Shown piece by piece: positions 1-64,000 of a stretch of DNA of 64,000 bases; position 1 is the first letter of the stretch, and the number at the start of each line of letters is the position of its first letter. The notes beneath the pieces were generated by a model. It worked only from the letters and a program-made list of their open reading frames with translations, was not told where the DNA came from and searched no databases. The position numbers were made by a program, and so were the translations under genes. This DNA comes from Clostridia bacterium (lineage in GTDB: Bacteria > Bacillota > Clostridia > TANB77 > CAG-465). The stretch is from contig JAZOWO010000131.1 of assembly GCA_045659265.1 (NCBI GenBank), positions 1,757 to 65,756 on the forward strand, given 5' to 3'.

Positions 1-2
1 AG

Positions 3-485
3 GAATACGTTAAACCAACTGATGAAGGTATTAGAGATGCAATGAAGAGCGGTATACTTGCTGGTTACCCAGTTGTTGACGTTAAAGTTGCACTTGTTGA
101 TGGTTCATACCACGATGTTGACTCATCAGAAGCAGCCTTCAAAGTAGCAGGTTCTATGGCGTTCAAAGAAGCTTGCCGTCAAGGTGGAGCAGTATTACTT
201 GAACCAATCATGAAAGTTGATGTAATAGTTCCTGAAGAATACATGGGTGATGTTATAGGTGACATCAACTCAAGACGTGGAAGACTAGAAGGTATGGAAG
301 CAGATGCTGGAACTCAAACAATCCACTCATTTGTACCATTATCTGAAATGTTCGGATACGCAACAGACTTAAGAAGTAAAACTCAAGGTAGAGGTGTTTA
401 CTCAATGGAACCAAGTCACTATGAAGAAGTTCCAAAATCAGTACATGAAGCTATTGTTGGCGCAAGAGCTAAGAAAGAAGACTAA
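3..485 (+). CDS. fusA: Elongation factor G, C-terminal fragment; the 5' end lies outside the window
   Basis: The translation matches EF-G domains IV-V (…[23 protein letters not shown]…[16 protein letters not shown]…). The frame is open from the window edge and tuf follows immediately. Confidence 0.9.
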
Positions 486-520
486 TTGTACTTAAAAAAT
501 TAGAAAAAACGGTTAATGAC

Positions 521-549
521 TTGCAAAAAATATTTTTGTGTAGTAAAAT
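521..549 (+). promoter_or_regulatory. Candidate sigma-A promoter for tuf (TTGCAA-17-TAAAAT), bracketed by an 11-bp inverted repeat (508-518 and 570-580)
   Basis: The -35 and -10 hexamers have 17-bp spacing and lie about 65 nt upstream of the tuf RBS AGGAGG. The arms aacggttaatg and cattaaccgtt are perfect reverse complements. Confidence 0.4.
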
Positions 550-614
550 GACCTTAAATAATGTGCAAACATTAACCGTTAATTATATTTATAGAAAATA
601 AGGAGGAATATAAA

Positions 615-1817
615 ATGGCAAAAGCTAAGTTCGAAAGAACAAAACCACATTGTAATGTTGGAACAATCGGTCACGTTGACCATGGTAAAACAACATTAAC
701 AGCAGCTATAACTAAAGTAGCAGCTTTAAACAATGGAGCAGAATTCAAAGCATATGATCAAATAGATAACGCTCCAGAAGAAAGAGCAAGAGGAATCACA
801 ATTTCTACTTCTCACGTTGAATATGAAACAGACAGAAGACACTACGCACACGTTGACTGCCCAGGACACGCTGACTATGTTAAAAACATGATCACTGGTG
901 CTGCGCAAATGGATGGTGCAATACTAGTTGTTTCTGCAGCTGATGGTCCAATGCCACAAACTAAAGAACACATACTACTTGCTAGACAAGTTGGTGTTCC
1001 TTACATCGTAGTATTTATGAACAAATGTGACCAAGTTGATGATCCAGAATTATTAGAATTAGTTGAAATGGATATCAGAGAATTATTAACTAAGTATGAT
1101 TTCCCAGGAGATGATACTCCAATAGTTAAAGGTTCAGCTCTTAAAGTTCTTGAATCTACATCAACAGATCCAAACGCACCTGAATATGCTCCAATCAAGG
1201 AATTATTAGATGCAGTTGATAGCTTTATTCCAGATCCAGAAAGAGATACAGATAAACCTTTCTTAATGCCAATTGAAGACGTATTCACAATCACAGGACG
1301 TGGAACAGTTGTTACTGGTAGAGTTGAAAGAGGAACATTAAAAGTTGGTGACGAAATCGAAATCGTTGGTCTTGCTGACGAATCTAAGAAAACAGTTGTT
1401 ACTGGTATCGAAATGTTCAGAAAATCTCTAGATAGCGCTGAATGCGGAGACAACGCTGGTGTTCTATTAAGAGGAATTCAAAGAAACGAAGTTGAAAGAG
1501 GTCAAGTTCTTGCTAAACCAGGTTCTATAACACCTCATACTGAATTCGAAGCTGAAGTTTATATCCTAACTAAAGAAGAAGGTGGAAGACATACTCCATT
1601 CTTTAACGGATACAGACCACAATTCTATTTCAGAACAACTGACGTTACAGGTATAATCGACCTTCCAAAGGATAAAGAAATGGTTATGCCAGGTGAAAAC
1701 GTAACTATGAAAATTAAGTTAATAACTCCAATAGCTATTGAAAAAGGACTTAAATTCGCTATCCGTGAAGGTGGTAGAACAGTTGGTTCTGGTTCAGTAT
1801 CTAACATCATTGCTTAA
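615..1817 (+). CDS. tuf: Elongation factor Tu
   Basis: The 400-aa product has the [11 protein letters not shown]-loop, DCPGHADY and NKCD motifs. A strong RBS (aaggagg) precedes the start. Confidence 0.97.
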
Positions 1818-1844
1818 TTTGTATAGATATATGAATTTTACAGA

Positions 1845-1872
1845 AAAACACATCGAAAGATGTGTTTTTTTG
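1845..1872 (+). terminator. Rho-independent terminator after tuf
   Basis: The hairpin aaacacatc-gaaa-gatgtgttt is followed by a T-run. Confidence 0.7.
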
Positions 1873-1937
1873 TCGTAATATGGTATAATAACGGAGTACA
1901 AAAACCAACTCTAAAAATAATTTTAAGGAGGATAGTC

Positions 1938-2210
1938 ATGAAGAAGTGGTTTACGGACAGTGAAGTGGATATACTTCAAGCCGCTAGAAAAAGTGGCGGC
2001 ATTTTCCTAAGGATTTATGAAGATGAGAAAAAGGTAGAAGTGCTTGTAAGCGATGGCAATTACGGGTACAAACCTAATAAAACATTAGATAGATCTCTTT
2101 CTTCAAAAATCAAGGAGGCATATGCTAACCAAACTCAATACAATGCACCCCATAAGGATGGTACTTTTGATGTTTCTCTTGCTTGGTTTATAGTGTGTTT
2201 CTCTAGTTGA
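1938..2210 (+). CDS. Small hypothetical protein (about 90 aa), paralogue A of a tandem pair. GC-rich codon usage.
   Basis: ATG at 1938 follows the RBS aaggagg. The upstream promoter is an extended -10 tgGTATAAT at 1881-1889. It shares GG(I/V)FLR…VEVL…DGN…TLD…LS.KI with the next ORF. Confidence 0.5.
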   Translation: MKKWFTDSEVDILQAARKSGGIFLRIYEDEKKVEVLVSDGNYGYKPNKTLDRSLSSKIKEAYANQTQYNAPHKDGTFDVSLAWFIVCFSS

Positions 2211-2278
2211 CATATGTGGTATAATATTATTACTAGGAAATAGCATCCAAGTAATAAATTATAAGGAGAAACAACAAT

Positions 2279-2533
2279 ATGGCAATGGTTTTTACAACCG
2301 AAGAGAAAGCAAAACTTAGGACGAGCTTGGAAAACGGCGGAGTGTTTTTACGGTTACTCGATGATACGAGACACCCTGTAGAGGTACTCAAAGGCGATGG
2401 CAATGGTAGCTGGAAAGCGATGGAGACTCTTGATGAGACTTTAAGCTACAAAATTTACCAAATGTATGCATATGACATTCCTATGGGAATGAAGATGATC
2501 GGCCTCAAAAATTTCGTTACAAAGAATTGCTAA
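2279..2533 (+). CDS. Small hypothetical protein (84 aa), paralogue B of the tandem pair
   Basis: It has its own extended -10 tgGTATAAT at 2217-2225 and an RBS aaggag. It is paralogous to the ORF at 1938-2210 and is GC-enriched relative to the flanks. Confidence 0.5.
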   Translation: MAMVFTTEEKAKLRTSLENGGVFLRLLDDTRHPVEVLKGDGNGSWKAMETLDETLSYKIYQMYAYDIPMGMKMIGLKNFVTKNC

Positions 2534-2542
2534 ACAAAATGA

Positions 2543-2574
2543 AATAACACGGATATATTCCGTGTTATTTTTTG
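2543..2574. terminator. Bidirectional Rho-independent terminator
   Basis: The hairpin aataacacgga-tatat-tccgtgttatt is flanked by a T-run. Confidence 0.65.
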
Positions 2575-3121
2575 CTTATTCCATAAATAATGAATGGTTG
2601 AGCAAGAGGCATAAATATACTTAATACAAGAAGCAAAATAGCGTATTTAGGCGTTTTCATCTCGTATATCCTATAAAGTAACCCTAGTTTACAAATAATG
2701 AATAAAAGCGTTGCAAATGGCCCTACATAAGGTAAGAACGAAGAAAGTAACAGAGCGGGTAGTAAGTATTCTGGGTGGTCAACATCTACACCAAACAGTC
2801 TAGTTCTTTTAAGGATGATACCATATATAAAGAAACAACCAAATGGGATGAATGCAAGCCATGCAAAGCTTCTATTGTTATTTCTAGCTAGTGTATATAA
2901 CCCAATAGAACGGATGAAATACAATACTAAAATAGCTAAAGTAGTAAATATTAATATTAAAGAAATAGTACTAACAATAGAGGTTAAGCTAGACCAGTTA
3001 ATATTCATAACTTGTTCGTTAGTAGGAACATTTAATACATCATTTAACCAATTCATAATTCTATTAAATATTTGGTTTAATTTAATTGGAATAATAGCAG
3101 TCTCGTTAAAAATATTCATAA
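2565..3121 (-). CDS. Multi-pass integral membrane protein, unknown function
   Basis: The product has 5-6 hydrophobic helices. The start is placed at MNIFNE (ATG 3119-3121) because an RBS aaagga lies upstream and the longer ORF would overlap the divergent gene at 3232. Confidence 0.45.
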
Positions 3122-3231
3122 AATCTAATCCTTTCGTAAATATTATGTGGAAGATGTGGAAAAATATAATAAAAGATTTACAAAAATATGAATTTGATAT
3201 ACAATGAAAACATATAAAGAAGGGGAAACAA

Positions 3232-4308
3232 ATGATGAAAAAAGGAATATCTTTAATAGTTTTAGTCATTACAATAATAGTTATGATAATACTTGCAGCA
3301 AGTGTAGTAATAACATTGTCTAATACTGGAATAATAAATAGAGCAAGTCATGCAGTAGATTTGACAAATGAATCTCAAGTGCAAGATTTAGCAGCATTAA
3401 TATGGGCAGATGCCTATATGAACAATTTAAGAGGAACTGCGTTAGAAACAAAAGTAAAAAACAAATTAAAAGAGCAAGGGATAGAAGATGATAATTGGAA
3501 TATAACTGTAACAGACACAGGGATAAGCGTTATTAATAAAAAAGGTAAGGTAGGATTGGGAATGTTGATTACGGCAGAAGATTATGGAAAAACAGTAGAT
3601 TATTCTGTAACGGTAGCCGAAACAACGTATAGTAAGTGGCAAATTTATTATCATAATGACGATTATGTATATATAATATCTGAAAGTATAGGAAAAGAAG
3701 GGTTAGGAGATTTTGTAGAAAGACCACAGGGTGGATATGTATATGTAGGAAATGGAGATGTTTTGTCATTAAGCTCAGACCAGTTAACATTATATAAAAA
3801 GTTTAAGCTTGGGCAAGATGGTTATATATTAGACTCAACGAAGGCAAATAGTGATGCGGTAGCATATTTAATAACAAAATATGCAAATTTTGCAAATAAA
3901 ACTGAAAAATATAGTTCATATGTAGAGGGAGCAATTGGTGCCCCAACAATAGAATTATTAGCAGCAGGATGGAACGCATGGAATGAAGCGAAGAAATTGG
4001 TTGAACCATCCCATACATATACAGCATTAACTCTATCGTCTGATGCCACATGGACTGGCTATATGGTAAATGGGGAACAACAGATGGCTTATATAGAAAC
4101 CGATGGTTTCTATATGAATTCAAAATGCTATTACTGGCTGGCTTCTCCGTCGGCTTATTACAATGGAAATGTGTTGTATTCAGGTGGGACTTATGTAGGA
4201 AGCAACGGCATAATGGGTGGATATTCTATTAGACCCGTAGTTTGTCTAAAAGCAAGTATTCCAGCAAAAGTAGGAACTGGAGATTATGATTTTGAATTAG
4301 TTAAATAA
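3232..4308 (+). CDS. Pilin-like, DUF1566/Lcl-like C-terminal domain protein
   Basis: The N-terminus MMKKGISLIVLVITIIVMIILAASVV resembles a class III prepilin leader: basic residues, Gly, then a hydrophobic helix, but with no Glu at +5. The C-terminus YYWLASPS…GGYSIRPVVCLKA matches the YW…S(V/I)R(C/P)V signature of DUF1566-type domains. Confidence 0.45.
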   Translation: MMKKGISLIVLVITIIVMIILAASVVITLSNTGIINRASHAVDLTNESQVQDLAALIWADAYMNNLRGTALETKVKNKLKEQGIEDDNWNITVTDTGISVINKKGKVGLGMLITAEDYGKTVDYSVTVAETTYSKWQIYYHNDDYVYIISESIGKEGLGDFVERPQGGYVYVGNGDVLSLSSDQLTLYKKFKLGQDGYILDSTKANSDAVAYLITKYANFANKTEKYSSYVEGAIGAPTIELLAAGWNAWNEAKKLVEPSHTYTALTLSSDATWTGYMVNGEQQMAYIETDGFYMNSKCYYWLASPSAYYNGNVLYSGGTYVGSNGIMGGYSIRPVVCLKASIPAKVGTGDYDFELVK

Positions 4309-4314
4309 ACATGC

Positions 4315-4350
4315 AAAAAGCACCAAAATTAATTGGTGCTTTTTGTTTCG
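4315..4350. terminator. Bidirectional Rho-independent terminator between convergent genes
   Basis: The hairpin aagcaccaa…ttggtgctt is flanked by A- and T-runs. Confidence 0.7.
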
Positions 4351-4364
4351 TTTGAATTGTTTTG

Positions 4365-4730
4365 TTACTTTGCTTCAAGGTGTGCGAGAGTAAGTGCGGT
4401 GCAGACATCGGTGTTCTTTTCTCTGGGAATAACGATAGAGAAATCTTTGCAACCGGCAATGTCTACTGTAAACTCCTTTTCTTTGAGATAACGGTAACCT
4501 ACGAATTTCTTCTTTCCATCCGTTTTGGTGAACTCGAAATAGCAGTCTATTTCAAGATTTGAGTGGAAGGTGAATGTAAGGGATTCGTAGTTGTTATCGT
4601 TTACAAAGGTAAAAATGTATTCCTTGTTCCGGATACATCTTGAGAAGTTTACAAGCAGTGTGTCTGTTACGTTGAAATCCAGTTCTACGGGTTTGTCTCC
4701 GTTAAACATAAGTTGTAGTTTTTGTTCCAT
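4365..4730 (-). CDS. Hypothetical 121-aa protein in a GC-enriched islet
   Basis: This is an intact ORF with an RBS (ggaggtaataaag, reverse complement) upstream. Its codon usage (gcaccg, ggttacc, tgcggtgc) is unlike the flanks. No recognisable motifs were found. Confidence 0.4.
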   Translation of the reverse strand: MEQKLQLMFNGDKPVELDFNVTDTLLVNFSRCIRNKEYIFTFVNDNNYESLTFTFHSNLEIDCYFEFTKTDGKKKFVGYRYLKEKEFTVDIAGCKDFSIVIPREKNTDVCTALTLAHLEAK

Positions 4731-4874
4731 TTCTTTATTACCTCCAATTGTTTGTAATCTTAGTTTTTTACTACAATATTTAGTATATCACACATATATA
4801 TTTATGTCAACCTGAATAAAATGCTTGCAAATTGTATAAGATTGTAGTAAGATAATTGTTATGAGGTGATAATT

Positions 4875-5438
4875 TTGTCTAGAACTGCTACAGCAAGAAA
4901 TATTCGTGGCGAAAAGATAATGGAATATCTAGAAAAGAATCCATTAGCTACAGACGAAGTGCTTGCAAAGACATTTAAAGTTAGCATAAATACAATAAGA
5001 TTAGATAGAGCAAGACTTGGTATAAAAGAGTTCAAGGAAAGACTTAAAAACAAAGCAGAAGAAACTATGAAACATGTAACTTCAATTTCTCCAGCTGAGT
5101 TTATAGGGGATATGATAAACTTCACACCAAGTGTAGGCGCAACTTCAAGATTAGAAACTACAAAAGATATGACATTCGAAGGAATGAATGTTGTTAAAGG
5201 ACAATACATATATTCTTTTGCAGAGTCTATGGCTATTTCGCTAATACCAACAAAAGCGGCATTAGTAGGAGTTGCAAATATTAAATATGTAGAAAAAATA
5301 GAGGCAGATACAGTAATATATGCTCATGCTGAAATGAGAAAGAAAACAGCAAGTGGATATATTGTATGGGTAAGAATTTTAGATGAAAACGATTCTCTTA
5401 AATTCAAAGGCAAATTCATATTGAAAGGAATAGTATAA
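4875..5438 (+). CDS. fapR: Fatty-acid/phospholipid synthesis transcriptional repressor FapR
   Basis: It has an N-terminal HTH (DEVLAKTFKVSINTIRLDRARLGI) and a C-terminal hotdog fold. It lies directly upstream of plsX. A TTG start follows the RBS gaggtga. Confidence 0.8.
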   Translation: MSRTATARNIRGEKIMEYLEKNPLATDEVLAKTFKVSINTIRLDRARLGIKEFKERLKNKAEETMKHVTSISPAEFIGDMINFTPSVGATSRLETTKDMTFEGMNVVKGQYIYSFAESMAISLIPTKAALVGVANIKYVEKIEADTVIYAHAEMRKKTASGYIVWVRILDENDSLKFKGKFILKGIV

Positions 5439-6442
5439 TGGAAATATTAGTAGATATAAACGGAAGCGATAACGGAATAGATGAAGCAATAAGAGGTGTA
5501 GTAAACTCTATTGGTAAAACAAAAGCAAAACTAACTATGGTTGGTGACGAAGCTAAAATAAAAGATTTTATTAAAGGTGAATATTTATCTAAAGCAGATA
5601 ATATATTAAAGAATATATCAATACTTGATGCAAAAGATGCAATAACTAACTTTGATGATCCTGCTTTTGCAATTAAGCATAAAAAGGAATCTAGTATAGT
5701 TAAAGCATATGACTATATGAAAGAAAAAGAAAACACATTATTCTTATCTGCAGGTAGTACAGGAGCAGTTATGGCGGGTGGACTTCTTAAATTAAAAAGA
5801 ATAGAAGGAATACACAGACCAGCTCTTGCAACAGTTCTTCCAACAGTGGATGGAACAGGTGTTGTACTTCTAGACTGTGGTGCAAACGTAACAGCAGCAG
5901 GTGTATCGTTAGTACAATTTGCTAAAATGGGTATGGTATACTGCAAAGAAGTATTAAAGAAAGATAAAATTAGAGTTGCAATGCTAAACATTGGAACTGA
6001 AGATAAAAAAGGTTCTCCAGACTTAAAAGAAGCTTACCAATCTTTAATGGATGAATGTCCAGAATTTATTGGTAATATTGAAGCAAGAGAAATTTTATCT
6101 GGAGATGCAGATGTAGTTGTAGCAAATGGACTTATGGGAAATGTTGCTTTAAAATCTATTGAAGGAACAGCTAAGATAATGAAAAACGCATTAATGTCTG
6201 AGTTTAAGAAGAATGTGTTTAATAAATTAAAAGCTGCAAGTTCAGTGGGCTTAATTAAAAAAGCGTTATATAAATATGATTATACTAAGTATGGCGGAGC
6301 AGTGCTTTTAGGAATTAGAAAACCTGTTATTAAAATACATGGTAATGCAAAAGCACAAAACTATGAAGCGGCTATACTTCAAGCAGATACTGTTTTAGAA
6401 CAAAAATTAGTTAGAAAATTGTCAGAAAAAATAACTAAGTAA
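5438..6442 (+). CDS. plsX: Phosphate acyltransferase PlsX
   Basis: The 334-aa product matches the PlsX family and sits in the fapR-plsX-acpP context. Confidence 0.9.
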
Positions 6443-6515
6443 TAATAAAACTATTGACAACAGTATAAAAATAATAGATAATACACATATAAGCTTTAAC
6501 ATGGAGGTGAATAAA

Positions 6516-6752
6516 GTGGATAATGTTTTTGAAAAAGTAAGAGAAGTAATAATGGAACAATTAGGAATAGAAGATGAAAGTAGTATAACAACAGCTACCA
6601 CATTTATTGATGATTTAGGAGCAGATTCTTTAGATGTTGTTGAATTAATAATGGCATTAGAAGAAGAATTCGGTATTGAAGTACCAGAAGTTGAAGCTGA
6701 GAAAATCGTATCAGTTGGTGACGTGGTTGAATATATTAAATCAGTAGTCTAA
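6516..6752 (+). CDS. acpP: Acyl carrier protein
   Basis: It carries the [22 protein letters not shown] phosphopantetheine-attachment motif. A GTG start follows the RBS ggaggtga. Confidence 0.9.
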
Positions 6753-6768
6753 TATAAATAGAAAATGT

Positions 6769-6800
6769 AAATAACAGTAGTATACTACTGTTATTTTTTT
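6769..6800 (+). terminator. Rho-independent terminator after acpP
   Basis: The hairpin aaataacagtagta-tactactgttattt is followed by a T-run. Confidence 0.7.
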
Positions 6801-6836
6801 CTTTTTTATGGTAAAATAATAGTTGGAGTGAGAATT

Positions 6837-7529
6837 ATGCTAAGTTTAATAGATATAGAAAAGAAAATAGGATATGTATTTAAGAACAAAGAGTTACTTA
6901 AAACAGCTCTTACACATAAGTCTTATGCTTATGAAAGAACAGGTGAAGATGTTTCTAAATACAATGAAAGATTAGAATTTTTAGGAGATGCAATACTTGA
7001 ACATATTGTATCCATCTATTTATACAATGTTGAGCCTAAATTAAAAGAAGGTGTTATGAGTAAAAAGCGTGCAGAGATTGTATGCGAAGCATCGCTTAGT
7101 AGAATAATACGTGAAAGAAATTTAGCTAAAGATATTAGACTTGGTAAATGTGAAATAAATACAGGCGGAAACAAGAAGGATGCAATACTTGCAGATATGT
7201 TTGAAGCAATTCTTGGTGCGGTATATCTTGATGGCGGATACGATGAAGCAAACAGAGTGTGCCTTGACATGATAAAAAGCACAATAGATTATGTTGTATC
7301 TAAAGAAGATACTTTAGATTACAAAACAAGACTTCAAGAAATACTTCAAAGAAACGGTAATGTAAAAATTGAATATGTACTAGAGAAAGAGCAAGGAAAA
7401 GACCATGCAAAAATGTTCTTTAGTGCGGTATATTTTAATGATAATAAAATAGGAGAAGGTAGTGGAAAAACAAAGAAACTGTCAGAACAAAATGCAGCAA
7501 AACAAGCCATTGAAAAAATTAAAGATTAA
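6837..7529 (+). CDS. rnc: Ribonuclease III
   Basis: It has the ERLEFLGDAILE catalytic signature and a C-terminal dsRBD. Confidence 0.9.
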   Translation: MLSLIDIEKKIGYVFKNKELLKTALTHKSYAYERTGEDVSKYNERLEFLGDAILEHIVSIYLYNVEPKLKEGVMSKKRAEIVCEASLSRIIRERNLAKDIRLGKCEINTGGNKKDAILADMFEAILGAVYLDGGYDEANRVCLDMIKSTIDYVVSKEDTLDYKTRLQEILQRNGNVKIEYVLEKEQGKDHAKMFFSAVYFNDNKIGEGSGKTKKLSEQNAAKQAIEKIKD

Positions 7530-7575
7530 GCTTAACTTGAAAAAAGAATTAGGATTACATATTAAAAAAGATAAC

Positions 7576-8541
7576 ATGTATATAATTCCAATTTTTATAC
7601 CACATAGGGGCTGTAAGAATGAATGCGTCTTCTGTAATCAAAGAAAGATTAGTGGAGAGACAAGGGATGTTACAGAACAAGATGTAAGAAATGAAATAGA
7701 AAAATATCTTGAGATGTATAAAGATAAAACGAAGACTAAGCAAATAGCATTCTTTGGTGGAAGCTTTACTGGTCTAGAAATGGAAGATCAAGTAAGATTC
7801 TTAAAGGTTGCAAATGAATATATAGAAAAAGGCTTAGTTAAAGATATACGTATATCTACAAGACCAGACTATATTAGTGAACTAATTCTAAAGATTCTTA
7901 AAGGATACAATGTTTCTGTAATTGAACTTGGTGTTCAATCTATGGATGATGAAGTATTACTTAAGGCTAAACGCGGACATACATCAGAAGATGTTGTTAA
8001 AGCGTCAGAATTAATAAACAAATATGGCTTTGAACTTGGACATCAAGTTATGGTGGGATTACCAGAAAGTACATTAGAAAAGGAACTTGAAACGGTAAGA
8101 AAAAGTATTGAACTTAAACCTAAAATGGTTAGAATATATCCAGTATATGTGCTTAAAGAAAGTAAACTGTGGGATATGTATGAATCTGGAGAATATAAAC
8201 CGTTAGAAGTAGAAGATGCAGTAGCTAGAGCGAGTGCGATGTATGAAGAATATATAAAGCACAACATTAAAGTTATTAGAATAGGCCTTCAAACAACAGA
8301 AGAAATTAATTCTAAAAATGAAGAGATAAAAGGTCCAGTTACAGATAATTATAAAGAACAAGTGTTATCTAGCATAGCTAAAAAACATACTTTAGAGAAA
8401 ATAAGCAAGGCTAAGGATAATAGGGAAATAATAATTCAAGTACCCGAATCACAAATAAACTATGTTGTGGGTAGCAAGAAATCTAATATATCACAGTACG
8501 AAAGTGGATACAGTGGAAAAGTTAGAGTCAAAATCAAATAG
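7576..8541 (+). CDS. Radical SAM protein (TIGR01212/Elp3-like family)
   Basis: It carries the CKNECVFCNQRK CxxxCxxC motif. The position immediately after rnc is typical of Clostridia. The start is uncertain; an alternative TTG lies at 7537. Confidence 0.7.
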   Translation: MYIIPIFIPHRGCKNECVFCNQRKISGETRDVTEQDVRNEIEKYLEMYKDKTKTKQIAFFGGSFTGLEMEDQVRFLKVANEYIEKGLVKDIRISTRPDYISELILKILKGYNVSVIELGVQSMDDEVLLKAKRGHTSEDVVKASELINKYGFELGHQVMVGLPESTLEKELETVRKSIELKPKMVRIYPVYVLKESKLWDMYESGEYKPLEVEDAVARASAMYEEYIKHNIKVIRIGLQTTEEINSKNEEIKGPVTDNYKEQVLSSIAKKHTLEKISKAKDNREIIIQVPESQINYVVGSKKSNISQYESGYSGKVRVKIK

Positions 8542-8695
8542 AATTAAAGAAAAGTGGTATAGAGCATACTGCTTTTCTTTTTTATCATAAATACTTTCTT
8601 GTACTATTTTGGATGCGCACAAATTATATATTTTCCATTGCATTTTCAAAATTCTTAAGATATAATGATTGTGTATATAGTAAAAGGGGAAACTT

Positions 8696-9937
8696 ATGGA
8701 CAAACCACTTGCGTTTAGAATGAAACCAACGACGCTAGAAGAGTTCTACGGACAAGAACATATTGTGGGTAAAGATAAGTTGTTATATAGATTAATAAAA
8801 GCAGATAGATTAACATCTGTAATATTTTGGGGACCACCTGGTTGTGGTAAAACATCGCTTGCGAGGGTAATAGCGAATACTACAAAATATAACTTTGTTG
8901 AGCTAAATGCTACTTCTGCGGGAGTATCAGATATTAAGAAAATAGCAGAAGATACTAACAACTTGTTCTTCAATCCAAGCGGAAAGACAATAGTCTTTAT
9001 TGATGAAATACATAGATTTAATAAGTTGCAACAAGATGCACTTCTACCTATGGTAGAAAAGGGGACAATTATATTAATTGGTGCAACAACAGAGAATCCA
9101 TATTTCGAAGTAAATAAGGCTTTGGTTTCAAGATCAACAATATTTAAATTAGAACCATTAACTACTGATGCGGTAGAAGATATAATAAGGTCTACGTTAT
9201 CTAACAAAGAAAATGGACTTGGAAACTATAAAATAGATATAGATGATGATGCTATAGGATTTTTAGCAAGAACTACCGAAGGTGATGTAAGAACTGCGTT
9301 AAATGCATTAGAACTTGCAGTAATAAGTTCGGAGCTTGAAGCGGATGGTAGCGTTAAAGTTACAGCAAATATCTTAGAAGAATGTTTACAAAGCAGAAAA
9401 CTGTATTACGATAAAAACTCAGAAGTGCATTATGATACAATTTCAGCGTTCATTAAATCAATGCGCGGAAGTGATGCGAATGCTGCAATACATTATTTAG
9501 CAAGAATGCTAGAAGCAGGAGAAGATCCGATGTTTATAGCAAGAAGAATTGTAATATGTGCAGCAGAAGATGTAGGACTAGCAAATCCTAACGCTTTGGT
9601 AGTAGCAAATGCGGCAATGCAAGCAGTACATCAAGTAGGAATGCCTGAAGCAAGAATTATTCTTGCAGAAGCAGTTTGTGTAGTTGCTAACTCTAGAAAA
9701 TCTAATAGCGCATATTTAGCAATAAACAATGCGATAGAAGATGTGCATAATATGGATGTTGGTGAAGTACCAATGCATATTAGAAATGCACCGATAAAGG
9801 AAATGGAAAAGGATGGCTACCATGTAGGATACAAATATCCACATGATTATCCAGGTGGAATAGTAGAGCAACAATATCTACCAGATGAAATTAAGGACAA
9901 AAAATACTACATTCCTAAAGAATGGGAGGTTAGATAG
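8696..9937 (+). CDS. rarA: Replication-associated recombination protein A (AAA+ ATPase)
   Basis: It has the Walker A motif GPPGCGKTSLAR, Walker B FIDEIHRF and a MgsA-type C-terminus. Confidence 0.9.
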   Translation: MDKPLAFRMKPTTLEEFYGQEHIVGKDKLLYRLIKADRLTSVIFWGPPGCGKTSLARVIANTTKYNFVELNATSAGVSDIKKIAEDTNNLFFNPSGKTIVFIDEIHRFNKLQQDALLPMVEKGTIILIGATTENPYFEVNKALVSRSTIFKLEPLTTDAVEDIIRSTLSNKENGLGNYKIDIDDDAIGFLARTTEGDVRTALNALELAVISSELEADGSVKVTANILEECLQSRKLYYDKNSEVHYDTISAFIKSMRGSDANAAIHYLARMLEAGEDPMFIARRIVICAAEDVGLANPNALVVANAAMQAVHQVGMPEARIILAEAVCVVANSRKSNSAYLAINNAIEDVHNMDVGEVPMHIRNAPIKEMEKDGYHVGYKYPHDYPGGIVEQQYLPDEIKDKKYYIPKEWEVR

Positions 9938-11112
9938 TGTCAAGAAAAGATAAAAGAGAAGAAAATAAGAAGCACGAATCTATGCCTAAAAAGAAAATAG
10001 TAATAAAGTTACCGGAATTTAAAGGATTCACAAAAAAACAAATAGTAGCAGCTGTGCTAATTGCACTAGGACTTGTAATTGTTCTTTGTTTAATGAATTA
10101 TTCGGAATTTGGTTTGGTATTAAATAAAAAAATTACGGATGAAGATGTTGTAAAAGTAGATTTAATAAGCACTAACAATAAAATTTATTCATATTATAAC
10201 GAAGTTTTAATAGCTGATTCGGATAAAATAACAACATACAATAAGTATGGAAGAAAAACATGGGAAATAAAAATGCAAGGCGCAATAGATGCCAAAATTG
10301 TTACTAATGGTAAATATCTGCAAATTATAAATACAGATAAATCAATTGCATATGTTTTTAATGACAAATATGAAACTGCACAAATTCGAGTTGAAGGTAA
10401 AATTCTTTCTGGAAACATTACTTCAAAAGGAGATTGTGTAATTGAATACGAAGCTTCTGGTAATAAAAAAATACTAGGCGTTTACGATAAGAACGGTAAA
10501 GCAAGATATAATGTAAAACTAAGTAATAATACGATAGGTCAATACATATTATCTGAAGATTCTAAAAAATTGGTGTATGTAGATGTAAATATAAATGGAA
10601 TAAGTGTTGCATCATCGATTAAACTTGTTGAGTTAAAAGATTCAGCAAAGGTAGTTGAACTTGCTCTTAAAGAAAATTCGTTAATATATGAAATGGATTT
10701 AGTGGGTACTAAGCTTACATATAGAACAGATAAAGATATTGTTCAATTAGATATAAATACAAAAAGAGAAAAGATAAGTAGTGTTGAACAGTCTGGTGTT
10801 GTTTCGCTAGATTTAGATGAAAATAAATATTCATATGTAGAATTTAATAATGGCAAATATTTATTAGGTATAAAGAGTATAGGCGGCAAAGACAAAGAAA
10901 AAATCGAGATAAAGGAAATGCCTAAACATTACATTTATTCTAAAAATAAAGTGTATGTATGTTTCCAAAAAGAGATGTATGTATATAATGATTACAAGAT
11001 GATGATTAAAGAGTATAATAGTGATATGGTTATAACAAAACCGGTTATTTTAGGTGAAGGAAATAACATAGCGTTTCTTGTTTCAAATAAATTAATAATT
11101 TATACAATATAA
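9937..11112 (+). CDS. Hypothetical membrane-anchored protein
   Basis: It has a basic N-terminus and a single transmembrane segment (VAAVLIALGLVIVLCLM). The remainder is beta-rich and predicted to be extracellular. Confidence 0.45.
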   Translation: MSRKDKREENKKHESMPKKKIVIKLPEFKGFTKKQIVAAVLIALGLVIVLCLMNYSEFGLVLNKKITDEDVVKVDLISTNNKIYSYYNEVLIADSDKITTYNKYGRKTWEIKMQGAIDAKIVTNGKYLQIINTDKSIAYVFNDKYETAQIRVEGKILSGNITSKGDCVIEYEASGNKKILGVYDKNGKARYNVKLSNNTIGQYILSEDSKKLVYVDVNINGISVASSIKLVELKDSAKVVELALKENSLIYEMDLVGTKLTYRTDKDIVQLDINTKREKISSVEQSGVVSLDLDENKYSYVEFNNGKYLLGIKSIGGKDKEKIEIKEMPKHYIYSKNKVYVCFQKEMYVYNDYKMMIKEYNSDMVITKPVILGEGNNIAFLVSNKLIIYTI

Positions 11113-11127
11113 GGGGGAATATGAAAA

Positions 11128-11802
11128 ATGATTATTGATATAATTATAGTAGCCTTGTTTTTAGGTGCAGCTGGGGTAGGCTATAATAAAGGCGGATTAA
11201 AACTTATAGCAAGTTTTGGTACATTTATAGTTGCATTTATTGCAGCTTACTTATTAGCTAATACAACTGGTATGGCTCTTAAGAAAACAGAAATCGGTGC
11301 TACAGCAGCTAAAACAATAAAAACATCGTTAGTTAATGTTTTAGATTTAACAAAAGGAGATAATCCAGTAGCAGGTGTTGTTACAGATATAGCTTCAAAT
11401 ATACCAGTAGGTGGAGATATAATTCAAAAGTTAGTAAATAAAATAAATAAAGAATTACAAGCAAGCAGCGCAGTATTAGCGAACAAGGTTGTAAATTACT
11501 TATTTATAGGTATTGGTTTTATGCTTATATTTATAACTGCAAAAGTAGTATTAAGTGTAGCATTCTTTATCTTAGAATTAATATTTGAACTTCCGCTTCT
11601 AAAAGAGATGAATAAGTTGGTAGGACTAGGATTAGAAAGTGGATTTATGCTAATAAAAATCTGGATGGTATTTGGTTTGATAAGCTTCATGTCACCAATG
11701 GATTTCATGGCAAAAGCAGTTAAGCTATTAAATGACACAGTTCTTGCTAAATTAATATATGACAACAACTGGTTATTATCATTTATAATAAGCATATTAT
11801 AA
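11128..11802 (+). CDS. cvpA: CvpA-family membrane protein
   Basis: The 4-TM topology and the N-terminus IIDIIIVALFLGAAGVGYNKG are typical of colicin V production protein homologues. Confidence 0.55.
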   Translation: MIIDIIIVALFLGAAGVGYNKGGLKLIASFGTFIVAFIAAYLLANTTGMALKKTEIGATAAKTIKTSLVNVLDLTKGDNPVAGVVTDIASNIPVGGDIIQKLVNKINKELQASSAVLANKVVNYLFIGIGFMLIFITAKVVLSVAFFILELIFELPLLKEMNKLVGLGLESGFMLIKIWMVFGLISFMSPMDFMAKAVKLLNDTVLAKLIYDNNWLLSFIISIL

Positions 11803-11811
11803 TAATAAGGA

Positions 11812-12780
11812 ATGATGAATTTGAAAAAGAAGAAACGTACATTATGTGCAAGAATAACAAGATTTTGTACATGTATAACAATATTATCAGTAATTGCATG
11901 GGTAGCGCTTTTCAACATAAATAATATGTTGGGCGCTACAAGCGCATCAGCAGGAAAACCTGAAGATGAACTATTTAAGTATTCTAACGAACCGAAAAAA
12001 GATAATGTTTCATTGCTTTTTGCAGGCGTAGACAAAGATGGACTTAGAACAGATAGTATAATTTATGCGAAATACGATACTATAAATAACAAGTTATATA
12101 TGATGTCTATACCAAGAGATACTTATACAGATCATAAGTATGCTACTAATAAGATAAATACAATTTATCGTGGTGGCAAGTATACTAACGAGTTTATAGA
12201 AGAAATAGAAGAACTTTTAGATGTAAACATAGATTATTATGCTGTAATTAATTTAAAGGTTGTATCAGATGTTGTAGATGCAATAGGTGGTATAAATATA
12301 ACTCTAGAAGATGATGTTTGGAAATTAGATAAAAAAACAGGAAAATGGAATTTAGCATTCCCTAAAGGAGAACAAACATTAAATGCAAAACAAGTTGAAA
12401 CTTTAATTAGAAATAGGGATTATAAAGATGGAGATTTGTCTAGAGGAAAAATGCAAAGAAACGTAATAACAGCATTAATTAAGAATTTGGTTTCTACAAA
12501 AACTCTTATGAAATTAATGGATATTAAAGATATTGTTCTAAACAATACAAATACTAATATTACAGTTAGAGAAGGTATGAAATATTTAGGTGAAATTAAA
12601 GAGGTAGATCTAAAAAATGTTGTTTCAACTAATATGCCACTTTTAGATATAAACTATGTTGTTGACGGTACAGCCTGTGTACTTGTAAACAAGGAAAAGG
12701 CAAGAAAAATAATTAAAGAAGACTGGGTTTATACACCTGAAGAAACAAATAATGAAACCTTAAATAATGAGCAAAATTAA
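11812..12780 (+). CDS. LytR-CpsA-Psr (LCP) family cell-envelope transferase
   Basis: It has an N-terminal TM anchor followed by an LCP domain (FAGVDKDGLRTDSIIYAKYD…MMSIPRDTY). Confidence 0.8.
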   Translation: MMNLKKKKRTLCARITRFCTCITILSVIAWVALFNINNMLGATSASAGKPEDELFKYSNEPKKDNVSLLFAGVDKDGLRTDSIIYAKYDTINNKLYMMSIPRDTYTDHKYATNKINTIYRGGKYTNEFIEEIEELLDVNIDYYAVINLKVVSDVVDAIGGINITLEDDVWKLDKKTGKWNLAFPKGEQTLNAKQVETLIRNRDYKDGDLSRGKMQRNVITALIKNLVSTKTLMKLMDIKDIVLNNTNTNITVREGMKYLGEIKEVDLKNVVSTNMPLLDINYVVDGTACVLVNKEKARKIIKEDWVYTPEETNNETLNNEQN

Positions 12781-12797
12781 TTTGCTCATTATTTTTG
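12763..12797 (+). terminator. Rho-independent terminator after the LCP gene
   Basis: The hairpin aatgagcaaa-ttaa-tttgctcatt is followed by a T-run. Confidence 0.65.
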
Positions 12798-12972
12798 TAT
12801 TAATATCTATATATTATGGTAAAAACTGTTGAAAAAAACAAAAAGTTATGTTATACTAATTGGGTCACGTATGTGATAATACACACACAAACAAAGTCTA
12901 TAGCCCTTCCTCGAAAGAGGTCATATAGATGCCAAAGTTTGTGGAGGAAATTAAAAAAGGAGGATTTTTAAA

Positions 12973-13821
12973 ATGGCAATTATACCTATGAGATCATTAC
13001 TAGAAGCTGGTGTACACTTTGGACACCAAACAAAAAGATGGGACCCAAGAATGGCTCCTTACATCTTTACAGCAAGAAATGGAATATACATTCTTGACTT
13101 ACAAAAAACTTTAAAGAAAGCAGTAGAAGCTTACGAACTAGTTAATAAAGTAGCTAGTGAAGGTGGTTCAATACTATTTGTTGGAACTAAAAAACAAATA
13201 GCTGAATGCATCAAAGAAGAAGCTGAAAGATGTGGAATGTACTACATCAACAGCAGATGGTTAGGTGGAACATTAACTAACTTTAAAACAATAAGAACTA
13301 GAATAGCTAGACTTGTTGAATTAGAAACTATGGAAGCTGATGGAACATTCGATTTACTTCCAAAGAAAGAAGTTAGCAAATTAAAACTAGAAATGGAAAA
13401 ATTAAACCTTAACCTTGGTGGTATTAAAGATATGGAAAAACTTCCATCATTAATATTCTTAGTAGACTCTAAGAAAGAATTAATTTGTACTAAGGAAGCT
13501 AGAAAACTTGGTATACCAACAATCGGTTTAATAGATTCTAACTGTAACCCTAACGATGTTGACTACGTAATCCCAGGTAACGACGATGCAGTAAGAGCAG
13601 TTAAATTAATAACAGCTAAAATGGCAGACGCAGCTATCGCTGGAAAAAACGGTGAACCAGTTGAAGATTTAGGTCTTGATGATGTAGAAACTATGGAAGA
13701 TCTAGTTAAAGAAATGGGCGAAGATAAAATAGAAAGAAAACAAAACAGACCAGCTAGAAGACCAAGACAAGAAAAAGCTACAGAAGAAGTAGTAGAAGAA
13801 ACTACAACTAAGGAGGAATAA
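12973..13821 (+). CDS. rpsB: 30S ribosomal protein S2
   Basis: The product matches the S2 family ([19 protein letters not shown]…) with an acidic C-terminal extension. Confidence 0.95.
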
Positions 13822-13825
13822 TAAT

Positions 13826-14470
13826 ATGGTAACAGCAGAACAAGTTAAAGAATTAAGAGAAATGACAGGTGCAGGCGTTATGGACTGCAAAAAAGTTTTA
13901 GTTGAAACTGATGGAAACATGGATAAAGCAGTTGAACTATTACGTGAAAGAGGAATAGCTAAAGCAGCTAAAAAAGCTAGCAGAATAGCAGCTGAAGGAT
14001 TAGTAGAAGCATATATCCACAGCGGAAGATATGGTGCATTAGTTGAAGTAAACTCTGAAACTGACTTCGTTTCTAAAAACGAAGAATTCAGAACATTTGT
14101 AAGAGATGTTGCAATGCATATAGTTGCTTCAAATCCTAAATATGTTTCAAGAGATGAAGTTCCTGCTGATGTTGTAGAAGCTGAAAAAGAAATTCTTAAA
14201 GCACAAGCTTTAAATGAAGGAAAACCAGCAGCAATTGTAGATAAAATGGTAGAAGGAAGAATAAACAAATTTTTCGAGGAAGTATGTTTATTAGATCAAC
14301 CATTCGTTAAAGATCAAGACAAAACAGTTCAAGAAGTTCTTAACGAAAAAATCGCTGTAATTGGTGAAAACATAGTAATCAGAAGATTTGTTAGATTTGA
14401 AAGAGGCGAAGGAATCGAAAAGAAAAAAGAAAACTTTGCTGAAGAAGTAATGAAACAAGTTAATGGTTAA
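13826..14470 (+). CDS. tsf: Elongation factor Ts
   Basis: It has the UBA-like N-terminus [19 protein letters not shown] and the EF-Ts core. Confidence 0.95.
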
Positions 14471-14490
14471 TAAAAACAAATAAAGCAAAT

Positions 14491-14520
14491 AAAAATGAGT
14501 ACCATTGGTACTCATTTTTT
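14491..14520. terminator. Bidirectional terminator between tsf and the convergent dac gene
   Basis: The hairpin aaaaatgagtacca-ttggtactcattttt is flanked by T-runs. Confidence 0.7.
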
Positions 14521-14554
14521 ATATTTTTAAGTTAAGTTTTGTTATACATTTACT

Positions 14555-15907
14555 TTATTTATTTAATTTCCTAGTTCTGTTTGCTTTTCTTTTAAGTGTA
14601 GTTTTAATTTCTTTTTCTACATTCTCTTTATTCATTGAACGCTTTTGCTTTTTTATTTTGTTTTTCTTAATCTTAGCAATAACAGATATTACAAGTATAA
14701 TAACAACTAAACAAATAATTAATATAGTCGTGAATTCTGGTTCTCTAACAATGTTCAATGTTTTTAATTCTGTAATTGTTAAATCGTAAGTTGCGTTATA
14801 TGAACCTTTATCGGTATTTATTGTAAATGTTATATCTCCATAATCTTCATTATTCTTAAGGTTTTCTTTTGTTACAGTAGATAAGTTTATTTCGTCTAAC
14901 TTTAACTCATAAGATATTGATACTATAGTTTCGTCATTTTTCATAAGTAGTTCTAAATTATCTTTGATATTTAATTTGTACTTTAAGTTTGTTTGATAGT
15001 TTATATAGTCAAAGGAATAACTTTCTTTGTTATCAAAAGTGCGTCTATTAAAATTATCAAAAGAATAATTGAATAAGTCTATAGCATCTGTATATCTAGC
15101 ATCTTGACCGTTTACTTGGCCAGCCTTAAAGACAGCTATAATAATTGTTTTATCATCTTTTTTTCCTAGTGTAACTAGAGTTCTTCCTGCTTCATCTGTA
15201 TATCCTGTTTTTCCACCTATTGCATATTCATAATATCTTCCGTGTTGATTTTCAGATTTAGTAAGTAATAGCCTATTTGTATTATACAAATATCTTTTAG
15301 ATTTAGTCTTATTTGTTTCTGGTACTATATATAGTTTTGTAGAAATAATCTCAACAAATTTTTCGTTTTGGATACAATAATTAAATATTTTAGCAATATC
15401 TAATGCGGTTGTGTAATGGTTATCATCTGAGTAACCATGTGCGTTTACAAAATTTGTTCCTGTACAGCCAAGTTCTTTAGCTTTATCGTTCATAAGTTTA
15501 ACGAAGTCTGTGATATTTCCTGAAACAGCCTCTGCTAAAACGTTTGCAGCATCGTTACCAGAGTATATAAGAAGGCAATGAAGTAGTTCATCAACTGTAA
15601 GAATTTCACCTTCTTTAATATATGCACTTGAACTATCCCAAGGTATTTTAAGAGCTGTTTTTGTAGCAACTATGTTTTGGGTTAAATCTAAGTTTTCTAA
15701 CGCTAAAATAGCAGTAATAATCTTTGTTATGCTAGCTGGATATACTTTGTCGTTTATATTTTTATCGTAAAGTATTGTACCTGAACCAGCTTCCATAGCG
15801 ATAGCAGATTTAGAATTAGTGCTAGGCGGTTCAGTAGCAAATACCGAGAAACAATTAAATAATATAAATGTGAATATCCAAAGCTTGTATGAAATTTTGA
15901 GTTTCAT
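14555..15907 (-). CDS. D-alanyl-D-alanine carboxypeptidase (PBP5-type serine peptidase S11) with a C-terminal membrane anchor
   Basis: It has a signal peptide and the SITK (SxxK), SGN and KTG motifs. The C-terminal transmembrane helix is followed by a basic tail. Confidence 0.85.
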   Translation of the reverse strand: MKLKISYKLWIFTFILFNCFSVFATEPPSTNSKSAIAMEAGSGTILYDKNINDKVYPASITKIITAILALENLDLTQNIVATKTALKIPWDSSSAYIKEGEILTVDELLHCLLIYSGNDAANVLAEAVSGNITDFVKLMNDKAKELGCTGTNFVNAHGYSDDNHYTTALDIAKIFNYCIQNEKFVEIISTKLYIVPETNKTKSKRYLYNTNRLLLTKSENQHGRYYEYAIGGKTGYTDEAGRTLVTLGKKDDKTIIIAVFKAGQVNGQDARYTDAIDLFNYSFDNFNRRTFDNKESYSFDYINYQTNLKYKLNIKDNLELLMKNDETIVSISYELKLDEINLSTVTKENLKNNEDYGDITFTINTDKGSYNATYDLTITELKTLNIVREPEFTTILIICLVVIILVISVIAKIKKNKIKKQKRSMNKENVEKEIKTTLKRKANRTRKLNK

Positions 15908-16025
15908 TTATTCACCTCGTAAGTAGCTCTATTATACTATACAATAATCAAATAGTGAATAGATTTTTATAAAATATTGATTTAACATCTAGTATGATAT
16001 AAAATATGATTGAAATGAGGAGATT

Positions 16026-16520
16026 ATGAAAATGCATAAAAAACAAGGTGTAACAATGATAACATTATCGCTAGCAGTTGCAATAATGGCTATACTTACA
16101 GCAGCTGTTATAGTAAATATAGATAATATAGTGCCAAACGCTAGAAAATCTAAAATAGCAGAGGAATTTGAATTAATAGAAGACAAGGTTAAGGAATATT
16201 ATTTAGCATATGGAAATTATCCGGTGCTAAATGATAGGACGTTTACAAAGTCTCAACTTATTGCGTTAAACACAAACGGTAAGAGCGGAAATTTATCTGC
16301 AACAATAACAGCGAATGGCGATGATAATGCTATATTCTTTGTCGTTGATTTAGAAAAAATAAGAGTTACAACATATAACTATGGTAAAAACATTACTCAA
16401 GATGATGTTTATGTTGTGTCCGATTTAACAGGAAATCTATATTATCCAAAAGGCATCTTTGCTAATGGGAAAATGGTATTTTCTACATGTGATTTTGAAG
16501 AAACAACAAATATAGATTAA
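16026..16520 (+). CDS. Small pilin-like protein (prepilin-type N-terminus)
   Basis: MKMHKKQGVTMITLSLAVAIMAILTAAVIV has a basic leader, a Gly, then a hydrophobic helix, as in the protein at 3232. It lacks Glu5. Confidence 0.45.
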   Translation: MKMHKKQGVTMITLSLAVAIMAILTAAVIVNIDNIVPNARKSKIAEEFELIEDKVKEYYLAYGNYPVLNDRTFTKSQLIALNTNGKSGNLSATITANGDDNAIFFVVDLEKIRVTTYNYGKNITQDDVYVVSDLTGNLYYPKGIFANGKMVFSTCDFEETTNID

Positions 16521-16624
16521 GAGTAAAAAAATAGATTATAAGAATGTGTGAGATATCGGAAAACTATTGATTTTTTGCATAAATATAGTATAATAGTCAC
16601 AGAGATTTTTGGAGGTAAAAACAT

Positions 16625-17173
16625 ATGGATTTAAGTATCTATGAAAATAAAATGAAAGAAAGAATTGACTACCTAAGAGAAGAATTAGGAAATATAAGAG
16701 CAGGTAGAGCTAACCCACAAATATTAAATAAAATATGCGTTGAATATTATGGATCATTAACACCACTTAACCAAGTGGCATCAATATCTGTTCCAGAACC
16801 AAGACAAATATTAATAGCACCATGGGATAAGAGCTTATTAAACGAAATAGCAAAAGCTATAACTAAAGCAGATATAGGAATAAACCCACAAAATGATGGA
16901 ACTGGAGTAAGATTAATATTCCCAGAACTAAATGAAGCAAGAAGAAAAGAAATAGCTAAAGATATAAGCAAAATGGGAGAAGAAACAAAAGTTGCAATTA
17001 GAAATATAAGAAGAGACGCGATAGACGATATAAAGAAAACAGGAAAAGAAGAAAGCATCAGCGAAGATGAAATTCGTTCTTTAGAAGATTCTGTTCAAAA
17101 AATAACAGATAAACAAATTGAAGTAGTAACTGGAGTAGTTGCTGAAAAAGAAAAAGAAATAATGGAAGTGTAG
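16625..17173 (+). CDS. frr: Ribosome recycling factor
   Basis: The 182-aa product matches the RRF family. Confidence 0.95.
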   Translation: MDLSIYENKMKERIDYLREELGNIRAGRANPQILNKICVEYYGSLTPLNQVASISVPEPRQILIAPWDKSLLNEIAKAITKADIGINPQNDGTGVRLIFPELNEARRKEIAKDISKMGEETKVAIRNIRRDAIDDIKKTGKEESISEDEIRSLEDSVQKITDKQIEVVTGVVAEKEKEIMEV

Positions 17174-17184
17174 TAGGGGAGTTT

Positions 17185-17997
17185 ATGAAAAAAAGAATAA
17201 TTTCGGGAGCAGTTTTCGTAGCATTATGGGCAGCAATACTGTTAATAAACAATCCGCTATTTGACACTGCTATAGTTGTTACACTTGCGTTAATTGCTAC
17301 ACACGAATATTACAAAGCATTTAGAAATATAGGCTATAAACCTATTTCTTGGATAGGTTATGTAGGATGTTTAGCATTGTTTTTAATGGGTGGAATAATT
17401 CCCGAAGAATATAAAATGCTATTAATAAAAATAATAGTACCGGTAGGTCTTATAAGCGCATTTGCTTATATGGTAGTGGGAAATGTTAAAAGAACAATTT
17501 TAGATGTTGCAATAACAATATTTGGACTTCTATATATTCCATGTTTGTTTGCGTTTCTAAAATTGATATTAGGACTTAGAGAATACAGTAGATTTTACTT
17601 GTTATATGTTCTATTTGGAGCGTTTGTAAGCGATACGTTTGCATTTTTAATTGGTTCTAAATTTGGTAAAACAAAATTAGCTCCAGACATTAGCCCTAAC
17701 AAAACTGTAGAAGGTTCTATGGGTGGAATAATTGGTGTTGTAATTTCATTTGTAATTATGACAGTGGTAGGTAATTTGAATGGAATACCAGGAGATGTAT
17801 TCTATTGGACAATGGTAGGTGTTGCGGCTGCAATAGCTGGTCAATTTGGAGACTTAACAGCATCTGCGATTAAGAGATTTTGTAAAATTAAAGATTTTGG
17901 AAATATAATGCCAGGACACGGCGGAATATTAGATAGATTTGATAGTTTAATGTTTGTTGCGCCAATCGTATATATTTTTATAACTTTATACGTATAA
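17185..17997 (+). CDS. cdsA: Phosphatidate cytidylyltransferase
   Basis: It has the CdsA signature GHGGILDRFDS and multiple transmembrane segments. Confidence 0.9.
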   Translation: MKKRIISGAVFVALWAAILLINNPLFDTAIVVTLALIATHEYYKAFRNIGYKPISWIGYVGCLALFLMGGIIPEEYKMLLIKIIVPVGLISAFAYMVVGNVKRTILDVAITIFGLLYIPCLFAFLKLILGLREYSRFYLLYVLFGAFVSDTFAFLIGSKFGKTKLAPDISPNKTVEGSMGGIIGVVISFVIMTVVGNLNGIPGDVFYWTMVGVAAAIAGQFGDLTASAIKRFCKIKDFGNIMPGHGGILDRFDSLMFVAPIVYIFITLYV

Positions 17998-18018
17998 TAG
18001 AAAAGAGGTATATGAATA

Positions 18019-19272
18019 ATGGCTTTAGTTTTAACTATAATTAAACTTATAATAGTTTTAAGTGTAGTTGCTACTATCCATGAATTTGGGCACTTCCTTT
18101 TTGCTAAATTGTTCAAAATGACAGTAAATGAATTTAGCATAGGGTTCGGCCCAAAAATATTCTCTAAAGAATATAAGGGAACTAAATATTCTTTAAGATG
18201 GATATTATTTGGTGGATATGTTGCAATAGAAGGTGAAGAAGGCGACTCAGAAGATGATAATGCCTTTAATAAAAAACCATGCTGGCAAAGAATAATTGTA
18301 CTTGTAGCAGGTGTGCTATTTAATGCAATACTTGCAACAGTATTATTCTTAGGAACAAACATGGTATCACCAACATTTGGAACTAAAATATCAGGCATTT
18401 ATGAAAATGGTGCTGCGTATGTTGCTGGATTACGTGAAGGTGATGTAATAACAAAAATTGAAGATAAAGTAACACATATTTATCAAGATGTTGCGTTATA
18501 TAACAAAACAGATAAAAAAGATGTAACAGTTGAATATTTAAGAGATGGTAAAACATATAAAGCTCTTGTAAAAGATGCTGTTAAGAAAATTGGTTATATG
18601 GGTGTATACTTTGAGGCTACTAAATTAGATGAAAACGGAAATGTTTTATCTTATGTTCAAGTAGTTGAACCAGGTATGCCAGCAGCTTCTAAAATAAAAG
18701 CTGGAGACAAAATACTAAAAGTTAATGACAAAGAAACTAAACTTTCTATAGATGTAATATCTGAAATATCTGCAAATGCTGAAAAAGAAGTTAAAATATT
18801 AGTATTAAGAGATGGTAAAGAGGTAGAAGTAAAACTTGTACCGGCTACTAAACTTTCTTTTGATTTAGGATTATCTAATTTTGCAGAAGAGAAAACTACT
18901 GTAAAAACAGCTTTCTATAAATCTATTTCAACAATATCTCAAATAGTTGGATCATATGTAGATTTGTTTAGAGGCAAAGTAAAAGTAAACCAATTATCTG
19001 GAATAGTTGGAATTGGAGAAATGGTTTCTAGAACAGAAGGAATAGCAGAATTCTTAAGCATGATGGCTATGATTTCTTTAGCAGTAGGAATTGCTAATAT
19101 ATTACCGTTCCCACCACTTGATGGCGGAAAAGTAGTATTAGTGTTGATAGAGTGGATAACTAAAAAGAAAGTTCCAGAAAAAGTGGAATTAATACTAAGC
19201 TATATTGGACTTGGATTATTATTAGCACTTACAGTATTTGTAACGATTAACGATATAATAAGAGTAGTGTAA
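18019..19272 (+). CDS. rseP: RIP zinc metalloprotease RseP/RasP (site-2 protease)
   Basis: It has the HEFGHFLFAK HExxH motif, a PDZ domain and the LDGG motif. Confidence 0.9.
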   Translation: MALVLTIIKLIIVLSVVATIHEFGHFLFAKLFKMTVNEFSIGFGPKIFSKEYKGTKYSLRWILFGGYVAIEGEEGDSEDDNAFNKKPCWQRIIVLVAGVLFNAILATVLFLGTNMVSPTFGTKISGIYENGAAYVAGLREGDVITKIEDKVTHIYQDVALYNKTDKKDVTVEYLRDGKTYKALVKDAVKKIGYMGVYFEATKLDENGNVLSYVQVVEPGMPAASKIKAGDKILKVNDKETKLSIDVISEISANAEKEVKILVLRDGKEVEVKLVPATKLSFDLGLSNFAEEKTTVKTAFYKSISTISQIVGSYVDLFRGKVKVNQLSGIVGIGEMVSRTEGIAEFLSMMAMISLAVGIANILPFPPLDGGKVVLVLIEWITKKKVPEKVELILSYIGLGLLLALTVFVTINDIIRVV

Positions 19273-19302
19273 AATAATACAAAAGAAGAAATTAATAATT
19301 AT

Positions 19303-19340
19303 AAAAACTCAAAATGTTAATATTACCATTTTGGGTTTTT
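19303..19340 (+). terminator. Rho-independent terminator after rseP
   Basis: The hairpin ctcaaaatg…cattttggg is followed by a T-run. Confidence 0.55.
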
Positions 19341-19363
19341 ATATATGTATATGGGGGAAATAT

Positions 19364-22300
19364 ATGAAAAAACTAAGTGAATTGTTTGCTCCTGCTGTTA
19401 TAGAAGGTAGCAGTATAAACGATTTAATGGTAGAAGAGGTAAAGTTTTCAAAGAAGGCTAATGCGGCTATTATAAGACTTGAAATAAAGGATGGAATAAA
19501 TCCTAAGGATGTTGTTGCGTTTGAAACAAATGCCACTAAAGCTTTTTCGTTAAAGAGTTTTAGAATAATTCCGCATTTAGAGGGGAAAAGAGAATTTAAT
19601 GAGCAAGATATAGATAAGGTTTTAGATTATTTGAAACTAGCTAGACCTTATGTTGTGAATGTCTTAGAAATATCTAGAAAAGAATATATTAAAGAGGCAA
19701 ATAAGGTAATAATCGAACTTAAAGTGCCAAATGCTAATTTTCTTAAATTGCAAAAAACAGAAGAATTTTTATCAGAAACTGTATCGGCATACTATGGTGT
19801 AAACATAGAATTTGAAATTTGTGACTCAAATACAGCTAAAGCAGATTTTGCGGCAACTCATAAAGAGGAAAGAATGGTTGCACCGCCACCAGCAGATAAG
19901 CCAAAGGAACAAAAACCACAAGTTGAGCATAAAGCACCAGCACCGCAACCACAATCAGCGCCACCAACGTATTTCAAACCAAAAGAAGAAAAAGTGGAAG
20001 GACCTAAGGCAGAAAATGTAATAATGGGTAAAGATATTACTTCTGCTAAAGTAGACAAGATAGAAGATATAAATCAAGATATGGAAAATGCTTGTATTGA
20101 AGGAAAAATAGAAGCATGTGAGGTTAAAACTACTAAGACTGGTAAAGAAATGTTTTCACTAGAAGTGAGCGACGAAACAAGTACAATAGCTGTAAAAATC
20201 TTCGCGGATCCTAAACGTATAGATGTTGGAGAACTTAGTGGAAGACTAAAAGTTGGTAAGTACATAAAAGCAGATGGAAAACCACAATATGATATGTTTG
20301 CTAAAGATATCTCAATAATATTAAGAAACATAGTAGATGGAAAGAAACCACCTGAAAGAAAAGATGAAGCAGAGGTTAAAAGAGTAGAACTACATTTACA
20401 TACACAAATGAGTTCTATGGATGGTGTAAGTTCTGCAACAGATCTTGTAAAACAAGCTATAAAATGGGGACATAAAGCAATAGCAATAACAGACCATGGT
20501 GTTGCACAAAGCTTCCCTGAAGCAAATCTTGCAGCGTTCAACTACGCTGAAAAGAAATTTGATATAAAGGTACTATATGGTACTGAAGGATATTTAGTGC
20601 CTGACGTTGCACCTGTATTTGAAGCTCCAACTACATATACTGTTTTTGATATAGAAACAACAGGATTTACACCTGGAAGTGATGCAATAACAGAAATAGC
20701 AGCAGTAAAGGTAAAAGACGGACAAGCAATAGATGAGTTTTCTACATTTGTAAATCCTGAAAGAAGTATACCTAAGGAAGTACAAGAATTAACTCATATA
20801 ACACCGGATATGGTAAAGGATGCCCCTAAGATAGAAGAAGCATTAAAGGGATTCTTAGACTTTGCTGAAGGTACGGTAATAGTAGCGCATAATGCAAAAT
20901 TTGATACTTCGTTTATAAACTACTATGCAGATAAATGTGGTTATACAAAACCAGTATTTGCAATAGATACTCTAGCTATAGCAAGAGAAATGTTTGAAGG
21001 TTATGAAAACCATAAGCTTGGAACAATAGCAGCTAATCTAAATATAGAACTTGAAAATGCGCATAGAGCAATAAATGATGCTAGAGCAACAGCTAAAGTA
21101 TTTATAAAAATGTGTGAAGTGTTAGAAGAACGTGGTATGAAATTAAATGAATATGTTCAAACTGAATATATAGAAGACAAGAGGAACTTTACGCCGTACC
21201 ACATAATAATATTTGCTAAAAACTATGTTGGACTTAAAAATCTATACAAGCTAGTTTCGTTTGCACATATTAGATATTTCCACAAGAAACCAAGATTATC
21301 TAGATCATTAATTAATAGATATAGAGAAGGATTAATAATCGGTTCGGCTTGCGAAAGAGGAGAGCTTTACCAAGCAGTTTTAGAAAATAGAATGGATGAA
21401 GCACGTGAAATAGCTAAGTTTTATGATTATTTAGAAGTACAACCAATAGGAAATAACCAGTTCTATATTCGCAACGGTACAGTAAAAGATGAAAAAGAAT
21501 TACAAGAAATAAATAAAAAAATAATAGACTTAGGGCATGAGTTAAACATACCTGTTGTAGCAACAGGAGATGTTCACTTTATGAATCCACAAGATGAACT
21601 ATATAGAAGAATAATAATGGCTGGTCAAGGTTATGATGATGCGGATGAACAAGCACCACTTTATCTAAGAACAACAAATGAAATGCTTAAAGAATTCGAT
21701 TATCTTGATGAAGCAACTGCAAGAGAAATAGTAATAGAAAACACTAATAAAATTGCAGATATGTTTGAGGAAATAAAACCGGTTGTTGATGGAACATACA
21801 ACCCAGTAATTGACGGTTCTGATGAAGAAATAGAAAGACTTACTTATGAAAAAGCAAGAAGTATATATGGTGATCCATTACCAGAAATAGTTGAAGCTAG
21901 AATAAAGAAAGAACTAAACTCAATAATAACAAATGGATTCTCGGTTATGTATATCATAGCTCAAAAACTAGTTAAAAAATCTAACGATGATGGCTATCTG
22001 GTTGGTTCCAGAGGTTCGGTTGGTTCATCTTTCGTAGCAACAATGTCTGGTATAACAGAGGTAAATCCGCTTCCACCACACTATGTTTGTCCACATTGTA
22101 AATATAGTGAATTCCCACCAGTTACAGTTACAACTGGAGTAGATATGGAAGATAAAGATTGCCCTAAATGTGGCAATAGAATGAAGAAAGATGGAATGGA
22201 TATTCCGTTCGAAACATTCCTTGGATTTAAGGGAGATAAGGTCCCAGATATAGACCTTAACTTCTCTGGAGATTACCAAGCTAAAGCACACGCATATACT

Positions 22301-23680
22301 GAAGTTCTATTTGGTAAGTACAAAACATTTAGAGCCGGAACAATATCTACACTTGCCGAAAAAACAGCATATGGATTTGTTAAGAAATATTATGAAGGTA
22401 AAAATCAATACGTAAGGGTGCCTGAAATAAATAGAGTGTCTAGAATGTGTACTGGTATTAAGAGAACAACAGGACAACACCCTGGTGGTATTATAGTTGT
22501 ACCAAGAGATAAAGAAATTTATGATTTCTGTCCGGTGCAAAGACCAGCAGATGATCCAACATCAAGCACAATAACAACACATTTCGACTTCCACTCAATC
22601 CACGACAATCTTCTAAAACTAGATATACTAGGCCATGATGATCCTACGGTTATTAGAATGTTAGAAGATTTAACAGGAATTGATGCAAAAACAATACCAC
22701 TAGATGAGCCAAAAGTAATGTCGCTATTTAGCTCGACAGAAGCGCTAGGAATAACAGAGGAACAAGAACGTTCTAAAGTTGCAACATATGCTATACCAGA
22801 GTTTGGTACTAAGTTTGTTAGACAAATGTTGCTAGATACAAAACCTACAACATTTGGCGAACTTGTTAGAATATCTGGACTATCTCATGGTACTGACGTT
22901 TGGCTAAATAATGCTCAAAGCTTGATTGAACAAGGAATAACGACACTTAAAGAGGCAATTTGTACTCGTGATGACATCATGATTTATTTGATACAAAAGG
23001 GGCTTGACCCATCTCTTGCCTTCAAGATAATGGAGATAACAAGAAAAGGTAAAGCTAAAAAAGACCTTACTGAAGAAATGAAAGAGAAAATGAGAGAATG
23101 TGATGTGCCAGAATGGTATATAGATTCATGTTTAAAGATTAAGTACATGTTCCCTAAAGCCCATGCTTGTGCTTACGTTATGATGGCATATAGAATAGCA
23201 TACTTTAAGGTGTATTATCCAAAGGCATTCTATGCTACATATTTAACAGTAAGAGCAGATGCGTTTAATGCAGATATAATGTGTACTAATAAGCAAAAGG
23301 TTAAAGAGGCAATGAAGACAATTGAATCTAATCCTGAAGCAAGTAATGTTGAAAAGGATATGGTTACAGTTCTTGAAGTTGTAAATGAAATGATGGAAAG
23401 AGGAATAGATTTCTTACCAATAGATTTGTATAAATCTGATGCAACTAAATTCTTAGTAGAAGATGATGGAATAAGACCACCACTTTCAGCAATACCTACA
23501 TTTGGTACAGTCAACGCCAAGAATATTGCTGAAGCAAGAAAAGAAGGCGAATTTTCTTCAAAAGAGAATCTAATGACACGTGCAAAATTAGGAAAATCTG
23601 CGATGGAATTATTAGATAAATATGGTTGTACAAAAGGTATGCCAAATTCAGCACAAGTATCATTGTTTGATGAATTCTAA
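19364..23680 (+). CDS. polC: DNA polymerase III PolC-type
   Basis: It contains OB, PHP, a DnaQ-like exonuclease (FDIETTG), the pol III alpha core and a C4 zinc finger (CPHC…CPKC). The N-terminal region carries a Pro/Gln/Lys-rich insert. Confidence 0.95.
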   Translation: MKKLSELFAPAVIEGSSINDLMVEEVKFSKKANAAIIRLEIKDGINPKDVVAFETNATKAFSLKSFRIIPHLEGKREFNEQDIDKVLDYLKLARPYVVNVLEISRKEYIKEANKVIIELKVPNANFLKLQKTEEFLSETVSAYYGVNIEFEICDSNTAKADFAATHKEERMVAPPPADKPKEQKPQVEHKAPAPQPQSAPPTYFKPKEEKVEGPKAENVIMGKDITSAKVDKIEDINQDMENACIEGKIEACEVKTTKTGKEMFSLEVSDETSTIAVKIFADPKRIDVGELSGRLKVGKYIKADGKPQYDMFAKDISIILRNIVDGKKPPERKDEAEVKRVELHLHTQMSSMDGVSSATDLVKQAIKWGHKAIAITDHGVAQSFPEANLAAFNYAEKKFDIKVLYGTEGYLVPDVAPVFEAPTTYTVFDIETTGFTPGSDAITEIAAVKVKDGQAIDEFSTFVNPERSIPKEVQELTHITPDMVKDAPKIEEALKGFLDFAEGTVIVAHNAKFDTSFINYYADKCGYTKPVFAIDTLAIAREMFEGYENHKLGTIAANLNIELENAHRAINDARATAKVFIKMCEVLEERGMKLNEYVQTEYIEDKRNFTPYHIIIFAKNYVGLKNLYKLVSFAHIRYFHKKPRLSRSLINRYREGLIIGSACERGELYQAVLENRMDEAREIAKFYDYLEVQPIGNNQFYIRNGTVKDEKELQEINKKIIDLGHELNIPVVATGDVHFMNPQDELYRRIIMAGQGYDDADEQAPLYLRTTNEMLKEFDYLDEATAREIVIENTNKIADMFEEIKPVVDGTYNPVIDGSDEEIERLTYEKARSIYGDPLPEIVEARIKKELNSIITNGFSVMYIIAQKLVKKSNDDGYLVGSRGSVGSSFVATMSGITEVNPLPPHYVCPHCKYSEFPPVTVTTGVDMEDKDCPKCGNRMKKDGMDIPFETFLGFKGDKVPDIDLNFSGDYQAKAHAYTEVLFGKYKTFRAGTISTLAEKTAYGFVKKYYEGKNQYVRVPEINRVSRMCTGIKRTTGQHPGGIIVVPRDKEIYDFCPVQRPADDPTSSTITTHFDFHSIHDNLLKLDILGHDDPTVIRMLEDLTGIDAKTIPLDEPKVMSLFSSTEALGITEEQERSKVATYAIPEFGTKFVRQMLLDTKPTTFGELVRISGLSHGTDVWLNNAQSLIEQGITTLKEAICTRDDIMIYLIQKGLDPSLAFKIMEITRKGKAKKDLTEEMKEKMRECDVPEWYIDSCLKIKYMFPKAHACAYVMMAYRIAYFKVYYPKAFYATYLTVRADAFNADIMCTNKQKVKEAMKTIESNPEASNVEKDMVTVLEVVNEMMERGIDFLPIDLYKSDATKFLVEDDGIRPPLSAIPTFGTVNAKNIAEARKEGEFSSKENLMTRAKLGKSAMELLDKYGCTKGMPNSAQVSLFDEF

Positions 23681-23738
23681 AAAAAGATTGAAAAGTCTTT
23701 AGTGATAGTATATAATAATTACGAGGAGTTGATTATAT

Positions 23739-24080
23739 ATGAAATTAGATTTAAATGGAATGGGCATTGAAGTAACAGACGGTATCAAAGAATATGCTGA
23801 AAAAAGAGTAAGCAAATTAGATAAATTCTTTGATAATGACACAATTGCACACGTTACATTCGCAGCAAAAAAGGAGAAACAATACGTGAGTCTTCGTGTA
23901 GAAGCTAAAGGCAAAACATACATGGCAGAAGAACCAACTCATGACGTTTATGCTGGTATTGACCTTGTAATGGATAAAATTTTAGGTCAAATAAGAAAAC
24001 AAAAAACTAAAATATTAAATAAAAGAACTGAAAAGAATGTTAACATGGGTGTTACTGAAGAAGACCTAGATGTTGAATAG
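23739..24080 (+). CDS. hpf: Ribosome hibernation promoting factor / RaiA (short form)
   Basis: It matches the YfiA/sigma-54 modulation protein family. A promoter TTGAAA-17-TATAAT lies at 23687-23715. Confidence 0.8.
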   Translation: MKLDLNGMGIEVTDGIKEYAEKRVSKLDKFFDNDTIAHVTFAAKKEKQYVSLRVEAKGKTYMAEEPTHDVYAGIDLVMDKILGQIRKQKTKILNKRTEKNVNMGVTEEDLDVE

Positions 24081-24093
24081 TAAATTTAATACA

Positions 24094-24120
24094 AAAAAAG
24101 AGGCTTAAGCCTCTTTTTTG
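24094..24120. terminator. Bidirectional terminator
   Basis: The hairpin aaaaaagaggct-taa-gcctctttttt is flanked by T-runs. Confidence 0.75.
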
Positions 24121-24143
24121 TTGTTTAAATTATATAATAAATA

Positions 24144-25205
24144 TTAACGTCTATATAATACATAAACTATATAGCATGCATAAATAGCAAGTAAAGTAAA
24201 TCCTTCCATTGCAGAAACCTCTGGTTTCTTTTTAGTGAACAATCTCATTACTAAACATACTAACACGAATACACCAGCGTCTATAACAAGAGATGGTGTT
24301 GACACTCTTATTGGATTTATTAATGCGGAAGTTCCTATTACAAATAAAGTATTAAACATATTGCTGCCAACTAAATTGCCAATTGCAATATTTAATCTAT
24401 TTTTCTTTATTGCTGCAAATGTTGTACTTATTTCTGGTAAAGATGTACCTACTGCAATTATTGAAATCGATATAAGTGTTTCGCTAACATTAAAGTATCT
24501 TGCTATAACAATGGCATTGTTAACTACGAGTTCTGCACCTATATATATAACCGCAATGCATATCAATAATAAAAGAAATTCAAGAACCAATCTTTTCATG
24601 TCTTTCATAGAAAACATTTTATCGTTTTCGTTAGTGTGATTATCATGGCTTGCATATGCAGATTTGTGTAATATAACTTTTTTCGCTTTTGAATCTTTAT
24701 ATTTCTTTTCTCTTTGATCCCTTAAATATTCACCAAACTCATATAGTGTATAGTACATGAATATTGCAAAGAATAATAATAGAATAATACCATCTGTTCT
24801 AGTAATTGCATTATGAGTTGCTTGTGGATCGACGATGTCAATTAATAGTACGAAAAGTACAGTACTAGAAATTAGACTCATATTCATATCTTTTCTTATT
24901 GTTTGTCTTAAAAGTTTTAATGGGTTTGCTACAAAAATTAGTCCTAGAATGCAGCACATATTAAATAAATTTGTTCCAATAATATTACCTAGCAAGAAAT
25001 CAGAACTGTTTTTTGCAGATGCTGTAATGGAAAGTAATAATTCGGGTAAACTTGTACCGATACAAACTATAGTTAGTCCTATTACTACTTCGCTTAACCT
25101 AAACATTTTCCCTATTTTTGTTCCGATATCTACAAAGGCATCAGAACCTTTTATTAATAAGAACAAACCTACAACCATTAAAATAACGGCTAGAAGTATA
25201 TCCAT
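24144..25205 (-). CDS. CaCA-family cation/Ca2+ exchanger (YrbG-like)
   Basis: It has two alpha-repeat GTSLPE motifs (IGTSLPELL and VGTSLPEIS) and 10 predicted TM segments. Confidence 0.85.
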   Translation of the reverse strand: MDILLAVILMVVGLFLLIKGSDAFVDIGTKIGKMFRLSEVVIGLTIVCIGTSLPELLLSITASAKNSSDFLLGNIIGTNLFNMCCILGLIFVANPLKLLRQTIRKDMNMSLISSTVLFVLLIDIVDPQATHNAITRTDGIILLLFFAIFMYYTLYEFGEYLRDQREKKYKDSKAKKVILHKSAYASHDNHTNENDKMFSMKDMKRLVLEFLLLLICIAVIYIGAELVVNNAIVIARYFNVSETLISISIIAVGTSLPEISTTFAAIKKNRLNIAIGNLVGSNMFNTLFVIGTSALINPIRVSTPSLVIDAGVFVLVCLVMRLFTKKKPEVSAMEGFTLLAIYACYIVYVLYRR

Positions 25206-25382
25206 TTGTTTTCTCCTTTGTATAATACAATGAGTATATCATATATGTTAATAAAACAACAATAGCTTAAAGGTCTCTTTTAATATTAAAAATTAAAAGA
25301 AAATGTAATTTTATATAAGTTGAATTTAAATATATAATTGATATATAATTTGACTAATATAATCTGTTAGATGGGGGAAATA

Positions 25383-27041
25383 ATGAATACTGGTGTTATA
25401 AAGGTTGTTAAATGGTGCGTCATAGGCGTGATTGCTTTATATTTGTTGGGGAGTTTTATTGCAAATAAACCAAATAAAGATGCATGGATAATAGAAAATT
25501 TAGAAATGACATTAACATTTGTAAAAAATACTTTAACTATTGAAGAAAAAATTGACACTACAATCGGAAATGAAGTGTATTTTTCACATAATTTACAAGG
25601 AGAAGTAGGTAATTTAATTACAGGTATAGTGGAATATACTTATAAGGATAAAAAAATAAACGATAGATTAACTAGTGGCTGGTTTGTGACACCGGAAAAT
25701 ATTGCACAAGAGTTAGGAGCAAAAAAGGGAGATACTATAGGTATAAAGCTTTTATACAAGATAAATGTAGATATGTTATATAGAGGCGTTGATACAGATA
25801 TTTTAACATTAAAATTTATAGATGCTAAAAAATTTAAACTTAATTTAATACCTTATACAACTATAACAGATGTTAATGTTGAAGATGCATTAGTCACTGA
25901 AAATAATGGCGTTTATACTATTGATTTTGGAAAAATTAAAGCATCAAACCTGGATATAAAAGCTAAAATTCACGATGTTGATGCTGTAGTTGGTGAAACA
26001 ATAACAATATTAACGCCAGCTGGATATATAGTATGTTTTATGGGTACAACTTTGATCTGTTTAATAGCAGTGCTAATAAACAATAGAAAAAAGAAAAAAG
26101 TTAGTGAATATAGAAGAGAGACAAACAACTTAGTTTCACCATATCTAGCAGAACTGATTGTTGATGGAAAAATAGATATGAAAAATCTAATAATGACAAC
26201 GATAATTGATTTAGAATTAAAAGGGAAGGTTAAAATATTAAATAATGATGAGATAGAACTTATATCAACTGAAGGGCTAGATGCGGTACAAAAATGTATG
26301 ATATACTTGTTATTTATAGGAACGGGTGGAGAAAATAGAATAAAATTAAGTGATATAAATAATGCGTTCCGTAAATCTAAAATAACAACAAAAATCTTTT
26401 CTGAAAAATTGGCTATGGTTAAGAAGGCGTTAATAAACACATTAATTGCAACGCAATTTATTTCTAAAAAGAAAATGAAAATAGGAACGATTATAAAAAC
26501 AGTTGCGGCTATAAATTGCATATTAATATGTTTTCTATTCTCAGGCTTACCAATAACTATTGATGCGTTTCCGATAATGTTTGCTATTGCATTAGTATTT
26601 ATATTTATAGACAGTATTAATCATTATGAAGGTAATTTCAAGAGTGAAAGGGATGCAACTGGATGTTTAATGGTGATAGCGGGGATAGTTGCAATTTTTC
26701 AAGCGATAGGAATGATTAAATTAGATTTTATGATATATGGATTAGAGTTTTTATTAATAATGGCGGTATTGTTTATTGTAAATGTTATGGTTATAAGGGA
26801 GTCTAAACGTATATTGTTAACACCTGTTGGTGAGGCTGAAAGAATAGAGTTGCTGAAATTAAAGAAATATTTAACGGAACATAGTGTAATCAAAGAAAGA
26901 GATTTAGGTTCTGTTGTAATATGGGATGAATATTTAGCGTATGCAACAGCGTTTGGAATGCCAAATAGTATAATAAAACAAATTTATGAAGAGTGGTACA
27001 ATATTAATATGACATTACAATTTGTATCGCAAATACTATAA
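25383..27041 (+). CDS. Large multi-pass membrane protein (DUF2207-like architecture)
   Basis: It has an N-terminal TM segment, an extracytoplasmic domain of about 200 aa, then a cluster of TM helices. ATG at 25383 follows the RBS ggggga. Confidence 0.45.
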   Translation: MNTGVIKVVKWCVIGVIALYLLGSFIANKPNKDAWIIENLEMTLTFVKNTLTIEEKIDTTIGNEVYFSHNLQGEVGNLITGIVEYTYKDKKINDRLTSGWFVTPENIAQELGAKKGDTIGIKLLYKINVDMLYRGVDTDILTLKFIDAKKFKLNLIPYTTITDVNVEDALVTENNGVYTIDFGKIKASNLDIKAKIHDVDAVVGETITILTPAGYIVCFMGTTLICLIAVLINNRKKKKVSEYRRETNNLVSPYLAELIVDGKIDMKNLIMTTIIDLELKGKVKILNNDEIELISTEGLDAVQKCMIYLLFIGTGGENRIKLSDINNAFRKSKITTKIFSEKLAMVKKALINTLIATQFISKKKMKIGTIIKTVAAINCILICFLFSGLPITIDAFPIMFAIALVFIFIDSINHYEGNFKSERDATGCLMVIAGIVAIFQAIGMIKLDFMIYGLEFLLIMAVLFIVNVMVIRESKRILLTPVGEAERIELLKLKKYLTEHSVIKERDLGSVVIWDEYLAYATAFGMPNSIIKQIYEEWYNINMTLQFVSQIL

Positions 27042-27049
27042 GTAAAAAT

Positions 27050-27074
27050 AAAAGAGGCGATTGCGCCTCTTTTA
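27050..27074. terminator. Bidirectional terminator between convergent genes
   Basis: The hairpin aaaagaggcg-att-gcgcctctttt is flanked by T-runs. Confidence 0.75.
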
Positions 27075-27084
27075 TTTGCATGAA

Positions 27085-27273
27085 TTACATATTAGATTCA
27101 GCCTTTTCTATAAGTTTTTTAACCATTCTTCCACCTATAGAACCAGCTTGTTTAGAAGTTAAATCACCGTTATAACCTTGTTTTAAGTTAACGCCGATTT
27201 CACTTGCAACTTCGTATTTCATTTTTTCTAAACCAGCTTTTGCGTTTGGGTTTACATATGAATTGCTTGCCAT
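27085..27273 (-). CDS. Small acid-soluble spore protein, alpha/beta type
   Basis: KYEVASEIGV…GDLTSKQAGSIGGRMVKKLIEKAE matches the two conserved SASP alpha/beta boxes. Confidence 0.9.
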   Translation of the reverse strand: MASNSYVNPNAKAGLEKMKYEVASEIGVNLKQGYNGDLTSKQAGSIGGRMVKKLIEKAESNM

Positions 27274-27422
27274 AAAGTTTCACCTCCTATTTTTTAAATT
27301 GCAAAACTTGAATTTGTTTTACACTAATAATTTGTGAAAATATTAATAAAAAATACAGGAAATTTGTGGCAAAAAATAGCATTAAAATTGATTAAAAAAC
27401 GCGGCTAAATGGCGCTCTTTGA

Positions 27423-27451
27423 TTGACTTTTTATGTAAAGTGTGTTAAAAT
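27423..27451 (+). promoter_or_regulatory. Candidate sigma-A promoter (TTGACT-17-TAAAAT) for the surface-protein gene
   Basis: Consensus-like hexamers with 17-bp spacing lie 18 nt upstream of the RBS ggaggt. Confidence 0.45.
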
Positions 27452-27468
27452 ACTAATTATGTAATGTA

Positions 27469-30400
27469 ATGTTGGAGGTAAAGATGAATACAATATTAAA
27501 AAAGACAATAGCAACAATATTATTAATAGCAATGTTAATAACACATACACCAGTATATGTTATTGCTGCAGCAGACACAACTCCGCCATCAGTGGTGGTT
27601 TCTGGGCTGTCTTCAAGCACAGTAGCGTATAAAGGGGAAACAATGAGTTTTAAGGTGTATTTCTCAGATGAAACGGAAATGGGAGAAGTAACACTTACTA
27701 AAAACCATGTTATGCTAATAGGATTTACGGGAGATATATCTGTAAGTGGAAGCGGAAATACTAGAACAGTTACAATATCTAATATAAACGATAATTCTAC
27801 AACAGCTAACAAGGTGACAATAAGAGCAAATGCAGCAAAAGATGCAGCTGGTAATACTTCAAAAGTATTTACATCTTCTGCGTTTACTATAACTGAAAGA
27901 CCAGATACAACAAAACCATCAGTGGTAGTATCTAAACCTTCAGTTTCAACAGTAACAGAAGGGGGCTCTTTAACATATACAGTATCATTCTCAGATAATA
28001 AAGGAATAACAACTAATAATTTTAGTGCAAGTTATGTTTCTTTAACTGGATTTGATGCAACAGTGTCAGTAAGCGGAAGTGGAAATACAAGAACAGTAAC
28101 TCTTTCAAATATAACAGGAGCAGCAGACTCAGACAATAAAATATCAATAAGAGCAAATGCGGTAAAAGATGCAGCTGGTAATGGATCAAGTGTTGTAACA
28201 TCAACAGCGTTTACAATAAAAGCTAAAGATACAACAAGACCATCAGTAGTAATATCAAAACCATCTCCAACGACAGTTGAACAAGGCGGAACGGTTAAAT
28301 ATACAGTATCATTCTCAGATGAAACAGCGATTGGAACTGTAAACTTTAATGCAGATTATGTAGCGTTAGTAGGATTTACAGGAAATGTATCAGTATCAGG
28401 AACTGGAAATACTAGATATGTAACAATATCTAATGTTACTGGAACTGCGGATTCAGATAACAAAATAACAATAAGAGCAAACGCAGCAAAAGATTCAGTT
28501 GGAAATGGTACAGTGGCAACAAATTCTACTACATTTACAATTGTAGAACCTGTTAAAGATACAACAAGACCATCAGTAGTAATATCAAAACCATCTCCAA
28601 TGTCAGTAACAGAAGGTGGAACAGTTAAATATACAGTATCATTCTCAGATGAGACTGCAATGGGAACAATAAACTTTAACAAAGACTATGTAGCATTAAT
28701 AGGATTTACTGCTAATGTATCAGTGTCTGGAACAGGCAACACAAGAACAGTAACACTTACAAATGTTCAAGGTGCAGCAGATGCAGATAATAAAATAACA
28801 ATAAGAGCAAATGCAGCAAAAGATGCTGCTGGAAATGGTACAGTAGCAACAAACTCTACTACATTTACAATTGTAGAGCAAGTAAAAGATACAACAAGAC
28901 CATCAGTAGTAATATCAAAACCATCTCCACTATCAGTAGAAGTTGGTGGAACAGTAGAATATAAAGTAGTATTCTCAGATGAGACAGCAATGGGAACAAT
29001 AAACTTTAACAAAGATTATGTGGCATTAATAGGATTTACTGCTAATGTATCAGTATCAGGAACAGGAAACGCAAGAACAGTAACACTTACAAATATTCAA
29101 GGTGTAGCAGATGCAGATAATAAAATATCTGTAAGAGCAGGAGCAGCAAAGGATGCAGCTGGAAATGCAACAGTAGCAACTACATCAACAGCATTTACAA
29201 TTGTAGAACCTATTAAAGATACAACAAAACCATCAGTAGTAATATCAAAACCATCTCCACTATCTGTGGAAGTTGGTGGAACAGTAAGTTACACAGTAAT
29301 GTTCTCAGATGAAACAGCAATGGGTAAAGTTCATTTTAATGAAAACTATGTAGCACTAATAGGATTTGATGCAACAGTTTCTGTAACAGGAACAGGAAAT
29401 ACAAGAGTTGTTACATTATCTAATATTACAGGTGATGCAGATTCTAATAATAGAATAGCAGTAAGAGCAGGAGCGGCAGAAGATGCAGCTGGAAATAAAA
29501 CAGCAGTAGTTGAGTCTACTAACTTTACAGTTGTTATACCAACTCCTAAAGATACAACAGCACCTTCAGTGCTAGTATCTAATCCAAATCCAAAAACAGT
29601 AGAAGTTGGCGGAACAGTAAAATACACAGTAGTATTCTCAGATGAAACAGCAATGGGAACAATTCACTTTAATAAAAACTATGTAGCATTAATTGGATTT
29701 GATGCAGACATAACAGTGAGTGGAACAGGAAATACAAGAACAGTGACATTAACAAATGTTCAAGGTGGATTAGATTCAGATAATAGAATAGCAATAAGAG
29801 CAGGAGCAGCAGAAGATGCAGCTGGAAATAAAACTAAAGTGGTAGAATCACCTAACTTTACAGTTATAGCTCCACCAGTTAAGGATACAACAGCTCCATC
29901 AATAGCTATATCTGCACCAAAGCCAGGAACAATTGAATTAGGTGAAACAGTAAAATACACAGTAGTATTCTCAGACGAGACTGCTATGGGTAAAGTTCAT
30001 TTTGATAAGAGCTATGTTACATTAATAGGCTTTACAGCAAATATAATAGTAACAGGTGAAGGAAATACAAGAACAGTAACACTTACAAATGTTCAAGGTG
30101 GTATAGATAAAGATAATAGAATAGCAATTAAAGCGGGAGCAGCAGAAGATGCAGCTGGAAACAAAACTAAAGCAGTAGAATCAGCTAACTTTGAAATAAT
30201 CAAAACTGAAGAAAAAGATTCTATAGCTCCAGTAGTTAATATAACTTCTGTAAATCCAACAGCAATATATGCAAACGGAACAGTAAAATATACTGTAACA
30301 TTTGCAGATAATATTAAAGTAACAGAAGTAAATTTATATACAAGTAAAATTGAAACAGTGGGATTTGATGCAGATATATCTGTTAAAATGAACGGATTAA

Positions 30401-31779
30401 AATCAGCAGAAATCACATTAAAAAATATAAAAGGAACAGTTGGAAGCAATAAATATATTGTTATAGCATCTGGTGTAGCGCTAGACGCTGAAGGAAATAG
30501 ATCTAAAGAAGCAACAGGACCAAAATTCAGTATAATAGAAAAGACTAATCCAAAACCAGAAGTACCAACACAACCAGGTGATGAAGAAGATGCTTTAAGA
30601 CCAGTTGTAATTGAAAAAGCAAATTGTATAGATGACCTAGAATTAATAGGTGATGTAAACAAAGAAATAGATTACTTTGCTTCTTGGTTAAAAGCAGAGA
30701 AAAATGAAGATTTATACTTCCCACAAGAACAAAACTATGTTGTTAAAGGAAACGAAATGACATATATTGTTGAATACTTTAACGGAAGTACAGCAGCCGC
30801 AACAGGAGTTAAATTTGAGTTAACAATACCTTATGGTGTAAGAGTGCTTGAAATAAACGGTGGCGGTAAGGTAGAAAGCGTAACGGATAAAGCGACAGTA
30901 GTAACATGGAATCTTGGTGATGTAAAAGCATATGCAGCAACAAGCGGAACAGGATATTGTAGATTATATGTAAAAGTAAGATTCGTAGAAAATGTTGAAC
31001 TTGAAGCAAGTAAGAAAGTATCTGAAGAATTTTACGCAACATTAAAAACAACAGCTAATGATACAGTTTCATACTCATATATGAGACAATTATTTATCGA
31101 CTTAACAGAAGGTAAAGTTGGTACATACAATAAGACATTAGTAGCTATTGATGCATTAAATGAAGTTAGACCAAACGAAGAAATAACAAGAGCAGAATTT
31201 GCTAAGTTATTGGCAGATGCTGGAATTATTAAAGTAGACTATAAGAGCAAGGCATACAAAAACTTCAAAGATTACGAAACAATACCAGTATATGCAAGAG
31301 CAGCTGTAGCAGCACTTGCAAAAGCTGAAATAATTAAACCATATGCAGATGGAACATTCAAACCAAATAATCCTATGTTAATGGAAGATGTAATGCAAAT
31401 ACTAGCAGAAGCGGCAGCACATATGACAGAACAAAAATTAGCAGTTTCTAAACCAGTATTCTTATATACAGAAGCTTTAACAGGAAAAGATGGAGAAGTA
31501 TCTCCTAAGAAGGATTATATAATGGAACTAATGAGACAAAACGTTGTTTCAAGTGAAGAATCAAATCCAGATTCTTATGCATTAAGAAGAGAAGCAGTTG
31601 CAATGGTAAACAGCTTAGCATTTAGAGGACCAGTTATAGAAACACTTCCAGAAAACAAATTAAGAATAGCTAACGTAAGAGAAGATGGAGTAGTATTCTA
31701 TAATGTAGTAGATGCAATGGAAAAAACAACTTATGTTCATGACTACAGATTGTGGCAAGAATTGGTTGATGCAAAATAG
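27469..31779 (+). CDS. SLH-domain cell-surface protein with nine tandem Ig-like repeats of about 111 aa
   Basis: It has a signal peptide and 9 repeats of DTTxPSVVISKPSP…FSDETAMG…GTGNTRTVTLTN…IRANAAKDAAGN. The C-terminus carries SLH-type motifs (ITRAEFAKLLADAG…, …KPYADGTFKPNNPMLMEDV…). Confidence 0.8.
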   Translation: MLEVKMNTILKKTIATILLIAMLITHTPVYVIAAADTTPPSVVVSGLSSSTVAYKGETMSFKVYFSDETEMGEVTLTKNHVMLIGFTGDISVSGSGNTRTVTISNINDNSTTANKVTIRANAAKDAAGNTSKVFTSSAFTITERPDTTKPSVVVSKPSVSTVTEGGSLTYTVSFSDNKGITTNNFSASYVSLTGFDATVSVSGSGNTRTVTLSNITGAADSDNKISIRANAVKDAAGNGSSVVTSTAFTIKAKDTTRPSVVISKPSPTTVEQGGTVKYTVSFSDETAIGTVNFNADYVALVGFTGNVSVSGTGNTRYVTISNVTGTADSDNKITIRANAAKDSVGNGTVATNSTTFTIVEPVKDTTRPSVVISKPSPMSVTEGGTVKYTVSFSDETAMGTINFNKDYVALIGFTANVSVSGTGNTRTVTLTNVQGAADADNKITIRANAAKDAAGNGTVATNSTTFTIVEQVKDTTRPSVVISKPSPLSVEVGGTVEYKVVFSDETAMGTINFNKDYVALIGFTANVSVSGTGNARTVTLTNIQGVADADNKISVRAGAAKDAAGNATVATTSTAFTIVEPIKDTTKPSVVISKPSPLSVEVGGTVSYTVMFSDETAMGKVHFNENYVALIGFDATVSVTGTGNTRVVTLSNITGDADSNNRIAVRAGAAEDAAGNKTAVVESTNFTVVIPTPKDTTAPSVLVSNPNPKTVEVGGTVKYTVVFSDETAMGTIHFNKNYVALIGFDADITVSGTGNTRTVTLTNVQGGLDSDNRIAIRAGAAEDAAGNKTKVVESPNFTVIAPPVKDTTAPSIAISAPKPGTIELGETVKYTVVFSDETAMGKVHFDKSYVTLIGFTANIIVTGEGNTRTVTLTNVQGGIDKDNRIAIKAGAAEDAAGNKTKAVESANFEIIKTEEKDSIAPVVNITSVNPTAIYANGTVKYTVTFADNIKVTEVNLYTSKIETVGFDADISVKMNGLKSAEITLKNIKGTVGSNKYIVIASGVALDAEGNRSKEATGPKFSIIEKTNPKPEVPTQPGDEEDALRPVVIEKANCIDDLELIGDVNKEIDYFASWLKAEKNEDLYFPQEQNYVVKGNEMTYIVEYFNGSTAAATGVKFELTIPYGVRVLEINGGGKVESVTDKATVVTWNLGDVKAYAATSGTGYCRLYVKVRFVENVELEASKKVSEEFYATLKTTANDTVSYSYMRQLFIDLTEGKVGTYNKTLVAIDALNEVRPNEEITRAEFAKLLADAGIIKVDYKSKAYKNFKDYETIPVYARAAVAALAKAEIIKPYADGTFKPNNPMLMEDVMQILAEAAAHMTEQKLAVSKPVFLYTEALTGKDGEVSPKKDYIMELMRQNVVSSEESNPDSYALRREAVAMVNSLAFRGPVIETLPENKLRIANVREDGVVFYNVVDAMEKTTYVHDYRLWQELVDAK
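27574..30570 (+). repeat. Tandem direct repeats of about 333 bp, 9 copies, inside the surface-protein CDS
   Basis: Near-identical DNA blocks recur, for example agatacaacaagaccatcagtagtaatatcaaaaccatctcca at 28558, 28858 and 29218. Confidence 0.85.
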
Positions 31780-31791
31780 CAGAGTAGACAT

Positions 31792-31822
31792 AAAAAGTCA
31801 ACAGAAATGTTGACTTTTTATT
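31792..31822 (+). terminator. Rho-independent terminator after the surface-protein gene
   Basis: The hairpin aagtcaaca-gaaa-tgttgactt is followed by a T-run. Confidence 0.75.
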
Positions 31823-31945
31823 GTTTTTATGTTAAAATATTATTGTGTGAGATTGGTTAGCACCAAGTGATAATTTGCTTGGTTGGGCAGGCAAGTAATT
31901 ACTGGTTAATATATATAAAAAACATTAAAGGAGGATTTCGGATTT

Positions 31946-32848
31946 ATGAAATTCAAGAAAGACTTGGCCCTTTCACTCGCGACATTTGAAGGACTTATGC
32001 TTGCACTTCTTGTCGCAATGCCCATTTGGTTACTCGCAGTAGTAATCACACTTACTGTTGTTGGTGCAGCACTTACGGTTGTTACCATCATCAGCATGCG
32101 GAAGGATTCCGTTGATGAAACCACGGGTAAGCCCACTTACAGGTTCCCCATCTGGACCTTTGTAATTGGTGCAGTTCTCTTAGCCGCACTTACGGTTGGC
32201 ATCATGCTTGCATGCAAGAGACTGTTTGGCTTTGCTCTTATTCCGCTTGCTGTTGTGCTGTTGGCACTCTGCGTAATTGCTTGGATTAAGCACTGGAAAG
32301 TAGCGTTTGTATCGGTAGCAATCGTGCTCGCTCTTCTTGCTGTATTCCTTATCAGTTACGGTACCGCTTATATGGCGCACCACGACATCAGTTTGAACCC
32401 TGGTTTGGTAGCATCTGAACCTGCTGGCGACGAATCTCAGCTTCCCAACGACGAGACTGAAAAGCCTGGCGATGAGACCGAAAAACCTGGTGAAACTGAA
32501 AAGCCCGGAGATGAAAAACCTGGCGATGAAACCGAAAAGCCCGGTGATGAGACCCCTGGTAACACCACCACTCCTCCCGCTCCGACGGTAAAGATTAATG
32601 CCCCTGACACATTGTCTTACGGCAAACCTATTACTGTTAAGCTCGAAGGATGCAAGGTTGATGACCTTGTATTTGGCAATGAAGATTTTATTGCCATTTC
32701 CAAAATCTCGGATACCGAGGTAAGCATTATCCTTGTAGGAATCGTGAACGAGACCACTGGCCAAGTGGAAATCGTACCTGCATCTGGATATGTGACTATT
32801 ACCGATAGCGTATCCGGCACCAATGTATCTATCAACATCGTTGAGTGA
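31946..32848 (+). CDS. Paralogue 1 of a triplicated membrane-protein family: 4-5 TM, an ETEKPGD repeat linker and a C-terminal beta domain. GC-rich.
   Basis: Its N-terminal hydrophobic helices are followed by (D/E)ETEKPGD repeats and a conserved domain (KINAP…LEGCK.DDL.FGNEDF…VGIVN…GYVTITDSVSG…IVE). The RBS is aaaggagga. Confidence 0.6.
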   Translation: MKFKKDLALSLATFEGLMLALLVAMPIWLLAVVITLTVVGAALTVVTIISMRKDSVDETTGKPTYRFPIWTFVIGAVLLAALTVGIMLACKRLFGFALIPLAVVLLALCVIAWIKHWKVAFVSVAIVLALLAVFLISYGTAYMAHHDISLNPGLVASEPAGDESQLPNDETEKPGDETEKPGETEKPGDEKPGDETEKPGDETPGNTTTPPAPTVKINAPDTLSYGKPITVKLEGCKVDDLVFGNEDFIAISKISDTEVSIILVGIVNETTGQVEIVPASGYVTITDSVSGTNVSINIVE

Positions 32849-32857
32849 TACACAACC

Positions 32858-32895
32858 CAACCCGTAAACAGAAATGTTTACGGGTTGTTTCTTGC
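32858..32895 (+). terminator. Rho-independent terminator after paralogue 1
   Basis: The hairpin aacccgtaaaca-gaaa-tgtttacgggtt is followed by a T-run. Confidence 0.75.
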
Positions 32896-33026
32896 TTAAT
32901 CTGAATTTGATTTTTATGTATACTTATGGTATAATTATAGTATTAACTTCTTTTTACGAGAGCGTTTGTAATAAATGCTCCATTATATATATAAAAAAAT
33001 TTTTTTATTTAAGGAGGATTTCTAGA

Positions 33027-34529
33027 ATGAAATCTACAAAAGACGTGGCATTTGCCCTTAGCACCCTCGCAGCAATCTTTGTTGCACTGTTCGCAGCATT
33101 CGTATCCATCCCTGTATGGTTCGAAGCAGTAGTAATCACCCTTGCAGTAGTTGGCTTGGCCCTCACTATCTCTGAAGTAGTTAAAGCTTATAAAGCTTCC
33201 TATGATGAGACAACTGGTAAGCACACCTATAAATTCCCGGTACGGGTATTTGTATTTGGTGCACTTATCCTTTTAGCACTTGCAGCAATTGTTCTTCTTT
33301 CTCTTAAGAGATTGTATGGCTTTGCACTTATCCCTGTAGCAGTACTTCTTGCAATCCTTTTGGTAATTGCTTACCTTAAGAAACTTGGCAAGATGTTCTG
33401 GATTACACTTGTAGCACTGATTTTACTTGTAGTAGCACTTATTGGTTATGGCACTTCTATGATGGTTAAAAACGACATCAACCTCAACCCTGGCATCTCT
33501 GTAGAAACAACCACTCCCGATACTGAAAATGTTGATCCTGAAATTAACGACAAGGAAGATGGTGAAGTTGAAGAGAAACCTGTTGAAGATATCGTAAAGC
33601 CTGAAACTCCTGAGACTGAGGTTCCTGAAACTGAAACTCCTGAGACTGAGGTTCCCGAAACTGAAACTCCTGAGACTGAGGTTCCCGAAACTGAAACTCC
33701 TGAGACTGAGGTTCCCGAAACTGAAACTCCTGAGACTGAAGTTCCTGAAACTGAAACTCCTGAGACTGAGGTTCCCGAAACTGAAACTCCTGAGACTGAA
33801 GTTCCTGAAACTGAAACTCCCGAGACTGAAACCAAACCCGTTGTTCCTACTGTTGTAAAAATCAATGCTCCGAAGACTATGTCTTTTGGTGAATGCTTCA
33901 CAATTACTCTTGAAGGTTGCAAAGCAGATGACATCAAGTTCAGCAATGAAGACTATCTCTCCATCGTTATCGTTAATGATAATGAGATTGATGTAACTCT
34001 TCTTGGTTATGTTACTGATGCTGGAGAAATCGAATTCGCACCTGCTAGTGGTTACATCACTGTTACAGATTCTGTAAGTGGTGAAAGTGTAACTATTGAC
34101 ATCGTAGCTCTTCCTGAAATCGAAGATGTACCTGAAATCGAAGACGAACCTGTTGAAGAAGTTCCCGAAGAGAAACCTGTTGAAGATATTGTAAAGCCTG
34201 AGACTCCTGTAGAGGATCCTGAGGAAACTGTACCTGAAACAGAAGAGCCTGAAGTTGTAGAACCTGTAGTCGTAAGAATCAATGCACCTGAGGTTATGTA
34301 TTATGCAGAACCTATTGTAATTACCCTTGAGGGTATCAATGCAAATGATCTTAAGTTTGGGAATGAAGATTTCTTAGCTATCGCTATCCTTTCTGATACT
34401 GAAGTTGAGATTACTCTCGTAGGCATTGTTAATGATGCTGGCGATGTAGAATTCGTCCCCGCTGCTGGTTACATCACTATTACAGACTCTGTAAGTGGCG
34501 TGCATGTAGTAATTGAAATTGTTGAGTAA
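33027..34529 (+). CDS. Paralogue 2, carrying a PETEV repeat tract and two copies of the C-terminal domain
   Basis: ATG at 33027 follows aaggagga. The N-terminus is 80-90% identical to paralogue 3. It contains 8 copies of ETPETEVPET. The conserved domain occurs twice (…VVKINAPKTM… and …VVRINAPEVM…). Confidence 0.65.
   Translation: MKSTKDVAFALSTLAAIFVALFAAFVSIPVWFEAVVITLAVVGLALTISEVVKAYKASYDETTGKHTYKFPVRVFVFGALILLALAAIVLLSLKRLYGFALIPVAVLLAILLVIAYLKKLGKMFWITLVALILLVVALIGYGTSMMVKNDINLNPGISVETTTPDTENVDPEINDKEDGEVEEKPVEDIVKPETPETEVPETETPETEVPETETPETEVPETETPETEVPETETPETEVPETETPETEVPETETPETEVPETETPETETKPVVPTVVKINAPKTMSFGECFTITLEGCKADDIKFSNEDYLSIVIVNDNEIDVTLLGYVTDAGEIEFAPASGYITVTDSVSGESVTIDIVALPEIEDVPEIEDEPVEEVPEEKPVEDIVKPETPVEDPEETVPETEEPEVVEPVVVRINAPEVMYYAEPIVITLEGINANDLKFGNEDFLAIAILSDTEVEITLVGIVNDAGDVEFVPAAGYITITDSVSGVHVVIEIVE
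33596..33835 (+). repeat. Tandem repeat of about 30 bp, about 8 copies, encoding (ETPETEVPET)n
   Basis: The unit gaaactcctgagactgaggttcc(c/t)gaaact repeats almost perfectly. Confidence 0.85.
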
Positions 34530-34544
34530 TCAACAAGCTAACGT

Positions 34545-34578
34545 CAGACACCTCCGGAATTTCCGGAGGTGTTTTCTT
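34545..34578 (+). terminator. Rho-independent terminator after paralogue 2
   Basis: The hairpin acacctccgg-aattt-ccggaggtgt is followed by ttttctt. Confidence 0.75.
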
Positions 34579-34717
34579 GTGTTGGAAAAGGCTGCTAATT
34601 TGACTTTTATGTCTACTTGTGCTATAATATAATTACTAATTTCCTTTTTAAGAGAGCTGTAATAAGCTCCATTATATATATATAAAAAAATTTTTTTATT
34701 AAAGGAGGATTTCTAAA

Positions 34718-35722
34718 ATGAAATCTACAAAAGACGTTGTACTCGCACTCGCAACCCTCGGCGGAGCTCTCGTAGCTCTCTTTGCACTCTTCTTTGCTAT
34801 GCCTGCATGGCTTGAAGCAGTTGTAATCACCCTCACGGTAGTTGGCTTGGCCCTCACCATCTCTGAAATCGTGAATGCTTATAAAGCATCCTACGATGAA
34901 GGTACTGGCAAACATACTTACAAGTTCCCTGTTCGGGTATTTGTTTTTGGTTCGCTTGTACTTGTAGCACTTGCAGCAATTGTTCTTCTTTCTCTTAAGA
35001 GATTGTTTGGCTTTGCTCTTATTCCCGTAGCAGCACTTCTTGCAATCCTTCTTGTGATTGCTATTCTCAAGAAATTGGGAAAGATGTTCTGGATTACACT
35101 TGTAGCACTTGTACTCTTGGTTGTAGCACTCATTAGTTACGGCGCAGCTGTAATGGTTAAGAATGACATCAACCTCAACCCTGGTATCTCTGTAGAGACC
35201 ACCGCTCCTGAAACTGAAACTCCCGAAACGGAAGTTCCTGAGACGGAAGCACCTGAGACTGAAGTCCCTGAAACCGAAACTCCTGAAACTGAGGTTCCTG
35301 AAACCGAAGTTCCTGAGACCACTGTTCCTGAAACTGAAGCACCTGAAACCGAAGCACCCGAAACGGATGCTCCTGTAGTAGACGCTCCTGTTATTAAGGA
35401 TGAAACTCCTAAGGAGGAAACTCCCAAGGATGAGCCCACCAATGAAGGTTTTGTACCCGTTGTTGTAAAGATCAATGCCCCTGAGACTATGCGTTATGCA
35501 GAACCCATCATCCTCACTCTTGAGGGTGTTAAGGCAGAAAATCTTAGATTTGGCAATGAGGATTTCTTAGCTATCGCTATCCTTTCTGATACCGAAGTTG
35601 AGATCACACTCGTAGGCATCGTTAATGATGCAGGCGATGTTGAATTCGTCCCCGCTGCTGGATACATCACTGTAACAGATTCTGAAACTGGTGCAAATGT
35701 AACTATTGAAATTGTTGAGTAA
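34718..35722 (+). CDS. Paralogue 3 of the membrane-protein family
   Basis: It has the same architecture: MKSTKDV…, 4-5 TM segments, a degenerate PETE(V/A) linker and the conserved C-terminal domain. Its 5' UTR is near-identical to that of paralogue 2. Confidence 0.65.
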   Translation: MKSTKDVVLALATLGGALVALFALFFAMPAWLEAVVITLTVVGLALTISEIVNAYKASYDEGTGKHTYKFPVRVFVFGSLVLVALAAIVLLSLKRLFGFALIPVAALLAILLVIAILKKLGKMFWITLVALVLLVVALISYGAAVMVKNDINLNPGISVETTAPETETPETEVPETEAPETEVPETETPETEVPETEVPETTVPETEAPETEAPETDAPVVDAPVIKDETPKEETPKDEPTNEGFVPVVVKINAPETMRYAEPIILTLEGVKAENLRFGNEDFLAIAILSDTEVEITLVGIVNDAGDVEFVPAAGYITVTDSETGANVTIEIVE

Positions 35723-35740
35723 TCAACAAGCACAAACGTC

Positions 35741-35775
35741 AGACACCTCCGGTATTACCGGAGGTGTTTTCTTGT
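35741..35775 (+). terminator. Rho-independent terminator after paralogue 3
   Basis: The hairpin acacctccgg-tatta-ccggaggtgt is followed by a T-run and is almost identical to the terminator at 34545. Confidence 0.75.
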
Positions 35776-35864
35776 GCTTTTTTGACATTATTTTTAATAT
35801 GTCTGATTTTATTTCGACAAAATTTGACAGTATAAATTGCTATACTATTAACGAGGTGGTTTTA

Positions 35865-36170
35865 GTGACATATACATATGATAATAGTAAAAATAAACTT
35901 AGTATTATATTAGATGAGGAAATAGATGTTAATTCATGCAAAACTTTAAGAACAATAATAGATGGATATATTATGAGGTATAGCCCAAAAATTTGTGAGT
36001 TGGATTTAGAAAAGGTGTCTTTTATGGACAGCTCGGGTATAGGTTTTGTGGTAGGTAGAAAGAATTTAGCAGATATGTTAAATTGTAGATTTAATGTAGT
36101 AAATGCAAATCCTAATATTAAGAAATTGATGCAGCTTTATGATAAAGCTAAAAGAGGTGTGGGATGTTAA
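35865..36170 (+). CDS. spoIIAA: Anti-sigma-F factor antagonist (STAS domain)
   Basis: VSFMDSSGIGFVVGR matches the SpoIIAA phosphorylation-site region. A GTG start follows the RBS gaggtgg. Confidence 0.8.
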   Translation: MTYTYDNSKNKLSIILDEEIDVNSCKTLRTIIDGYIMRYSPKICELDLEKVSFMDSSGIGFVVGRKNLADMLNCRFNVVNANPNIKKLMQLYDKAKRGVGC

Positions 36171-36607
36171 ATGAAATATATATTAAGATAAAATCTTGTT
36201 TAGATAATATATCTTTAGTAAGAGTTGTTGCTGCATCTTTTTTAAGCAGGACGAATATAACCTTGGATGAATTACAAGATATAAAAACAGCTGTATCAGA
36301 AGCGGTTACAAATTGTATAGAACATGGATACGAAAATGATGAAAGCAAATATATAGATGTAGAAATGAAACTAGCAGAAGTAGATCAGATGGTATACTAT
36401 TGGGTTAAGATTGTAGATAGTGGTATAGGCATAGAAGATGTTGAACTTGCAACTACTCCCACATACACAAATAAACCGGAATTAGAGCATGCTGGTATGG
36501 GCTTTACAATAATGGAAACATTTATGGATGAAGTTCAAATAGATTCTACAGTAGGTGAAGGAACTGCTGTAACGATGACTAAAAAATTAAAAACTATAAA
36601 GGCGTAG
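36164..36607 (+). CDS. spoIIAB: Anti-sigma-F factor (serine kinase, HATPase_c)
   Basis: The product is closely similar to SpoIIAB (…TAVSEAVTNCIEHGY…NKPELEHAGMGFTIMETFMDEV…) and overlaps spoIIAA by 7 nt. Confidence 0.85.
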   Translation: MLNEIYIKIKSCLDNISLVRVVAASFLSRTNITLDELQDIKTAVSEAVTNCIEHGYENDESKYIDVEMKLAEVDQMVYYWVKIVDSGIGIEDVELATTPTYTNKPELEHAGMGFTIMETFMDEVQIDSTVGEGTAVTMTKKLKTIKA

Positions 36608-36617
36608 GAGAAATAAA

Positions 36618-36863
36618 ATGGAATGTGTTTATGAAAGATATATTAAAGATTTTAGATGTAAATATTATATTCTAAAAGCAACTAAAGGATATGTAGGAAT
36701 AAAGATAGAAAAATTAAATCCAAATGGTGAAATATTAGACGAATGTGTTGTGGAAAATGTGGATTGTGATGAAGGAAAAGTAAGAGAATTGTTAAAACAA
36801 ATAAACAAAGGCAAAGTTACTCCTATTACATTAAAGGATGTAATTGCAGACAGCGTTATATAA
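36618..36863 (+). CDS. Small hypothetical protein (81 aa, four Cys) in the position normally occupied by sigF
   Basis: The ORF has an RBS ggag upstream and carries no sigma-70 regions. Cysteines lie at residues 3, 14, 43 and 50. Confidence 0.4.
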   Translation: MECVYERYIKDFRCKYYILKATKGYVGIKIEKLNPNGEILDECVVENVDCDEGKVRELLKQINKGKVTPITLKDVIADSVI

Positions 36864-36930
36864 TATTGCAAAAGAACTCGTAAAATGGTAAAATATATAC
36901 TATGTACGAGTTCTTTTTTAGGAGGTAACT

Positions 36931-37842
36931 TTGCAATACGAAATATTAGAAGATGAATTTGTTGGAATAAGAATAGACAAATACTTAAACGAAATAAATG
37001 AAGATTATACAAGATCTTTTGTTCAGAAGATGATAGAAGAAGGGAACGTAACTGTAAATGGAAAATCTGTTAAAGCATCATATAAATTAAAAATGAAAGA
37101 TGTTATTGAAATAGAGGAAATAGAAAATACAGAAATAGAAGCGGTAGCAGAAGATATTCCTATAGATATTGTTTATGAAGACGAAGATATAATAATAGTA
37201 AATAAGGCTAAGGGAATGGTAGTGCATCCTGGCAATGGAAATTATACAGGAACTCTAGTAAATGCACTGTTATTTACACATAAAGATAGACTATCTGCTA
37301 TAAATGGTGTTGTGAGGCCCGGAATTGTCCATAGAATCGATAAAGATACTAGTGGCATAATTGTAGTTGCTAAAAACGATAAAGCTCATAAAACGCTTTC
37401 TAGCGCGTTTAAGGTACATGATATAACAAGAAAATATATAGCTGTTGTAAAAGGTATAGTTGAGAAAGATAATATTAAGATAGATCTTCCTATTGGAAGA
37501 AGTACGTCAGATAGAATAAAGATGGCGGTGACTGAGAAAAATTCAAGGAATGCTATTACACATATTAAGGTATTAAAAAGATTTTATGAATCTGGATATA
37601 CTTTAGTAGAGGCGAAACTTGAAACTGGAAGAACACATCAAATAAGAGTGCATATGTCATATATAGGACATCCGCTTTTAGGAGATGATACTTACGGTCC
37701 ATCAAAGAATGAGTTTGGTATATGTGGACAAGTATTACATGCAAAAACACTTGGATTTAATCATCCAACAACAGGCAAGTATATAGAGTTTGAACAAGAA
37801 GAGCCAGAAGAATTTAAGGAAATATTAAATAAATTAAAATAA
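36931..37842 (+). CDS. rluD: RluA-family 23S rRNA pseudouridine synthase (RluD-like)
   Basis: It has an S4 domain and the HRIDKDTSG catalytic motif. A TTG start follows the RBS ggaggt. Confidence 0.85.
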   Translation: MQYEILEDEFVGIRIDKYLNEINEDYTRSFVQKMIEEGNVTVNGKSVKASYKLKMKDVIEIEEIENTEIEAVAEDIPIDIVYEDEDIIIVNKAKGMVVHPGNGNYTGTLVNALLFTHKDRLSAINGVVRPGIVHRIDKDTSGIIVVAKNDKAHKTLSSAFKVHDITRKYIAVVKGIVEKDNIKIDLPIGRSTSDRIKMAVTEKNSRNAITHIKVLKRFYESGYTLVEAKLETGRTHQIRVHMSYIGHPLLGDDTYGPSKNEFGICGQVLHAKTLGFNHPTTGKYIEFEQEEPEEFKEILNKLK

Positions 37843-37951
37843 TAAGAATAAATAATAAAATGAGCAAACATTATGTTTGCTCAAGATATATATAAACATA
37901 AGACTTATGGAATAATATATTATATGAAGAAAATACATGGAGGTGAATTAA

Positions 37952-38647
37952 TTGGAAGAAATACGTATAAATAAATATATAGCAAGTTCTGGTGTTTGTT
38001 CTAGAAGAAAAGCAGAAGAATATATACTAGCAGGTAAAGTTTTAGTAAACGGAGTTGTAAATACTGAACTAGGATATAAGGTTAAAGAGGAAGATATAGT
38101 TGTAGTAGATGGGAAACAAATATCTTTAGAGGAAAACAAAGTGTATATTATGCTAAATAAACCAAAAGGGTATGTAACTACATCACAAGAACAATTTGGC
38201 AGACCTTCTGTATTAGATATAGTTAAAGTAGAAGAAAGAGTATATCCGGTTGGAAGACTAGATATGGATTCTGAAGGTTTATTAATTTTAACAAATGATG
38301 GAGAGTTTTCTAACAATGTAATTCATCCAACTAAACATATATCTAAAAAGTATGAAGTTGTATTAAAAGAAAATATAACTGAAGCTTCTATAAAGAAACT
38401 AGAAAGCGGAGTAGACATCGGTGGCTATGTAACAAGACCTGCTAAAGTAGAAAAAGTAACAGATAAGAAGATTTTAATTACTATAGGTGAAGGAAAGAAT
38501 AGACAAGTAAGAAGAATGATAGAAACGGTAGACAACAAAGTATTAAATCTAAAAAGGATAGCTATTGGTGGACTTAAATTAGACAAATTAAAATCAGGTG
38601 AATATATTAAATTAGATGAGAAGCTAATAAATAAGATATTTGAATAA
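37952..38647 (+). CDS. RsuA/RluB-family pseudouridine synthase
   Basis: It has an S4 domain (INKYIASSGVCSRRKAEE) and the GRLDMDSEGLLILTNDG catalytic motif. Confidence 0.85.
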   Translation: MEEIRINKYIASSGVCSRRKAEEYILAGKVLVNGVVNTELGYKVKEEDIVVVDGKQISLEENKVYIMLNKPKGYVTTSQEQFGRPSVLDIVKVEERVYPVGRLDMDSEGLLILTNDGEFSNNVIHPTKHISKKYEVVLKENITEASIKKLESGVDIGGYVTRPAKVEKVTDKKILITIGEGKNRQVRRMIETVDNKVLNLKRIAIGGLKLDKLKSGEYIKLDEKLINKIFE

Positions 38648-38690
38648 AGATAGTATTATATAATGCTTGTTTATAAAGTTAAATAAACGC

Positions 38691-38721
38691 AAAAAAGAAA
38701 GCCATAGGCTTTCTTTTTTAA
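38691..38721. terminator. Bidirectional terminator
   Basis: The hairpin aaaaaagaaagcc-ata-ggctttctttttt is flanked by T-runs. Confidence 0.75.
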
Positions 38722-38726
38722 TATTT

Positions 38727-38900
38727 CTAGTGTTTTCTTTTTCTAGCAGCTTCAGATTTCTTTTTTCTCTTTACGCTTGGCTTTTCATAGTGCTCCCTTT
38801 TCTTTATTTCAGCAAGAACACCAGACTTAGCGCATTGTCTTTTGAAACGTTGAAGAGCGTTATCTAAAGTCTCGTTTTCTTTTACTTTTATTCCTGGCAT
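38727..38900 (-). CDS. rpsU: 30S ribosomal protein S21
   Basis: [29 protein letters not shown]…KRKH matches S21. An RBS (gggagg, reverse complement) lies upstream. Confidence 0.9.
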
Positions 38901-39114
38901 GTTTATATTCCCTCCCCTCAGTGGGAAATACATAAATTCGTATTTCTAAATTACTTGTAAAATTATACTATATGAGCGCTTACAAGTCAAGTGGTAACAA
39001 TAATCTTTTTATTTTAGTCATTAGAAAAAACGAAAATAATGTAAAAAATGGTCGATTTAATTGACTACAAGCGGCTCGTGTAGTAATATTAACATATTAA
39101 AATGGAGGTATAAT

Positions 39115-40311
39115 GTGGATTACAAAAAGATTTGGTCAGAAGTAATAACAGCATCGTTAATAGTTGTAATATCTGCTGTAGCTATAATTTCATTTATGGT
39201 TATATCAGATCAAAATGTAGATATATATAACCCAAGTGATAAAATTGCGGTTTCTAAAGGTACAGATAAGATATCTGAAGTATTAAACCTTATAGAAAGT
39301 AAATACATGGGTGAAGTGGATATTGAAAAACTTGTAGATGGCGCGATTCAAGGTATATTTGAAAATATAGATGATCCATATACTAGATATTTAACAGAAG
39401 AACAATTTGATGAAGAAATTAATTCTGGTGATGAAGAATACTCTGGAATAGGAGTACATATGGGATTAAATCATACAACAGGTAAGGTTAGAGTACTAGG
39501 TGTAATGCCAGAAACACCAGCATATAAAGCGGGAATTAAAGCAGGAGACGTTATTTTGGAAGTTGAAGGAACTAAGTTAAATAAAGATAATTATAATGAA
39601 GCTTCTGAAAAGATTAAAGGCAAAGAAGGAACGTATGTAAAACTTCTTGTTGAAAGAGATGGAAAAAAACTTGAATTCAATATTATAAGAGAAAAAATAA
39701 ATGCTAGTAATATATCTTCTGAAGTAATTAAAGGAACTAAAATTGGATATATTAAAATATTCGCTTTTGAAAGAAATATATATAGTCAATTTAAGAAAGA
39801 ATACGATAGATTAATAAATAAAGAAAAGGTAGAAAAATTAATTATAGATGTGAGAGATAATCCAGGTGGTTTTGTTTCAGATACAATAAAGATAGCAGAT
39901 TTGCTATGTGGAGAAGGATTAATAATTAAAGAAGAATACGGAGATGGAACTGTTAAAACATTTAAGTCGGATAAAGATTCTTCTAAAGTACCATTCGTAT
40001 TATTAGTAAATGAAAATAGTGCTAGTGCATCAGAAATATTAGCTGGCTCTGTTAAGGATCTTAAGGCTGGTAAGGTAATTGGAACACAAACATTTGGTAA
40101 AGGTATAATGCAAAGCTATATTGAACTTGAAAATGGTGGTGGTGTAGCTATAACAATAGCTAAATACTATACTGCATCAGGTAATGAAATTCATGGTGTT
40201 GGAATAGAACCAGATATTAAGGTAGAATTACCAAAAGGAACAACAATAGATTATAAGGTAAATCCTAATACAGATTTACAACTAAAAGAAGCTATAAATG
40301 CCCTAAAATAG
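39115..40311 (+). CDS. ctpA: Carboxy-terminal processing peptidase (S41, PDZ-containing)
   Basis: It has a TM anchor, a PDZ domain, and the DVRDNPGG and LVNENSASASEILAG motifs. A GTG start follows the RBS ggaggt. Confidence 0.85.
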   Translation: MDYKKIWSEVITASLIVVISAVAIISFMVISDQNVDIYNPSDKIAVSKGTDKISEVLNLIESKYMGEVDIEKLVDGAIQGIFENIDDPYTRYLTEEQFDEEINSGDEEYSGIGVHMGLNHTTGKVRVLGVMPETPAYKAGIKAGDVILEVEGTKLNKDNYNEASEKIKGKEGTYVKLLVERDGKKLEFNIIREKINASNISSEVIKGTKIGYIKIFAFERNIYSQFKKEYDRLINKEKVEKLIIDVRDNPGGFVSDTIKIADLLCGEGLIIKEEYGDGTVKTFKSDKDSSKVPFVLLVNENSASASEILAGSVKDLKAGKVIGTQTFGKGIMQSYIELENGGGVAITIAKYYTASGNEIHGVGIEPDIKVELPKGTTIDYKVNPNTDLQLKEAINALK

Positions 40312-40443
40312 GTGAAAAATACGAATTAATATAAATGTTAGAAATAAGCAAACAAAAATAAGTGTTTGCTTATTTTTCTTGCGCTTGAAACAAAATGATT
40401 ACATAATATTGAAATATAACGGTTTTTGTGATAGCCCAAGCTT

Positions 40444-40472
40444 TTGACTATACCCGTAGGGTGTGCTATAAT
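40444..40472 (+). promoter_or_regulatory. Strong consensus sigma-A promoter for veg (TTGACT-17-TATAAT with an upstream TGn)
   Basis: The hexamers are near-perfect with 17-bp spacing and lie about 24 nt upstream of the veg ATG. Confidence 0.6.
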
Positions 40473-40495
40473 CGGGGCATTAAGAGGTGGTTGTC

Positions 40496-40789
40496 ATGAT
40501 TTTGAAGGAACATGCTTTTGCAAAGATTAAGGCGGATGCAGAGAACTACAAAGGACAAGAATTACATTTTAAATATAATGTTGGAAGAAACAAAGTTGAG
40601 AATCTAACAGGTGTTATTGAGGGCGTTTACAGCGATAAGTTCAGAATTAGACGCACTGACATTGCTGCCCCTGCGACATTTAGTTATGCAGATATACTAA
40701 CGAATTCATTAGAAGTTACAAGCCTAGATGGTGGAGAACAGTTATTAAGCTATGAATTTGATACTAGCAAAAAAATAGTGCAATTATAA
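40496..40789 (+). CDS. veg: Veg (DUF1021) protein
   Basis: …FSYADILTNSLEVTS… matches the conserved SYADILTE core of Veg. Confidence 0.75.
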   Translation: MILKEHAFAKIKADAENYKGQELHFKYNVGRNKVENLTGVIEGVYSDKFRIRRTDIAAPATFSYADILTNSLEVTSLDGGEQLLSYEFDTSKKIVQL

Positions 40790-40967
40790 GTTATTAAGAA
40801 CGTGTTCTTTTTGAGCACGTTTTTTTGTCGCTTTTTGCAAATGAATAATATACTAGAGTACGTAAGATAAAAGGCTAAGCAACATGAAAAATAAACAAAA
40901 GTTGTTTACATTAATTAACCATAAGATATAATAAAAATATAAATTTTGAAATTTATTAAAAAAAGTG

Positions 40968-40996
40968 TTGACAAACAATTGTTCTTTATATATAAT
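40968..40996 (+). promoter_or_regulatory. recA promoter (TTGACA-17-TATAAT) with an embedded LexA/Cheo-like box AAACAATTGTTC at 40973-40984
   Basis: The hexamers are perfect. The spacer dyad is one mismatch from the Gram-positive SOS box GAAC-N4-GTTC. Confidence 0.55.
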
Positions 40997-41041
40997 GATG
41001 TCATACTAAAACAAATGTTCGTTATTTAGGAGGTAATATTA

Positions 41042-42103
41042 ATGATAACTGATGAAAGAAAGAAAGCTTTAGATATAGCTTTATCACAAATTGAAAAGAA
41101 CTTTGGTAAAGGTTCTGTTATGAAACTTGGAGAAGTAGGAAGTGTAAATGTTGATGCAATACCAACAGGAGCACTTAGCTTAGATATAGCGTTAGGTATT
41201 GGTGGAGTTCCACGTGGAAGAATAATAGAAGTATTTGGACCAGAATCTTCTGGTAAAACTACAGTTGCTTTACACATGATTGCTGAAGCTCAAAAAATGG
41301 GTGGAATTGCAGCATTCATAGATGCAGAACACGCATTAGATCCAGTATATGCTAAACACTTAGGAGTAGATGTAGATAACCTTATAGTATCTCAACCAGA
41401 TACAGGAGAACAAGCACTAGAGATTACTGAACAATTAGTAAGAAGTGGCGCTATAGATATTATAGTAGTAGACTCTGTTGCAGCGTTAGTTCCTAAGGCT
41501 GAAATAGATGGTGAAATGGGAGATTCTCATGTTGGTCTTCAAGCTAGACTTATGTCTCAAGCTTTAAGAAAATTAACAGGTGTACTTGCAAAATCTAAAA
41601 CAGTTGCAGTATTCATTAACCAATTAAGAGAAAAAGTTGGTATAATGTTTGGTAACCCTGAAACAACACCAGGTGGTAGAGCACTTAAATTCTATTCTTC
41701 TGTAAGATTAGATGTTAGAAAACAAGAAGCTATAAAGATAAACGGAGAAGTAATGGGTTCTAGAACAAAAGTTAAAGTTGTTAAGAACAAAGTTGCACCT
41801 CCATTTAGAGAAGCAGAATTTGATATTGTTTACGGTAAAGGTATTTCAACTTCTGGTTGTATATTAGATCTTGCTGTAAACTTAGATATAGTAAACAAGA
41901 GTGGAGCATGGTTCTCATACAATGGTGAAAAGATTGGTCAAGGAAGAGAAGCAGCGAAGGCATTCTTAGAAGCAAACAAGAATATTATGGCTGAAGTAGA
42001 AAAGAAAGTAAGAGACAACTTTAATGTTGCATTTGAAAAGAGTCTTGGAGAAATGGAAGAAGACGCTGAAGAAGATGTAATGTTAGAAGAAGAGGAGAAC
42101 TAA
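41042..42103 (+). CDS. recA: Recombinase RecA
   Basis: It has the Walker A motif GPESSGKTT and an acidic C-terminal tail. Confidence 0.97.
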
Positions 42104-42104
42104 T

Positions 42105-42518
42105 TTGAATAATTCAGAGATGAATATATTAGCTAGAGATAAAGCTATTAGATATATAGGCATTTCTAAAAAAACAGAATATGAAGTTAGACAGAAATTG
42201 AAGAGGTTACAAGTAACCTCTTCTGTCATAGATGAGGAAATTGAATATCTAAAGGAATTAGGCTTTATAGATGATAAAGACTATGTTAAATGTTTTATTA
42301 GACAATGCGCAAAACTTAAGCAATACTCTATATATGAAATTTATAACAAGCTCTTGCAAAAAGGGCTTCAAACTAGTATAATCGAAGAAGAATTGGAGCT
42401 TCTTAAAGATTCGGATTATGAAGAACAAGTTAGAGAAAAACTTGAAAATGGAAAATTAAAATCATATGATGAAGAAAAGAAGAAAGCATACTTTTATAGG
42501 AGAGGGTTTAAGTTTTAA
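42105..42518 (+). CDS. recX: RecA regulator RecX
   Basis: A small helical-repeat protein lies directly downstream of recA. Confidence 0.7.
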   Translation: MNNSEMNILARDKAIRYIGISKKTEYEVRQKLKRLQVTSSVIDEEIEYLKELGFIDDKDYVKCFIRQCAKLKQYSIYEIYNKLLQKGLQTSIIEEELELLKDSDYEEQVREKLENGKLKSYDEEKKKAYFYRRGFKF

Positions 42519-43327
42519 TGGAGAATGTAGTTATGGACGAAGTCCTAGGCGAAAATACACATGAAAAACATACAGTGGCTATTTCAAACTTTGAAGGGCC
42601 GCTGGATTTGTTATGCTTTTTAATAAGTAAAAACAAAATGGATATTTTCGATATTTCTCTAAGCGAACTTACAGATAAATATATAGAATATCTAAATGAG
42701 ATGCAAAGCTTAGATATGGAAATAGCTACAGAGTTTATGGTTATGGCTACAACTTTGTTATACATTAAATCTAAAAAGCTTCTTCCAATAGCTGAACCAG
42801 AAGAAGATGGTGAGCCTGAAATAACTGAAGAAGAGCTTTTAGAAAGAATAGCTAAGTATAAAATGTATAAAGAGTTACAACCTACATTAAGAGAAATGTA
42901 TACATTATACTTTGGAACTTTTGAAAAGCTTCCAGAGAATATTAAAGTAAAAAGAGAACTAAACAAAGACAGCTTAACTTCTAAAGAAAATCTTTTAGAG
43001 TTATATAACGATGTACTTAAACGTAAATTCGATAAAATAAACATCAAGTCTGAAGAAATAAAGAAGATTGCGTTATATGAAAAGGTAACAATTAAGAGCA
43101 AAGTTAAGCAAATAATAGAAGTGTTTAAATCTAAAAAGAGTTTTGTGTTTGGCAAGCTATTTAACAGAAAAGATTCAACTAACATAGATGTTGTAACAGC
43201 GTTCTTAAGTGTACTTGAACTTTCAAGACTTAAACATGTAGCATTAAAACAAGAAAAAATATATGGAGATATTACAGTAGACAAAATATCTGATGCTCCA
43301 ATAGATGTTTCTTTAATTAACGAATAA
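42518..43327 (+). CDS. scpA: Segregation and condensation protein A
   Basis: It has the ScpA N-terminus FEGPLDLLCFLISKNKMDIFDISLSELTDKYIEYL. Confidence 0.85.
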   Translation: MENVVMDEVLGENTHEKHTVAISNFEGPLDLLCFLISKNKMDIFDISLSELTDKYIEYLNEMQSLDMEIATEFMVMATTLLYIKSKKLLPIAEPEEDGEPEITEEELLERIAKYKMYKELQPTLREMYTLYFGTFEKLPENIKVKRELNKDSLTSKENLLELYNDVLKRKFDKINIKSEEIKKIALYEKVTIKSKVKQIIEVFKSKKSFVFGKLFNRKDSTNIDVVTAFLSVLELSRLKHVALKQEKIYGDITVDKISDAPIDVSLINE

Positions 43328-43337
43328 AATACAAAAA

Positions 43338-43985
43338 TTGGGAAAAAATATAACTGGTGATTATATGATACAAATCATATTGCTGGTTATATTTTTTCTT
43401 TTTACATACTTGTTCTTTGCACCTAACAGTATAGTGGTAAAAGTTAATATTAAAGCAGATAACTATTTTACAAACATTACTAAACTTGAGGGAACAGAGA
43501 ATATTGTTAAGATAAAGCTATTAAATATGTTTACTGTATATAAAAAAGAGTTGTTTGCAAAGGATGAAAACAATAAAGCTAAAACAAAAGAGAACAATAC
43601 ATTGCTTAACAAAGACCTTGTGGATAGTGTTATTAAAAGGTTAATAAAAAAAGCAAAATTAGATAAATTTGTGTTATCTTTAGGTTTCAATTTAGATGAT
43701 CCAATTGCTAACTCGTATGTAAATGCATCACTTAATACAATTCTTTGTATGTATATAAATTGTAACCAAAAGAAATTTAACCTAAATAATTTGTATTACA
43801 GGACATATATAAGTGAAGATTTGTTATATCTTAATTTTGAAGGTATAATTAATGTTTCTCTTACAGATACTATAAAAGTAATTGCAAAAGAGTATTTTAA
43901 TAATAAGAAGAAAATAAATAAGAATAAAGAAAGTAAAATACTTGAGCATAGAAAAGGAGATAAATTATGGCGGAACATCCAATAG
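43338..43985 (+). CDS. YtfI-like sporulation membrane protein (DUF2953)
   Basis: It has an N-terminal TM segment and lies immediately upstream of, and overlapping, the GerW/YtfJ gene, as in ytfI-ytfJ. Confidence 0.5.
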   Translation: MGKNITGDYMIQIILLVIFFLFTYLFFAPNSIVVKVNIKADNYFTNITKLEGTENIVKIKLLNMFTVYKKELFAKDENNKAKTKENNTLLNKDLVDSVIKRLIKKAKLDKFVLSLGFNLDDPIANSYVNASLNTILCMYINCNQKKFNLNNLYYRTYISEDLLYLNFEGIINVSLTDTIKVIAKEYFNNKKKINKNKESKILEHRKGDKLWRNIQ

Positions 43986-44395
43986 ATAACCTTATGGTTA
44001 CAGCAATGAATTCTTTAAGAGACATGATTGATGTAAATACAATTGTAGGAGATACAGTGCAAAGTGCAGATGGTACGGTTATTATACCGGTATCTAAAGT
44101 TGCTTTTGGTTTTGCGGCAGGTGGAAGTGAGTTTGAGAGTGGTAAAACAAACAAGTATCAAGACAACCCTAAAATGCCATTTGGAGGTGGAAGTGGTGCA
44201 GGAGTGAAAATATCCCCTGTTGCATTTTTAGTCGTTAAAGATGGCGTTATAAAGCTTCTAACGATAGATGCAGATAAACCTTTAGATAAACTTGTAGATT
44301 TAATCCCGGATGTAGTAAACAAGATTGTGGAAACAGTGGATAAGAACTTCTTAAATCCAACAACTAAGCTTAAAATTATTAAAAGTGAAGAGTAG
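43967..44395 (+). CDS. GerW/YtfJ-family sporulation protein
   Basis: …VIIPVSKVAFGFAAGGSEF…GGGSGAGVKISPVAFLVV… matches the family. Confidence 0.8.
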   Translation: MAEHPIDNLMVTAMNSLRDMIDVNTIVGDTVQSADGTVIIPVSKVAFGFAAGGSEFESGKTNKYQDNPKMPFGGGSGAGVKISPVAFLVVKDGVIKLLTIDADKPLDKLVDLIPDVVNKIVETVDKNFLNPTTKLKIIKSEE

Positions 44396-44420
44396 AAGAA
44401 TTTTCTTCTACTTTTTTTAT
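44390..44420 (+). terminator. Rho-independent terminator
   Basis: The hairpin aagtagaagaa-tttt-cttctactt is followed by a T-run. Confidence 0.7.
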
Positions 44421-44518
44421 TTTGTCTGTTGACAAATGAAAAACAAAATAGTATTATTGTATTAGTTAAGTAATACAGTGATGGTAAATAATTAGGCAAA
44501 CGGAAAAAGGAGGACTAA

Positions 44519-44883
44519 TGGATTATATTTTTGATAACGAAAGACCAATATATATGCAGTTAATAGATAAGGTAAGAGTTGAAATTGTTTCCGGAAAGTT
44601 AAAAGCACGGAGATAAACTACCATCTGTAAGAGAACTGGCTTTAACTACTAAAGTAAACCCCAATACTGTACAAAAAGCATTAGGAGAACTAGAAGCTAG
44701 TGGCCTTATATATACCGAAAGAACAAATGGCAAATTTGTTACAGATAATAGCGAGCTTATAGAAAAATTAAAATTAGAGCTTGCTAAGGAAAAAGTAAAT
44801 AATTACTTAAATGCAATGAAAGATATAGGCATATCTTACGAGGATGCTGTTAAATATATTAATGAATTAGGAGGAAATAACTA
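44519..44883 (+). pseudogene. GntR-family (YtrA-like) regulator, frameshifted
   Basis: Frame 1 reads MDYIFDNERPIYMQLIDKVRVEIVSGKLKARR*. The GntR HTH GDKLPSVRELALTTKVNPNTVQKALGELEASGLI continues in the +1 frame from about 44619. A single extra base near 44618 breaks the expected SGKLKPGDKLPS. Confidence 0.75.
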
Positions 44884-45579
44884 ATGGAATTATTAGAATG
44901 CAAAAACTTATGTAAGAACTATGATGAAAAACAAGTTCTTAAAGATGTGAACTTAAAAGTTTCAAGTGGAAAGATAATTGGTCTTTTAGGTAAAAACGGA
45001 ACAGGTAAAACAACGTTAATTAAACTAATAAATGACCTTTTAACACCAACAAGTGGAGAAGTATTAATAGAAGGTAAGAAGCCAGGTGTAGAATCTAAAG
45101 AGATTATTGCATATTTACCAGAAAGAACATATCTAGATAAAGGGATGACTGTTAAAGAAGCAATTAAATACTTCAAGGAATTCTACAAAAGCTTTGATGA
45201 AACTAAAGCATACAAGTTATTAAAAGATTTAGACTTAGATGAAAACACAAAGATTTCTAAAATGTCTAAAGGTATGCAAGAAAAACTTCAATTAATACTT
45301 GTAATGAGTAGAGATGCAAAGTTATATATACTAGATGAACCTCTAGGTGGAGTAGATCCTGCAACAAGAGATTATATACTAGATACAATACTTTCTAATT
45401 TTTCTGAAGGTGCATCTGTAATAATTTCTACACACTTAATTTCAGATATTGAAAGAATTTTAGATGAAGTAATATTTATAGACAAAGGTAAGATAGTATT
45501 AACTTCATCAGCAGATGAATTGAGAAACAAAGAAAATGCATCAATAGATGAAATCTTTAGGAGGTATTTCAAATGTTAG
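44884..45579 (+). CDS. ABC transporter ATP-binding protein (YtrB-like)
   Basis: It has the Walker A motif GKNGTGKTT, the signature SKGMQEKL and Walker B LYILDEP. The start overlaps the upstream stop codon. Confidence 0.9.
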   Translation: MELLECKNLCKNYDEKQVLKDVNLKVSSGKIIGLLGKNGTGKTTLIKLINDLLTPTSGEVLIEGKKPGVESKEIIAYLPERTYLDKGMTVKEAIKYFKEFYKSFDETKAYKLLKDLDLDENTKISKMSKGMQEKLQLILVMSRDAKLYILDEPLGGVDPATRDYILDTILSNFSEGASVIISTHLISDIERILDEVIFIDKGKIVLTSSADELRNKENASIDEIFRRYFKC

Positions 45580-46364
45580 GCAAATTATTAAAATACGATT
45601 TGAAATGGGTATATAAACTGGTTGTAATCTTCTATATTTTAGCTTTTATTTTCTCTGGAGTAGGAAGATTACTTGCAGAAGTACAAAACTCAATGCTATT
45701 AGATATTGTATCTAAAATATCTATAGGAACTGGTATTTCTATGGCGGTGAGTGCACTTGTAAATTGTCTTATGAGACTATGGGGTGGATTTGTTGTTAGT
45801 GTGTATAAAGATGAATCATACTTAACGCATACACTTCCAGTAGAGAAGAAAACAATATTTGCATCAAAGGTTATAGCAGGAATAGTTAGTGTGTTTACAA
45901 CTACAATTGTAACGATAGGCTGTGTATTTATCTGTTATTATTCTGAAGCAAATATGCAAGCTGTTAAAGCTTTGTTAGAGATTGCAGCAACAACATACAA
46001 CACAACAGTATTAAACTTTTTATTAGTAGTTTCTTTATTAGTATTTGTGGAAATACTGTTCATACTTTTTATTGGTTTTGTAGGAATAGTAATAGGTCAC
46101 AGAGCTAATCAAAGAAAAATGGCAAAAAGTATAATAACTAGCTTTGTGTTATATGCGGTATTTCAAGTATTAACTCTAGTAGTTATATTTATTTATGGAG
46201 TATTTGATCCTGCTGTTATGAACTTAATTAATACAACAGAACAAATAGATATACTTTCGCTTAAAACTTTAATGTATGTTGCAACGATGGCATATAGCAT
46301 ATATCTAGTTGTGCTGTACACTCTTGGTAAAGCACAGTTAAACAAAGGTGTAAATGTAGAGTAA
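45573..46364 (+). CDS. ABC transporter permease / membrane component
   Basis: It has 6 TM helices and is translationally coupled to the ATPase gene. Confidence 0.7.
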   Translation: MLGKLLKYDLKWVYKLVVIFYILAFIFSGVGRLLAEVQNSMLLDIVSKISIGTGISMAVSALVNCLMRLWGGFVVSVYKDESYLTHTLPVEKKTIFASKVIAGIVSVFTTTIVTIGCVFICYYSEANMQAVKALLEIAATTYNTTVLNFLLVVSLLVFVEILFILFIGFVGIVIGHRANQRKMAKSIITSFVLYAVFQVLTLVVIFIYGVFDPAVMNLINTTEQIDILSLKTLMYVATMAYSIYLVVLYTLGKAQLNKGVNVE

Positions 46365-46461
46365 TAAACAAAACAGAAACAAAAAAGAGCACATTGTGCT
46401 CTTTTTTGTTTTGCTTTGTATACCTAGAAATATTTAGTAAATAATATATTTAGGTGAAATT

Positions 46462-47910
46462 ATGCAGTTTAGTAAAAAGAAACAAGAAACAAAATCTATG
46501 TTAATGGAAAGTTTGCAAAATGATCTTTCTAACTGTTCAGATTTTGTTGTTCAAAAAATAGTAACTGAGCCAAGTGGTTTAGAAATATATAAATTGTACT
46601 TTAATATGCTTATTAACATGCAGATTATTGATGAAGAAATATTAAAACCTTTAGCAAATAATTTAGCAAGTGTAAATAACACAACTGACCTACAAAACCT
46701 AATTACTGAAGGCAAGATTTATCACATAGATATAAAAGTTACTACAGACAAAGATAAAATTATTGAAGCAATATTAGATGGTTGCTTTGCTTTAGTTTGT
46801 GAGGAACAAGGATATATTTTCGATACGCGTAATTACAGTAGAAGAAGTATAGATGAGCCGGCTAACGAAAGTGTTGTAATAGGACCAAGAGAAGGATTTA
46901 TTGAAGCAAGAACAACAAACATTTCTTTGCTTAGAAGAAGATTACAAAGTCCTAAACTTAAAGTTTTAGATGAAACAATTGGTACTGAAACTAAAACAAC
47001 AGTATCTGTTTTGTATATGGAAGGCACAGCAAATCAGGAACTTGTAAAAGACGTTGTGGAGAGAATTAAAAGTATAGATATTCCGGCTTTAATATCTATA
47101 ACAGACTTTGAGGAACATATGGTGGAAAGAAAGTATTCCATATTTCCTCAGTTAATATCTACTGAAAAACCAGATAAGGTTGCAGCAAATATTATTGAAG
47201 GAAAGGTTGCAGTTGTAATTGATGGATTCCCGATGGTATATGTAATGCCAGCAGTATTTGCTATGTTTATGCAAGCTCCAGAAGAATACAACATTAACTA
47301 TTTTGTAAGTTCGTTTATTAGACTAATCCGTTATATATCTACCTTCTTAACTTTAACATTACCTGGACTATACATATCCGTTATAACATTCCATCAGGAG
47401 ATGTTGCCGACTACACTTGCAAAAAGTATTATAGCTAGTAAACAAGATGTGCCGCTACCTGCTTATCTTGAGATAATAATAATGTTATTCGCATTTGAGA
47501 TACTGCTTGAAGCGGGGAATAGGATGCCTAAGACTGCAGGTCAAACAGTATCTATAGTTGGTGCATTAATAGTTGGTGAAGCAGCAGTTAATGCTAAATT
47601 TGTATCTCCAGCGGTTGTTGTTATTGTTGCAGCATCTGCAATATGTGGTTTTGTAATACCAAGTCCAGATATGGCAAACTCGGTTAGACTTGGAAGAATG
47701 TTTTTGGTAGTATGTGCATCAATTGCTGGGCTATATGGAATGTCTTTAGCATTAATTACAGCAATATATTATTTAAGTGGAATGACTTCATTTAAGACAT
47801 CGTACTTAAAACCTTTTGCAGATAATGGTGGTAAAGCACTTCTTGCGGATACACTAATTAGGACACCGAGTACCAAAAAGAAAGGCAAAATGGTTAGGTG
47901 GAAAGTATGA
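46462..47910 (+). CDS. Spore germination receptor, GerA-family A subunit
   Basis: …FPQLISTEKPDKVAANIIEGKVAVVIDGFP… matches the GerAA/GerKA family. Confidence 0.85.
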   Translation: MQFSKKKQETKSMLMESLQNDLSNCSDFVVQKIVTEPSGLEIYKLYFNMLINMQIIDEEILKPLANNLASVNNTTDLQNLITEGKIYHIDIKVTTDKDKIIEAILDGCFALVCEEQGYIFDTRNYSRRSIDEPANESVVIGPREGFIEARTTNISLLRRRLQSPKLKVLDETIGTETKTTVSVLYMEGTANQELVKDVVERIKSIDIPALISITDFEEHMVERKYSIFPQLISTEKPDKVAANIIEGKVAVVIDGFPMVYVMPAVFAMFMQAPEEYNINYFVSSFIRLIRYISTFLTLTLPGLYISVITFHQEMLPTTLAKSIIASKQDVPLPAYLEIIIMLFAFEILLEAGNRMPKTAGQTVSIVGALIVGEAAVNAKFVSPAVVVIVAASAICGFVIPSPDMANSVRLGRMFLVVCASIAGLYGMSLALITAIYYLSGMTSFKTSYLKPFADNGGKALLADTLIRTPSTKKKGKMVRWKV

Positions 47911-49169
47911 GAGCTAAGATTATATGTATAATTACAACAATACTTTTAATAACAGTTACATTATTTAATACAGAGTTAATACCTTTAAGACGTGAAATTT
48001 CAGATATTGAAGTTGTAATGGTAGCAGGGCTAGATAAAACAGAAACAGGTTATGAAATGTCTTACTTAAAAGGTGATGAAATGAAAATGGAAAATAGCAA
48101 TAGTGGTAAAGAGACACTTAAAGTTATTTCTATAGATGCAGATAACTATAACTTTGATATGCGCCACATACAAACAACAACAGATAAGTATATTACGTCT
48201 AGCCATATTCAATATTACTTTATAGGGGAAGAAACAGCTAAAACAGATTTTTATCACGTAATTGATGCAATAGTTAGAGGATACCAAACAAGACTTAATG
48301 CAAGAATATATGTGGTAAAAGGTGCGACAGCAAAAGAGTTTTTAGAAAAAGCGGCGTCATCAGATTACAAGTTAGAAGATAAACTTGAACTTATGCAAAA
48401 CGACTTTTGGGCGCAAAGAGTAAGTATGGATATTGAAGTTTTAGACGTAGTAAAAACCTTGTTTACTAAAGAGGGAATAGGTATGATTCCTTTAATAGAG
48501 TTTACAGATTATTTAGGTGCTTTTGATGAAAAAGTAGAAGAATACGATAGCATGCATGGTGGTGAAAGTGTGGATAATATATCTACGGAACATAGCGGAA
48601 TTGAGGAAACTCACGTGCCATTTAGTTATGCTGGTGTTGGAATAATTAAAGATATGCAAATGGTAGATATGCTAACAGAAAAAGAGACTATGGTCGCCAA
48701 TTATATATTAAGCAAAAACAATGCATCAGAGATAAGTATAAAAAATAAAGATACATTTGTCTCTTTTGGAATAGACACATTAAATGTAAAAGAAAAGTTT
48801 AAGTTTAATAACAAAGATATACTAGAAGAAATAATATTTGAAGTTACATTTGATGCAAACTATGAAGAAGTAAAGGCACTAGAACCAGTCTTTACTCTTA
48901 CTAAAGTAGAGGAATATGAGAAACAATTAAACGATATTGTAAAAAAACAAGTGGAAGATATACTTAAATTAGAATTAGAAAAAAGCATGGATTTTTTAGC
49001 GCTTAAAGGGAAATTAGAGTTCAAGCATCCATATAAGTATAAGAAGAATGAGAATAATTTTATGGATATACTTAAGAATTGCAAAATAACAGTTGAGGCA
49101 AAGGGTAAAATAGAAGCAACATATGATGTGGTTGAAAGCAATTACAAACAAAAGGGGTGGAGCAAATGA
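47898..49169 (+). CDS. Spore germination receptor C subunit (GerAC-like)
   Basis: It has an N-terminal signal/anchor and matches the Ger(x)C family. It is translationally coupled to the A subunit gene. Confidence 0.75.
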   Translation: MESMRAKIICIITTILLITVTLFNTELIPLRREISDIEVVMVAGLDKTETGYEMSYLKGDEMKMENSNSGKETLKVISIDADNYNFDMRHIQTTTDKYITSSHIQYYFIGEETAKTDFYHVIDAIVRGYQTRLNARIYVVKGATAKEFLEKAASSDYKLEDKLELMQNDFWAQRVSMDIEVLDVVKTLFTKEGIGMIPLIEFTDYLGAFDEKVEEYDSMHGGESVDNISTEHSGIEETHVPFSYAGVGIIKDMQMVDMLTEKETMVANYILSKNNASEISIKNKDTFVSFGIDTLNVKEKFKFNNKDILEEIIFEVTFDANYEEVKALEPVFTLTKVEEYEKQLNDIVKKQVEDILKLELEKSMDFLALKGKLEFKHPYKYKKNENNFMDILKNCKITVEAKGKIEATYDVVESNYKQKGWSK

Positions 49170-49369
49170 TATATTACATATTAGTGCTTACAGCAGGAAT
49201 ATTAATAGATGTAAAAGATTTGAAACAGTCTAATAATAAAAGTGATTTAATCTTTTACATATTGTTAACAATACTAGCTTTAGGTTTAGGTATATATTAT
49301 TATTTAGATCCAACAAGACAAGGTATTTCAGAATATGTTATTAGACTGCTTCATATGGAAGGGGTGTAG
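49157..49369 (+). CDS. Small 2-TM membrane protein inside the ger operon
   Basis: The 70-aa ORF overlaps the GerC stop and ends 2 nt before the GerB start. Confidence 0.4.
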   Translation: MEQMIYYILVLTAGILIDVKDLKQSNNKSDLIFYILLTILALGLGIYYYLDPTRQGISEYVIRLLHMEGV

Positions 49370-49371
49370 AT

Positions 49372-50493
49372 ATGAGTAAAGATAAAATATCTATGTTTCA
49401 AGTAACAGCAATGTTTATGCTTCTAGTTATAGCTCCAATTGTTAGAGGATTTCCTGTAAGAGCTGCAGGAATAGGTGGTAAAGCTGCTTGGGTTTCAGCA
49501 ATAGTTAGTATAATTCCAAACATATTAATTGTGCTTATAGTACATAGTTTAATGAATAATGTAAAAAGGAAAGATGGAAAAATATTAGAAAGTTTAACAG
49601 ATGTATTTGATGCCGTATTTGGTAAAGTTATAGGCTCAATACTTGCAGTAGTATATGTAGCTTGGCTAGTATTTTGGGCGGCAATAGAATTAAGACTTGT
49701 TGCAGAAAGATTAACTTCAACAATGTTAATATATACTCCATATAGATTTTTCTTAATTACAATGCTAATAGTAATATTCTTCTTTGTAAGGGGAAATATA
49801 AAAAGCTATGGTAGATTTGCAGAAGTAATGTTAGAACTATTTGGACTGGTTTTAATATTCATTTGTTTTACTGTACTACCAAATATAGAGATAAAAAACT
49901 TATGGCCAGTTACAACTAGTGATACTAAAAATATACTTTTAGCAAGTACACAAAGTACAGGACTTTTTAGTATATTTACATTTTCAATGTTTATTGGAAA
50001 CAAGATAGAAGATAAAGGCAAAATTAAAAAATATGGTATAGGTGCAGCGATAGCAACAGGTATAGTCGGAGCAATTGGAACTGCAATAACAATAGGAATA
50101 TTTAGCCCAGAAGTAGTATCTTCTTTATCTCAACCGTTCTTTATGGCACTTAAAGTAATAAACGTATTTGGAGTGTTAGAAAGAATAGAAGCAATATTTA
50201 TAACATTTTGGATAGTAGCAGACTTTATGGCTGTATCTTACTGTATACTAATGGCAACAAATATTTGTAAGATAAAATGTAAGTTAAGTAATAGAAGAAT
50301 AACAGTAACGCCAATAATGTTAATACTATATATTCTTTCAATTATGATAGCAAATAGTTATTTCTCGCTTCAGTTAGTAGCAGCAGATATATGTTTAACA
50401 TTACATCTTGTATTCGGTTTGGCAATACCATTTGTTACATACATAGTAGCTAAAGGAAGAAATATGATAACAAAGACAAGTAGTGAAGTATAA
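49372..50493 (+). CDS. Spore germination receptor B subunit (GerAB-like; APC-superfamily permease)
   Basis: It has 10 TM segments and the MSKDKISMFQV N-terminus typical of GerAB. Confidence 0.8.
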   Translation: MSKDKISMFQVTAMFMLLVIAPIVRGFPVRAAGIGGKAAWVSAIVSIIPNILIVLIVHSLMNNVKRKDGKILESLTDVFDAVFGKVIGSILAVVYVAWLVFWAAIELRLVAERLTSTMLIYTPYRFFLITMLIVIFFFVRGNIKSYGRFAEVMLELFGLVLIFICFTVLPNIEIKNLWPVTTSDTKNILLASTQSTGLFSIFTFSMFIGNKIEDKGKIKKYGIGAAIATGIVGAIGTAITIGIFSPEVVSSLSQPFFMALKVINVFGVLERIEAIFITFWIVADFMAVSYCILMATNICKIKCKLSNRRITVTPIMLILYILSIMIANSYFSLQLVAADICLTLHLVFGLAIPFVTYIVAKGRNMITKTSSEV

Positions 50494-50589
50494 GACACTA
50501 CTTGTCTTTGCTTTATGTTGTGATATAATAAAACATAAATAATTCGCGTAAAAAACAAAGTGTTTTATAGAAGAATACGGAGGAGAAAA

Positions 50590-51522
50590 ATGAAGAAAAA
50601 TAGTGAAAATAAAAAGCAAATTTCTGGAGAAAAGAACCATGTAAATAGCAAATTTGAAGAAGTAAAGGATTTTGCCAAAAGCAAGTTGGCACCAACACTT
50701 AAAAAAACAGCGATAGAAACTAAGGATTCTATTGTTAAAGTTTCTAACAAAGTTGCTGATAAAGTAAAAACAAGCATAACTGAAAAGCAAATATTAGAAA
50801 TATTGGATTCGCTATATGTTAAATCTATTAATGGTATACCAAAAGTAAGTTTGCCGGTGGATGATTTAGTAGCTGATTATATGAAAAAGAGTTCCAATGT
50901 TGAAGCTGCGGCTAAATCTTTAATTAATAATTCTATTGTAAAGTGTGGAACATCTGGATTTATAACTGGTTTTGGAGGATTTGCTACGATGATAGCTACA
51001 TTACCGGCTAATATAACAAGTGTAATGTATGTTCAAGTTAGAATGTGCTGTGCTATTGCTAAAATGGGCGGATATGATATACATTCTGATCAAGTGCAGA
51101 CAATGATATATGCATGCTTAACAGGTTCGGCTGTGAGTGATGTGTTAAAACAAGCGGGCATTAAATTTGGAACAAAGTTTGGTACAGCTATGGTTAAGAA
51201 AATACCAGGAAAAACATTAACCGCGATAAATCAAAAAGTTGGTTTTAGATTTGTTACAAAATTTGGACAAACAGGAGTTGTAAATTTAGGCAAAGTAGTT
51301 CCTGTTTTAGGAGCTGTTATTGGTGGCGGAATAGATGTTGCTAGTACTCGTATAATAGGGTATAATGCGTATAAGATATTTATAAAAGGTGAAATGCCTA
51401 TAAAAGAGGAAGCTGAAAAAGAAGTTTGTATAGACGGAAGTGAGTTGGATATTAAAATTGAAGATATAGATACGCAAACATTAGATGAAGCAATAAGAAA
51501 TAATGTGACAATAAAAGAGTAG
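50590..51522 (+). CDS. EcsC-family protein
   Basis: It has the EcsC core (…GFITGFGGFATM…VQVRMC…). ATG follows the RBS ggaggag. Confidence 0.65.
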   Translation: MKKNSENKKQISGEKNHVNSKFEEVKDFAKSKLAPTLKKTAIETKDSIVKVSNKVADKVKTSITEKQILEILDSLYVKSINGIPKVSLPVDDLVADYMKKSSNVEAAAKSLINNSIVKCGTSGFITGFGGFATMIATLPANITSVMYVQVRMCCAIAKMGGYDIHSDQVQTMIYACLTGSAVSDVLKQAGIKFGTKFGTAMVKKIPGKTLTAINQKVGFRFVTKFGQTGVVNLGKVVPVLGAVIGGGIDVASTRIIGYNAYKIFIKGEMPIKEEAEKEVCIDGSELDIKIEDIDTQTLDEAIRNNVTIKE

Positions 51523-51566
51523 ACAATAAAAAATAACTACTGATATCTTATCGGTAGTTATTTTTA

Positions 51567-51782
51567 TTATGAGTATATATTAGACTCATCCACTATTTTA
51601 TCTATTTCGGTTATTAATAAATCTACATAGTTAAGAATGCTATAATAAATTAGAATATCTTCCTTATGTAATTTTCTTTCTGTTTCTTTAAAATTATTTT
51701 GATATATATTTTCAAGCTCTGTGTATATTGGCTCAAATTTATTTGGATCTTGTTTTCTTCTTAATTTGGTTTTTGTATACAT
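51567..51782 (-). CDS. Small hypothetical protein
   Basis: The 71-aa ORF lies between terminators; no motifs were found. Confidence 0.3.
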   Translation of the reverse strand: MYTKTKLRRKQDPNKFEPIYTELENIYQNNFKETERKLHKEDILIYYSILNYVDLLITEIDKIVDESNIYS

Positions 51783-51932
51783 ATTTAACCTCCATATTTT
51801 AATAATACAACTGTATCATTAAAATTAAAGCATGTAAAGAAAATTAACTAGTTCATTTTAATATAGATTCCTTGTCTTTTGCGTAGGATATAGTATAATT
51901 TACTCTAGAGAAAGATAAAGAATGGAGAATAT

Positions 51933-52673
51933 ATGTTACTGTATAGAGATTTAGGTGGAATAAAAAATAAAGAGGGAAAGACAATAAAAAAAGGTATAAT
52001 TGTACGTGGAAAAAGTCTATATAAAATAAAGAAAGAAGATATAGAACAAATAAAATCATATAACTTAGCTAAAGTAATAGATTTAAGAACTGCAGTCGAA
52101 GCGGACGAAAAACCAAATAAAATAATAGATGGTATAAAATATTTGCATATGCCAATATTCAAAGAAAAGACAGCTGGAATAACTCATGAAAAAGAAGAAA
52201 ATAAATTAAAAATGTTAAAGAATATGGTTAGTATAGAGAATCTATATAAGCTAATGGTTACAGATAAATATTCAATAGAACAACTAAAGAATATAATTCA
52301 CGAGATAATTAATTCAGACACATATCCAGTGCTATTTCATTGCACAGCAGGAAAAGATAGAACTGGTGTAGTGGCAATGTTGTTATTAAACATCTTAGAT
52401 GTAGATGAAAAAACAATAATGAGCAACTATTTAGAAATAAACAAAAAGCATAAACCTAAAGCAAATTTATTTTATGTATTAATTAATGTTCTTATGTGGA
52501 ACAAAGAGTTAGCTAAAAAAGCTAGAAGCTATTATATGGTACATGAATCATATTTAGAGACAGCAATAGAAGCAATAAAAGAAACATACGGAACAATGGA
52601 AAATTATATAAAAGAAGCGCTAGGTGTTACAGATGAAATGAAACAAGCATTTAAGAATAAGGTGTTAGCATAG
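51933..52673 (+). CDS. Protein-tyrosine phosphatase (CX5R family)
   Basis: It carries the HCTAGKDRTG P-loop. Confidence 0.8.
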   Translation: MLLYRDLGGIKNKEGKTIKKGIIVRGKSLYKIKKEDIEQIKSYNLAKVIDLRTAVEADEKPNKIIDGIKYLHMPIFKEKTAGITHEKEENKLKMLKNMVSIENLYKLMVTDKYSIEQLKNIIHEIINSDTYPVLFHCTAGKDRTGVVAMLLLNILDVDEKTIMSNYLEINKKHKPKANLFYVLINVLMWNKELAKKARSYYMVHESYLETAIEAIKETYGTMENYIKEALGVTDEMKQAFKNKVLA

Positions 52674-52728
52674 TAAATAGAAATTAATATATAAATAATA
52701 AGTATAGAGTTTAATATTGGAGAGATAA

Positions 52729-53688
52729 ATGATGGAAAATAAAAGTAAAATTTTAATTATAATTGCTGCTTTTACATTTTTAGTAGGAATTTGCGCTGAA
52801 GATGTAGCAACATGCTCTATTTGCCTCACAATTGCATTTATAATTGCCTTTTTATCACTAAAGAAGCATCTTGAGATAAAAGCTGAGCAAGTTTATAAAG
52901 AAAAATGTGATTCTAAAATGAAAAGTATAGAGGATTTACAAAAGGAATTTGATTTATTAAAATTAGAGTATGAAAAATTAAATACATTAAAAAATACGAA
53001 TTTTGATGAAGAATTTTTGAAGAAGAACAAGGAGTTTGATGTTCTATTTTCACAAACTGAAGAATTAAGAAATATTTTTAATGAGTATAATGTAAAGTAT
53101 GATGAGTTAAAAAAAGATGTGGATGAAAAGCAGGCAGATTTAGTCAATCTTGAAAATGATAAAAAGAAAATAAAAGACGAATGTGAAATGCTAAAATCTG
53201 AAAAAGCAGTACTACTTAATAAAAAGAACGATGTAGAACACGAGATAGATTGTTTAAATGAAAAAATTGCAATGTTATTACCAAAAGTTCCTAAAATATA
53301 TGAAGTGAGCTTGGAAACTATTGATAATATGGATGGTTTCGCTTTTGAGTTCTTTATTAAAGAATTATTGGATAAAATTAGTTATAAAAATGTTACTGTT
53401 ACAAATGGTAGTGGTGATTTCGGAATAGATGTCATTGCGGAAAAAGATGGTATTAAGTATGGATTTCAATGTAAGTTATATAGCGATAAAGTAGGGAATA
53501 GTGCTGTGCAAGAAGCATATGCTGGAAAAATGCATTATGGATGTAACACTGCTATAGTAATTACAAATAATTATTTTACAAATGCAGCAATATCTCAAGC
53601 TGAAGAAACAGGAGTTGTATTGTGGGATAGAGATATGCTTGTTAATATGATGAAAGAAGCAAAAATAAATTCTAGATTTTCTAACTAA
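52729..53688 (+). CDS. Membrane-anchored coiled-coil protein with a C-terminal Mrr-cat restriction-endonuclease-like domain
   Basis: It has an N-terminal TM segment, a K/E-rich coiled coil of about 150 aa, and a C-terminus …GDFGIDVIAEKDGIKYGFQCKLYSDKVGNSAVQEAYAG… with the (D/E)…QCK motif of PF04471. Confidence 0.6.
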   Translation: MMENKSKILIIIAAFTFLVGICAEDVATCSICLTIAFIIAFLSLKKHLEIKAEQVYKEKCDSKMKSIEDLQKEFDLLKLEYEKLNTLKNTNFDEEFLKKNKEFDVLFSQTEELRNIFNEYNVKYDELKKDVDEKQADLVNLENDKKKIKDECEMLKSEKAVLLNKKNDVEHEIDCLNEKIAMLLPKVPKIYEVSLETIDNMDGFAFEFFIKELLDKISYKNVTVTNGSGDFGIDVIAEKDGIKYGFQCKLYSDKVGNSAVQEAYAGKMHYGCNTAIVITNNYFTNAAISQAEETGVVLWDRDMLVNMMKEAKINSRFSN

Positions 53689-53703
53689 AAATATATGAAG
53701 TTT

Positions 53704-53734
53704 TAAAGACTTGCAGTTTGCAGGTCTTTTTTTA
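53704..53734 (+). terminator. Rho-independent terminator
   Basis: The hairpin aaagacttgcag-tt-tgcaggtcttt is followed by a T-run. Confidence 0.75.
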
Positions 53735-53820
53735 GATTATAGAATATTTAAACACCAAATTATGTCAAACTAGTTAACAAATAGCCTTAAATATGGTATA
53801 ATTAAAGATAGGTGACTTTA

Positions 53821-54738
53821 ATGAAAAAGAATATAGTTATACTAACTATCCTTGTTATATGGGTAATCGTAGTATTAGTTATAGCAAGTATGGTAGAAAC
53901 TAAGAGAGATGAAAAATTAAATATTACAACATCATTTTATCCAATGTATGTTGCTACTTTAAATATAACTGATGGAGTAGAAGATGTAGAAGTTACAAAT
54001 CTAACAAAAGGAACAACTTCTTGTCTTCATGAGTACTCTTTAACTACAGAAGAGATGGTATCTTTAGTAGACAGTGATGCTCTAGTTATAAACGGAGCAG
54101 GAATGGAAGGATTTCTTTCAAATGTTATTTCTAATTATTCTAATTTAGAAATAATAGATTCTTCTAAAGGAATAGAGTTAATGGAAATGGAATGCCGTCA
54201 TAATCACAATCACGAAGGAGAAGAGAAAGAACATAACTCACATATATTTGTAAGTATAGAAAACTATATTAAACAAATAGAAAACATTACAGAAGGATTA
54301 GTTAAGATAGATAATAATAATGCAGAAAAGTATCTAAATAATTCTAGAGAATATATTAAAGAACTTGAAGAATTAAAAAAAGAAATAGAAAATACAATTA
54401 AATTTTTATCTAACAAAAACATAGTAACATTCCATGAGTCTTTTGATTACTTTGCCAAAGAATTTGGCTTAAATGTAGTAACTAAAATAGAGAAAGAGCA
54501 TGGAGAAGCAGCTAGTGCTAGTGAAATAGTACATATAGTAAAAGAAATAAAAGAACATAATGTGAAATGTATATTTGTTGAGACTGGATATAATGCAAGC
54601 ATTGCAAATACAATTGCAAAAGAAGCAAATGTTAAAGTATATGAGCTAAATCCAGTAATATCAGGTAATAATAATAAAGATGAATATATAAAAATAATGA
54701 GAGCTAACTTAGAAGTTATTAAAGAAGCTTTGAAGTAG
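53821..54738 (+). CDS. znuA: Metal (Zn/Mn) ABC transporter substrate-binding protein, TroA/ZnuA family
   Basis: It has the cluster-9 SBP fold and a His-rich loop RHNHNHEGEEKEHNSH. Confidence 0.8.
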   Translation: MKKNIVILTILVIWVIVVLVIASMVETKRDEKLNITTSFYPMYVATLNITDGVEDVEVTNLTKGTTSCLHEYSLTTEEMVSLVDSDALVINGAGMEGFLSNVISNYSNLEIIDSSKGIELMEMECRHNHNHEGEEKEHNSHIFVSIENYIKQIENITEGLVKIDNNNAEKYLNNSREYIKELEELKKEIENTIKFLSNKNIVTFHESFDYFAKEFGLNVVTKIEKEHGEAASASEIVHIVKEIKEHNVKCIFVETGYNASIANTIAKEANVKVYELNPVISGNNNKDEYIKIMRANLEVIKEALK

Positions 54739-54749
54739 GAGGGAATACG

Positions 54750-55478
54750 TTGGAAAGAAACGATTGTAAACATTGCTGTACAAAAGTAGATAAGCTAACT
54801 GTAAAAATAGAAGACACTACAATATTAGATGAAATATCTATGCATATGCATTGTAATGAAACAACAATGCTTGTAGGTAAAAACGGTGCAGGCAAATCTA
54901 CATTAGTTAGAGCGATTCTAAATGAAGTGCCATACGAAGGAAGCATTAGCTTTTCTAGTAAACACAACAATAGTACAAAATTAACAATAGGTTATGTACC
55001 ACAAAAAATAGAAATAGAAGCATCACCAATGAGTGTTTATGATTTTATAGCAAGCGTAACAGGGCGTGGTCCAGTCTGCTTCTATAAATCTAAGAAACAA
55101 TATGTAAAGATACTTGAACACCTAAAGGAATTTGGTGCAGAAAAATTAATAGACAAAAGAATGTGTGACTTATCTGGTGGACAAGTCCAAAGAGTATTAA
55201 TAGCAGCAGCTACAATGCCTTATCCAGAACTATTAATAATGGATGAGCCTGTGTCTGGTATAGATGCTAGTGGTAAACAAGATTTCTATAAATTAATTGA
55301 TGAAATTAAGAACACAAAAGATATTGCAATATTAATAATTTCTCATGATTTTGAATATGTAAGACAATATGCAGATAAAGTAGTGCTAATAAACAAGAAA
55401 GTATTAAAATCTGGAACGCCAGAACAAGTACTAACAAGTTCTGAATTTAAGAATGAATTTGGAATGGAGGTAGTATAG
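54750..55478 (+). CDS. znuC: Metal ABC transporter ATP-binding protein
   Basis: It has the Walker A motif GKNGAGKST, the signature LSGGQVQR and Walker B LLIMDEP. Confidence 0.85.
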   Translation: MERNDCKHCCTKVDKLTVKIEDTTILDEISMHMHCNETTMLVGKNGAGKSTLVRAILNEVPYEGSISFSSKHNNSTKLTIGYVPQKIEIEASPMSVYDFIASVTGRGPVCFYKSKKQYVKILEHLKEFGAEKLIDKRMCDLSGGQVQRVLIAAATMPYPELLIMDEPVSGIDASGKQDFYKLIDEIKNTKDIAILIISHDFEYVRQYADKVVLINKKVLKSGTPEQVLTSSEFKNEFGMEVV

Positions 55479-55479
55479 T

Positions 55480-56313
55480 ATGGAAATGATATATAACATA
55501 ATAGAATTTATATTACCTTTTAGCTTTATGGAATACGATTTTATGAAGAATGCATTACTTGCAATATTCATAATTTCACCGCTATTTGGATTAGTTGGAA
55601 GTATGATAGTAAACAACAAAATGTCATTCTTCTCAGACGCGTTAGGGCATTCTGCTTTAACAGGAATAGCACTTGGTGCGATACTTGGAATAAGTAATTA
55701 TTCCTTATCTATGGTAATATTTGCAGTAATATTTGCAATACTACTAAATTATATAAAGAACAAAAAAACAGCATCAACAGATACAATAATTAGTGTATTT
55801 TCATCTGTATCTATTGCGTTAGGACTAGTTCTTTTATCTAAATATGGCGGAATAAATAAATATTCTCAGTACTTAGTAGGAGATATATTAAGTGTAACTC
55901 TAAGCGAAATATTAATGCTGTTAATAATGTTAATAATTACAGTACTAATTTGGTGTAAATTATCCAACAAGTTAATAACAATAAGTACAGATGTATCTTT
56001 AGCTAGAGCTAAAGGAATAAAAGTACAAGTTATTGAAAATATATTTGGAGTACTTATTGCGGTGCTTGTAATGCTTACTATAAAATGGGTGGGTATCCTT
56101 TTAATAAACGCACTTCTTATATTACCAGCCGCAGCAGCAAGAAATATATCAGGGAATATGAGAGAATATACAATATATTCAATAATATTCTCATTAGTAG
56201 CTGGATTTACAGGATTAATTCTTTCATATGTATTTGCAGTAGCAACAGGTCCAACCATAGTAGTTATATCTGGAATAATGTATGCTATTACATTTATATT
56301 TAGAAAGAGATAA
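55480..56313 (+). CDS. znuB: Metal ABC transporter permease
   Basis: The 8-TM ABC-3 family permease is coupled to the ATPase gene. Confidence 0.8.
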   Translation: MEMIYNIIEFILPFSFMEYDFMKNALLAIFIISPLFGLVGSMIVNNKMSFFSDALGHSALTGIALGAILGISNYSLSMVIFAVIFAILLNYIKNKKTASTDTIISVFSSVSIALGLVLLSKYGGINKYSQYLVGDILSVTLSEILMLLIMLIITVLIWCKLSNKLITISTDVSLARAKGIKVQVIENIFGVLIAVLVMLTIKWVGILLINALLILPAAAARNISGNMREYTIYSIIFSLVAGFTGLILSYVFAVATGPTIVVISGIMYAITFIFRKR

Positions 56314-56325
56314 TTTAAATAAAGT

Positions 56326-56359
56326 AAAACCGTGTAGGAAATATCCTACACGGTTTCTT
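56326..56359. terminator. Bidirectional terminator
   Basis: The hairpin aaaccgtgtagga-aatat-cctacacggttt is flanked by T-runs. Confidence 0.75.
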
Positions 56360-56408
56360 AATGTGTTTTTTATTAAGTTTTAGTTTAACAATATTGTATT
56401 AACAATGT

Positions 56409-57914
56409 TTAACCGTTAACCGCTTTAGCAAAAAGCTTAAGCAGAGAGGTTATAGCGAGTCTGTTGTAAGGAGCAAGCTCTTGTTTGGATGCTGTCCAAC
56501 TTCTGAAGGCTTCCTTAAGGCCATCTTTTACGACATCTTCTGTAAGTTCAGAGTTTGTCTTCATAACTTCAGCGATGATGTTTTCGTAAGTGATTCGCTT
56601 AATAGAAGTAGAAGCAAGGAATGCTTCGTTAATAAGCGGATTATCTGTAGGCATACCGATTGCTTCAAGGAAGGTACGAGTATTACCTAAAATAGAACCG
56701 CCTACTTCAATTTGCTTTAGCGCATCTCCAACAACCACAAGAATAACATCTTCTGCTGTTTGTCCTTTGGGAAGGGTAGATGAAACAACTTCAGAAGGAG
56801 TAGTTGTGGGATTGCTGGTTTCTGCTACCAATGAGGGTTCTTCAGTAAGAATGGGTTCGCTTGCTTCGGGCTCATCTTCAAAAATCATTTCGGGATCGGT
56901 GTCTTCAATATCTTCAAAGAGATGTTCGAAGTTTGCGCTGTAGTCTCTTGCTTTTGGAAGCAGTGTAACCAAATCGTACAAGAAATTAGGCTTTGCTTTT
57001 CCTACCACTGTCTGAAGTCTTTCTGCGCGCAGGTAGCGACCTTTATCCAGAAGAGCGGTGCCGCCGTAGTATTGCTCGTAGTAGTAATCTACATCGACAT
57101 CTCTGTGGAAGGTAATGTATACCTTTGCATCAATATCTTCGGTAGCTTTAGTGATAGGAACAATGTATACCATTTTGTCTGCGGTGATATCAAGGACGAT
57201 GCCAAGAACATGGCTGCCGTTGATTTCGCGCGGAAGATGAGTGCCGAAGTAACAGTCTACAACATCACCAACAGAGAATTCGATGATATTGGGGTCGGTG
57301 TACTTAAGACTCATCTCGCGAATCGCTGTCCAAATGTGGTTTACGATTTCTTTTTCGTTTCCGCATTGCTTATACATTGCCCAATAAGCTGTTCTAAGAA
57401 GCTTGTTCATAGCAGCTTCGATTGCAGGGTTCTGGAATTCGATTTTCTTAACGATAAGATCGTCTTCGCTCTGAGGACCGACTACCTTTTGCTCGGGCGG
57501 GAATACTTCTATAGAAACAACTTCGCGTTCACCGCTTTCTTCGCCTTGGAGTTCTTCGGTAGGAACTTCGCATCCTTCAGGGTGCTCTTCGGAAAATTCT
57601 GTGACAGAAACTACCTCGCGGTTGTCGCTAGGCTCCGTAGTTCCTTCAGGCGGAAATTCCACAATAGAAAGAACAGTATCTTCTTCGGGGAATTCTTCAT
57701 CTACAAGGTTGTCTACTTCTACACCCAAGAGTACATAGTACTCATTGATGAGATCAATAACAGGATCAATGAGATCGTCATGGACGTTCTCAACGGTGAC
57801 ATAACCGTTTTCTACATCAAGATAAAGCTTGCACTTTATCTTAGTAACCGCTTTAAGGAGCGGAGATATGTTTCCATCTTTGGGGCCGTTTACTTTAAAT
57901 GTGAGTCTATTCAT
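56409..57914 (-). CDS. Multidomain protein, paralogue B: a divergent MazF/PemK-like domain and a Spo0A-C-like C-terminus. GC-rich island.
   Basis: The middle region …VGDVVDCYFGTHLPREINGSHVLGIVLDITADKMVYIVPITKAT… fits the PemK/MazF pattern GD…G.E…RP.vV…P.T. The C-terminus …LEAIGMPTDNPLINEAFLA… parallels Spo0A_C. Its N-terminus is paralogous to the next gene. Confidence 0.5.
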   Translation of the reverse strand: MNRLTFKVNGPKDGNISPLLKAVTKIKCKLYLDVENGYVTVENVHDDLIDPVIDLINEYYVLLGVEVDNLVDEEFPEEDTVLSIVEFPPEGTTEPSDNREVVSVTEFSEEHPEGCEVPTEELQGEESGEREVVSIEVFPPEQKVVGPQSEDDLIVKKIEFQNPAIEAAMNKLLRTAYWAMYKQCGNEKEIVNHIWTAIREMSLKYTDPNIIEFSVGDVVDCYFGTHLPREINGSHVLGIVLDITADKMVYIVPITKATEDIDAKVYITFHRDVDVDYYYEQYYGGTALLDKGRYLRAERLQTVVGKAKPNFLYDLVTLLPKARDYSANFEHLFEDIEDTDPEMIFEDEPEASEPILTEEPSLVAETSNPTTTPSEVVSSTLPKGQTAEDVILVVVGDALKQIEVGGSILGNTRTFLEAIGMPTDNPLINEAFLASTSIKRITYENIIAEVMKTNSELTEDVVKDGLKEAFRSWTASKQELAPYNRLAITSLLKLFAKAVNG

Positions 57915-59373
57915 TAACTAATTCTCCTTTGGTCTTTATTAAGTTGTTGATTAAGCGAATAAAATCGCTAGTGGGAGCTTTTTTCATCTTAAAGTTTTCC
58001 TTAACTCTTGCAACAATAAGCCTTTGGATTTCAGAAGGAACTGTTTCAGGATGAATCTTGTTTACAAGATTTGAAAGAGTTTCCAAATTGTAATACTGAC
58101 ATCTAAGACTTGCAAAAATTGCATCGTTTAAGAATTCTACACCACGTCTTGTAGCATCAAATCCGAAAATCTCAAGCAGAATCTTCACCTTATCCTTATC
58201 TGACATAGTATCACTTGCGATGTTATATATATCTTGCATATTTGCAAACTTTAACAGCTCGCGTTGAACTTCATTCAGTTCTTCGATGCTCTGTCTTACA
58301 GGTACAGGTTTGGGTGGTTCTGTCTTAATTTTAGAAATTTGCTTTTCTCTAGGATCGTAATCCTGATCTTTCCTAAAAGTACTCTTTTTCTTCTTTTTAG
58401 GAGTGGGTGCAGGGGTCGCGATTTTAACCTTAGGTGCTGTAACTTGTTTTGTAGATTGAGTAGTCGGACTTTTAGCTGGTACATTAACAGGTTGCTTGCT
58501 TGTAATGGCAGGTCTCGTTTCCTTAACAGGTGTAACGATTTTGACTTCATCTTCTTTTTCCTCTGTTGTGAGACTTAAAGAAGTACAGATGAAGCTTGAA
58601 AGCTCATCCATAAAAGAATCTGTCATTGTACCTAAATACTGCATAAAGCGGGTTTTGTCTACTGTCTGAATTTGTTCTGCAAGAGCAGTACTATATCCAG
58701 AAGAAAGACCATTGATAGCTTTAGGATAATCCACCATATTTTCTTCCGTAAATTTGAAAGTATAATGGGTGGGAAGATACTTAGGCTTATACCTTGTAGT
58801 AAAAGGAATTACAATTGTGGTAGGAGAGTATTTATTTCCTTTATCGTTTTGGATGACAATAACAGGTCTAACACCTCCTTGCTCGGAACCGATTGCATCA
58901 CCTAAATCGCAACGATATATTTGACCTCGTTTTACAAGTCTAGGTTTATGCGGCTTTTCTGACATAGTAATTTCTTCAACTACGGGTTCTGCAGATTGTT
59001 CTTCAATTTCAGGTTCGATACAGATGGTTTCTGAAGTTGCTTCTTGAACAGGGACTTTTTCTTCATCCTTTTTAGCTTGAATAGAAGTATCTGAAGCATG
59101 AATGTTGTGGTGTGCTTTTGCAATAAACATTGGTGTGGGATTTGTTTTGTTATACGAGTAATTAATAAAGTTTGTTTTACTAGTATAATTCTGTACACCA
59201 ACAACAGTTACCATACTAGCAAGTGAGTCTAAAAGTTCGTCGGGTAATGTGCCATCGAGGTAAATGGTATCGTTATCAATCTTTGCTTTAATTTTGTATT
59301 TTACCAGCAATTTCGTGACTTCGCATACATTTACATCTTTAGAAAGTAATAGTAACAAAATCTGTTCCTCCAT
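57907..59373 (-). CDS. Multidomain protein, paralogue A: an N-terminal domain, a complete EndoA/MazF-type mRNA-interferase domain, a K/P/T-rich linker and a Spo0A C-terminal-like DNA-binding domain
   Basis: Residues about 143-270, [61 protein letters not shown]…[13 protein letters not shown]…, are near-colinear with B. subtilis EndoA ([47 protein letters not shown]…KLPTHVEI…LLEQIRTIDKQRL). The C-terminus …[19 protein letters not shown]…[16 protein letters not shown] resembles Spo0A_C (…GVPAHIKGYLYLREAI…KAKPTNSEFIAMVADKL). It overlaps paralogue B by 8 nt. Confidence 0.6.
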   Translation of the reverse strand: [488 protein letters not shown]

Positions 59374-59571
59374 GAGTTTATTTGTTTTAGCGCGATTTCT
59401 TTTCTGCTACAACATAATTTTTTCTCCTTTTAATAATATATTTTTTGCCGTCTAACATAGTAAGTTAGACCAAAGACAAAATTGCTCATACATTATACCA
59501 CAAAGTTATGTAAAATACAATAAAAACGCATACTTTACAGTATGCGTTAAAATCTCATATTATATATTTGA

Positions 59572-60804
59572 TTATTTTATTATTAATTTAATAAATACTT
59601 TTTTACCTTTTTTAAGGACAACATAGCCTTTTTCAAAGTCTGCTAAGTTTAATTTCTTAAATACATCTGTAACTTTTTCATCATCTAAAGAAACACCGCC
59701 ACCAGTTATTAATGTTTTACCTTCACCTTTAGATTTAGCAACGTTTGCAGCAACCATAACATCTAATAATCCTATAGTGCCATCTACAAATGAATCTTTT
59801 GCTAATTCTACAGTTGGCATATTATCTGCGTTTTGTCTGTTTTCAAATAATTCTTCAGCAGTTTGTTTAGCTTTAAGAGCTTCTTCTTCACCGTGAATTA
59901 ATTTAGTTATTTCAAATGCAGCTATTTTCTTAGCTTCGTTAATGTGTTCATCTTTTAAGCTAGATAGTCTGTTAACTTCATCCATTGGAAGGTAAGTTAA
60001 AGATCTAAGTACTTGGTTAACTGATGCATCTTCAATGTTTCTCCAGTATTGGTAGAACTCGTATGGAGTAGTCTTTTCTGGATCTAACCATAAAGCACCT
60101 TTAACTGTTTTACCCATCTTAGTACCATCTGAGTTAAGAAGTAGTGGGCAAGTTACACAGAAGCTTCCGCTTTTATGTATCTTTCTAATTAAGTCTACAC
60201 CTGCTAGCATATTTGACCATTGGTCATCGCCACCAATTTGTACTCTACAATTTTCTGTTTCAAATAACTTTAAGAAATCGTAACTTTGCATTAACATATA
60301 GTTAAGTTCAAAGAATGTAAGACCTTTTTCCATTCTCATCTTGAAACATTCGGCATCAAGCATTCTATTTACATTGAAATGAACTCCATAAGTACGAATG
60401 AAATCCATGTAGTTTAGATTTAATATCCAGTCAGCATTGTTAACTATTATAGCGGCATTTTCACCTTCGAAAGAAACAAATTTGCTAACTTGTTTTTTAA
60501 TTTTCTCCACATTGTTATCTATGTCTTCTTTTGTTAACATTTTTCTCATATCAGACTTACCAGATGGGTCTCCTATTAAAGCAGTACCACCACCCATTAA
60601 AAGTATTGGTCTATGACCATGCTTTTGGAAGTATGACATAATCATTAAAGGCATAAAGTGACCAATGTGAATACTGTCAGCAGTTGGATCGATGCCTAGA
60701 TATACTGAAAACTTCTCCTCCTTTGCTAATTTTTCAAATTCATCCTCGAAAGCTATTTGCTTTATAAGGTCACGAGATTTTAATTCTTCGTAAACTGTAT
60801 TCAA
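59572..60804 (-). CDS. tyrS: Tyrosine--tRNA ligase
   Basis: It has the HIGH (DPTADSIHIGH) and KMGKT motifs. A TTG start (MNTVYEELKSRDLIKQ) is preferred because it lies 8 nt after the RBS aaaggag. Confidence 0.9.
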   Translation of the reverse strand: MNTVYEELKSRDLIKQIAFEDEFEKLAKEEKFSVYLGIDPTADSIHIGHFMPLMIMSYFQKHGHRPILLMGGGTALIGDPSGKSDMRKMLTKEDIDNNVEKIKKQVSKFVSFEGENAAIIVNNADWILNLNYMDFIRTYGVHFNVNRMLDAECFKMRMEKGLTFFELNYMLMQSYDFLKLFETENCRVQIGGDDQWSNMLAGVDLIRKIHKSGSFCVTCPLLLNSDGTKMGKTVKGALWLDPEKTTPYEFYQYWRNIEDASVNQVLRSLTYLPMDEVNRLSSLKDEHINEAKKIAAFEITKLIHGEEEALKAKQTAEELFENRQNADNMPTVELAKDSFVDGTIGLLDVMVAANVAKSKGEGKTLITGGGVSLDDEKVTDVFKKLNLADFEKGYVVLKKGKKVFIKLIIK

Positions 60805-60946
60805 ATGTATCACTCCTTTCATATAATTGTACATGTCTGTAACAATTTACCTAATGAGTATATCACATTTTGCTTTTTTTTCAACGATTTAATTGAAAAA
60901 TGCCCATATAAATGATAATATATACGAAGTTAGGGGAGGGATAATC

Positions 60947-61450
60947 TTGAAAAGATTTAAACCAACATACAAAATAGATAAAGTTTCAAACATACCTTTT
61001 GTTTTGCTTGAAAGAGATAATATTAAAGGAATTATGTTTGATGTAGATAATACGCTTACTACACTAGGTAAAGGCATAACTGAAGATAATAGAAAGTGGA
61101 TAGAAGAAGCAAAAAAACTAGGATACAAAATTTGTCTTGTAAGTAACACATTAAATGTTAAGAAAGTAAAGAAAATAATGACAGATTTAGATATCTATGG
61201 ATTATATTTTGCTAGAAAGCCAAGTACAAAAGCTATGGCTATGGCATTAAACATAATGGATGTAAAGAAAGAAGAAGCGGTTTTAGTTGGTGACCAATTA
61301 TTTACCGATGTCTTAGGTGCAAATAGATTTGGAATAAAATCTATACTTGTAAATCCATTAAGTAAAAAAGAAGGAATATATACATCAATTAAAAGACCAT
61401 TTGAAAGAATGGTAATGAAGAAACTTGAAAAGGAGAGTGCAAATGATTAA
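60947..61450 (+). CDS. yqeG: YqeG-family HAD-IIIA phosphatase
   Basis: It has the motifs FDVDNTLT, LVSNT and VGDQLFTDVLGANRFG. A TTG start follows the RBS ggggaggg. Confidence 0.8.
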   Translation: MKRFKPTYKIDKVSNIPFVLLERDNIKGIMFDVDNTLTTLGKGITEDNRKWIEEAKKLGYKICLVSNTLNVKKVKKIMTDLDIYGLYFARKPSTKAMAMALNIMDVKKEEAVLVGDQLFTDVLGANRFGIKSILVNPLSKKEGIYTSIKRPFERMVMKKLEKESAND

Positions 61451-62210
61451 CTATATCATAGCAACGATACTAGCGCTAATACTTGGACAAGTAACGGCGC
61501 ATTTTATTTATAGACTACCAGAAATAGTAGTAGATGAAGATGAACTAAAAAAAGCAATACCAACACTTAAAACGGGATTTAAGTTAGATTATAAATATTC
61601 AATATTATTTGTAATATTGTTTAACTTAGTTGTGTATTTTGTGGATACAACATTCTTAAAATATCTATATATGTTTACAATTTCTATGATGACGGTAGCA
61701 ATGGTAATAGACTTTAAGATGCAACTAATACCAGACACAGTGCAAGTACTACTTTTTGTGTTTGGAATAATTGCTACGGCAGTAGATTATACAAATTGGT
61801 TAGGACATTTAATAGGATTTGTATTAGGTGGAGGAATTTATCTTTTAATTGCAGGATTTTCTATTCTTGTATTTAGAAAAGAAGGAATGGGAATGGGAGA
61901 TGTTAAACTTATGGCATGCCTAGGTTTAATATTTGGAATAAAAGCACTTCCAACAGGATTTCTAGACTTCTTCGCAAAAGCAGATATAATCTTTACAATT
62001 ACAATACTTGCTTTCTTTATGGCAGCTATTGTAGCAATATTATTAATAGTATTAAAAAAGACAGAACATACATCATATATGGCATTTGGACCATATATAG
62101 TAATTGGAACAATACTTGTAATGTTATTTGGAACTGAACCATTCTTAAATGCATATCTAAATGTTTGTACAGGACTTTCAGATATTCTTGTGGGATGGAT
62201 GTTTAAGTAA
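61443..62210 (+). CDS. Prepilin peptidase (A24 family), peptidase domain only
   Basis: It has 7-8 TM helices and the catalytic-region motif GMGDVKLMACLGLIFG. ATG follows the RBS ggagag and overlaps the yqeG stop by 8 nt. Confidence 0.8.
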   Translation: MINYIIATILALILGQVTAHFIYRLPEIVVDEDELKKAIPTLKTGFKLDYKYSILFVILFNLVVYFVDTTFLKYLYMFTISMMTVAMVIDFKMQLIPDTVQVLLFVFGIIATAVDYTNWLGHLIGFVLGGGIYLLIAGFSILVFRKEGMGMGDVKLMACLGLIFGIKALPTGFLDFFAKADIIFTITILAFFMAAIVAILLIVLKKTEHTSYMAFGPYIVIGTILVMLFGTEPFLNAYLNVCTGLSDILVGWMFK

Positions 62211-62261
62211 TAACAAATAACAGAAAAAAGATAAACAAAACATATTAAAGAGGGATATATA

Positions 62262-63053
62262 ATGAACGAAAGATACTTAAAATTTGCTTTAGAAATAGCA
62301 GAAAAAGCAAAAGAAATAATGCTTGGATATTATGGATATAATATAGATTCAGAATATAAAGCAGATCAAACAATAGTAACAAAAGCAGATAACGAAATAA
62401 ACCATTATTTAATAGAAAGAGTAAAAGAAGAATTTCCAACTCACTCGGTAGATGGTGAAGAAGAAAAGATGGGAAAGAGCAACTATGTTTGGGTATGCGA
62501 CCCTGTAGATGGAACAGCTATGTATGCTAGACATATACCAGTAGCAGTCTTTTCGTTAGCACTTGTAGTAGACGGAAAACCAATAGTTGGAGTAATATGT
62601 GACCCATTTAACAATAGAACATATTATGCAATAAAGAATAAAGGGGCATATGTAAACGGAAATAGAATACATGTAAACGATGTAACTCTAGAAGATAAAA
62701 GATGTATAGGTCACTATGATATGTGGAAACTAGCAAAGTATGATATCTATGATTGTATGAGAGAATTAAGTAAGAAAACATATTATACAAGTATAGGTAG
62801 TGTGGCTAGAGCTTGTACTTGTGTTGCAAATGGAGAGTATTCTGTAGTAATATTCCCTGGAAGCAAAGGAAAACACTGTGATGTTGCTGCAGCTAAAGTA
62901 ATAGTTGAAGAAGCAGGCGGTAAGTTTACAGATTTATTTGGTGAAGACCAAAGATATGATGAGGATATAAACGGGGTTGTTGCAACTAATGGTATAGTAC
63001 ACGATGAAGTAATAAAAGTATTAAAAGAAAAAGTAAGGGGTATGGAGGAATAA
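62262..63053 (+). CDS. Inositol monophosphatase family protein (SuhB-like)
   Basis: It has the WVCDPVDGT metal-binding motif. Confidence 0.8.
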   Translation: MNERYLKFALEIAEKAKEIMLGYYGYNIDSEYKADQTIVTKADNEINHYLIERVKEEFPTHSVDGEEEKMGKSNYVWVCDPVDGTAMYARHIPVAVFSLALVVDGKPIVGVICDPFNNRTYYAIKNKGAYVNGNRIHVNDVTLEDKRCIGHYDMWKLAKYDIYDCMRELSKKTYYTSIGSVARACTCVANGEYSVVIFPGSKGKHCDVAAAKVIVEEAGGKFTDLFGEDQRYDEDINGVVATNGIVHDEVIKVLKEKVRGMEE

Positions 63054-63054
63054 T

Positions 63055-63900
63055 ATGAAATTTGGACCAGCAGGAAATGATGATGCATTCTATAATGCAG
63101 GATATAAAAACTCAGAAGAAATGCCAAAATATTTAGCAGAAATGGGACTTGATGCATATGAGTATCAATGTTCAAGGGGCGTTAGAATATCTGATGAGAA
63201 AGCAGCAAAATTAAAAGAAGCAGCAGAGAAATATAACATTTCTTTAAGCGTTCACTCGCCATATTATATTTCGCTTTCTACTCAAGAAGAAGCAAAGAAG
63301 ATATCTACAATAAAATATATAACAGATTCTATGGCAGCTGCTAAGAAGATGGGAGCAACTAAAGTTGTAGTTCATGCAGGAGCACTTCTAGGATTAGAAA
63401 GGGAATATGCAGTAGATAGTGCATGTGCACTTCTTAAAAGAGCGTTAGAAGAAGCAGATAAACTAGGACTTGGAGATATAACAATATGCCCAGAAACAAT
63501 GGGTAAGATAAATCAACTAGGGGATAGCAAAGAAATAATAAAAATGTGTAAAGTGGATGAAAGATTAGTTCCAACAATAGACTTTGGACATCTATACTGT
63601 AGACATATTGGAGCACTTAGAACAGAAGAAGATTTTACTAATGAACTTCAAATGTACATAGATGAACTAGGATATGAAAGAATGAAACATTTCCATAGTC
63701 ACTTTAGTAAAATGGAATACACTGAAAACGGTGGAGAAAAACAACACGTAACATTTGCAGATGAAGGTTTTGGACCAGACTACAAAGCGGTAATAAATGC
63801 AATAAAGAAACTTAAACTAGAACCAACAATAATCTGTGAATCTGCAGGAACACAAAGCTTAGATGCAAAAGAAATGAAAGATTATGCGGAGAGTATATAA
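63055..63900 (+). CDS. Xylose-isomerase-like TIM-barrel protein (AP endonuclease family 2 / sugar-phosphate isomerase-epimerase fold)
   Basis: The 281-aa product has the family pattern …LSVHSPYYISL…KVVVHAG…; its specificity is not determinable from sequence alone. Confidence 0.55.
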   Translation: MKFGPAGNDDAFYNAGYKNSEEMPKYLAEMGLDAYEYQCSRGVRISDEKAAKLKEAAEKYNISLSVHSPYYISLSTQEEAKKISTIKYITDSMAAAKKMGATKVVVHAGALLGLEREYAVDSACALLKRALEEADKLGLGDITICPETMGKINQLGDSKEIIKMCKVDERLVPTIDFGHLYCRHIGALRTEEDFTNELQMYIDELGYERMKHFHSHFSKMEYTENGGEKQHVTFADEGFGPDYKAVINAIKKLKLEPTIICESAGTQSLDAKEMKDYAESI

Positions 63901-63909
63901 GATATAAAT

Positions 63910-63948
63910 AACCAACCAACTTATTTAATAAATAGGTTGGTTGGTTTT
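63910..63948 (+). terminator. Rho-independent terminator
   Basis: The hairpin aaccaaccaac-ttatttaataaatag-gttggttggtt is followed by a T-run. Confidence 0.7.
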
Positions 63949-64000
63949 GTTCTATTATTTACCTAATGAGTTAAGTAATTCTGTAAACTCATCATAATAA

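Follow-up and report, generated by a model that had tools for sequence, protein, structure and literature searches.

A tandem array of three paralogous genes

The window, i.e. the whole stretch of 64,000 nucleotides analyzed here, contains three paralogous open reading frames, g1, g2 and g3, on the + strand. ORF calls and protein comparison place all three where the original prediction had put them and confirm that they share one architecture. Their upstream neighbor codes for an SLH surface protein and their downstream neighbors for a STAS protein and an anti-sigma kinase (35856-36607); the flanks further include PolC, a Na/Ca exchanger, RluD and CtpB. The features of the array are:

31790-31821, + strand: terminator of the SLH gene; its 3' arm TTGACT doubles as the -35 box of the g1 promoter
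31810-31838, + strand: g1 promoter, TTGACT-17-TAAAAT with TG extension
31862-31906, + strand: g1 leader hairpin (dG -19.2, z -4.6 versus shuffles), then a ATATATAAAAAA tract and a AAAGGAGGATTTC ribosome-binding site
31946-32848, + strand: g1, 300 aa; five-helix anchor (31946-32410), ETEKPGD-type stalk, Ig-like tip module (32585-32845)
32858-32887, + strand: g1 terminator, 13-bp stem
32907-32935, + strand: g2 promoter, TTGATT-17-TATAAT with TG extension
32960-32980, + strand: g2 leader hairpin, then a TTATATATATA-A(n)-T(n) tract and ribosome-binding site
33027-34529, + strand: g2, 500 aa; five-helix anchor, 120-aa stalk, module A (33852-34109), 53-aa second linker, module B (34269-34526)
33601-33829, + strand: g2 stalk tandem repeat, 7.6 copies of a 30-bp unit (95% match) encoding ETPETEVPET
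34546-34574, + strand: g2 terminator, AGACACCTCCGG...CCGGAGGTGTTT
34600-34628, + strand: g3 promoter, TTGACT-17-TATAAT with TG extension; 11/12 consensus positions
34654-34669, + strand: g3 leader hairpin, GAGCU...AGCUC, then an AU tract and ribosome-binding site
34718-35722, + strand: g3, 334 aa; five-helix anchor (34718-35191), stalk, tip module (35462-35719)
35205-35375, + strand: g3 stalk repeat, a degenerate 15/30-bp PETE repeat
35741-35769, + strand: g3 terminator, stem identical to that of g2

The start of g2 is most likely at 33027 (MKSTKD, after AAGGAGG) rather than at the upstream ATG at 32874. Each paralogue is equipped with a promoter of the extended -10 type, a structured leader, a strong ribosome-binding site and a terminator with a 13-bp stem; hence, as had been proposed, it is the whole transcription unit, with promoter, coding sequence and terminator repeated in every copy, that has been duplicated. 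The overlap of terminator and -35 box at g1 is also present in the related loci L006-L011, and a hairpin equivalent to the g1 leader is kept in the g1 orthologues of L006 and L007. A search of the leaders against Rfam recovered no family, the sole match being at chance level (E 0.32) and at a terminator. As MAFFT set the hairpins out of register, RNAalifold gave no consensus pairs, and covariation was taken from folds of the single sequences.

Anchor, stalk and tip

The N-terminal hydrophobic domain closes with an NLNPG motif at about residue 155. AlphaFold models five helices in it (2-25, 30-57, 72-93, 101-117, 121-148), albeit with moderate confidence (pLDDT 70), and these agree with the hydropathy peaks, which bears out the proposed 4-5 transmembrane segments. 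Lys/Arg clusters are found at the N-terminus and in the loops 53-73 and 118-122, and the C-terminal part is strongly acidic; the segments predicted to be cytoplasmic are very short, at 6, about 20 and 5 aa. The anchor matched no PDB sequence profile. It has several conserved motifs (P29, W31, Y68-F70-P71, G98, P103 and NPG), and since such a five-helix domain is more elaborate than anchoring requires, it may have a function of its own besides anchoring.

The linkers that follow are of the types first described: g1 has the ETEKPGD type, g2 and g3 the ETPETEVPET type. Across near-identical g2 alleles the stalk measures 60, 70, 90, 100 or 120 aa, i.e. it changes in exact 10-aa steps, these lengths being read from short-read assemblies, in which a 229-bp tandem repeat can collapse. 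In distant orthologues at the same genomic position the anchor is homologous (hhalign probability 88%, E 3e-6) and the tip is the same, with stalks made of bactofilin-like beta-helix repeats or Cys-rich modules. Judging from these sequences, the stalk is a swappable spacer between a shared anchor and a shared tip.

The C-terminal module is conserved, as claimed, and comprises 86 aa rather than about 95; tblastn locates exactly four modules in the window, in keeping with its reported doubling in g2. AlphaFold models it with high confidence (pLDDT 92) as a sandwich of seven strands in two sheets, which can be superposed on known Ig-like domains, and the assignment to the Ig-like/E-set beta-sandwiches holds at the level of the fold only. 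Foldseek against the PDB yielded no match at E <= 0.001, PDB sequence profiles gave only chance matches (E >= 0.05), and hmmscan against Pfam at E <= 1 recovered no Ig-like family (Big_2, TIG, fn3, Cohesin and others) in any of the three proteins. The module thus stays outside the characterized families of Pfam and the PDB, as the original prediction requires. The Ig-like fold is generic and gives no pointer to a ligand. In one relative, P0057, which lacks a membrane anchor, the same module comes after a classical signal peptide and a TGDD repeat; given this protein and the predicted topology, the tip probably lies outside the cell.

The three proteins have no significant sequence match in Pfam, NCBIfam, PHROGs, PADLOC or the PDB. 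A profile search of 1.84 billion representative proteins returned 30 matches, and the loci examined all belong to this clade. Multi-spanning integral membrane proteins with a surface-exposed domain constitute a class in the scheme for monoderm surface proteins (PMC5817068). The array proteins resemble this class in that N-terminal helices anchor an extracytoplasmic C-terminal domain, with no LPXTG motif, lipobox or wall-binding module: all three end in ...I(E/N)IVE right after the tip module, where a sortase signal would be expected, and Pfam finds SLH modules solely in the upstream gene and no SLH, CWB or LysM-type modules in the array proteins. The class is, however, a category and not a homologous family, and no described member unites this anchor, a Pro/Glu/Thr stalk and this tip.

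Other known systems offer partial likenesses. Bacterial Ig-like domains (the Big domains of invasin, intimin and FdeC, TIG/IPT and filamin-type) and cohesins share 9-19% identity with the tip, with no Pfam match at E = 1; cohesins are dockerin-binding, nine-strand jelly rolls of about 140 residues, whereas the module has 86 residues and seven strands, 67 of its residues aligning to the cohesin 2vo8 at 13% identity. The wall-spanning regions of LPXTG proteins and the Glu-Pro/Lys-Pro spacer of TonB/TolA are likewise Pro-rich, charged, low-complexity segments between an anchor and a globular end domain, and like the stalks here vary in length by repeat number. The array proteins differ from them in their five-helix N-terminal anchor and in lacking a sortase signal, a TonB_C domain or an ExbB/ExbD-type partner nearby. 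YueB/Pip proteins are polytopic membrane proteins whose long ectodomain reaches through the Gram-positive wall, and similarly combine a polytopic anchor with an extended part exposing a distal region at the surface; they are nevertheless far bigger, their ectodomains are helical fibres, their transmembrane helices lie mainly at the C-terminus, and they share no sequence or domain similarity with the proteins of the array.

Evolution of the locus

The three-gene array occupies the same site, between the SLH surface protein and the STAS/anti-sigma genes, in other Clostridia MAGs, three of which (L001, L002 and L006) are independent assemblies that span it entirely in unchanged order. More distant genomes have a single orthologue at this site, with a different stalk. 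Between g2 and g3 the DNA identity is 82% from promoter to ATG, 80% in the membrane domain, 83% in the last module and 89% in the terminator region; modules A and B of g2 are 70% identical. Hence, "nearly identical", as the 5' regions and terminators of copies 2 and 3 were first described, is too strong; the terminator stems are identical, the loops are not. Nor is the duplication recent, as had been concluded from this: the array is found in at least five other MAGs, and g2 and g3 are about 20% apart at the DNA level.

The g2 and g3 genes are more alike within one genome than between orthologues, which points to gene conversion or repeated duplication. Compared with L005-L007 the family has a dS of 1.2-2.9 against 0.43-0.58 in the flanks, while compared with L001, L002 and L004 its dS lies below that of the flanks; the neighboring SLH protein also diverges faster than the flanks. 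The sequences show four processes at the locus: tandem duplication of whole transcription units, homogenization of the g2/g3 pair inside a genome, changes in the number of 30-bp stalk repeats by gain and loss, and swapping of entire allele classes among related genomes. Selection on the genes is purifying (dN/dS 0.06-0.23) and strongest on the tip (0.02-0.16, versus 0.10-0.31 on the anchor). The g1 tip is 93-100% identical across alleles, against 61-97% for the membrane domain, and its dN is just 0.04-0.05 where dS is saturated.

A proposed membrane-anchored display protein and its rivals

We propose that the three genes encode a previously undescribed, clade-restricted kind of envelope protein, with five-helix anchor, acidic Pro-rich stalk and Ig-like tip, and consider this fairly probable. 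Sequence and structural models favor, to a similar degree, display proteins made in abundance that would be anchored in the membrane, reach through the wall and bind a conserved ligand with the tip; of the functions originally suggested, membrane-tethered display is the best supported. The near-consensus, housekeeping-type promoters would transcribe each gene separately, and the structured leader and strong ribosome-binding site would give high constitutive synthesis. The five-helix domain would insert with its N-terminus in and its C-terminus out, chiefly as an anchor, an orientation that follows from topology prediction and the signal-peptide relative. The acidic Pro/Glu/Thr linker may act as an extended spacer across the cell-wall zone: at ~0.3 nm per residue it would span ~17 nm in g1 (~58 aa), ~28 nm in g3 (~92 aa) and ~36 nm in g2 (120 aa), where a second linker and module would come after the stalk. 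Given these unequal spans, the paralogues would hold their tips at different heights. The 86-aa tip would be the conserved working part, binding a conserved partner, candidates for which are the cell's own envelope (a wall polymer or the neighboring SLH-anchored surface protein) or a conserved external ligand.

A more specific version of this proposal, in which the proteins serve as tethers or spacers between membrane and S-layer, the tip docking onto the SLH-anchored Ig-repeat protein or a wall polymer and the three stalk lengths setting envelope spacing, is possible if rather doubtful. Lpp and the TonB/TolA-type Pro-rich spacers of diderm bacteria offer a comparison for such a role. Wherever a locus reaches far enough upstream, the SLH/Ig-repeat gene adjoins the family, an adjacency that is invariant over deep divergence and in which the SLH terminator arm is part of the family promoter; the high conservation of the tip is as expected of an endogenous partner, distant relatives have rigid beta-helix stalks, and strong promoters suit an abundant structural protein. 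Yet the whole 20-kb region is syntenic, which makes adjacency weak evidence, and SLH proteins are as a rule retained by wall polymers and can do without a tether to the membrane. In a region syntenic throughout, the SLH gene may be a neighbor without being a functional partner.

It is unlikely that the array instead serves as a variable surface display shaped by diversifying selection, whether for variation of phage receptors or decoys or for escape from immunity, with duplication, repeat slippage and allele swapping altering what is exposed. The 10-aa length steps of the stalk repeat, the homogenization of g2 and g3, the fast divergence of the neighboring SLH protein and the family dS, above or below that of the flanks depending on the genome compared, as fits cassette exchange, are all compatible with it. 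However, dN/dS is far below 1 throughout, the exposed tip is the slowest-evolving part, and a scan of promoters and early coding sequence found no invertible promoter or phase-variation tract. The earlier suggestion of a variable surface thus fails in the antigenic sense, the variation lying in stalk length and allele classes. An immunity-like role, also suggested earlier, finds no footing either: PADLOC gave just a weak match (E 2e-4) on the low-complexity linker, the neighbors are the SLH protein and the STAS/anti-sigma pair, and no toxin or bacteriocin gene adjoins the array.

A persistent codon anomaly

Composition sets the array apart from its host, as had been observed. The GC content is 41-47% against ~30% in the backbone, and GC3 is 0.45, 0.29 and 0.34 in the three genes against a mean of 0.186 (sd 0.027) in 44 other ORFs (z = +3.7 to +9.8). 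The codons ATA, CTA and CCA are never used, and CTC, ACC, CCC, GGC and TCC, which host genes including EF-Tu use at 0-2%, are. A second island (56409-59373) has the same codon usage and contains a PemK-domain gene; its relatives were found neither on viral contigs nor in JGI metagenomes, and the exact protein is absent from the records. The reading as membrane-anchored display leaves this anomaly unaccounted for.

All this would suit a foreign island recently acquired from a donor of higher GC, whose signature the composition would preserve, but we regard that as very unlikely. Positional orthologues at the same site between SLH and STAS genes retain the anomaly (GC3 0.26-0.58 versus 0.10-0.29 in their flanks) in genomes with an RluD and CtpB identity of only 66-74%; all alleles retain it too, and the bias is unchanged between allele classes whose dS is saturated. 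No integrase or transposase lies nearby, PHROGs gave low-complexity matches only, no relatives were found on viral contigs, and the few database matches are confined to this clade as far as their loci were examined. The reading is thus largely refuted for a recent event, and because the anomaly persists in all alleles and distant orthologues, simple horizontal transfer does not explain it.

Several other causes were considered and rejected. Translational selection is at odds with EF-Tu in the window, which prefers CCA, ACA, TTA, AAA and GAA, codons that the family avoids or uses far less. GC-biased gene conversion does not fit, as NCG and most G-ending codons are unenriched and the shift runs from A3 to C3 and T3. 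The PemK-domain gene of the second island prompted a test for avoidance of MazF-type cleavage motifs, in which synonymous-codon shuffles revealed no strongly depleted 3- to 5-mer (strongest ATA, z -4.7). Long antisense ORFs arise because TTA, CTA and TCA, which read as stop codons on the opposite strand, are avoided by the family; they are broken differently in each paralogue and orthologue and look like a by-product rather than a real antisense gene.

More tentatively, the locus may be a fixed slot with actively maintained codon usage, avoiding A-ending and rich in C/T-ending codons, which is kept across genus-level divergence together with a covarying leader hairpin and AU tract; this would indicate a post-transcriptional regime dedicated to an abundant envelope protein. 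The proteins would then be a new envelope element, polytopic "rulers" of different lengths that connect the membrane with the S-layer zone. Selection for mRNA stability is one possible cause of such a regime and codon- or tRNA-dependent gating of translation another, the latter with a logic comparable to bldA/TTA control in Streptomyces.

Remaining alternatives and implications

That the proteins are extracellular sensors feeding the downstream STAS/anti-sigma kinase partner-switching pair is highly improbable. In every locus examined the family gene is directly followed by STAS, HATPase_c_2 and DUF6514 genes, and the layout loosely recalls RsgI-type anti-sigma factors, in which a Pro/Thr linker joins a membrane span to a sensor domain outside the cell. 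Against this, g3 and the STAS gene have a strong terminator between them, and the proteins have five helices, cytoplasmic segments of at most ~20 aa and no match to a phosphatase, kinase or anti-sigma domain. The chance that misassembly produced the three copies, or that the ORFs are no real genes, is negligible: contigs do break within the array in two MAGs (L003/L004 and L005/L007), which shows that its repeats are hard to assemble, but the three spanning assemblies, the divergence of 20-45% among paralogues at the DNA level and the low dN/dS tell that the genes are real and old.

If the membrane-anchored display protein is real, it would add a new anchor-stalk-tip design to the means of protein display in Gram-positive bacteria. 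Little has been described of the surface proteins in uncultured gut Clostridia, and stalks of graded length with a conserved tip make the ligand worth looking for. The composition of the array has a wider bearing. GC-rich, oddly spelled genes are routinely called horizontally acquired, and here a slot keeps its anomaly across deep divergence. An anomaly in such a fixed slot either warns against composition-based transfer calls or marks a selective or mutational process acting on single genes.

Architecture of the array

The window is a chromosomal stretch of a Clostridia genome with about 30% GC, whose other genes include EF-Tu, PolC, RecA-region genes and CtpB. The array of three paralogues (g1, g2 and g3) and its immediate neighbors are:

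27469-31779: SLH-domain, Ig-repeat surface protein, upstream of the array
31946-32848, + strand: g1, 300 aa; promoter TTGACT-17-TAAAAT with TG extension
33027-34529, + strand: g2, 500 aa; promoter TTGATT-17-TATAAT with TG extension
34718-35722, + strand: g3, 334 aa; promoter TTGACT-17-TATAAT with TG extension
35856-36607: STAS/anti-sigma kinase pair, downstream of the array

The start of g2 is most likely the MKSTKD at 33027, with a consensus ribosome-binding site just upstream, rather than the ATG at 32874. The three proteins can be aligned over their full length, and the data show a common architecture with three parts: a hydrophobic N-terminal domain that ends in an NLNPG motif (the anchor); an acidic low-complexity linker (the stalk), which is of the ETEKPGD type in g1 and of the ETPETEVPET type in g2 and g3; and a C-terminal module of 86 aa (the tip), present in two copies in g2. 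A tblastn search finds exactly four tip modules in the window. Each gene has its own extended -10 promoter, with a TG preceding every -10, and one terminator with a 13-bp stem.

The g2 and g3 units resemble each other from promoter through terminator, with 82% identity from promoter to ATG, 80% in the membrane domain, 83% in the last module and 89% in the terminator region. Hence, one whole transcription unit was duplicated, as the original prediction held, but its description of the 5' regions and terminators as nearly identical was too strong. g1 is further off (57-65% identity).

The loops that follow helices 2 and 4, like the N-terminus, carry Lys/Arg clusters, and the C-terminal part has 29-96 acidic against 7-12 basic residues. 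This charge pattern, the odd helix count and a secreted relative, P0057, together suggest an N-in, C-out topology. In P0057 the module follows a classical signal peptide and a TGDD repeat, and a membrane anchor is lacking; this arrangement places the module outside the cytoplasm. The tip is confidently modeled as a seven-strand β-sandwich (pLDDT 92), for which Foldseek returned no match at E <= 0.001. The module combines a known fold with an undescribed sequence family, and its fold gives no indication of a ligand.

Phyletic reach and positional orthology

No model in Pfam, NCBIfam, PHROGs or PADLOC matched the g1-g3 proteins; the C-terminal module maps to no characterized family in these collections. 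A word-indexed protein search recovered about 33 true relatives, all derived from metagenomes or MAGs, the other matches being to the linker only; of 1.84 billion representative proteins, only 30 matched a tip-module profile at E <= 0.001. The family is limited to a narrow uncultured clade.

A locus scan covering one genome per GTDB species yielded seven loci; the five MAGs that carry them are labeled "Clostridia bacterium" and come from sheep rectum and other samples. All seven keep the synteny of the window: SLH protein, g1, g2, g3, STAS, anti-sigma kinase, DUF6514 and RluD. Three assemblies span the full array and breaks interrupt it in two, which shows that its repeats are difficult to assemble, yet not invented. 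The triplication, flagged earlier as a potential assembly artefact, is therefore real. Nor is it recent, as had been proposed, since the array is present at the same site in other MAGs. For g2 and g3, membrane-domain identity is 82% within the window or 72% within L006, a related locus, against 60-69% for orthologues of different allele classes. This greater closeness within a genome points to gene conversion or repeated duplication; g1 is a separate and older lineage.

The distant relatives among these 30 hits (P0059, P0062, P0065-P0070; 330-430 aa) have a multi-helix N-terminus and, at the C-terminus, this tip module, joined by wholly unlike stalks: some are bactofilin-like β-helix repeats (P0062, Pfam E 3.6e-8), others Cys-rich modules. 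Cys-rich units about 35 aa long, e.g. APTCTEKGYTLYTCxxCGxSYK, recur in the stalks of P0055, P0058, P0066, P0068 and P0070; they resemble a zinc ribbon and are without a Pfam match. The membrane domains of the distant relatives and of the window proteins are homologous (hhalign probability 88%, E 3e-6). All four distant relatives that could be placed on contigs occupy the site of the array and are directly followed by STAS, anti-sigma kinase and DUF6514 genes. The SLH protein precedes the family gene in L008 and L011, the two contigs with full upstream context, and in L009 an incomplete upstream ORF ends like the window SLH protein. RluD, RluB and CtpB of L008 and L011 share only 66-74% identity with their window counterparts. 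The family is thus one positional orthologue group, single-copy in the distant relatives and triplicated in the clade of the window. The data show the spacer to be interchangeable: anchor and tip are conserved and the stalk is swapped among orthologues.

Selection and exchange of alleles

The dN/dS of the three genes (0.06-0.23) indicates that they are functional. By domain, the tip is the most constrained (0.02-0.16; anchor 0.10-0.31), and g1 tips are 93-100% identical even at saturated dS. As to the mode of locus evolution, the data show a discordance between family and flanks. Relative to L001, L002 and L004, family dS is 0.15-0.29 against a flank dS of 0.3-0.9; relative to L005, L006 and L007, the values are 1.2-2.9 and 0.43-0.58. 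This is the pattern of allele classes swapped by recombination. The neighboring SLH gene displays the same discordance in weaker form.

The g2 stalk contains a 30-bp unit repeated 7.6 times (95% match). In near-identical alleles from other samples the first linker is 60, 70, 90, 100 or 120 aa long with the rest unchanged, as read from short-read assemblies, which can collapse such repeats.

Neighboring genes

The SLH protein (1436 aa, about ten Ig-like repeats; only 879 aa in distant relatives) diverges faster than the flanks, with 83% identity to L006/L007 against ~94% for RluD and CtpB, and has host-typical codon usage (GC3 0.13). The conserved trio at 35856-36863 comprises a STAS protein, a SpoIIAB-like anti-sigma kinase and a DUF6514 protein; it differs from the usual spoIIAA-spoIIAB-sigF operon in having no sigma-factor gene downstream. 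In the window, a DUF2207_C membrane-protein gene (25371-27041) separates the SLH gene from a Na/Ca exchanger; in L004, L007 and L011 that site lacks it and has a SASP gene or a short gap instead.

A conserved leader

The order of elements in the 5' region is identical in all 11 family genes examined, at every depth of divergence: -35, 17-nt spacer, extended -10 and, about 20 nt on, a hairpin, followed by UUUAUAUAUA, an A run, a U run and then AAAGGAGG. The hairpin stems vary in sequence and retain pairing (e.g. GAGC/GCUC, CAAGCU/AGCUUG, GGUCUU/AAGACC, CGGAG/CUCCG, CAGAC/GUCUG, ACCAAG/CUUGGU), with two-sided changes, by direct reading, at four of the five basal pairs. The AU tract with the ribosome-binding-site motif has three sites in the window, all at g1-g3, where 0.16 are expected by chance. 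The leader is without a match in Rfam; it could be a stabilizer, a translational enhancer or an attenuator.

In g1 and the single-copy orthologues, the terminator of the SLH gene supplies the -35 box with its 3' arm (TTGACT). This overlap, at 31790-31838 in the window, is also seen upstream in L006-L011 and is thus kept across deeply diverged genomes.

The codon anomaly

Codon choice is unlike that of the host, as first noted from the sequence: GC3 is 0.45, 0.29 and 0.34 in g1, g2 and g3, against 0.186 +/- 0.027 in 44 other ORFs (z up to +9.8). A at the third codon position drops from 0.48 in the rest of the window to 0.23-0.25 in the family, and C rises from 0.07 to 0.20-0.22. ATA, CTA and CCA are absent, TTA makes up 6% of Leu codons, and CTC, ACC, CCC, GGC and TCC are frequent; in EF-Tu, the SLH protein and 19 background genes, CTC, ACC, CCC and TCC stand at 0-2% and GGC at 0-10%. 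The bias is common to every allele class, and distant single-copy orthologues share it (GC3 0.26-0.58 against 0.10-0.29 in their flanks), so a single transfer with slow amelioration is insufficient to account for it.

None of four explanations tested fits the anomaly. Against avoidance of a specific cleavage motif, depletions relative to synonymous shuffles are only weak. A real antisense gene is contradicted by the lack of conservation of the long antisense ORFs, which look like a by-product: a sense strand avoiding TTA, CTA and TCA, the reverse complements of stops, yields long antisense ORFs. GC-biased gene conversion is at odds with NCG and most G-ending codons showing no enrichment, and host translational selection fails because EF-Tu favors CCA, ACA, TTA, AAA and GAA.

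The antisense ORFs lie on the - strand at 32180-32860, 33446-33946 and 35137-35475, and in L006 at 8475-9473; they overlap the family genes in codon-aligned frame, and their lengths are not conserved.

A second compositional island (56409-59373, - strand) lies between an ABC-3 permease gene and tyrS. Its first ORF (501 aa, GC3 0.39) has acidic PE-rich segments, no family match and codon usage like that of g1-g3, with CTC, ACC, CCC and GGC used and ATA, TTA, CTA and CCA avoided; in the second (488 aa), a PemK/MazF toxin domain (Pfam E 1e-23) occupies the center of a much longer protein. Searches of viral contigs and JGI metagenomes returned no relatives of the island.

Functional implications

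The most economical reading is that the family consists of abundant proteins with a polytopic membrane anchor, in which a disposable spacer would hold a conserved Ig-like binding module outside the membrane at defined distances from it. The three genes are probably highly expressed, the linker would span the wall, and binding is the likely activity of the tip. The strength of tip conservation slightly favors an endogenous envelope component, the SLH protein or a wall polymer, as its partner. Less favored rival readings are a recent foreign island, antigenic variation, a partner-switching sensor, an immunity family and an assembly artefact. Gram-positive surface proteins that pair a Pro-rich spacer with an Ig-like domain are of a familiar kind; the anchor, the sequence family and the organization of the locus are undescribed. 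The surprising parts are the codon anomaly, maintained over a long time, and the covarying leader.

Follow-up and report, generated by a model that had tools for sequence, protein, structure and literature searches.

A MazF-type endoribonuclease domain, Spo0A-C-like domains and a degenerate paralogue combined in a two-gene operon of gut Clostridia

In the textbook picture a MazF toxin stands on its own as a small protein and is countered by a small MazE. What, then, might a MazF-like domain be doing inside a large protein with a DNA-binding-type domain, encoded next to what looks like a full-length degenerate copy of that protein? The question is raised by two genes, A and B, found in a 64-kb window (the whole stretch of DNA analysed), and our tentative answer is a two-gene module that is self-contained, is probably autoregulated and follows a toxin-antitoxin-like logic. 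Their coordinates, strand and lengths match those of a preliminary description of this DNA:

57907..59373, minus strand: gene A, open reading frame of 488 aa as listed
56409..57914, minus strand: gene B, open reading frame of 501 aa
56326..56357, minus strand: intrinsic terminator with a 14-bp stem, closing the A-B operon (terminator scan and sequence)

The overlap between A and the downstream B that had been reported is present, amounting to 8 nt (57907-57914; ORF check) shared by the stop of A and the start of B. The true start of A is probably the TTG at 59358, which would yield a protein of 483 aa, since GGAGG lies 8 nt upstream of it and most homologues begin with MLLLL or MLQLQ. In 23 of 24 loci B directly follows A; the stop and start codons often overlap, and the flanking genes differ. 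Adjacency of the two genes is strict and their translation is coupled. The earlier remark that no MazE-like ORF is adjacent holds for both flanks, neither of which contains a MazE-sized ORF, and the sole partner of A is the 501-aa B. No DNA repeats were detected by TRF in either gene. A 331-aa ORF on the plus strand (56922-57917) is nested within B and was judged to be a likely by-product of the composition of B rather than a gene.

Three domains can be delineated in A:

59176..59358, minus strand: conserved N-terminal domain (aa 6-66), a conserved block in the A family alignment
58570..58938, minus strand: MazF/PemK endoribonuclease domain (aa 146-268), active-site residues present (Pfam and EndoA profile match)
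57910..58296, minus strand: C-terminal Spo0A-C-like helical DNA-binding-type domain (aa 360-488)

The first of these had been described as an unknown domain of about 140 aa, but the conserved block spans only about 62 aa and is followed by a variable linker; its fold is probably ferredoxin-like (beta-alpha-beta-beta-alpha-beta). A search of a 5.8e9-protein database with the N-domain profile returned only 7 short fragments, one of which (P0312) is located upstream of apparent split gene pieces. The EndoA/MazF domain proposed for A was borne out: Pfam PemK_toxin (PF02452) matches aa 148-264 at E=1e-23 (84 bits, cutoff 23.1), the A family profile matches B. subtilis EndoA (4mdx) at E=1.7e-27, and the domain possesses the MazF/CcdB SH3-like barrel fold. 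Of the two EndoA motifs previously read in A, the 10-residue one is literally present, but 'KLPTH' is in fact YLPTH. Residues R169, E164, T/S192 and N180 of A are equivalent to R25, E20, T48 and N36 of MazF-Bs, all of which are reported to be required for activity (PMC8634880), and each of the four is retained in 32/32 relatives (as T or S in the case of position 192), down to about 35% identity. A is thus predicted to carry a catalytically competent MazF-type endoribonuclease. UACAU occurs in the A mRNA at 0.51 of expectation, but a control motif, TAGAT, is equally depleted, and the depletion is therefore only suggestive.

B is organised along similar lines:

57708..57914, minus strand: N-terminal ferredoxin-like domain (aa 1-69)
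57297..57437, minus strand: B-specific two-helix hairpin (aa 160-206), N-terminal to the barrel (AF2 and conservation)
56946..57281, minus strand: degenerate MazF-fold domain (aa 212-323), with Val236 at the Arg position
56412..56762, minus strand: C-terminal Spo0A-C-like helical domain (aa 385-501)

BLASTP detected no significant match between A and B, so that profile and structure methods were needed to relate them. The two families are collinear over 262 columns by hhalign (E=8.8e-5), and their MazF domains alone match each other, profile against profile, at E=5.8e-5. The proposal that B is a paralogue with all three regions is accordingly upheld as far as collinearity goes, but not for the N-domains, the similarity of which is not significant in sequence comparison (E=0.15). 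A divergent and possibly non-catalytic MazF core had also been suspected in B, and indeed the position of the catalytic Arg is occupied by Val in 26/30 relatives, Ile in 3 and Thr in 1; the Thr is kept (T255, 28/30), and a conserved replacement motif, GDVVDCxYGxHLxxEINGxH, characterises this pseudo-MazF domain. D220, C221, H226, E230 and H235 make up a conserved cluster in B that might bind a metal. Pfam PemK does not match B of the window, yet it matches 20 of the 30 B relatives (best E=8e-7). B is best described as a probably catalytically dead MazF paralogue. It is not a decaying pseudogene, since relatives down to about 29-38% identity still share 27 invariant columns in spite of the substituted Arg. 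The hairpin, with helices at 163-181 and 187-205 according to AF2 and with W178 and A179 invariant among relatives, has no counterpart in A, and the linkers of B are long, disordered and acidic.

The C-terminal domains of both proteins adopt the Spo0A effector-domain fold, and this match is unique and strong. At the sequence level the link is transitive: the A C-domain profile matches P0282 at E=1e-5 in a search of 1.84e9 proteins, and P0282 is itself a Pfam Spo0A_C protein (PF08769, E=2.7e-12, 47 bits, cutoff 25). Direct searches yielded less. PF08769 matches neither A nor B of the window at E<=1 and only 1 of 32 A relatives (E=0.02), it matches P0242, a natural fusion of the two C-domains, under the cutoff (E=0.0086), and the A C-domain profile finds no Spo0A among PDB sequences by HMMER. 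The suggestion of Spo0A-C-like domains in A and B has thus survived on the fold and on the connection through P0282; of the two Pfam families named for this pair in the preliminary description, PF02452 is found in A and PF08769 does not exceed its threshold. The pair are not Spo0A orthologues. Response_reg is absent from A and B of the window, from the 32 A relatives and from the 30 B relatives, the N-terminal parts being a ferredoxin-like domain and a MazF fold instead, and the C-domain profile recovered no Spo0A-sized response regulators among the 1.84e9 proteins.

The distinctness of the match to the Spo0A effector domain raises the possibility, which we find doubtful, that A and B constitute a heteromeric transcription regulator of the Spo0A-C type, with both C-domains (C_A and C_B) essential, controlling its own and possibly other promoters and involving no toxin-antitoxin relationship. 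Dimerisation of Spo0A is governed by its receiver domain, and the MazF and pseudo-MazF folds could comparably act above all as a scaffold for dimerisation and/or as an accessory in RNA sensing or processing. The invariance of the catalytic residues in A, however, argues for a kept enzyme activity and not for a mere scaffold.

The region upstream of A contains the following elements:

59492..59520, minus strand: predicted A-B promoter, with -35 TTGTAT (59520-59515), a 17-nt spacer and extended -10 TGgTATAAT (59500-59492) (sequence)
59500..59514, minus strand: conserved box TTTACATAACTTTGT, a candidate operator that occupies the spacer between -35 and -10 (alignment and window scan)
59450..59470, minus strand: hairpin GTCTAAC-TTACTAT-GTTAGAC in the 5' UTR (leader folding comparison)
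59359..59449, minus strand: rest of the 125-nt leader, with an A-rich tract, SD-like AAAGGAG, a mini-ORF and the true SD (sequence)
59415-59407, minus strand: mini-ORF ATG TTG TAG (sequence)
59371-59367, minus strand: true SD of A, GGAGG (sequence)

The predicted promoter, the box and the leader hairpin are all conserved. The layout TTGaaa-17-TGnTATAAT aligns in 23/23 loci; the exact -35/-10 pair of the operon was not among the output of a consensus promoter scan. A single perfect match to TTTACATAACTTTGT is found in the window, at the A-B promoter. The 14-mer TTTACATAAYTTTG is present in 16 loci, 15 of which have a single copy, at the A promoter (L009 has one extra copy). In distant loci the box is situated just after the -10, at the transcription start. 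A conserved 14-nt candidate box overlaps the promoter or the transcription start in 16 loci, where an operator for MazEF-like autoregulation would be expected to lie; both positions are typical of repressors and for this reason were counted in favour of an operator and of a toxin-antitoxin-like module. The lack of a second TTTACATAACTTTGT site in the 64-kb window speaks against a regulator of other promoters.

The leader hairpin resides at the same position in 20/20 leaders, although its stem sequences are unrelated. Its z-scores range from -2.2 to -5.1 (mean -3.4), with at most 4% of shuffles equalling it. RNAalifold found no pairs on the MAFFT leader alignment, in which only 8/20 hairpins share column pairs. 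Rfam revealed nothing credible, either in the leader at a relaxed E-value or in the whole window at gathering scores. The upstream SD-like AAAGGAG (GGAG at 59427-59424) is exact in 19/20 aligned leaders. A hairpin fixed in position but differing in its stems would suit a scheme in which the leader is the real target, MazF and pseudo-MazF binding or cutting their own 5' UTR, at the hairpin and at blocks with UACA, in post-transcriptional autoregulation and the helix-turn-helix being secondary. The conserved blocks UUUACAUAA and AUAUUACAAG of distant loci do contain UACA, the core of the sites of Firmicute MazF (PMC8634880). In the clade of the window, however, the TTTACATAAC box falls within the promoter spacer, which is not transcribed, and UACA is missing from the leader RNA; this favours a DNA-level role for the box. 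We regard the leader scheme as quite improbable.

The carriers of the pair are uncultured gut Clostridia of humans, mice, rabbits and ruminants, and the family is narrowly spread: a search of 1.84e9 proteins gave 98 representative clusters. At least one carrier lineage possesses dpaA and is therefore probably a spore-former, a setting congenial to a Spo0A-type regulator. The order tyrS-A-B-znuBCA is maintained in six related MAG loci. A and B diverge faster than the adjacent genes (76-91% identity, compared with 95-98% in TyrS), and GC3 of A and B exceeds that of the flanks in nearly all lineages. Of the GC-rich, codon-atypical island bounded by terminators that had been noted here, the raised GC and the flanking terminators are confirmed, but a foreign insertion is not supported: the synteny, the GC3 raised in nearly all lineages and the absence of phage or plasmid relatives of B are all at odds with it, and on the first two counts recent horizontal transfer was rejected as the source of the raised GC. 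Clade synteny rather suggests vertical inheritance, as would befit a regulator, for which the fast evolution and raised GC3 would nevertheless be unusual if it were a core one.

Such composition, together with rapid evolution, variable architectures and a conserved MazF effector, might also be expected of an anti-phage or abortive-infection module, in which a latent RNase A checked by B would be released by a phage cue through the N or C domains; multidomain toxins with partner proteins are reported to recur in defence (PMC11980606). We consider this improbable. PADLOC-DB v2 contains no family matching A or B at E<=1, PHROGs recovers only MazF-like families, no copies of B were found in phages or plasmids, the sampled neighbourhoods, with their stable synteny beside tyrS and znuABC, do not resemble defence islands, and the spread is narrow. 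The same stability and absence of phage, plasmid and PADLOC matches also weigh against a toxin-antitoxin-like module, as they are unlike typical mobile toxin-antitoxin loci and the mobility and patchiness of canonical MazEF.

Natural variants bear on the matter from both sides. Fusions of C_A to C_B without pseudo-MazF and N-domains (P0240, P0242) indicate that the two C-domains act together. P0240, which has an active-looking MazF, C_A and C_B, also lacks the hairpin and a neighbouring B, and L019 combines an intact A, catalytic residues included, with an internally deleted B remnant. Both come from MAG assemblies, and the activity of A in them is a prediction; on their evidence the partner is not indispensable as in canonical MazEF, and the strict version of the model, in which B masks A, is weakened. 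The MazF domain is missing from A in L024 and P0266, which keep the N-domain and C_A, and L024 retains a full-length B. These cases count against a toxin-antitoxin-like module and imply that the remainder of A and B has a role beyond toxin neutralisation. Among the variants seen, the parts most often kept are C_A, C_B and the leader, as a regulator would require, and L019 shows that an intact A is tolerated without an intact B; yet L019 has C_A only, so that C_B is not absolutely constant.

On balance we still favour, tentatively, the toxin-antitoxin-like module, in view of the catalytic residues being invariant (or T/S) across 32 relatives, the position of B after A amid differing flanking genes, the fast evolution of the pair, the acidic disordered linkers of B, the lack of MazE, and the known occurrence of tandem MazF/MazF-CcdB neighbours (PMC2701414). 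A would consist of a MazF RNase tethered through flexible linkers to the small N-domain and to a Spo0A-C-type helix-turn-helix, and B of the same three folds plus the extra hairpin, the RNase being dead. The two would join, each domain with its counterpart, in a hetero-oligomer whose paired C_A and C_B occupy the conserved box of the operon's promoter and in which B, by its pseudo-MazF, helical hairpin or acidic disordered linkers, restrains the RNase of A. A signal, sensed by the ferredoxin-like N-domains or acting through turnover of B, would then free RNA cleavage. The domain assignments of the preliminary description (MazF in A, degenerate MazF in B, Spo0A-C-like in both) thus stand, its interpretation only in part. 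Unlikely as we think it, A and B may even represent a new heteromeric regulator class of gut Clostridia, a Spo0A-effector-type pair hard-wired to a sequence-specific mRNA endonuclease, one complex acting on genes both at promoters and through transcript cleavage. Such a pair might compete with or complement Spo0A at entry into sporulation or stationary phase, with dead MazF and N-domains as the switch and the structured leader in a new autoregulatory circuit.

The combination of MazF with Spo0A-C, already unfamiliar at first sight, has no description in Pfam, in NCBIfam (where MazF/ChpB matches are weak and sub-threshold), in PADLOC, in PHROGs or in the searched literature. What it adds is a conserved family in which an active-looking MazF within a large DNA-binding-domain protein is paired with a full-length, apparently dead copy, and which may couple the cutting of RNA to the control of genes. 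If B restrains A, a pseudo-toxin would serve as antitoxin, operator binding having moved to Spo0A-type domains. Should the pair act chiefly as a regulator, an RNase toxin fold would have been domesticated into a transcription-factor complex, and the Spo0A effector domain, studied until now for the most part in the master regulator of sporulation, would gain a new context. The variants (MazF-less A, C_A-C_B fusions, intact A with deleted B) provide a ready-made dissection, and the conserved box and hairpin are concrete experimental targets.

Among known systems, the central domain of A is a close relative of EndoA/MazF-Bs, which pairs with EndoAI/MazE (ydcDE): the 10-residue motif and the blocks NDxGN, SPT, LPTH and EQIxTxDKxR are common to both, the equivalents of R25, T48, E20 and N36 are kept, and A-B is likewise a translationally coupled two-gene operon with its own predicted promoter. 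It differs from MazEF in that the MazF domain is embedded in a three-domain protein of about 485 aa, the toxin-type protein itself carries the Spo0A-C-type DNA-binding domain, and the place of a MazE (AbrB/RHH) gene is taken by a 501-aa paralogue with a presumably dead MazF fold; both MazF folds also contain an insertion absent from EndoA, which reads FxxENMxDY in A and FxxPxDVxY in B. Compared with Spo0A (effector domain PF08769; 1fc3, 1lq1), A and B have no receiver domain, and the sequence of their candidate operator, TTTACATAAYTTTG, differs from the 0A box (TGTCGAA). Fusion of a toxin domain to extra regulatory or sensor domains is familiar from EzeT and CapRel-SJ46. It also typifies the multidomain RelE/ParE defence toxins (PMC11980606); all of these belong to other toxin superfamilies with other partner domains, and none is known to combine MazF with Spo0A-C or to have a full-length pseudo-toxin paralogue. 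A further parallel is the solitary MazF-mx of Myxococcus xanthus, which is under the developmental transcription factor MrpC (PMC2701414). There, too, a MazE-less MazF is tied to a transcription factor and serves a cellular programme instead of an addiction module (PMC2701414), but MazF and regulator are separate proteins encoded apart, whereas in A a DNA-binding-type domain is fused to the MazF, and a probably dead paralogue, B, is presumably co-transcribed.

Gene A and gene B, whose names also serve for their protein families, lie where the preliminary description had placed them, as two adjoining minus-strand ORFs (A before B) in which the A stop and the B start overlap by 8 nt. The terminators it had reported on either side are likewise present, and neither intergenic space beside the pair contains a MazE-sized ORF, in line with its statement that no MazE antitoxin is adjacent. 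The features of the window are as follows.

59572-60834, minus strand: tyrS
59548-59525, minus strand: terminator of tyrS, the gene upstream of A on the same strand
59359-59520, minus strand: promoter and leader of A; the same region lies upstream of A in the other loci (L001-L024, L032)
59470-59450, minus strand: leader hairpin
57907-59373, minus strand: gene A, ORF of 488 aa
56409-57914, minus strand: gene B, ORF of 501 aa
57210-57281, minus strand: family-specific motif of B (aa 212-235)
56357-56326, minus strand: terminator downstream of B, with a 14-bp stem

No Shine-Dalgarno (SD) sequence precedes the ATG listed as the start of A (59373), and a GGAGG (59371-59367) sits 8 nt 5' of a TTG at 59358. 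Because of this spacing, and because most or nearly all homologues start at an equivalent MLLLL/MLQLQ, the true start is probably TTG 59358, giving a predicted product of 483 aa. An antisense ORF of 331 aa inside B (56922-57917, plus strand) is most likely a by-product of the higher GC content and few stop codons of B, and no gene. The space upstream of tyrS is only ~58 nt (tyrS region, 59572-60892), and neither a T-box or other Rfam family nor a tRNA gene was detected anywhere in the 64-kb window. Since the tyrS genes of Firmicutes usually carry a T-box leader, a tyrS without one is unusual.

The MazF domain of A was confirmed: Pfam PemK_toxin covers aa 148-264 (E=1e-23), and the family A profile (32 relatives) matches Bacillus subtilis EndoA (4mdx; E=1.7e-27), with identity block by block. 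In MazF-Bs and MazF-Da, residues R25, T48, E20, G18 and N36 are reported to be essential or conserved (PMC8634880). Their family A equivalents R169, T/S192, E164 and N180 are each present in 32/32 relatives and G162 in 25/32, so that the nuclease site has been under purifying selection down to ~35% identity; judged by these residues, the MazF domain embedded in A is RNase-competent. Of the N-terminal domain of ~140 aa described earlier, only the first ~62 residues form a conserved block, the rest being a variable linker. The most conserved part of the protein is its last ~130 residues, the C-terminal domain (C_A). For this domain the Spo0A-C assignment holds as fold and distant homology and does not extend to the Pfam family in its present model: Pfam Spo0A_C does not match A and hits one of the 32 relatives at E=0.02, and HMMER found no match for the domain among PDB sequences, but when 1.84e9 representative proteins were searched with its profile, it was linked (E=1e-5) to P0282, a 148-aa protein with a bona fide Pfam Spo0A_C domain (E=2.7e-12). 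Among those proteins the C-domain profile retrieved only 98 representative clusters; nearly all of them have the A architecture, and none has the size of Spo0A. Nothing resembling a receiver domain was found.

BLASTP of B against A is not significant and the window B has no Pfam match; PemK is matched in 20/30 of its relatives (best E=8e-7). Comparison of the two families by hhalign yields one collinear alignment from MazF to the C-terminus (262 columns, E=8.8e-5). Domain by domain, the profiles match for MazF (E=5.8e-5) and for C_A against C_B (E=0.011, versus 0.07-0.4 for mismatched-domain controls), and the N-domains do not match significantly (E=0.15). Both proteins carry Spo0A-C-type domains, and the claim that B is a paralogue of A stands from MazF onwards but lacks sequence support for the N-domain. 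Since A and B share an insertion absent from EndoA (FxxENMxDY in A, FxxPxDVxY in B), their sequences are consistent with duplication of an ancestor already modified. The full-length model of B predicts three folded domains with disordered acidic linkers between them (71-148 and 335-379); structural matches of its N-domain (βαββαβ) are LarC2-C (7.2), TT1725 (7.1), Atox1/HMA (6.7) and ACT (6.6). In the window B, the acidic linker (57480-57680, aa 79-145) contains three V(V/L)S(I/V)xEFxxE(G) peptide repeats (VLSIVEFPPEG, VVSVTEFSEEHPEG and VVSIEVFPPEQ), which are confined to the close clade; TRF found no DNA tandem repeat behind them.

The MazF-like core of B, already noted as divergent, keeps the fold and has lost the catalytic Arg, which is replaced by Val in 26, Ile in 3 and Thr in 1 of 30 relatives; the Thr equivalent is retained. 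B is no decayed copy: 27 of its columns are invariant, it has a hairpin of two helices of its own ahead of the barrel (W178 and A179 do not vary), and a replacement motif is conserved. This motif, SxGDVVDCxYGxH226LxxE230INGxH235, occupies the loop bearing the active site in MazF. Its residues D220, C221, H226, E230 and H235 vary little or not at all and could bind a metal or another ligand, or form a new catalytic centre. That znuABC lies next door is probably a coincidence in this respect, its synteny with the pair being particular to one clade.

In 5.8e9 clusters, 168 relatives could be detected for family A and 74 for family B. All named carriers are gut MAGs of uncultured bacteria labelled 'Clostridia bacterium' or 'Clostridium sp.', from sheep, goat, rabbit, mouse and human. 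The genes are tightly coupled and co-inherited, B directly following A in 23/24 loci, and the tyrS-A-B-znuBCA order is kept only among close relatives (the window and L001-L006), more distant lineages having different flanks. A role in phage defence is unlikely; PADLOC has no match for the pair. Nor is the pair mobile, tblastn having detected no B among 50,697 phage and 72,556 plasmid records. The GC-rich island of the preliminary description is real (0.35-0.45 across the pair versus 0.27-0.31 in the flanks) and is not a sign of recent acquisition by this genome: because A and B exceed their neighbours in GC and GC3 (~0.2-0.4 versus 0.10-0.21) in nearly all lineages (window, L001-L024), raised GC is intrinsic to the module. 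Both proteins also evolve faster than their neighbours (identity 76-90% for A and 83-91% for B versus 95-98% for TyrS). UACAU is ~2-fold depleted in A ORFs, as is the control motif TAGAT.

A promoter, TTGaaa-17-TGnTATAAT, and a ~125-nt leader are common to all 23 loci and persist across lineages with differing flanks; the promoter box and leader hairpin are specific to the A-B module. The box, as the 14-mer TTTACATAAYTTTG, is present once and only once, at the A promoter, in 15/16 loci having it; L009 has one extra copy. That second exact copy (TTTACATAACTTTG, L009 5571-5584, minus strand), with ~1.4 kb around it free of large ORFs, may be a further target site or a chance occurrence. In the window the sole perfect 15-mer (59500-59514) fills the -35/-10 spacer, and in distant loci the box lies directly 3' of the -10. 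Because it falls within the RNA polymerase footprint in both clades and is transcribed in only one, its placement favours a DNA operator, for which it is a candidate. Autoregulation centred on the leader RNA is quite improbable. The hairpin is found at a fixed position in 20/20 leaders (z -2.2 to -5.1, mean -3.4), its stem sequences are unrelated and out of register in the alignment, and Rfam has no match to the leader. An SD-like AAAGGAG is conserved 3' of the hairpin, upstream of the true SD, and is followed in distant loci by TTACAAG...TTTGTAAC inverted half-sites.

Natural variants lie at the following loci.

L024, 8013-8690: A without its MazF domain
L032, 3123-4358: P0240, a fusion protein
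L019, 9053-9230: B remnant
L023, 7752-8378: third paralogue

The A-type protein of L024 and the A-type protein P0266 are both missing exactly the MazF domain (N-domain, linker and C_A; 225 aa), and in L024 a full-length B adjoins; translations there also suggest VapB- and VapC-like ORFs just 5' of A. P0242 is a C_A-C_B fusion (283 aa), and P0240 (411 aa) joins MazF, C_A and C_B without N-domains or pseudo-MazF, the Arg-less fold of B; no B lies nearby, and its leader has the same conserved architecture. Its contig also encodes an ECF sigma factor, rqcH and dpaA, the last of which makes this lineage probably a spore-former. In L019 an internal deletion joins the first ~8 codons of B to the last ~40, A being intact; a putative tRNA-like sequence and thrS follow, with a SigH-like sigma factor encoded 5' of A. 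The L023 paralogue, from the same MAG as L009, has 208 aa (A-type N-domain and MazF-like domain, no C-domain), altered catalytic positions (Arg to Lys, Thr to Met) and no partner gene. What persists most is the pair of C_A and C_B together with the leader; at least one lineage lacks MazF, and the same holds for pseudo-MazF and for the N-domains.

The best-supported reading, itself tentative, is a toxin-antitoxin-like, autoregulated RNase/pseudo-RNase pair. A and B would associate via their paralogous domains, C_A/C_B would bind the promoter box, B would restrain the nuclease of A, and a signal would free it. The main rival, somewhat less likely, is a heteromeric Spo0A-C-type regulator with the MazF folds as scaffold or accessory. 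It fits the natural variants at least as well, but the invariant catalytic residues of A argue that cleavage matters.

The three-domain architecture is firmly established and a surprising one for a specialist in toxin-antitoxin systems or sporulation; its family is narrow, known from MAGs alone, and named only 'hypothetical protein' in databases. Full-text literature searches found no description of a MazF-Spo0A-C architecture or of a full-length pseudo-MazF partner; the components are familiar, and neither their combination nor the pairing of paralogues nor the leader is described. Multidomain toxins are known for RelE/ParE (PMC11980606), and a survey counted 43 cases of MazF adjoining another MazF/CcdB gene (PMC2701414). 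Part by part, Firmicute MazEF comes closest for the MazF domain alone, and the effector domain of Spo0A comes closest in fold and distant homology alone; the nearest concept is the solitary MazF-mx of Myxococcus, which the transcription factor MrpC controls (PMC2701414).
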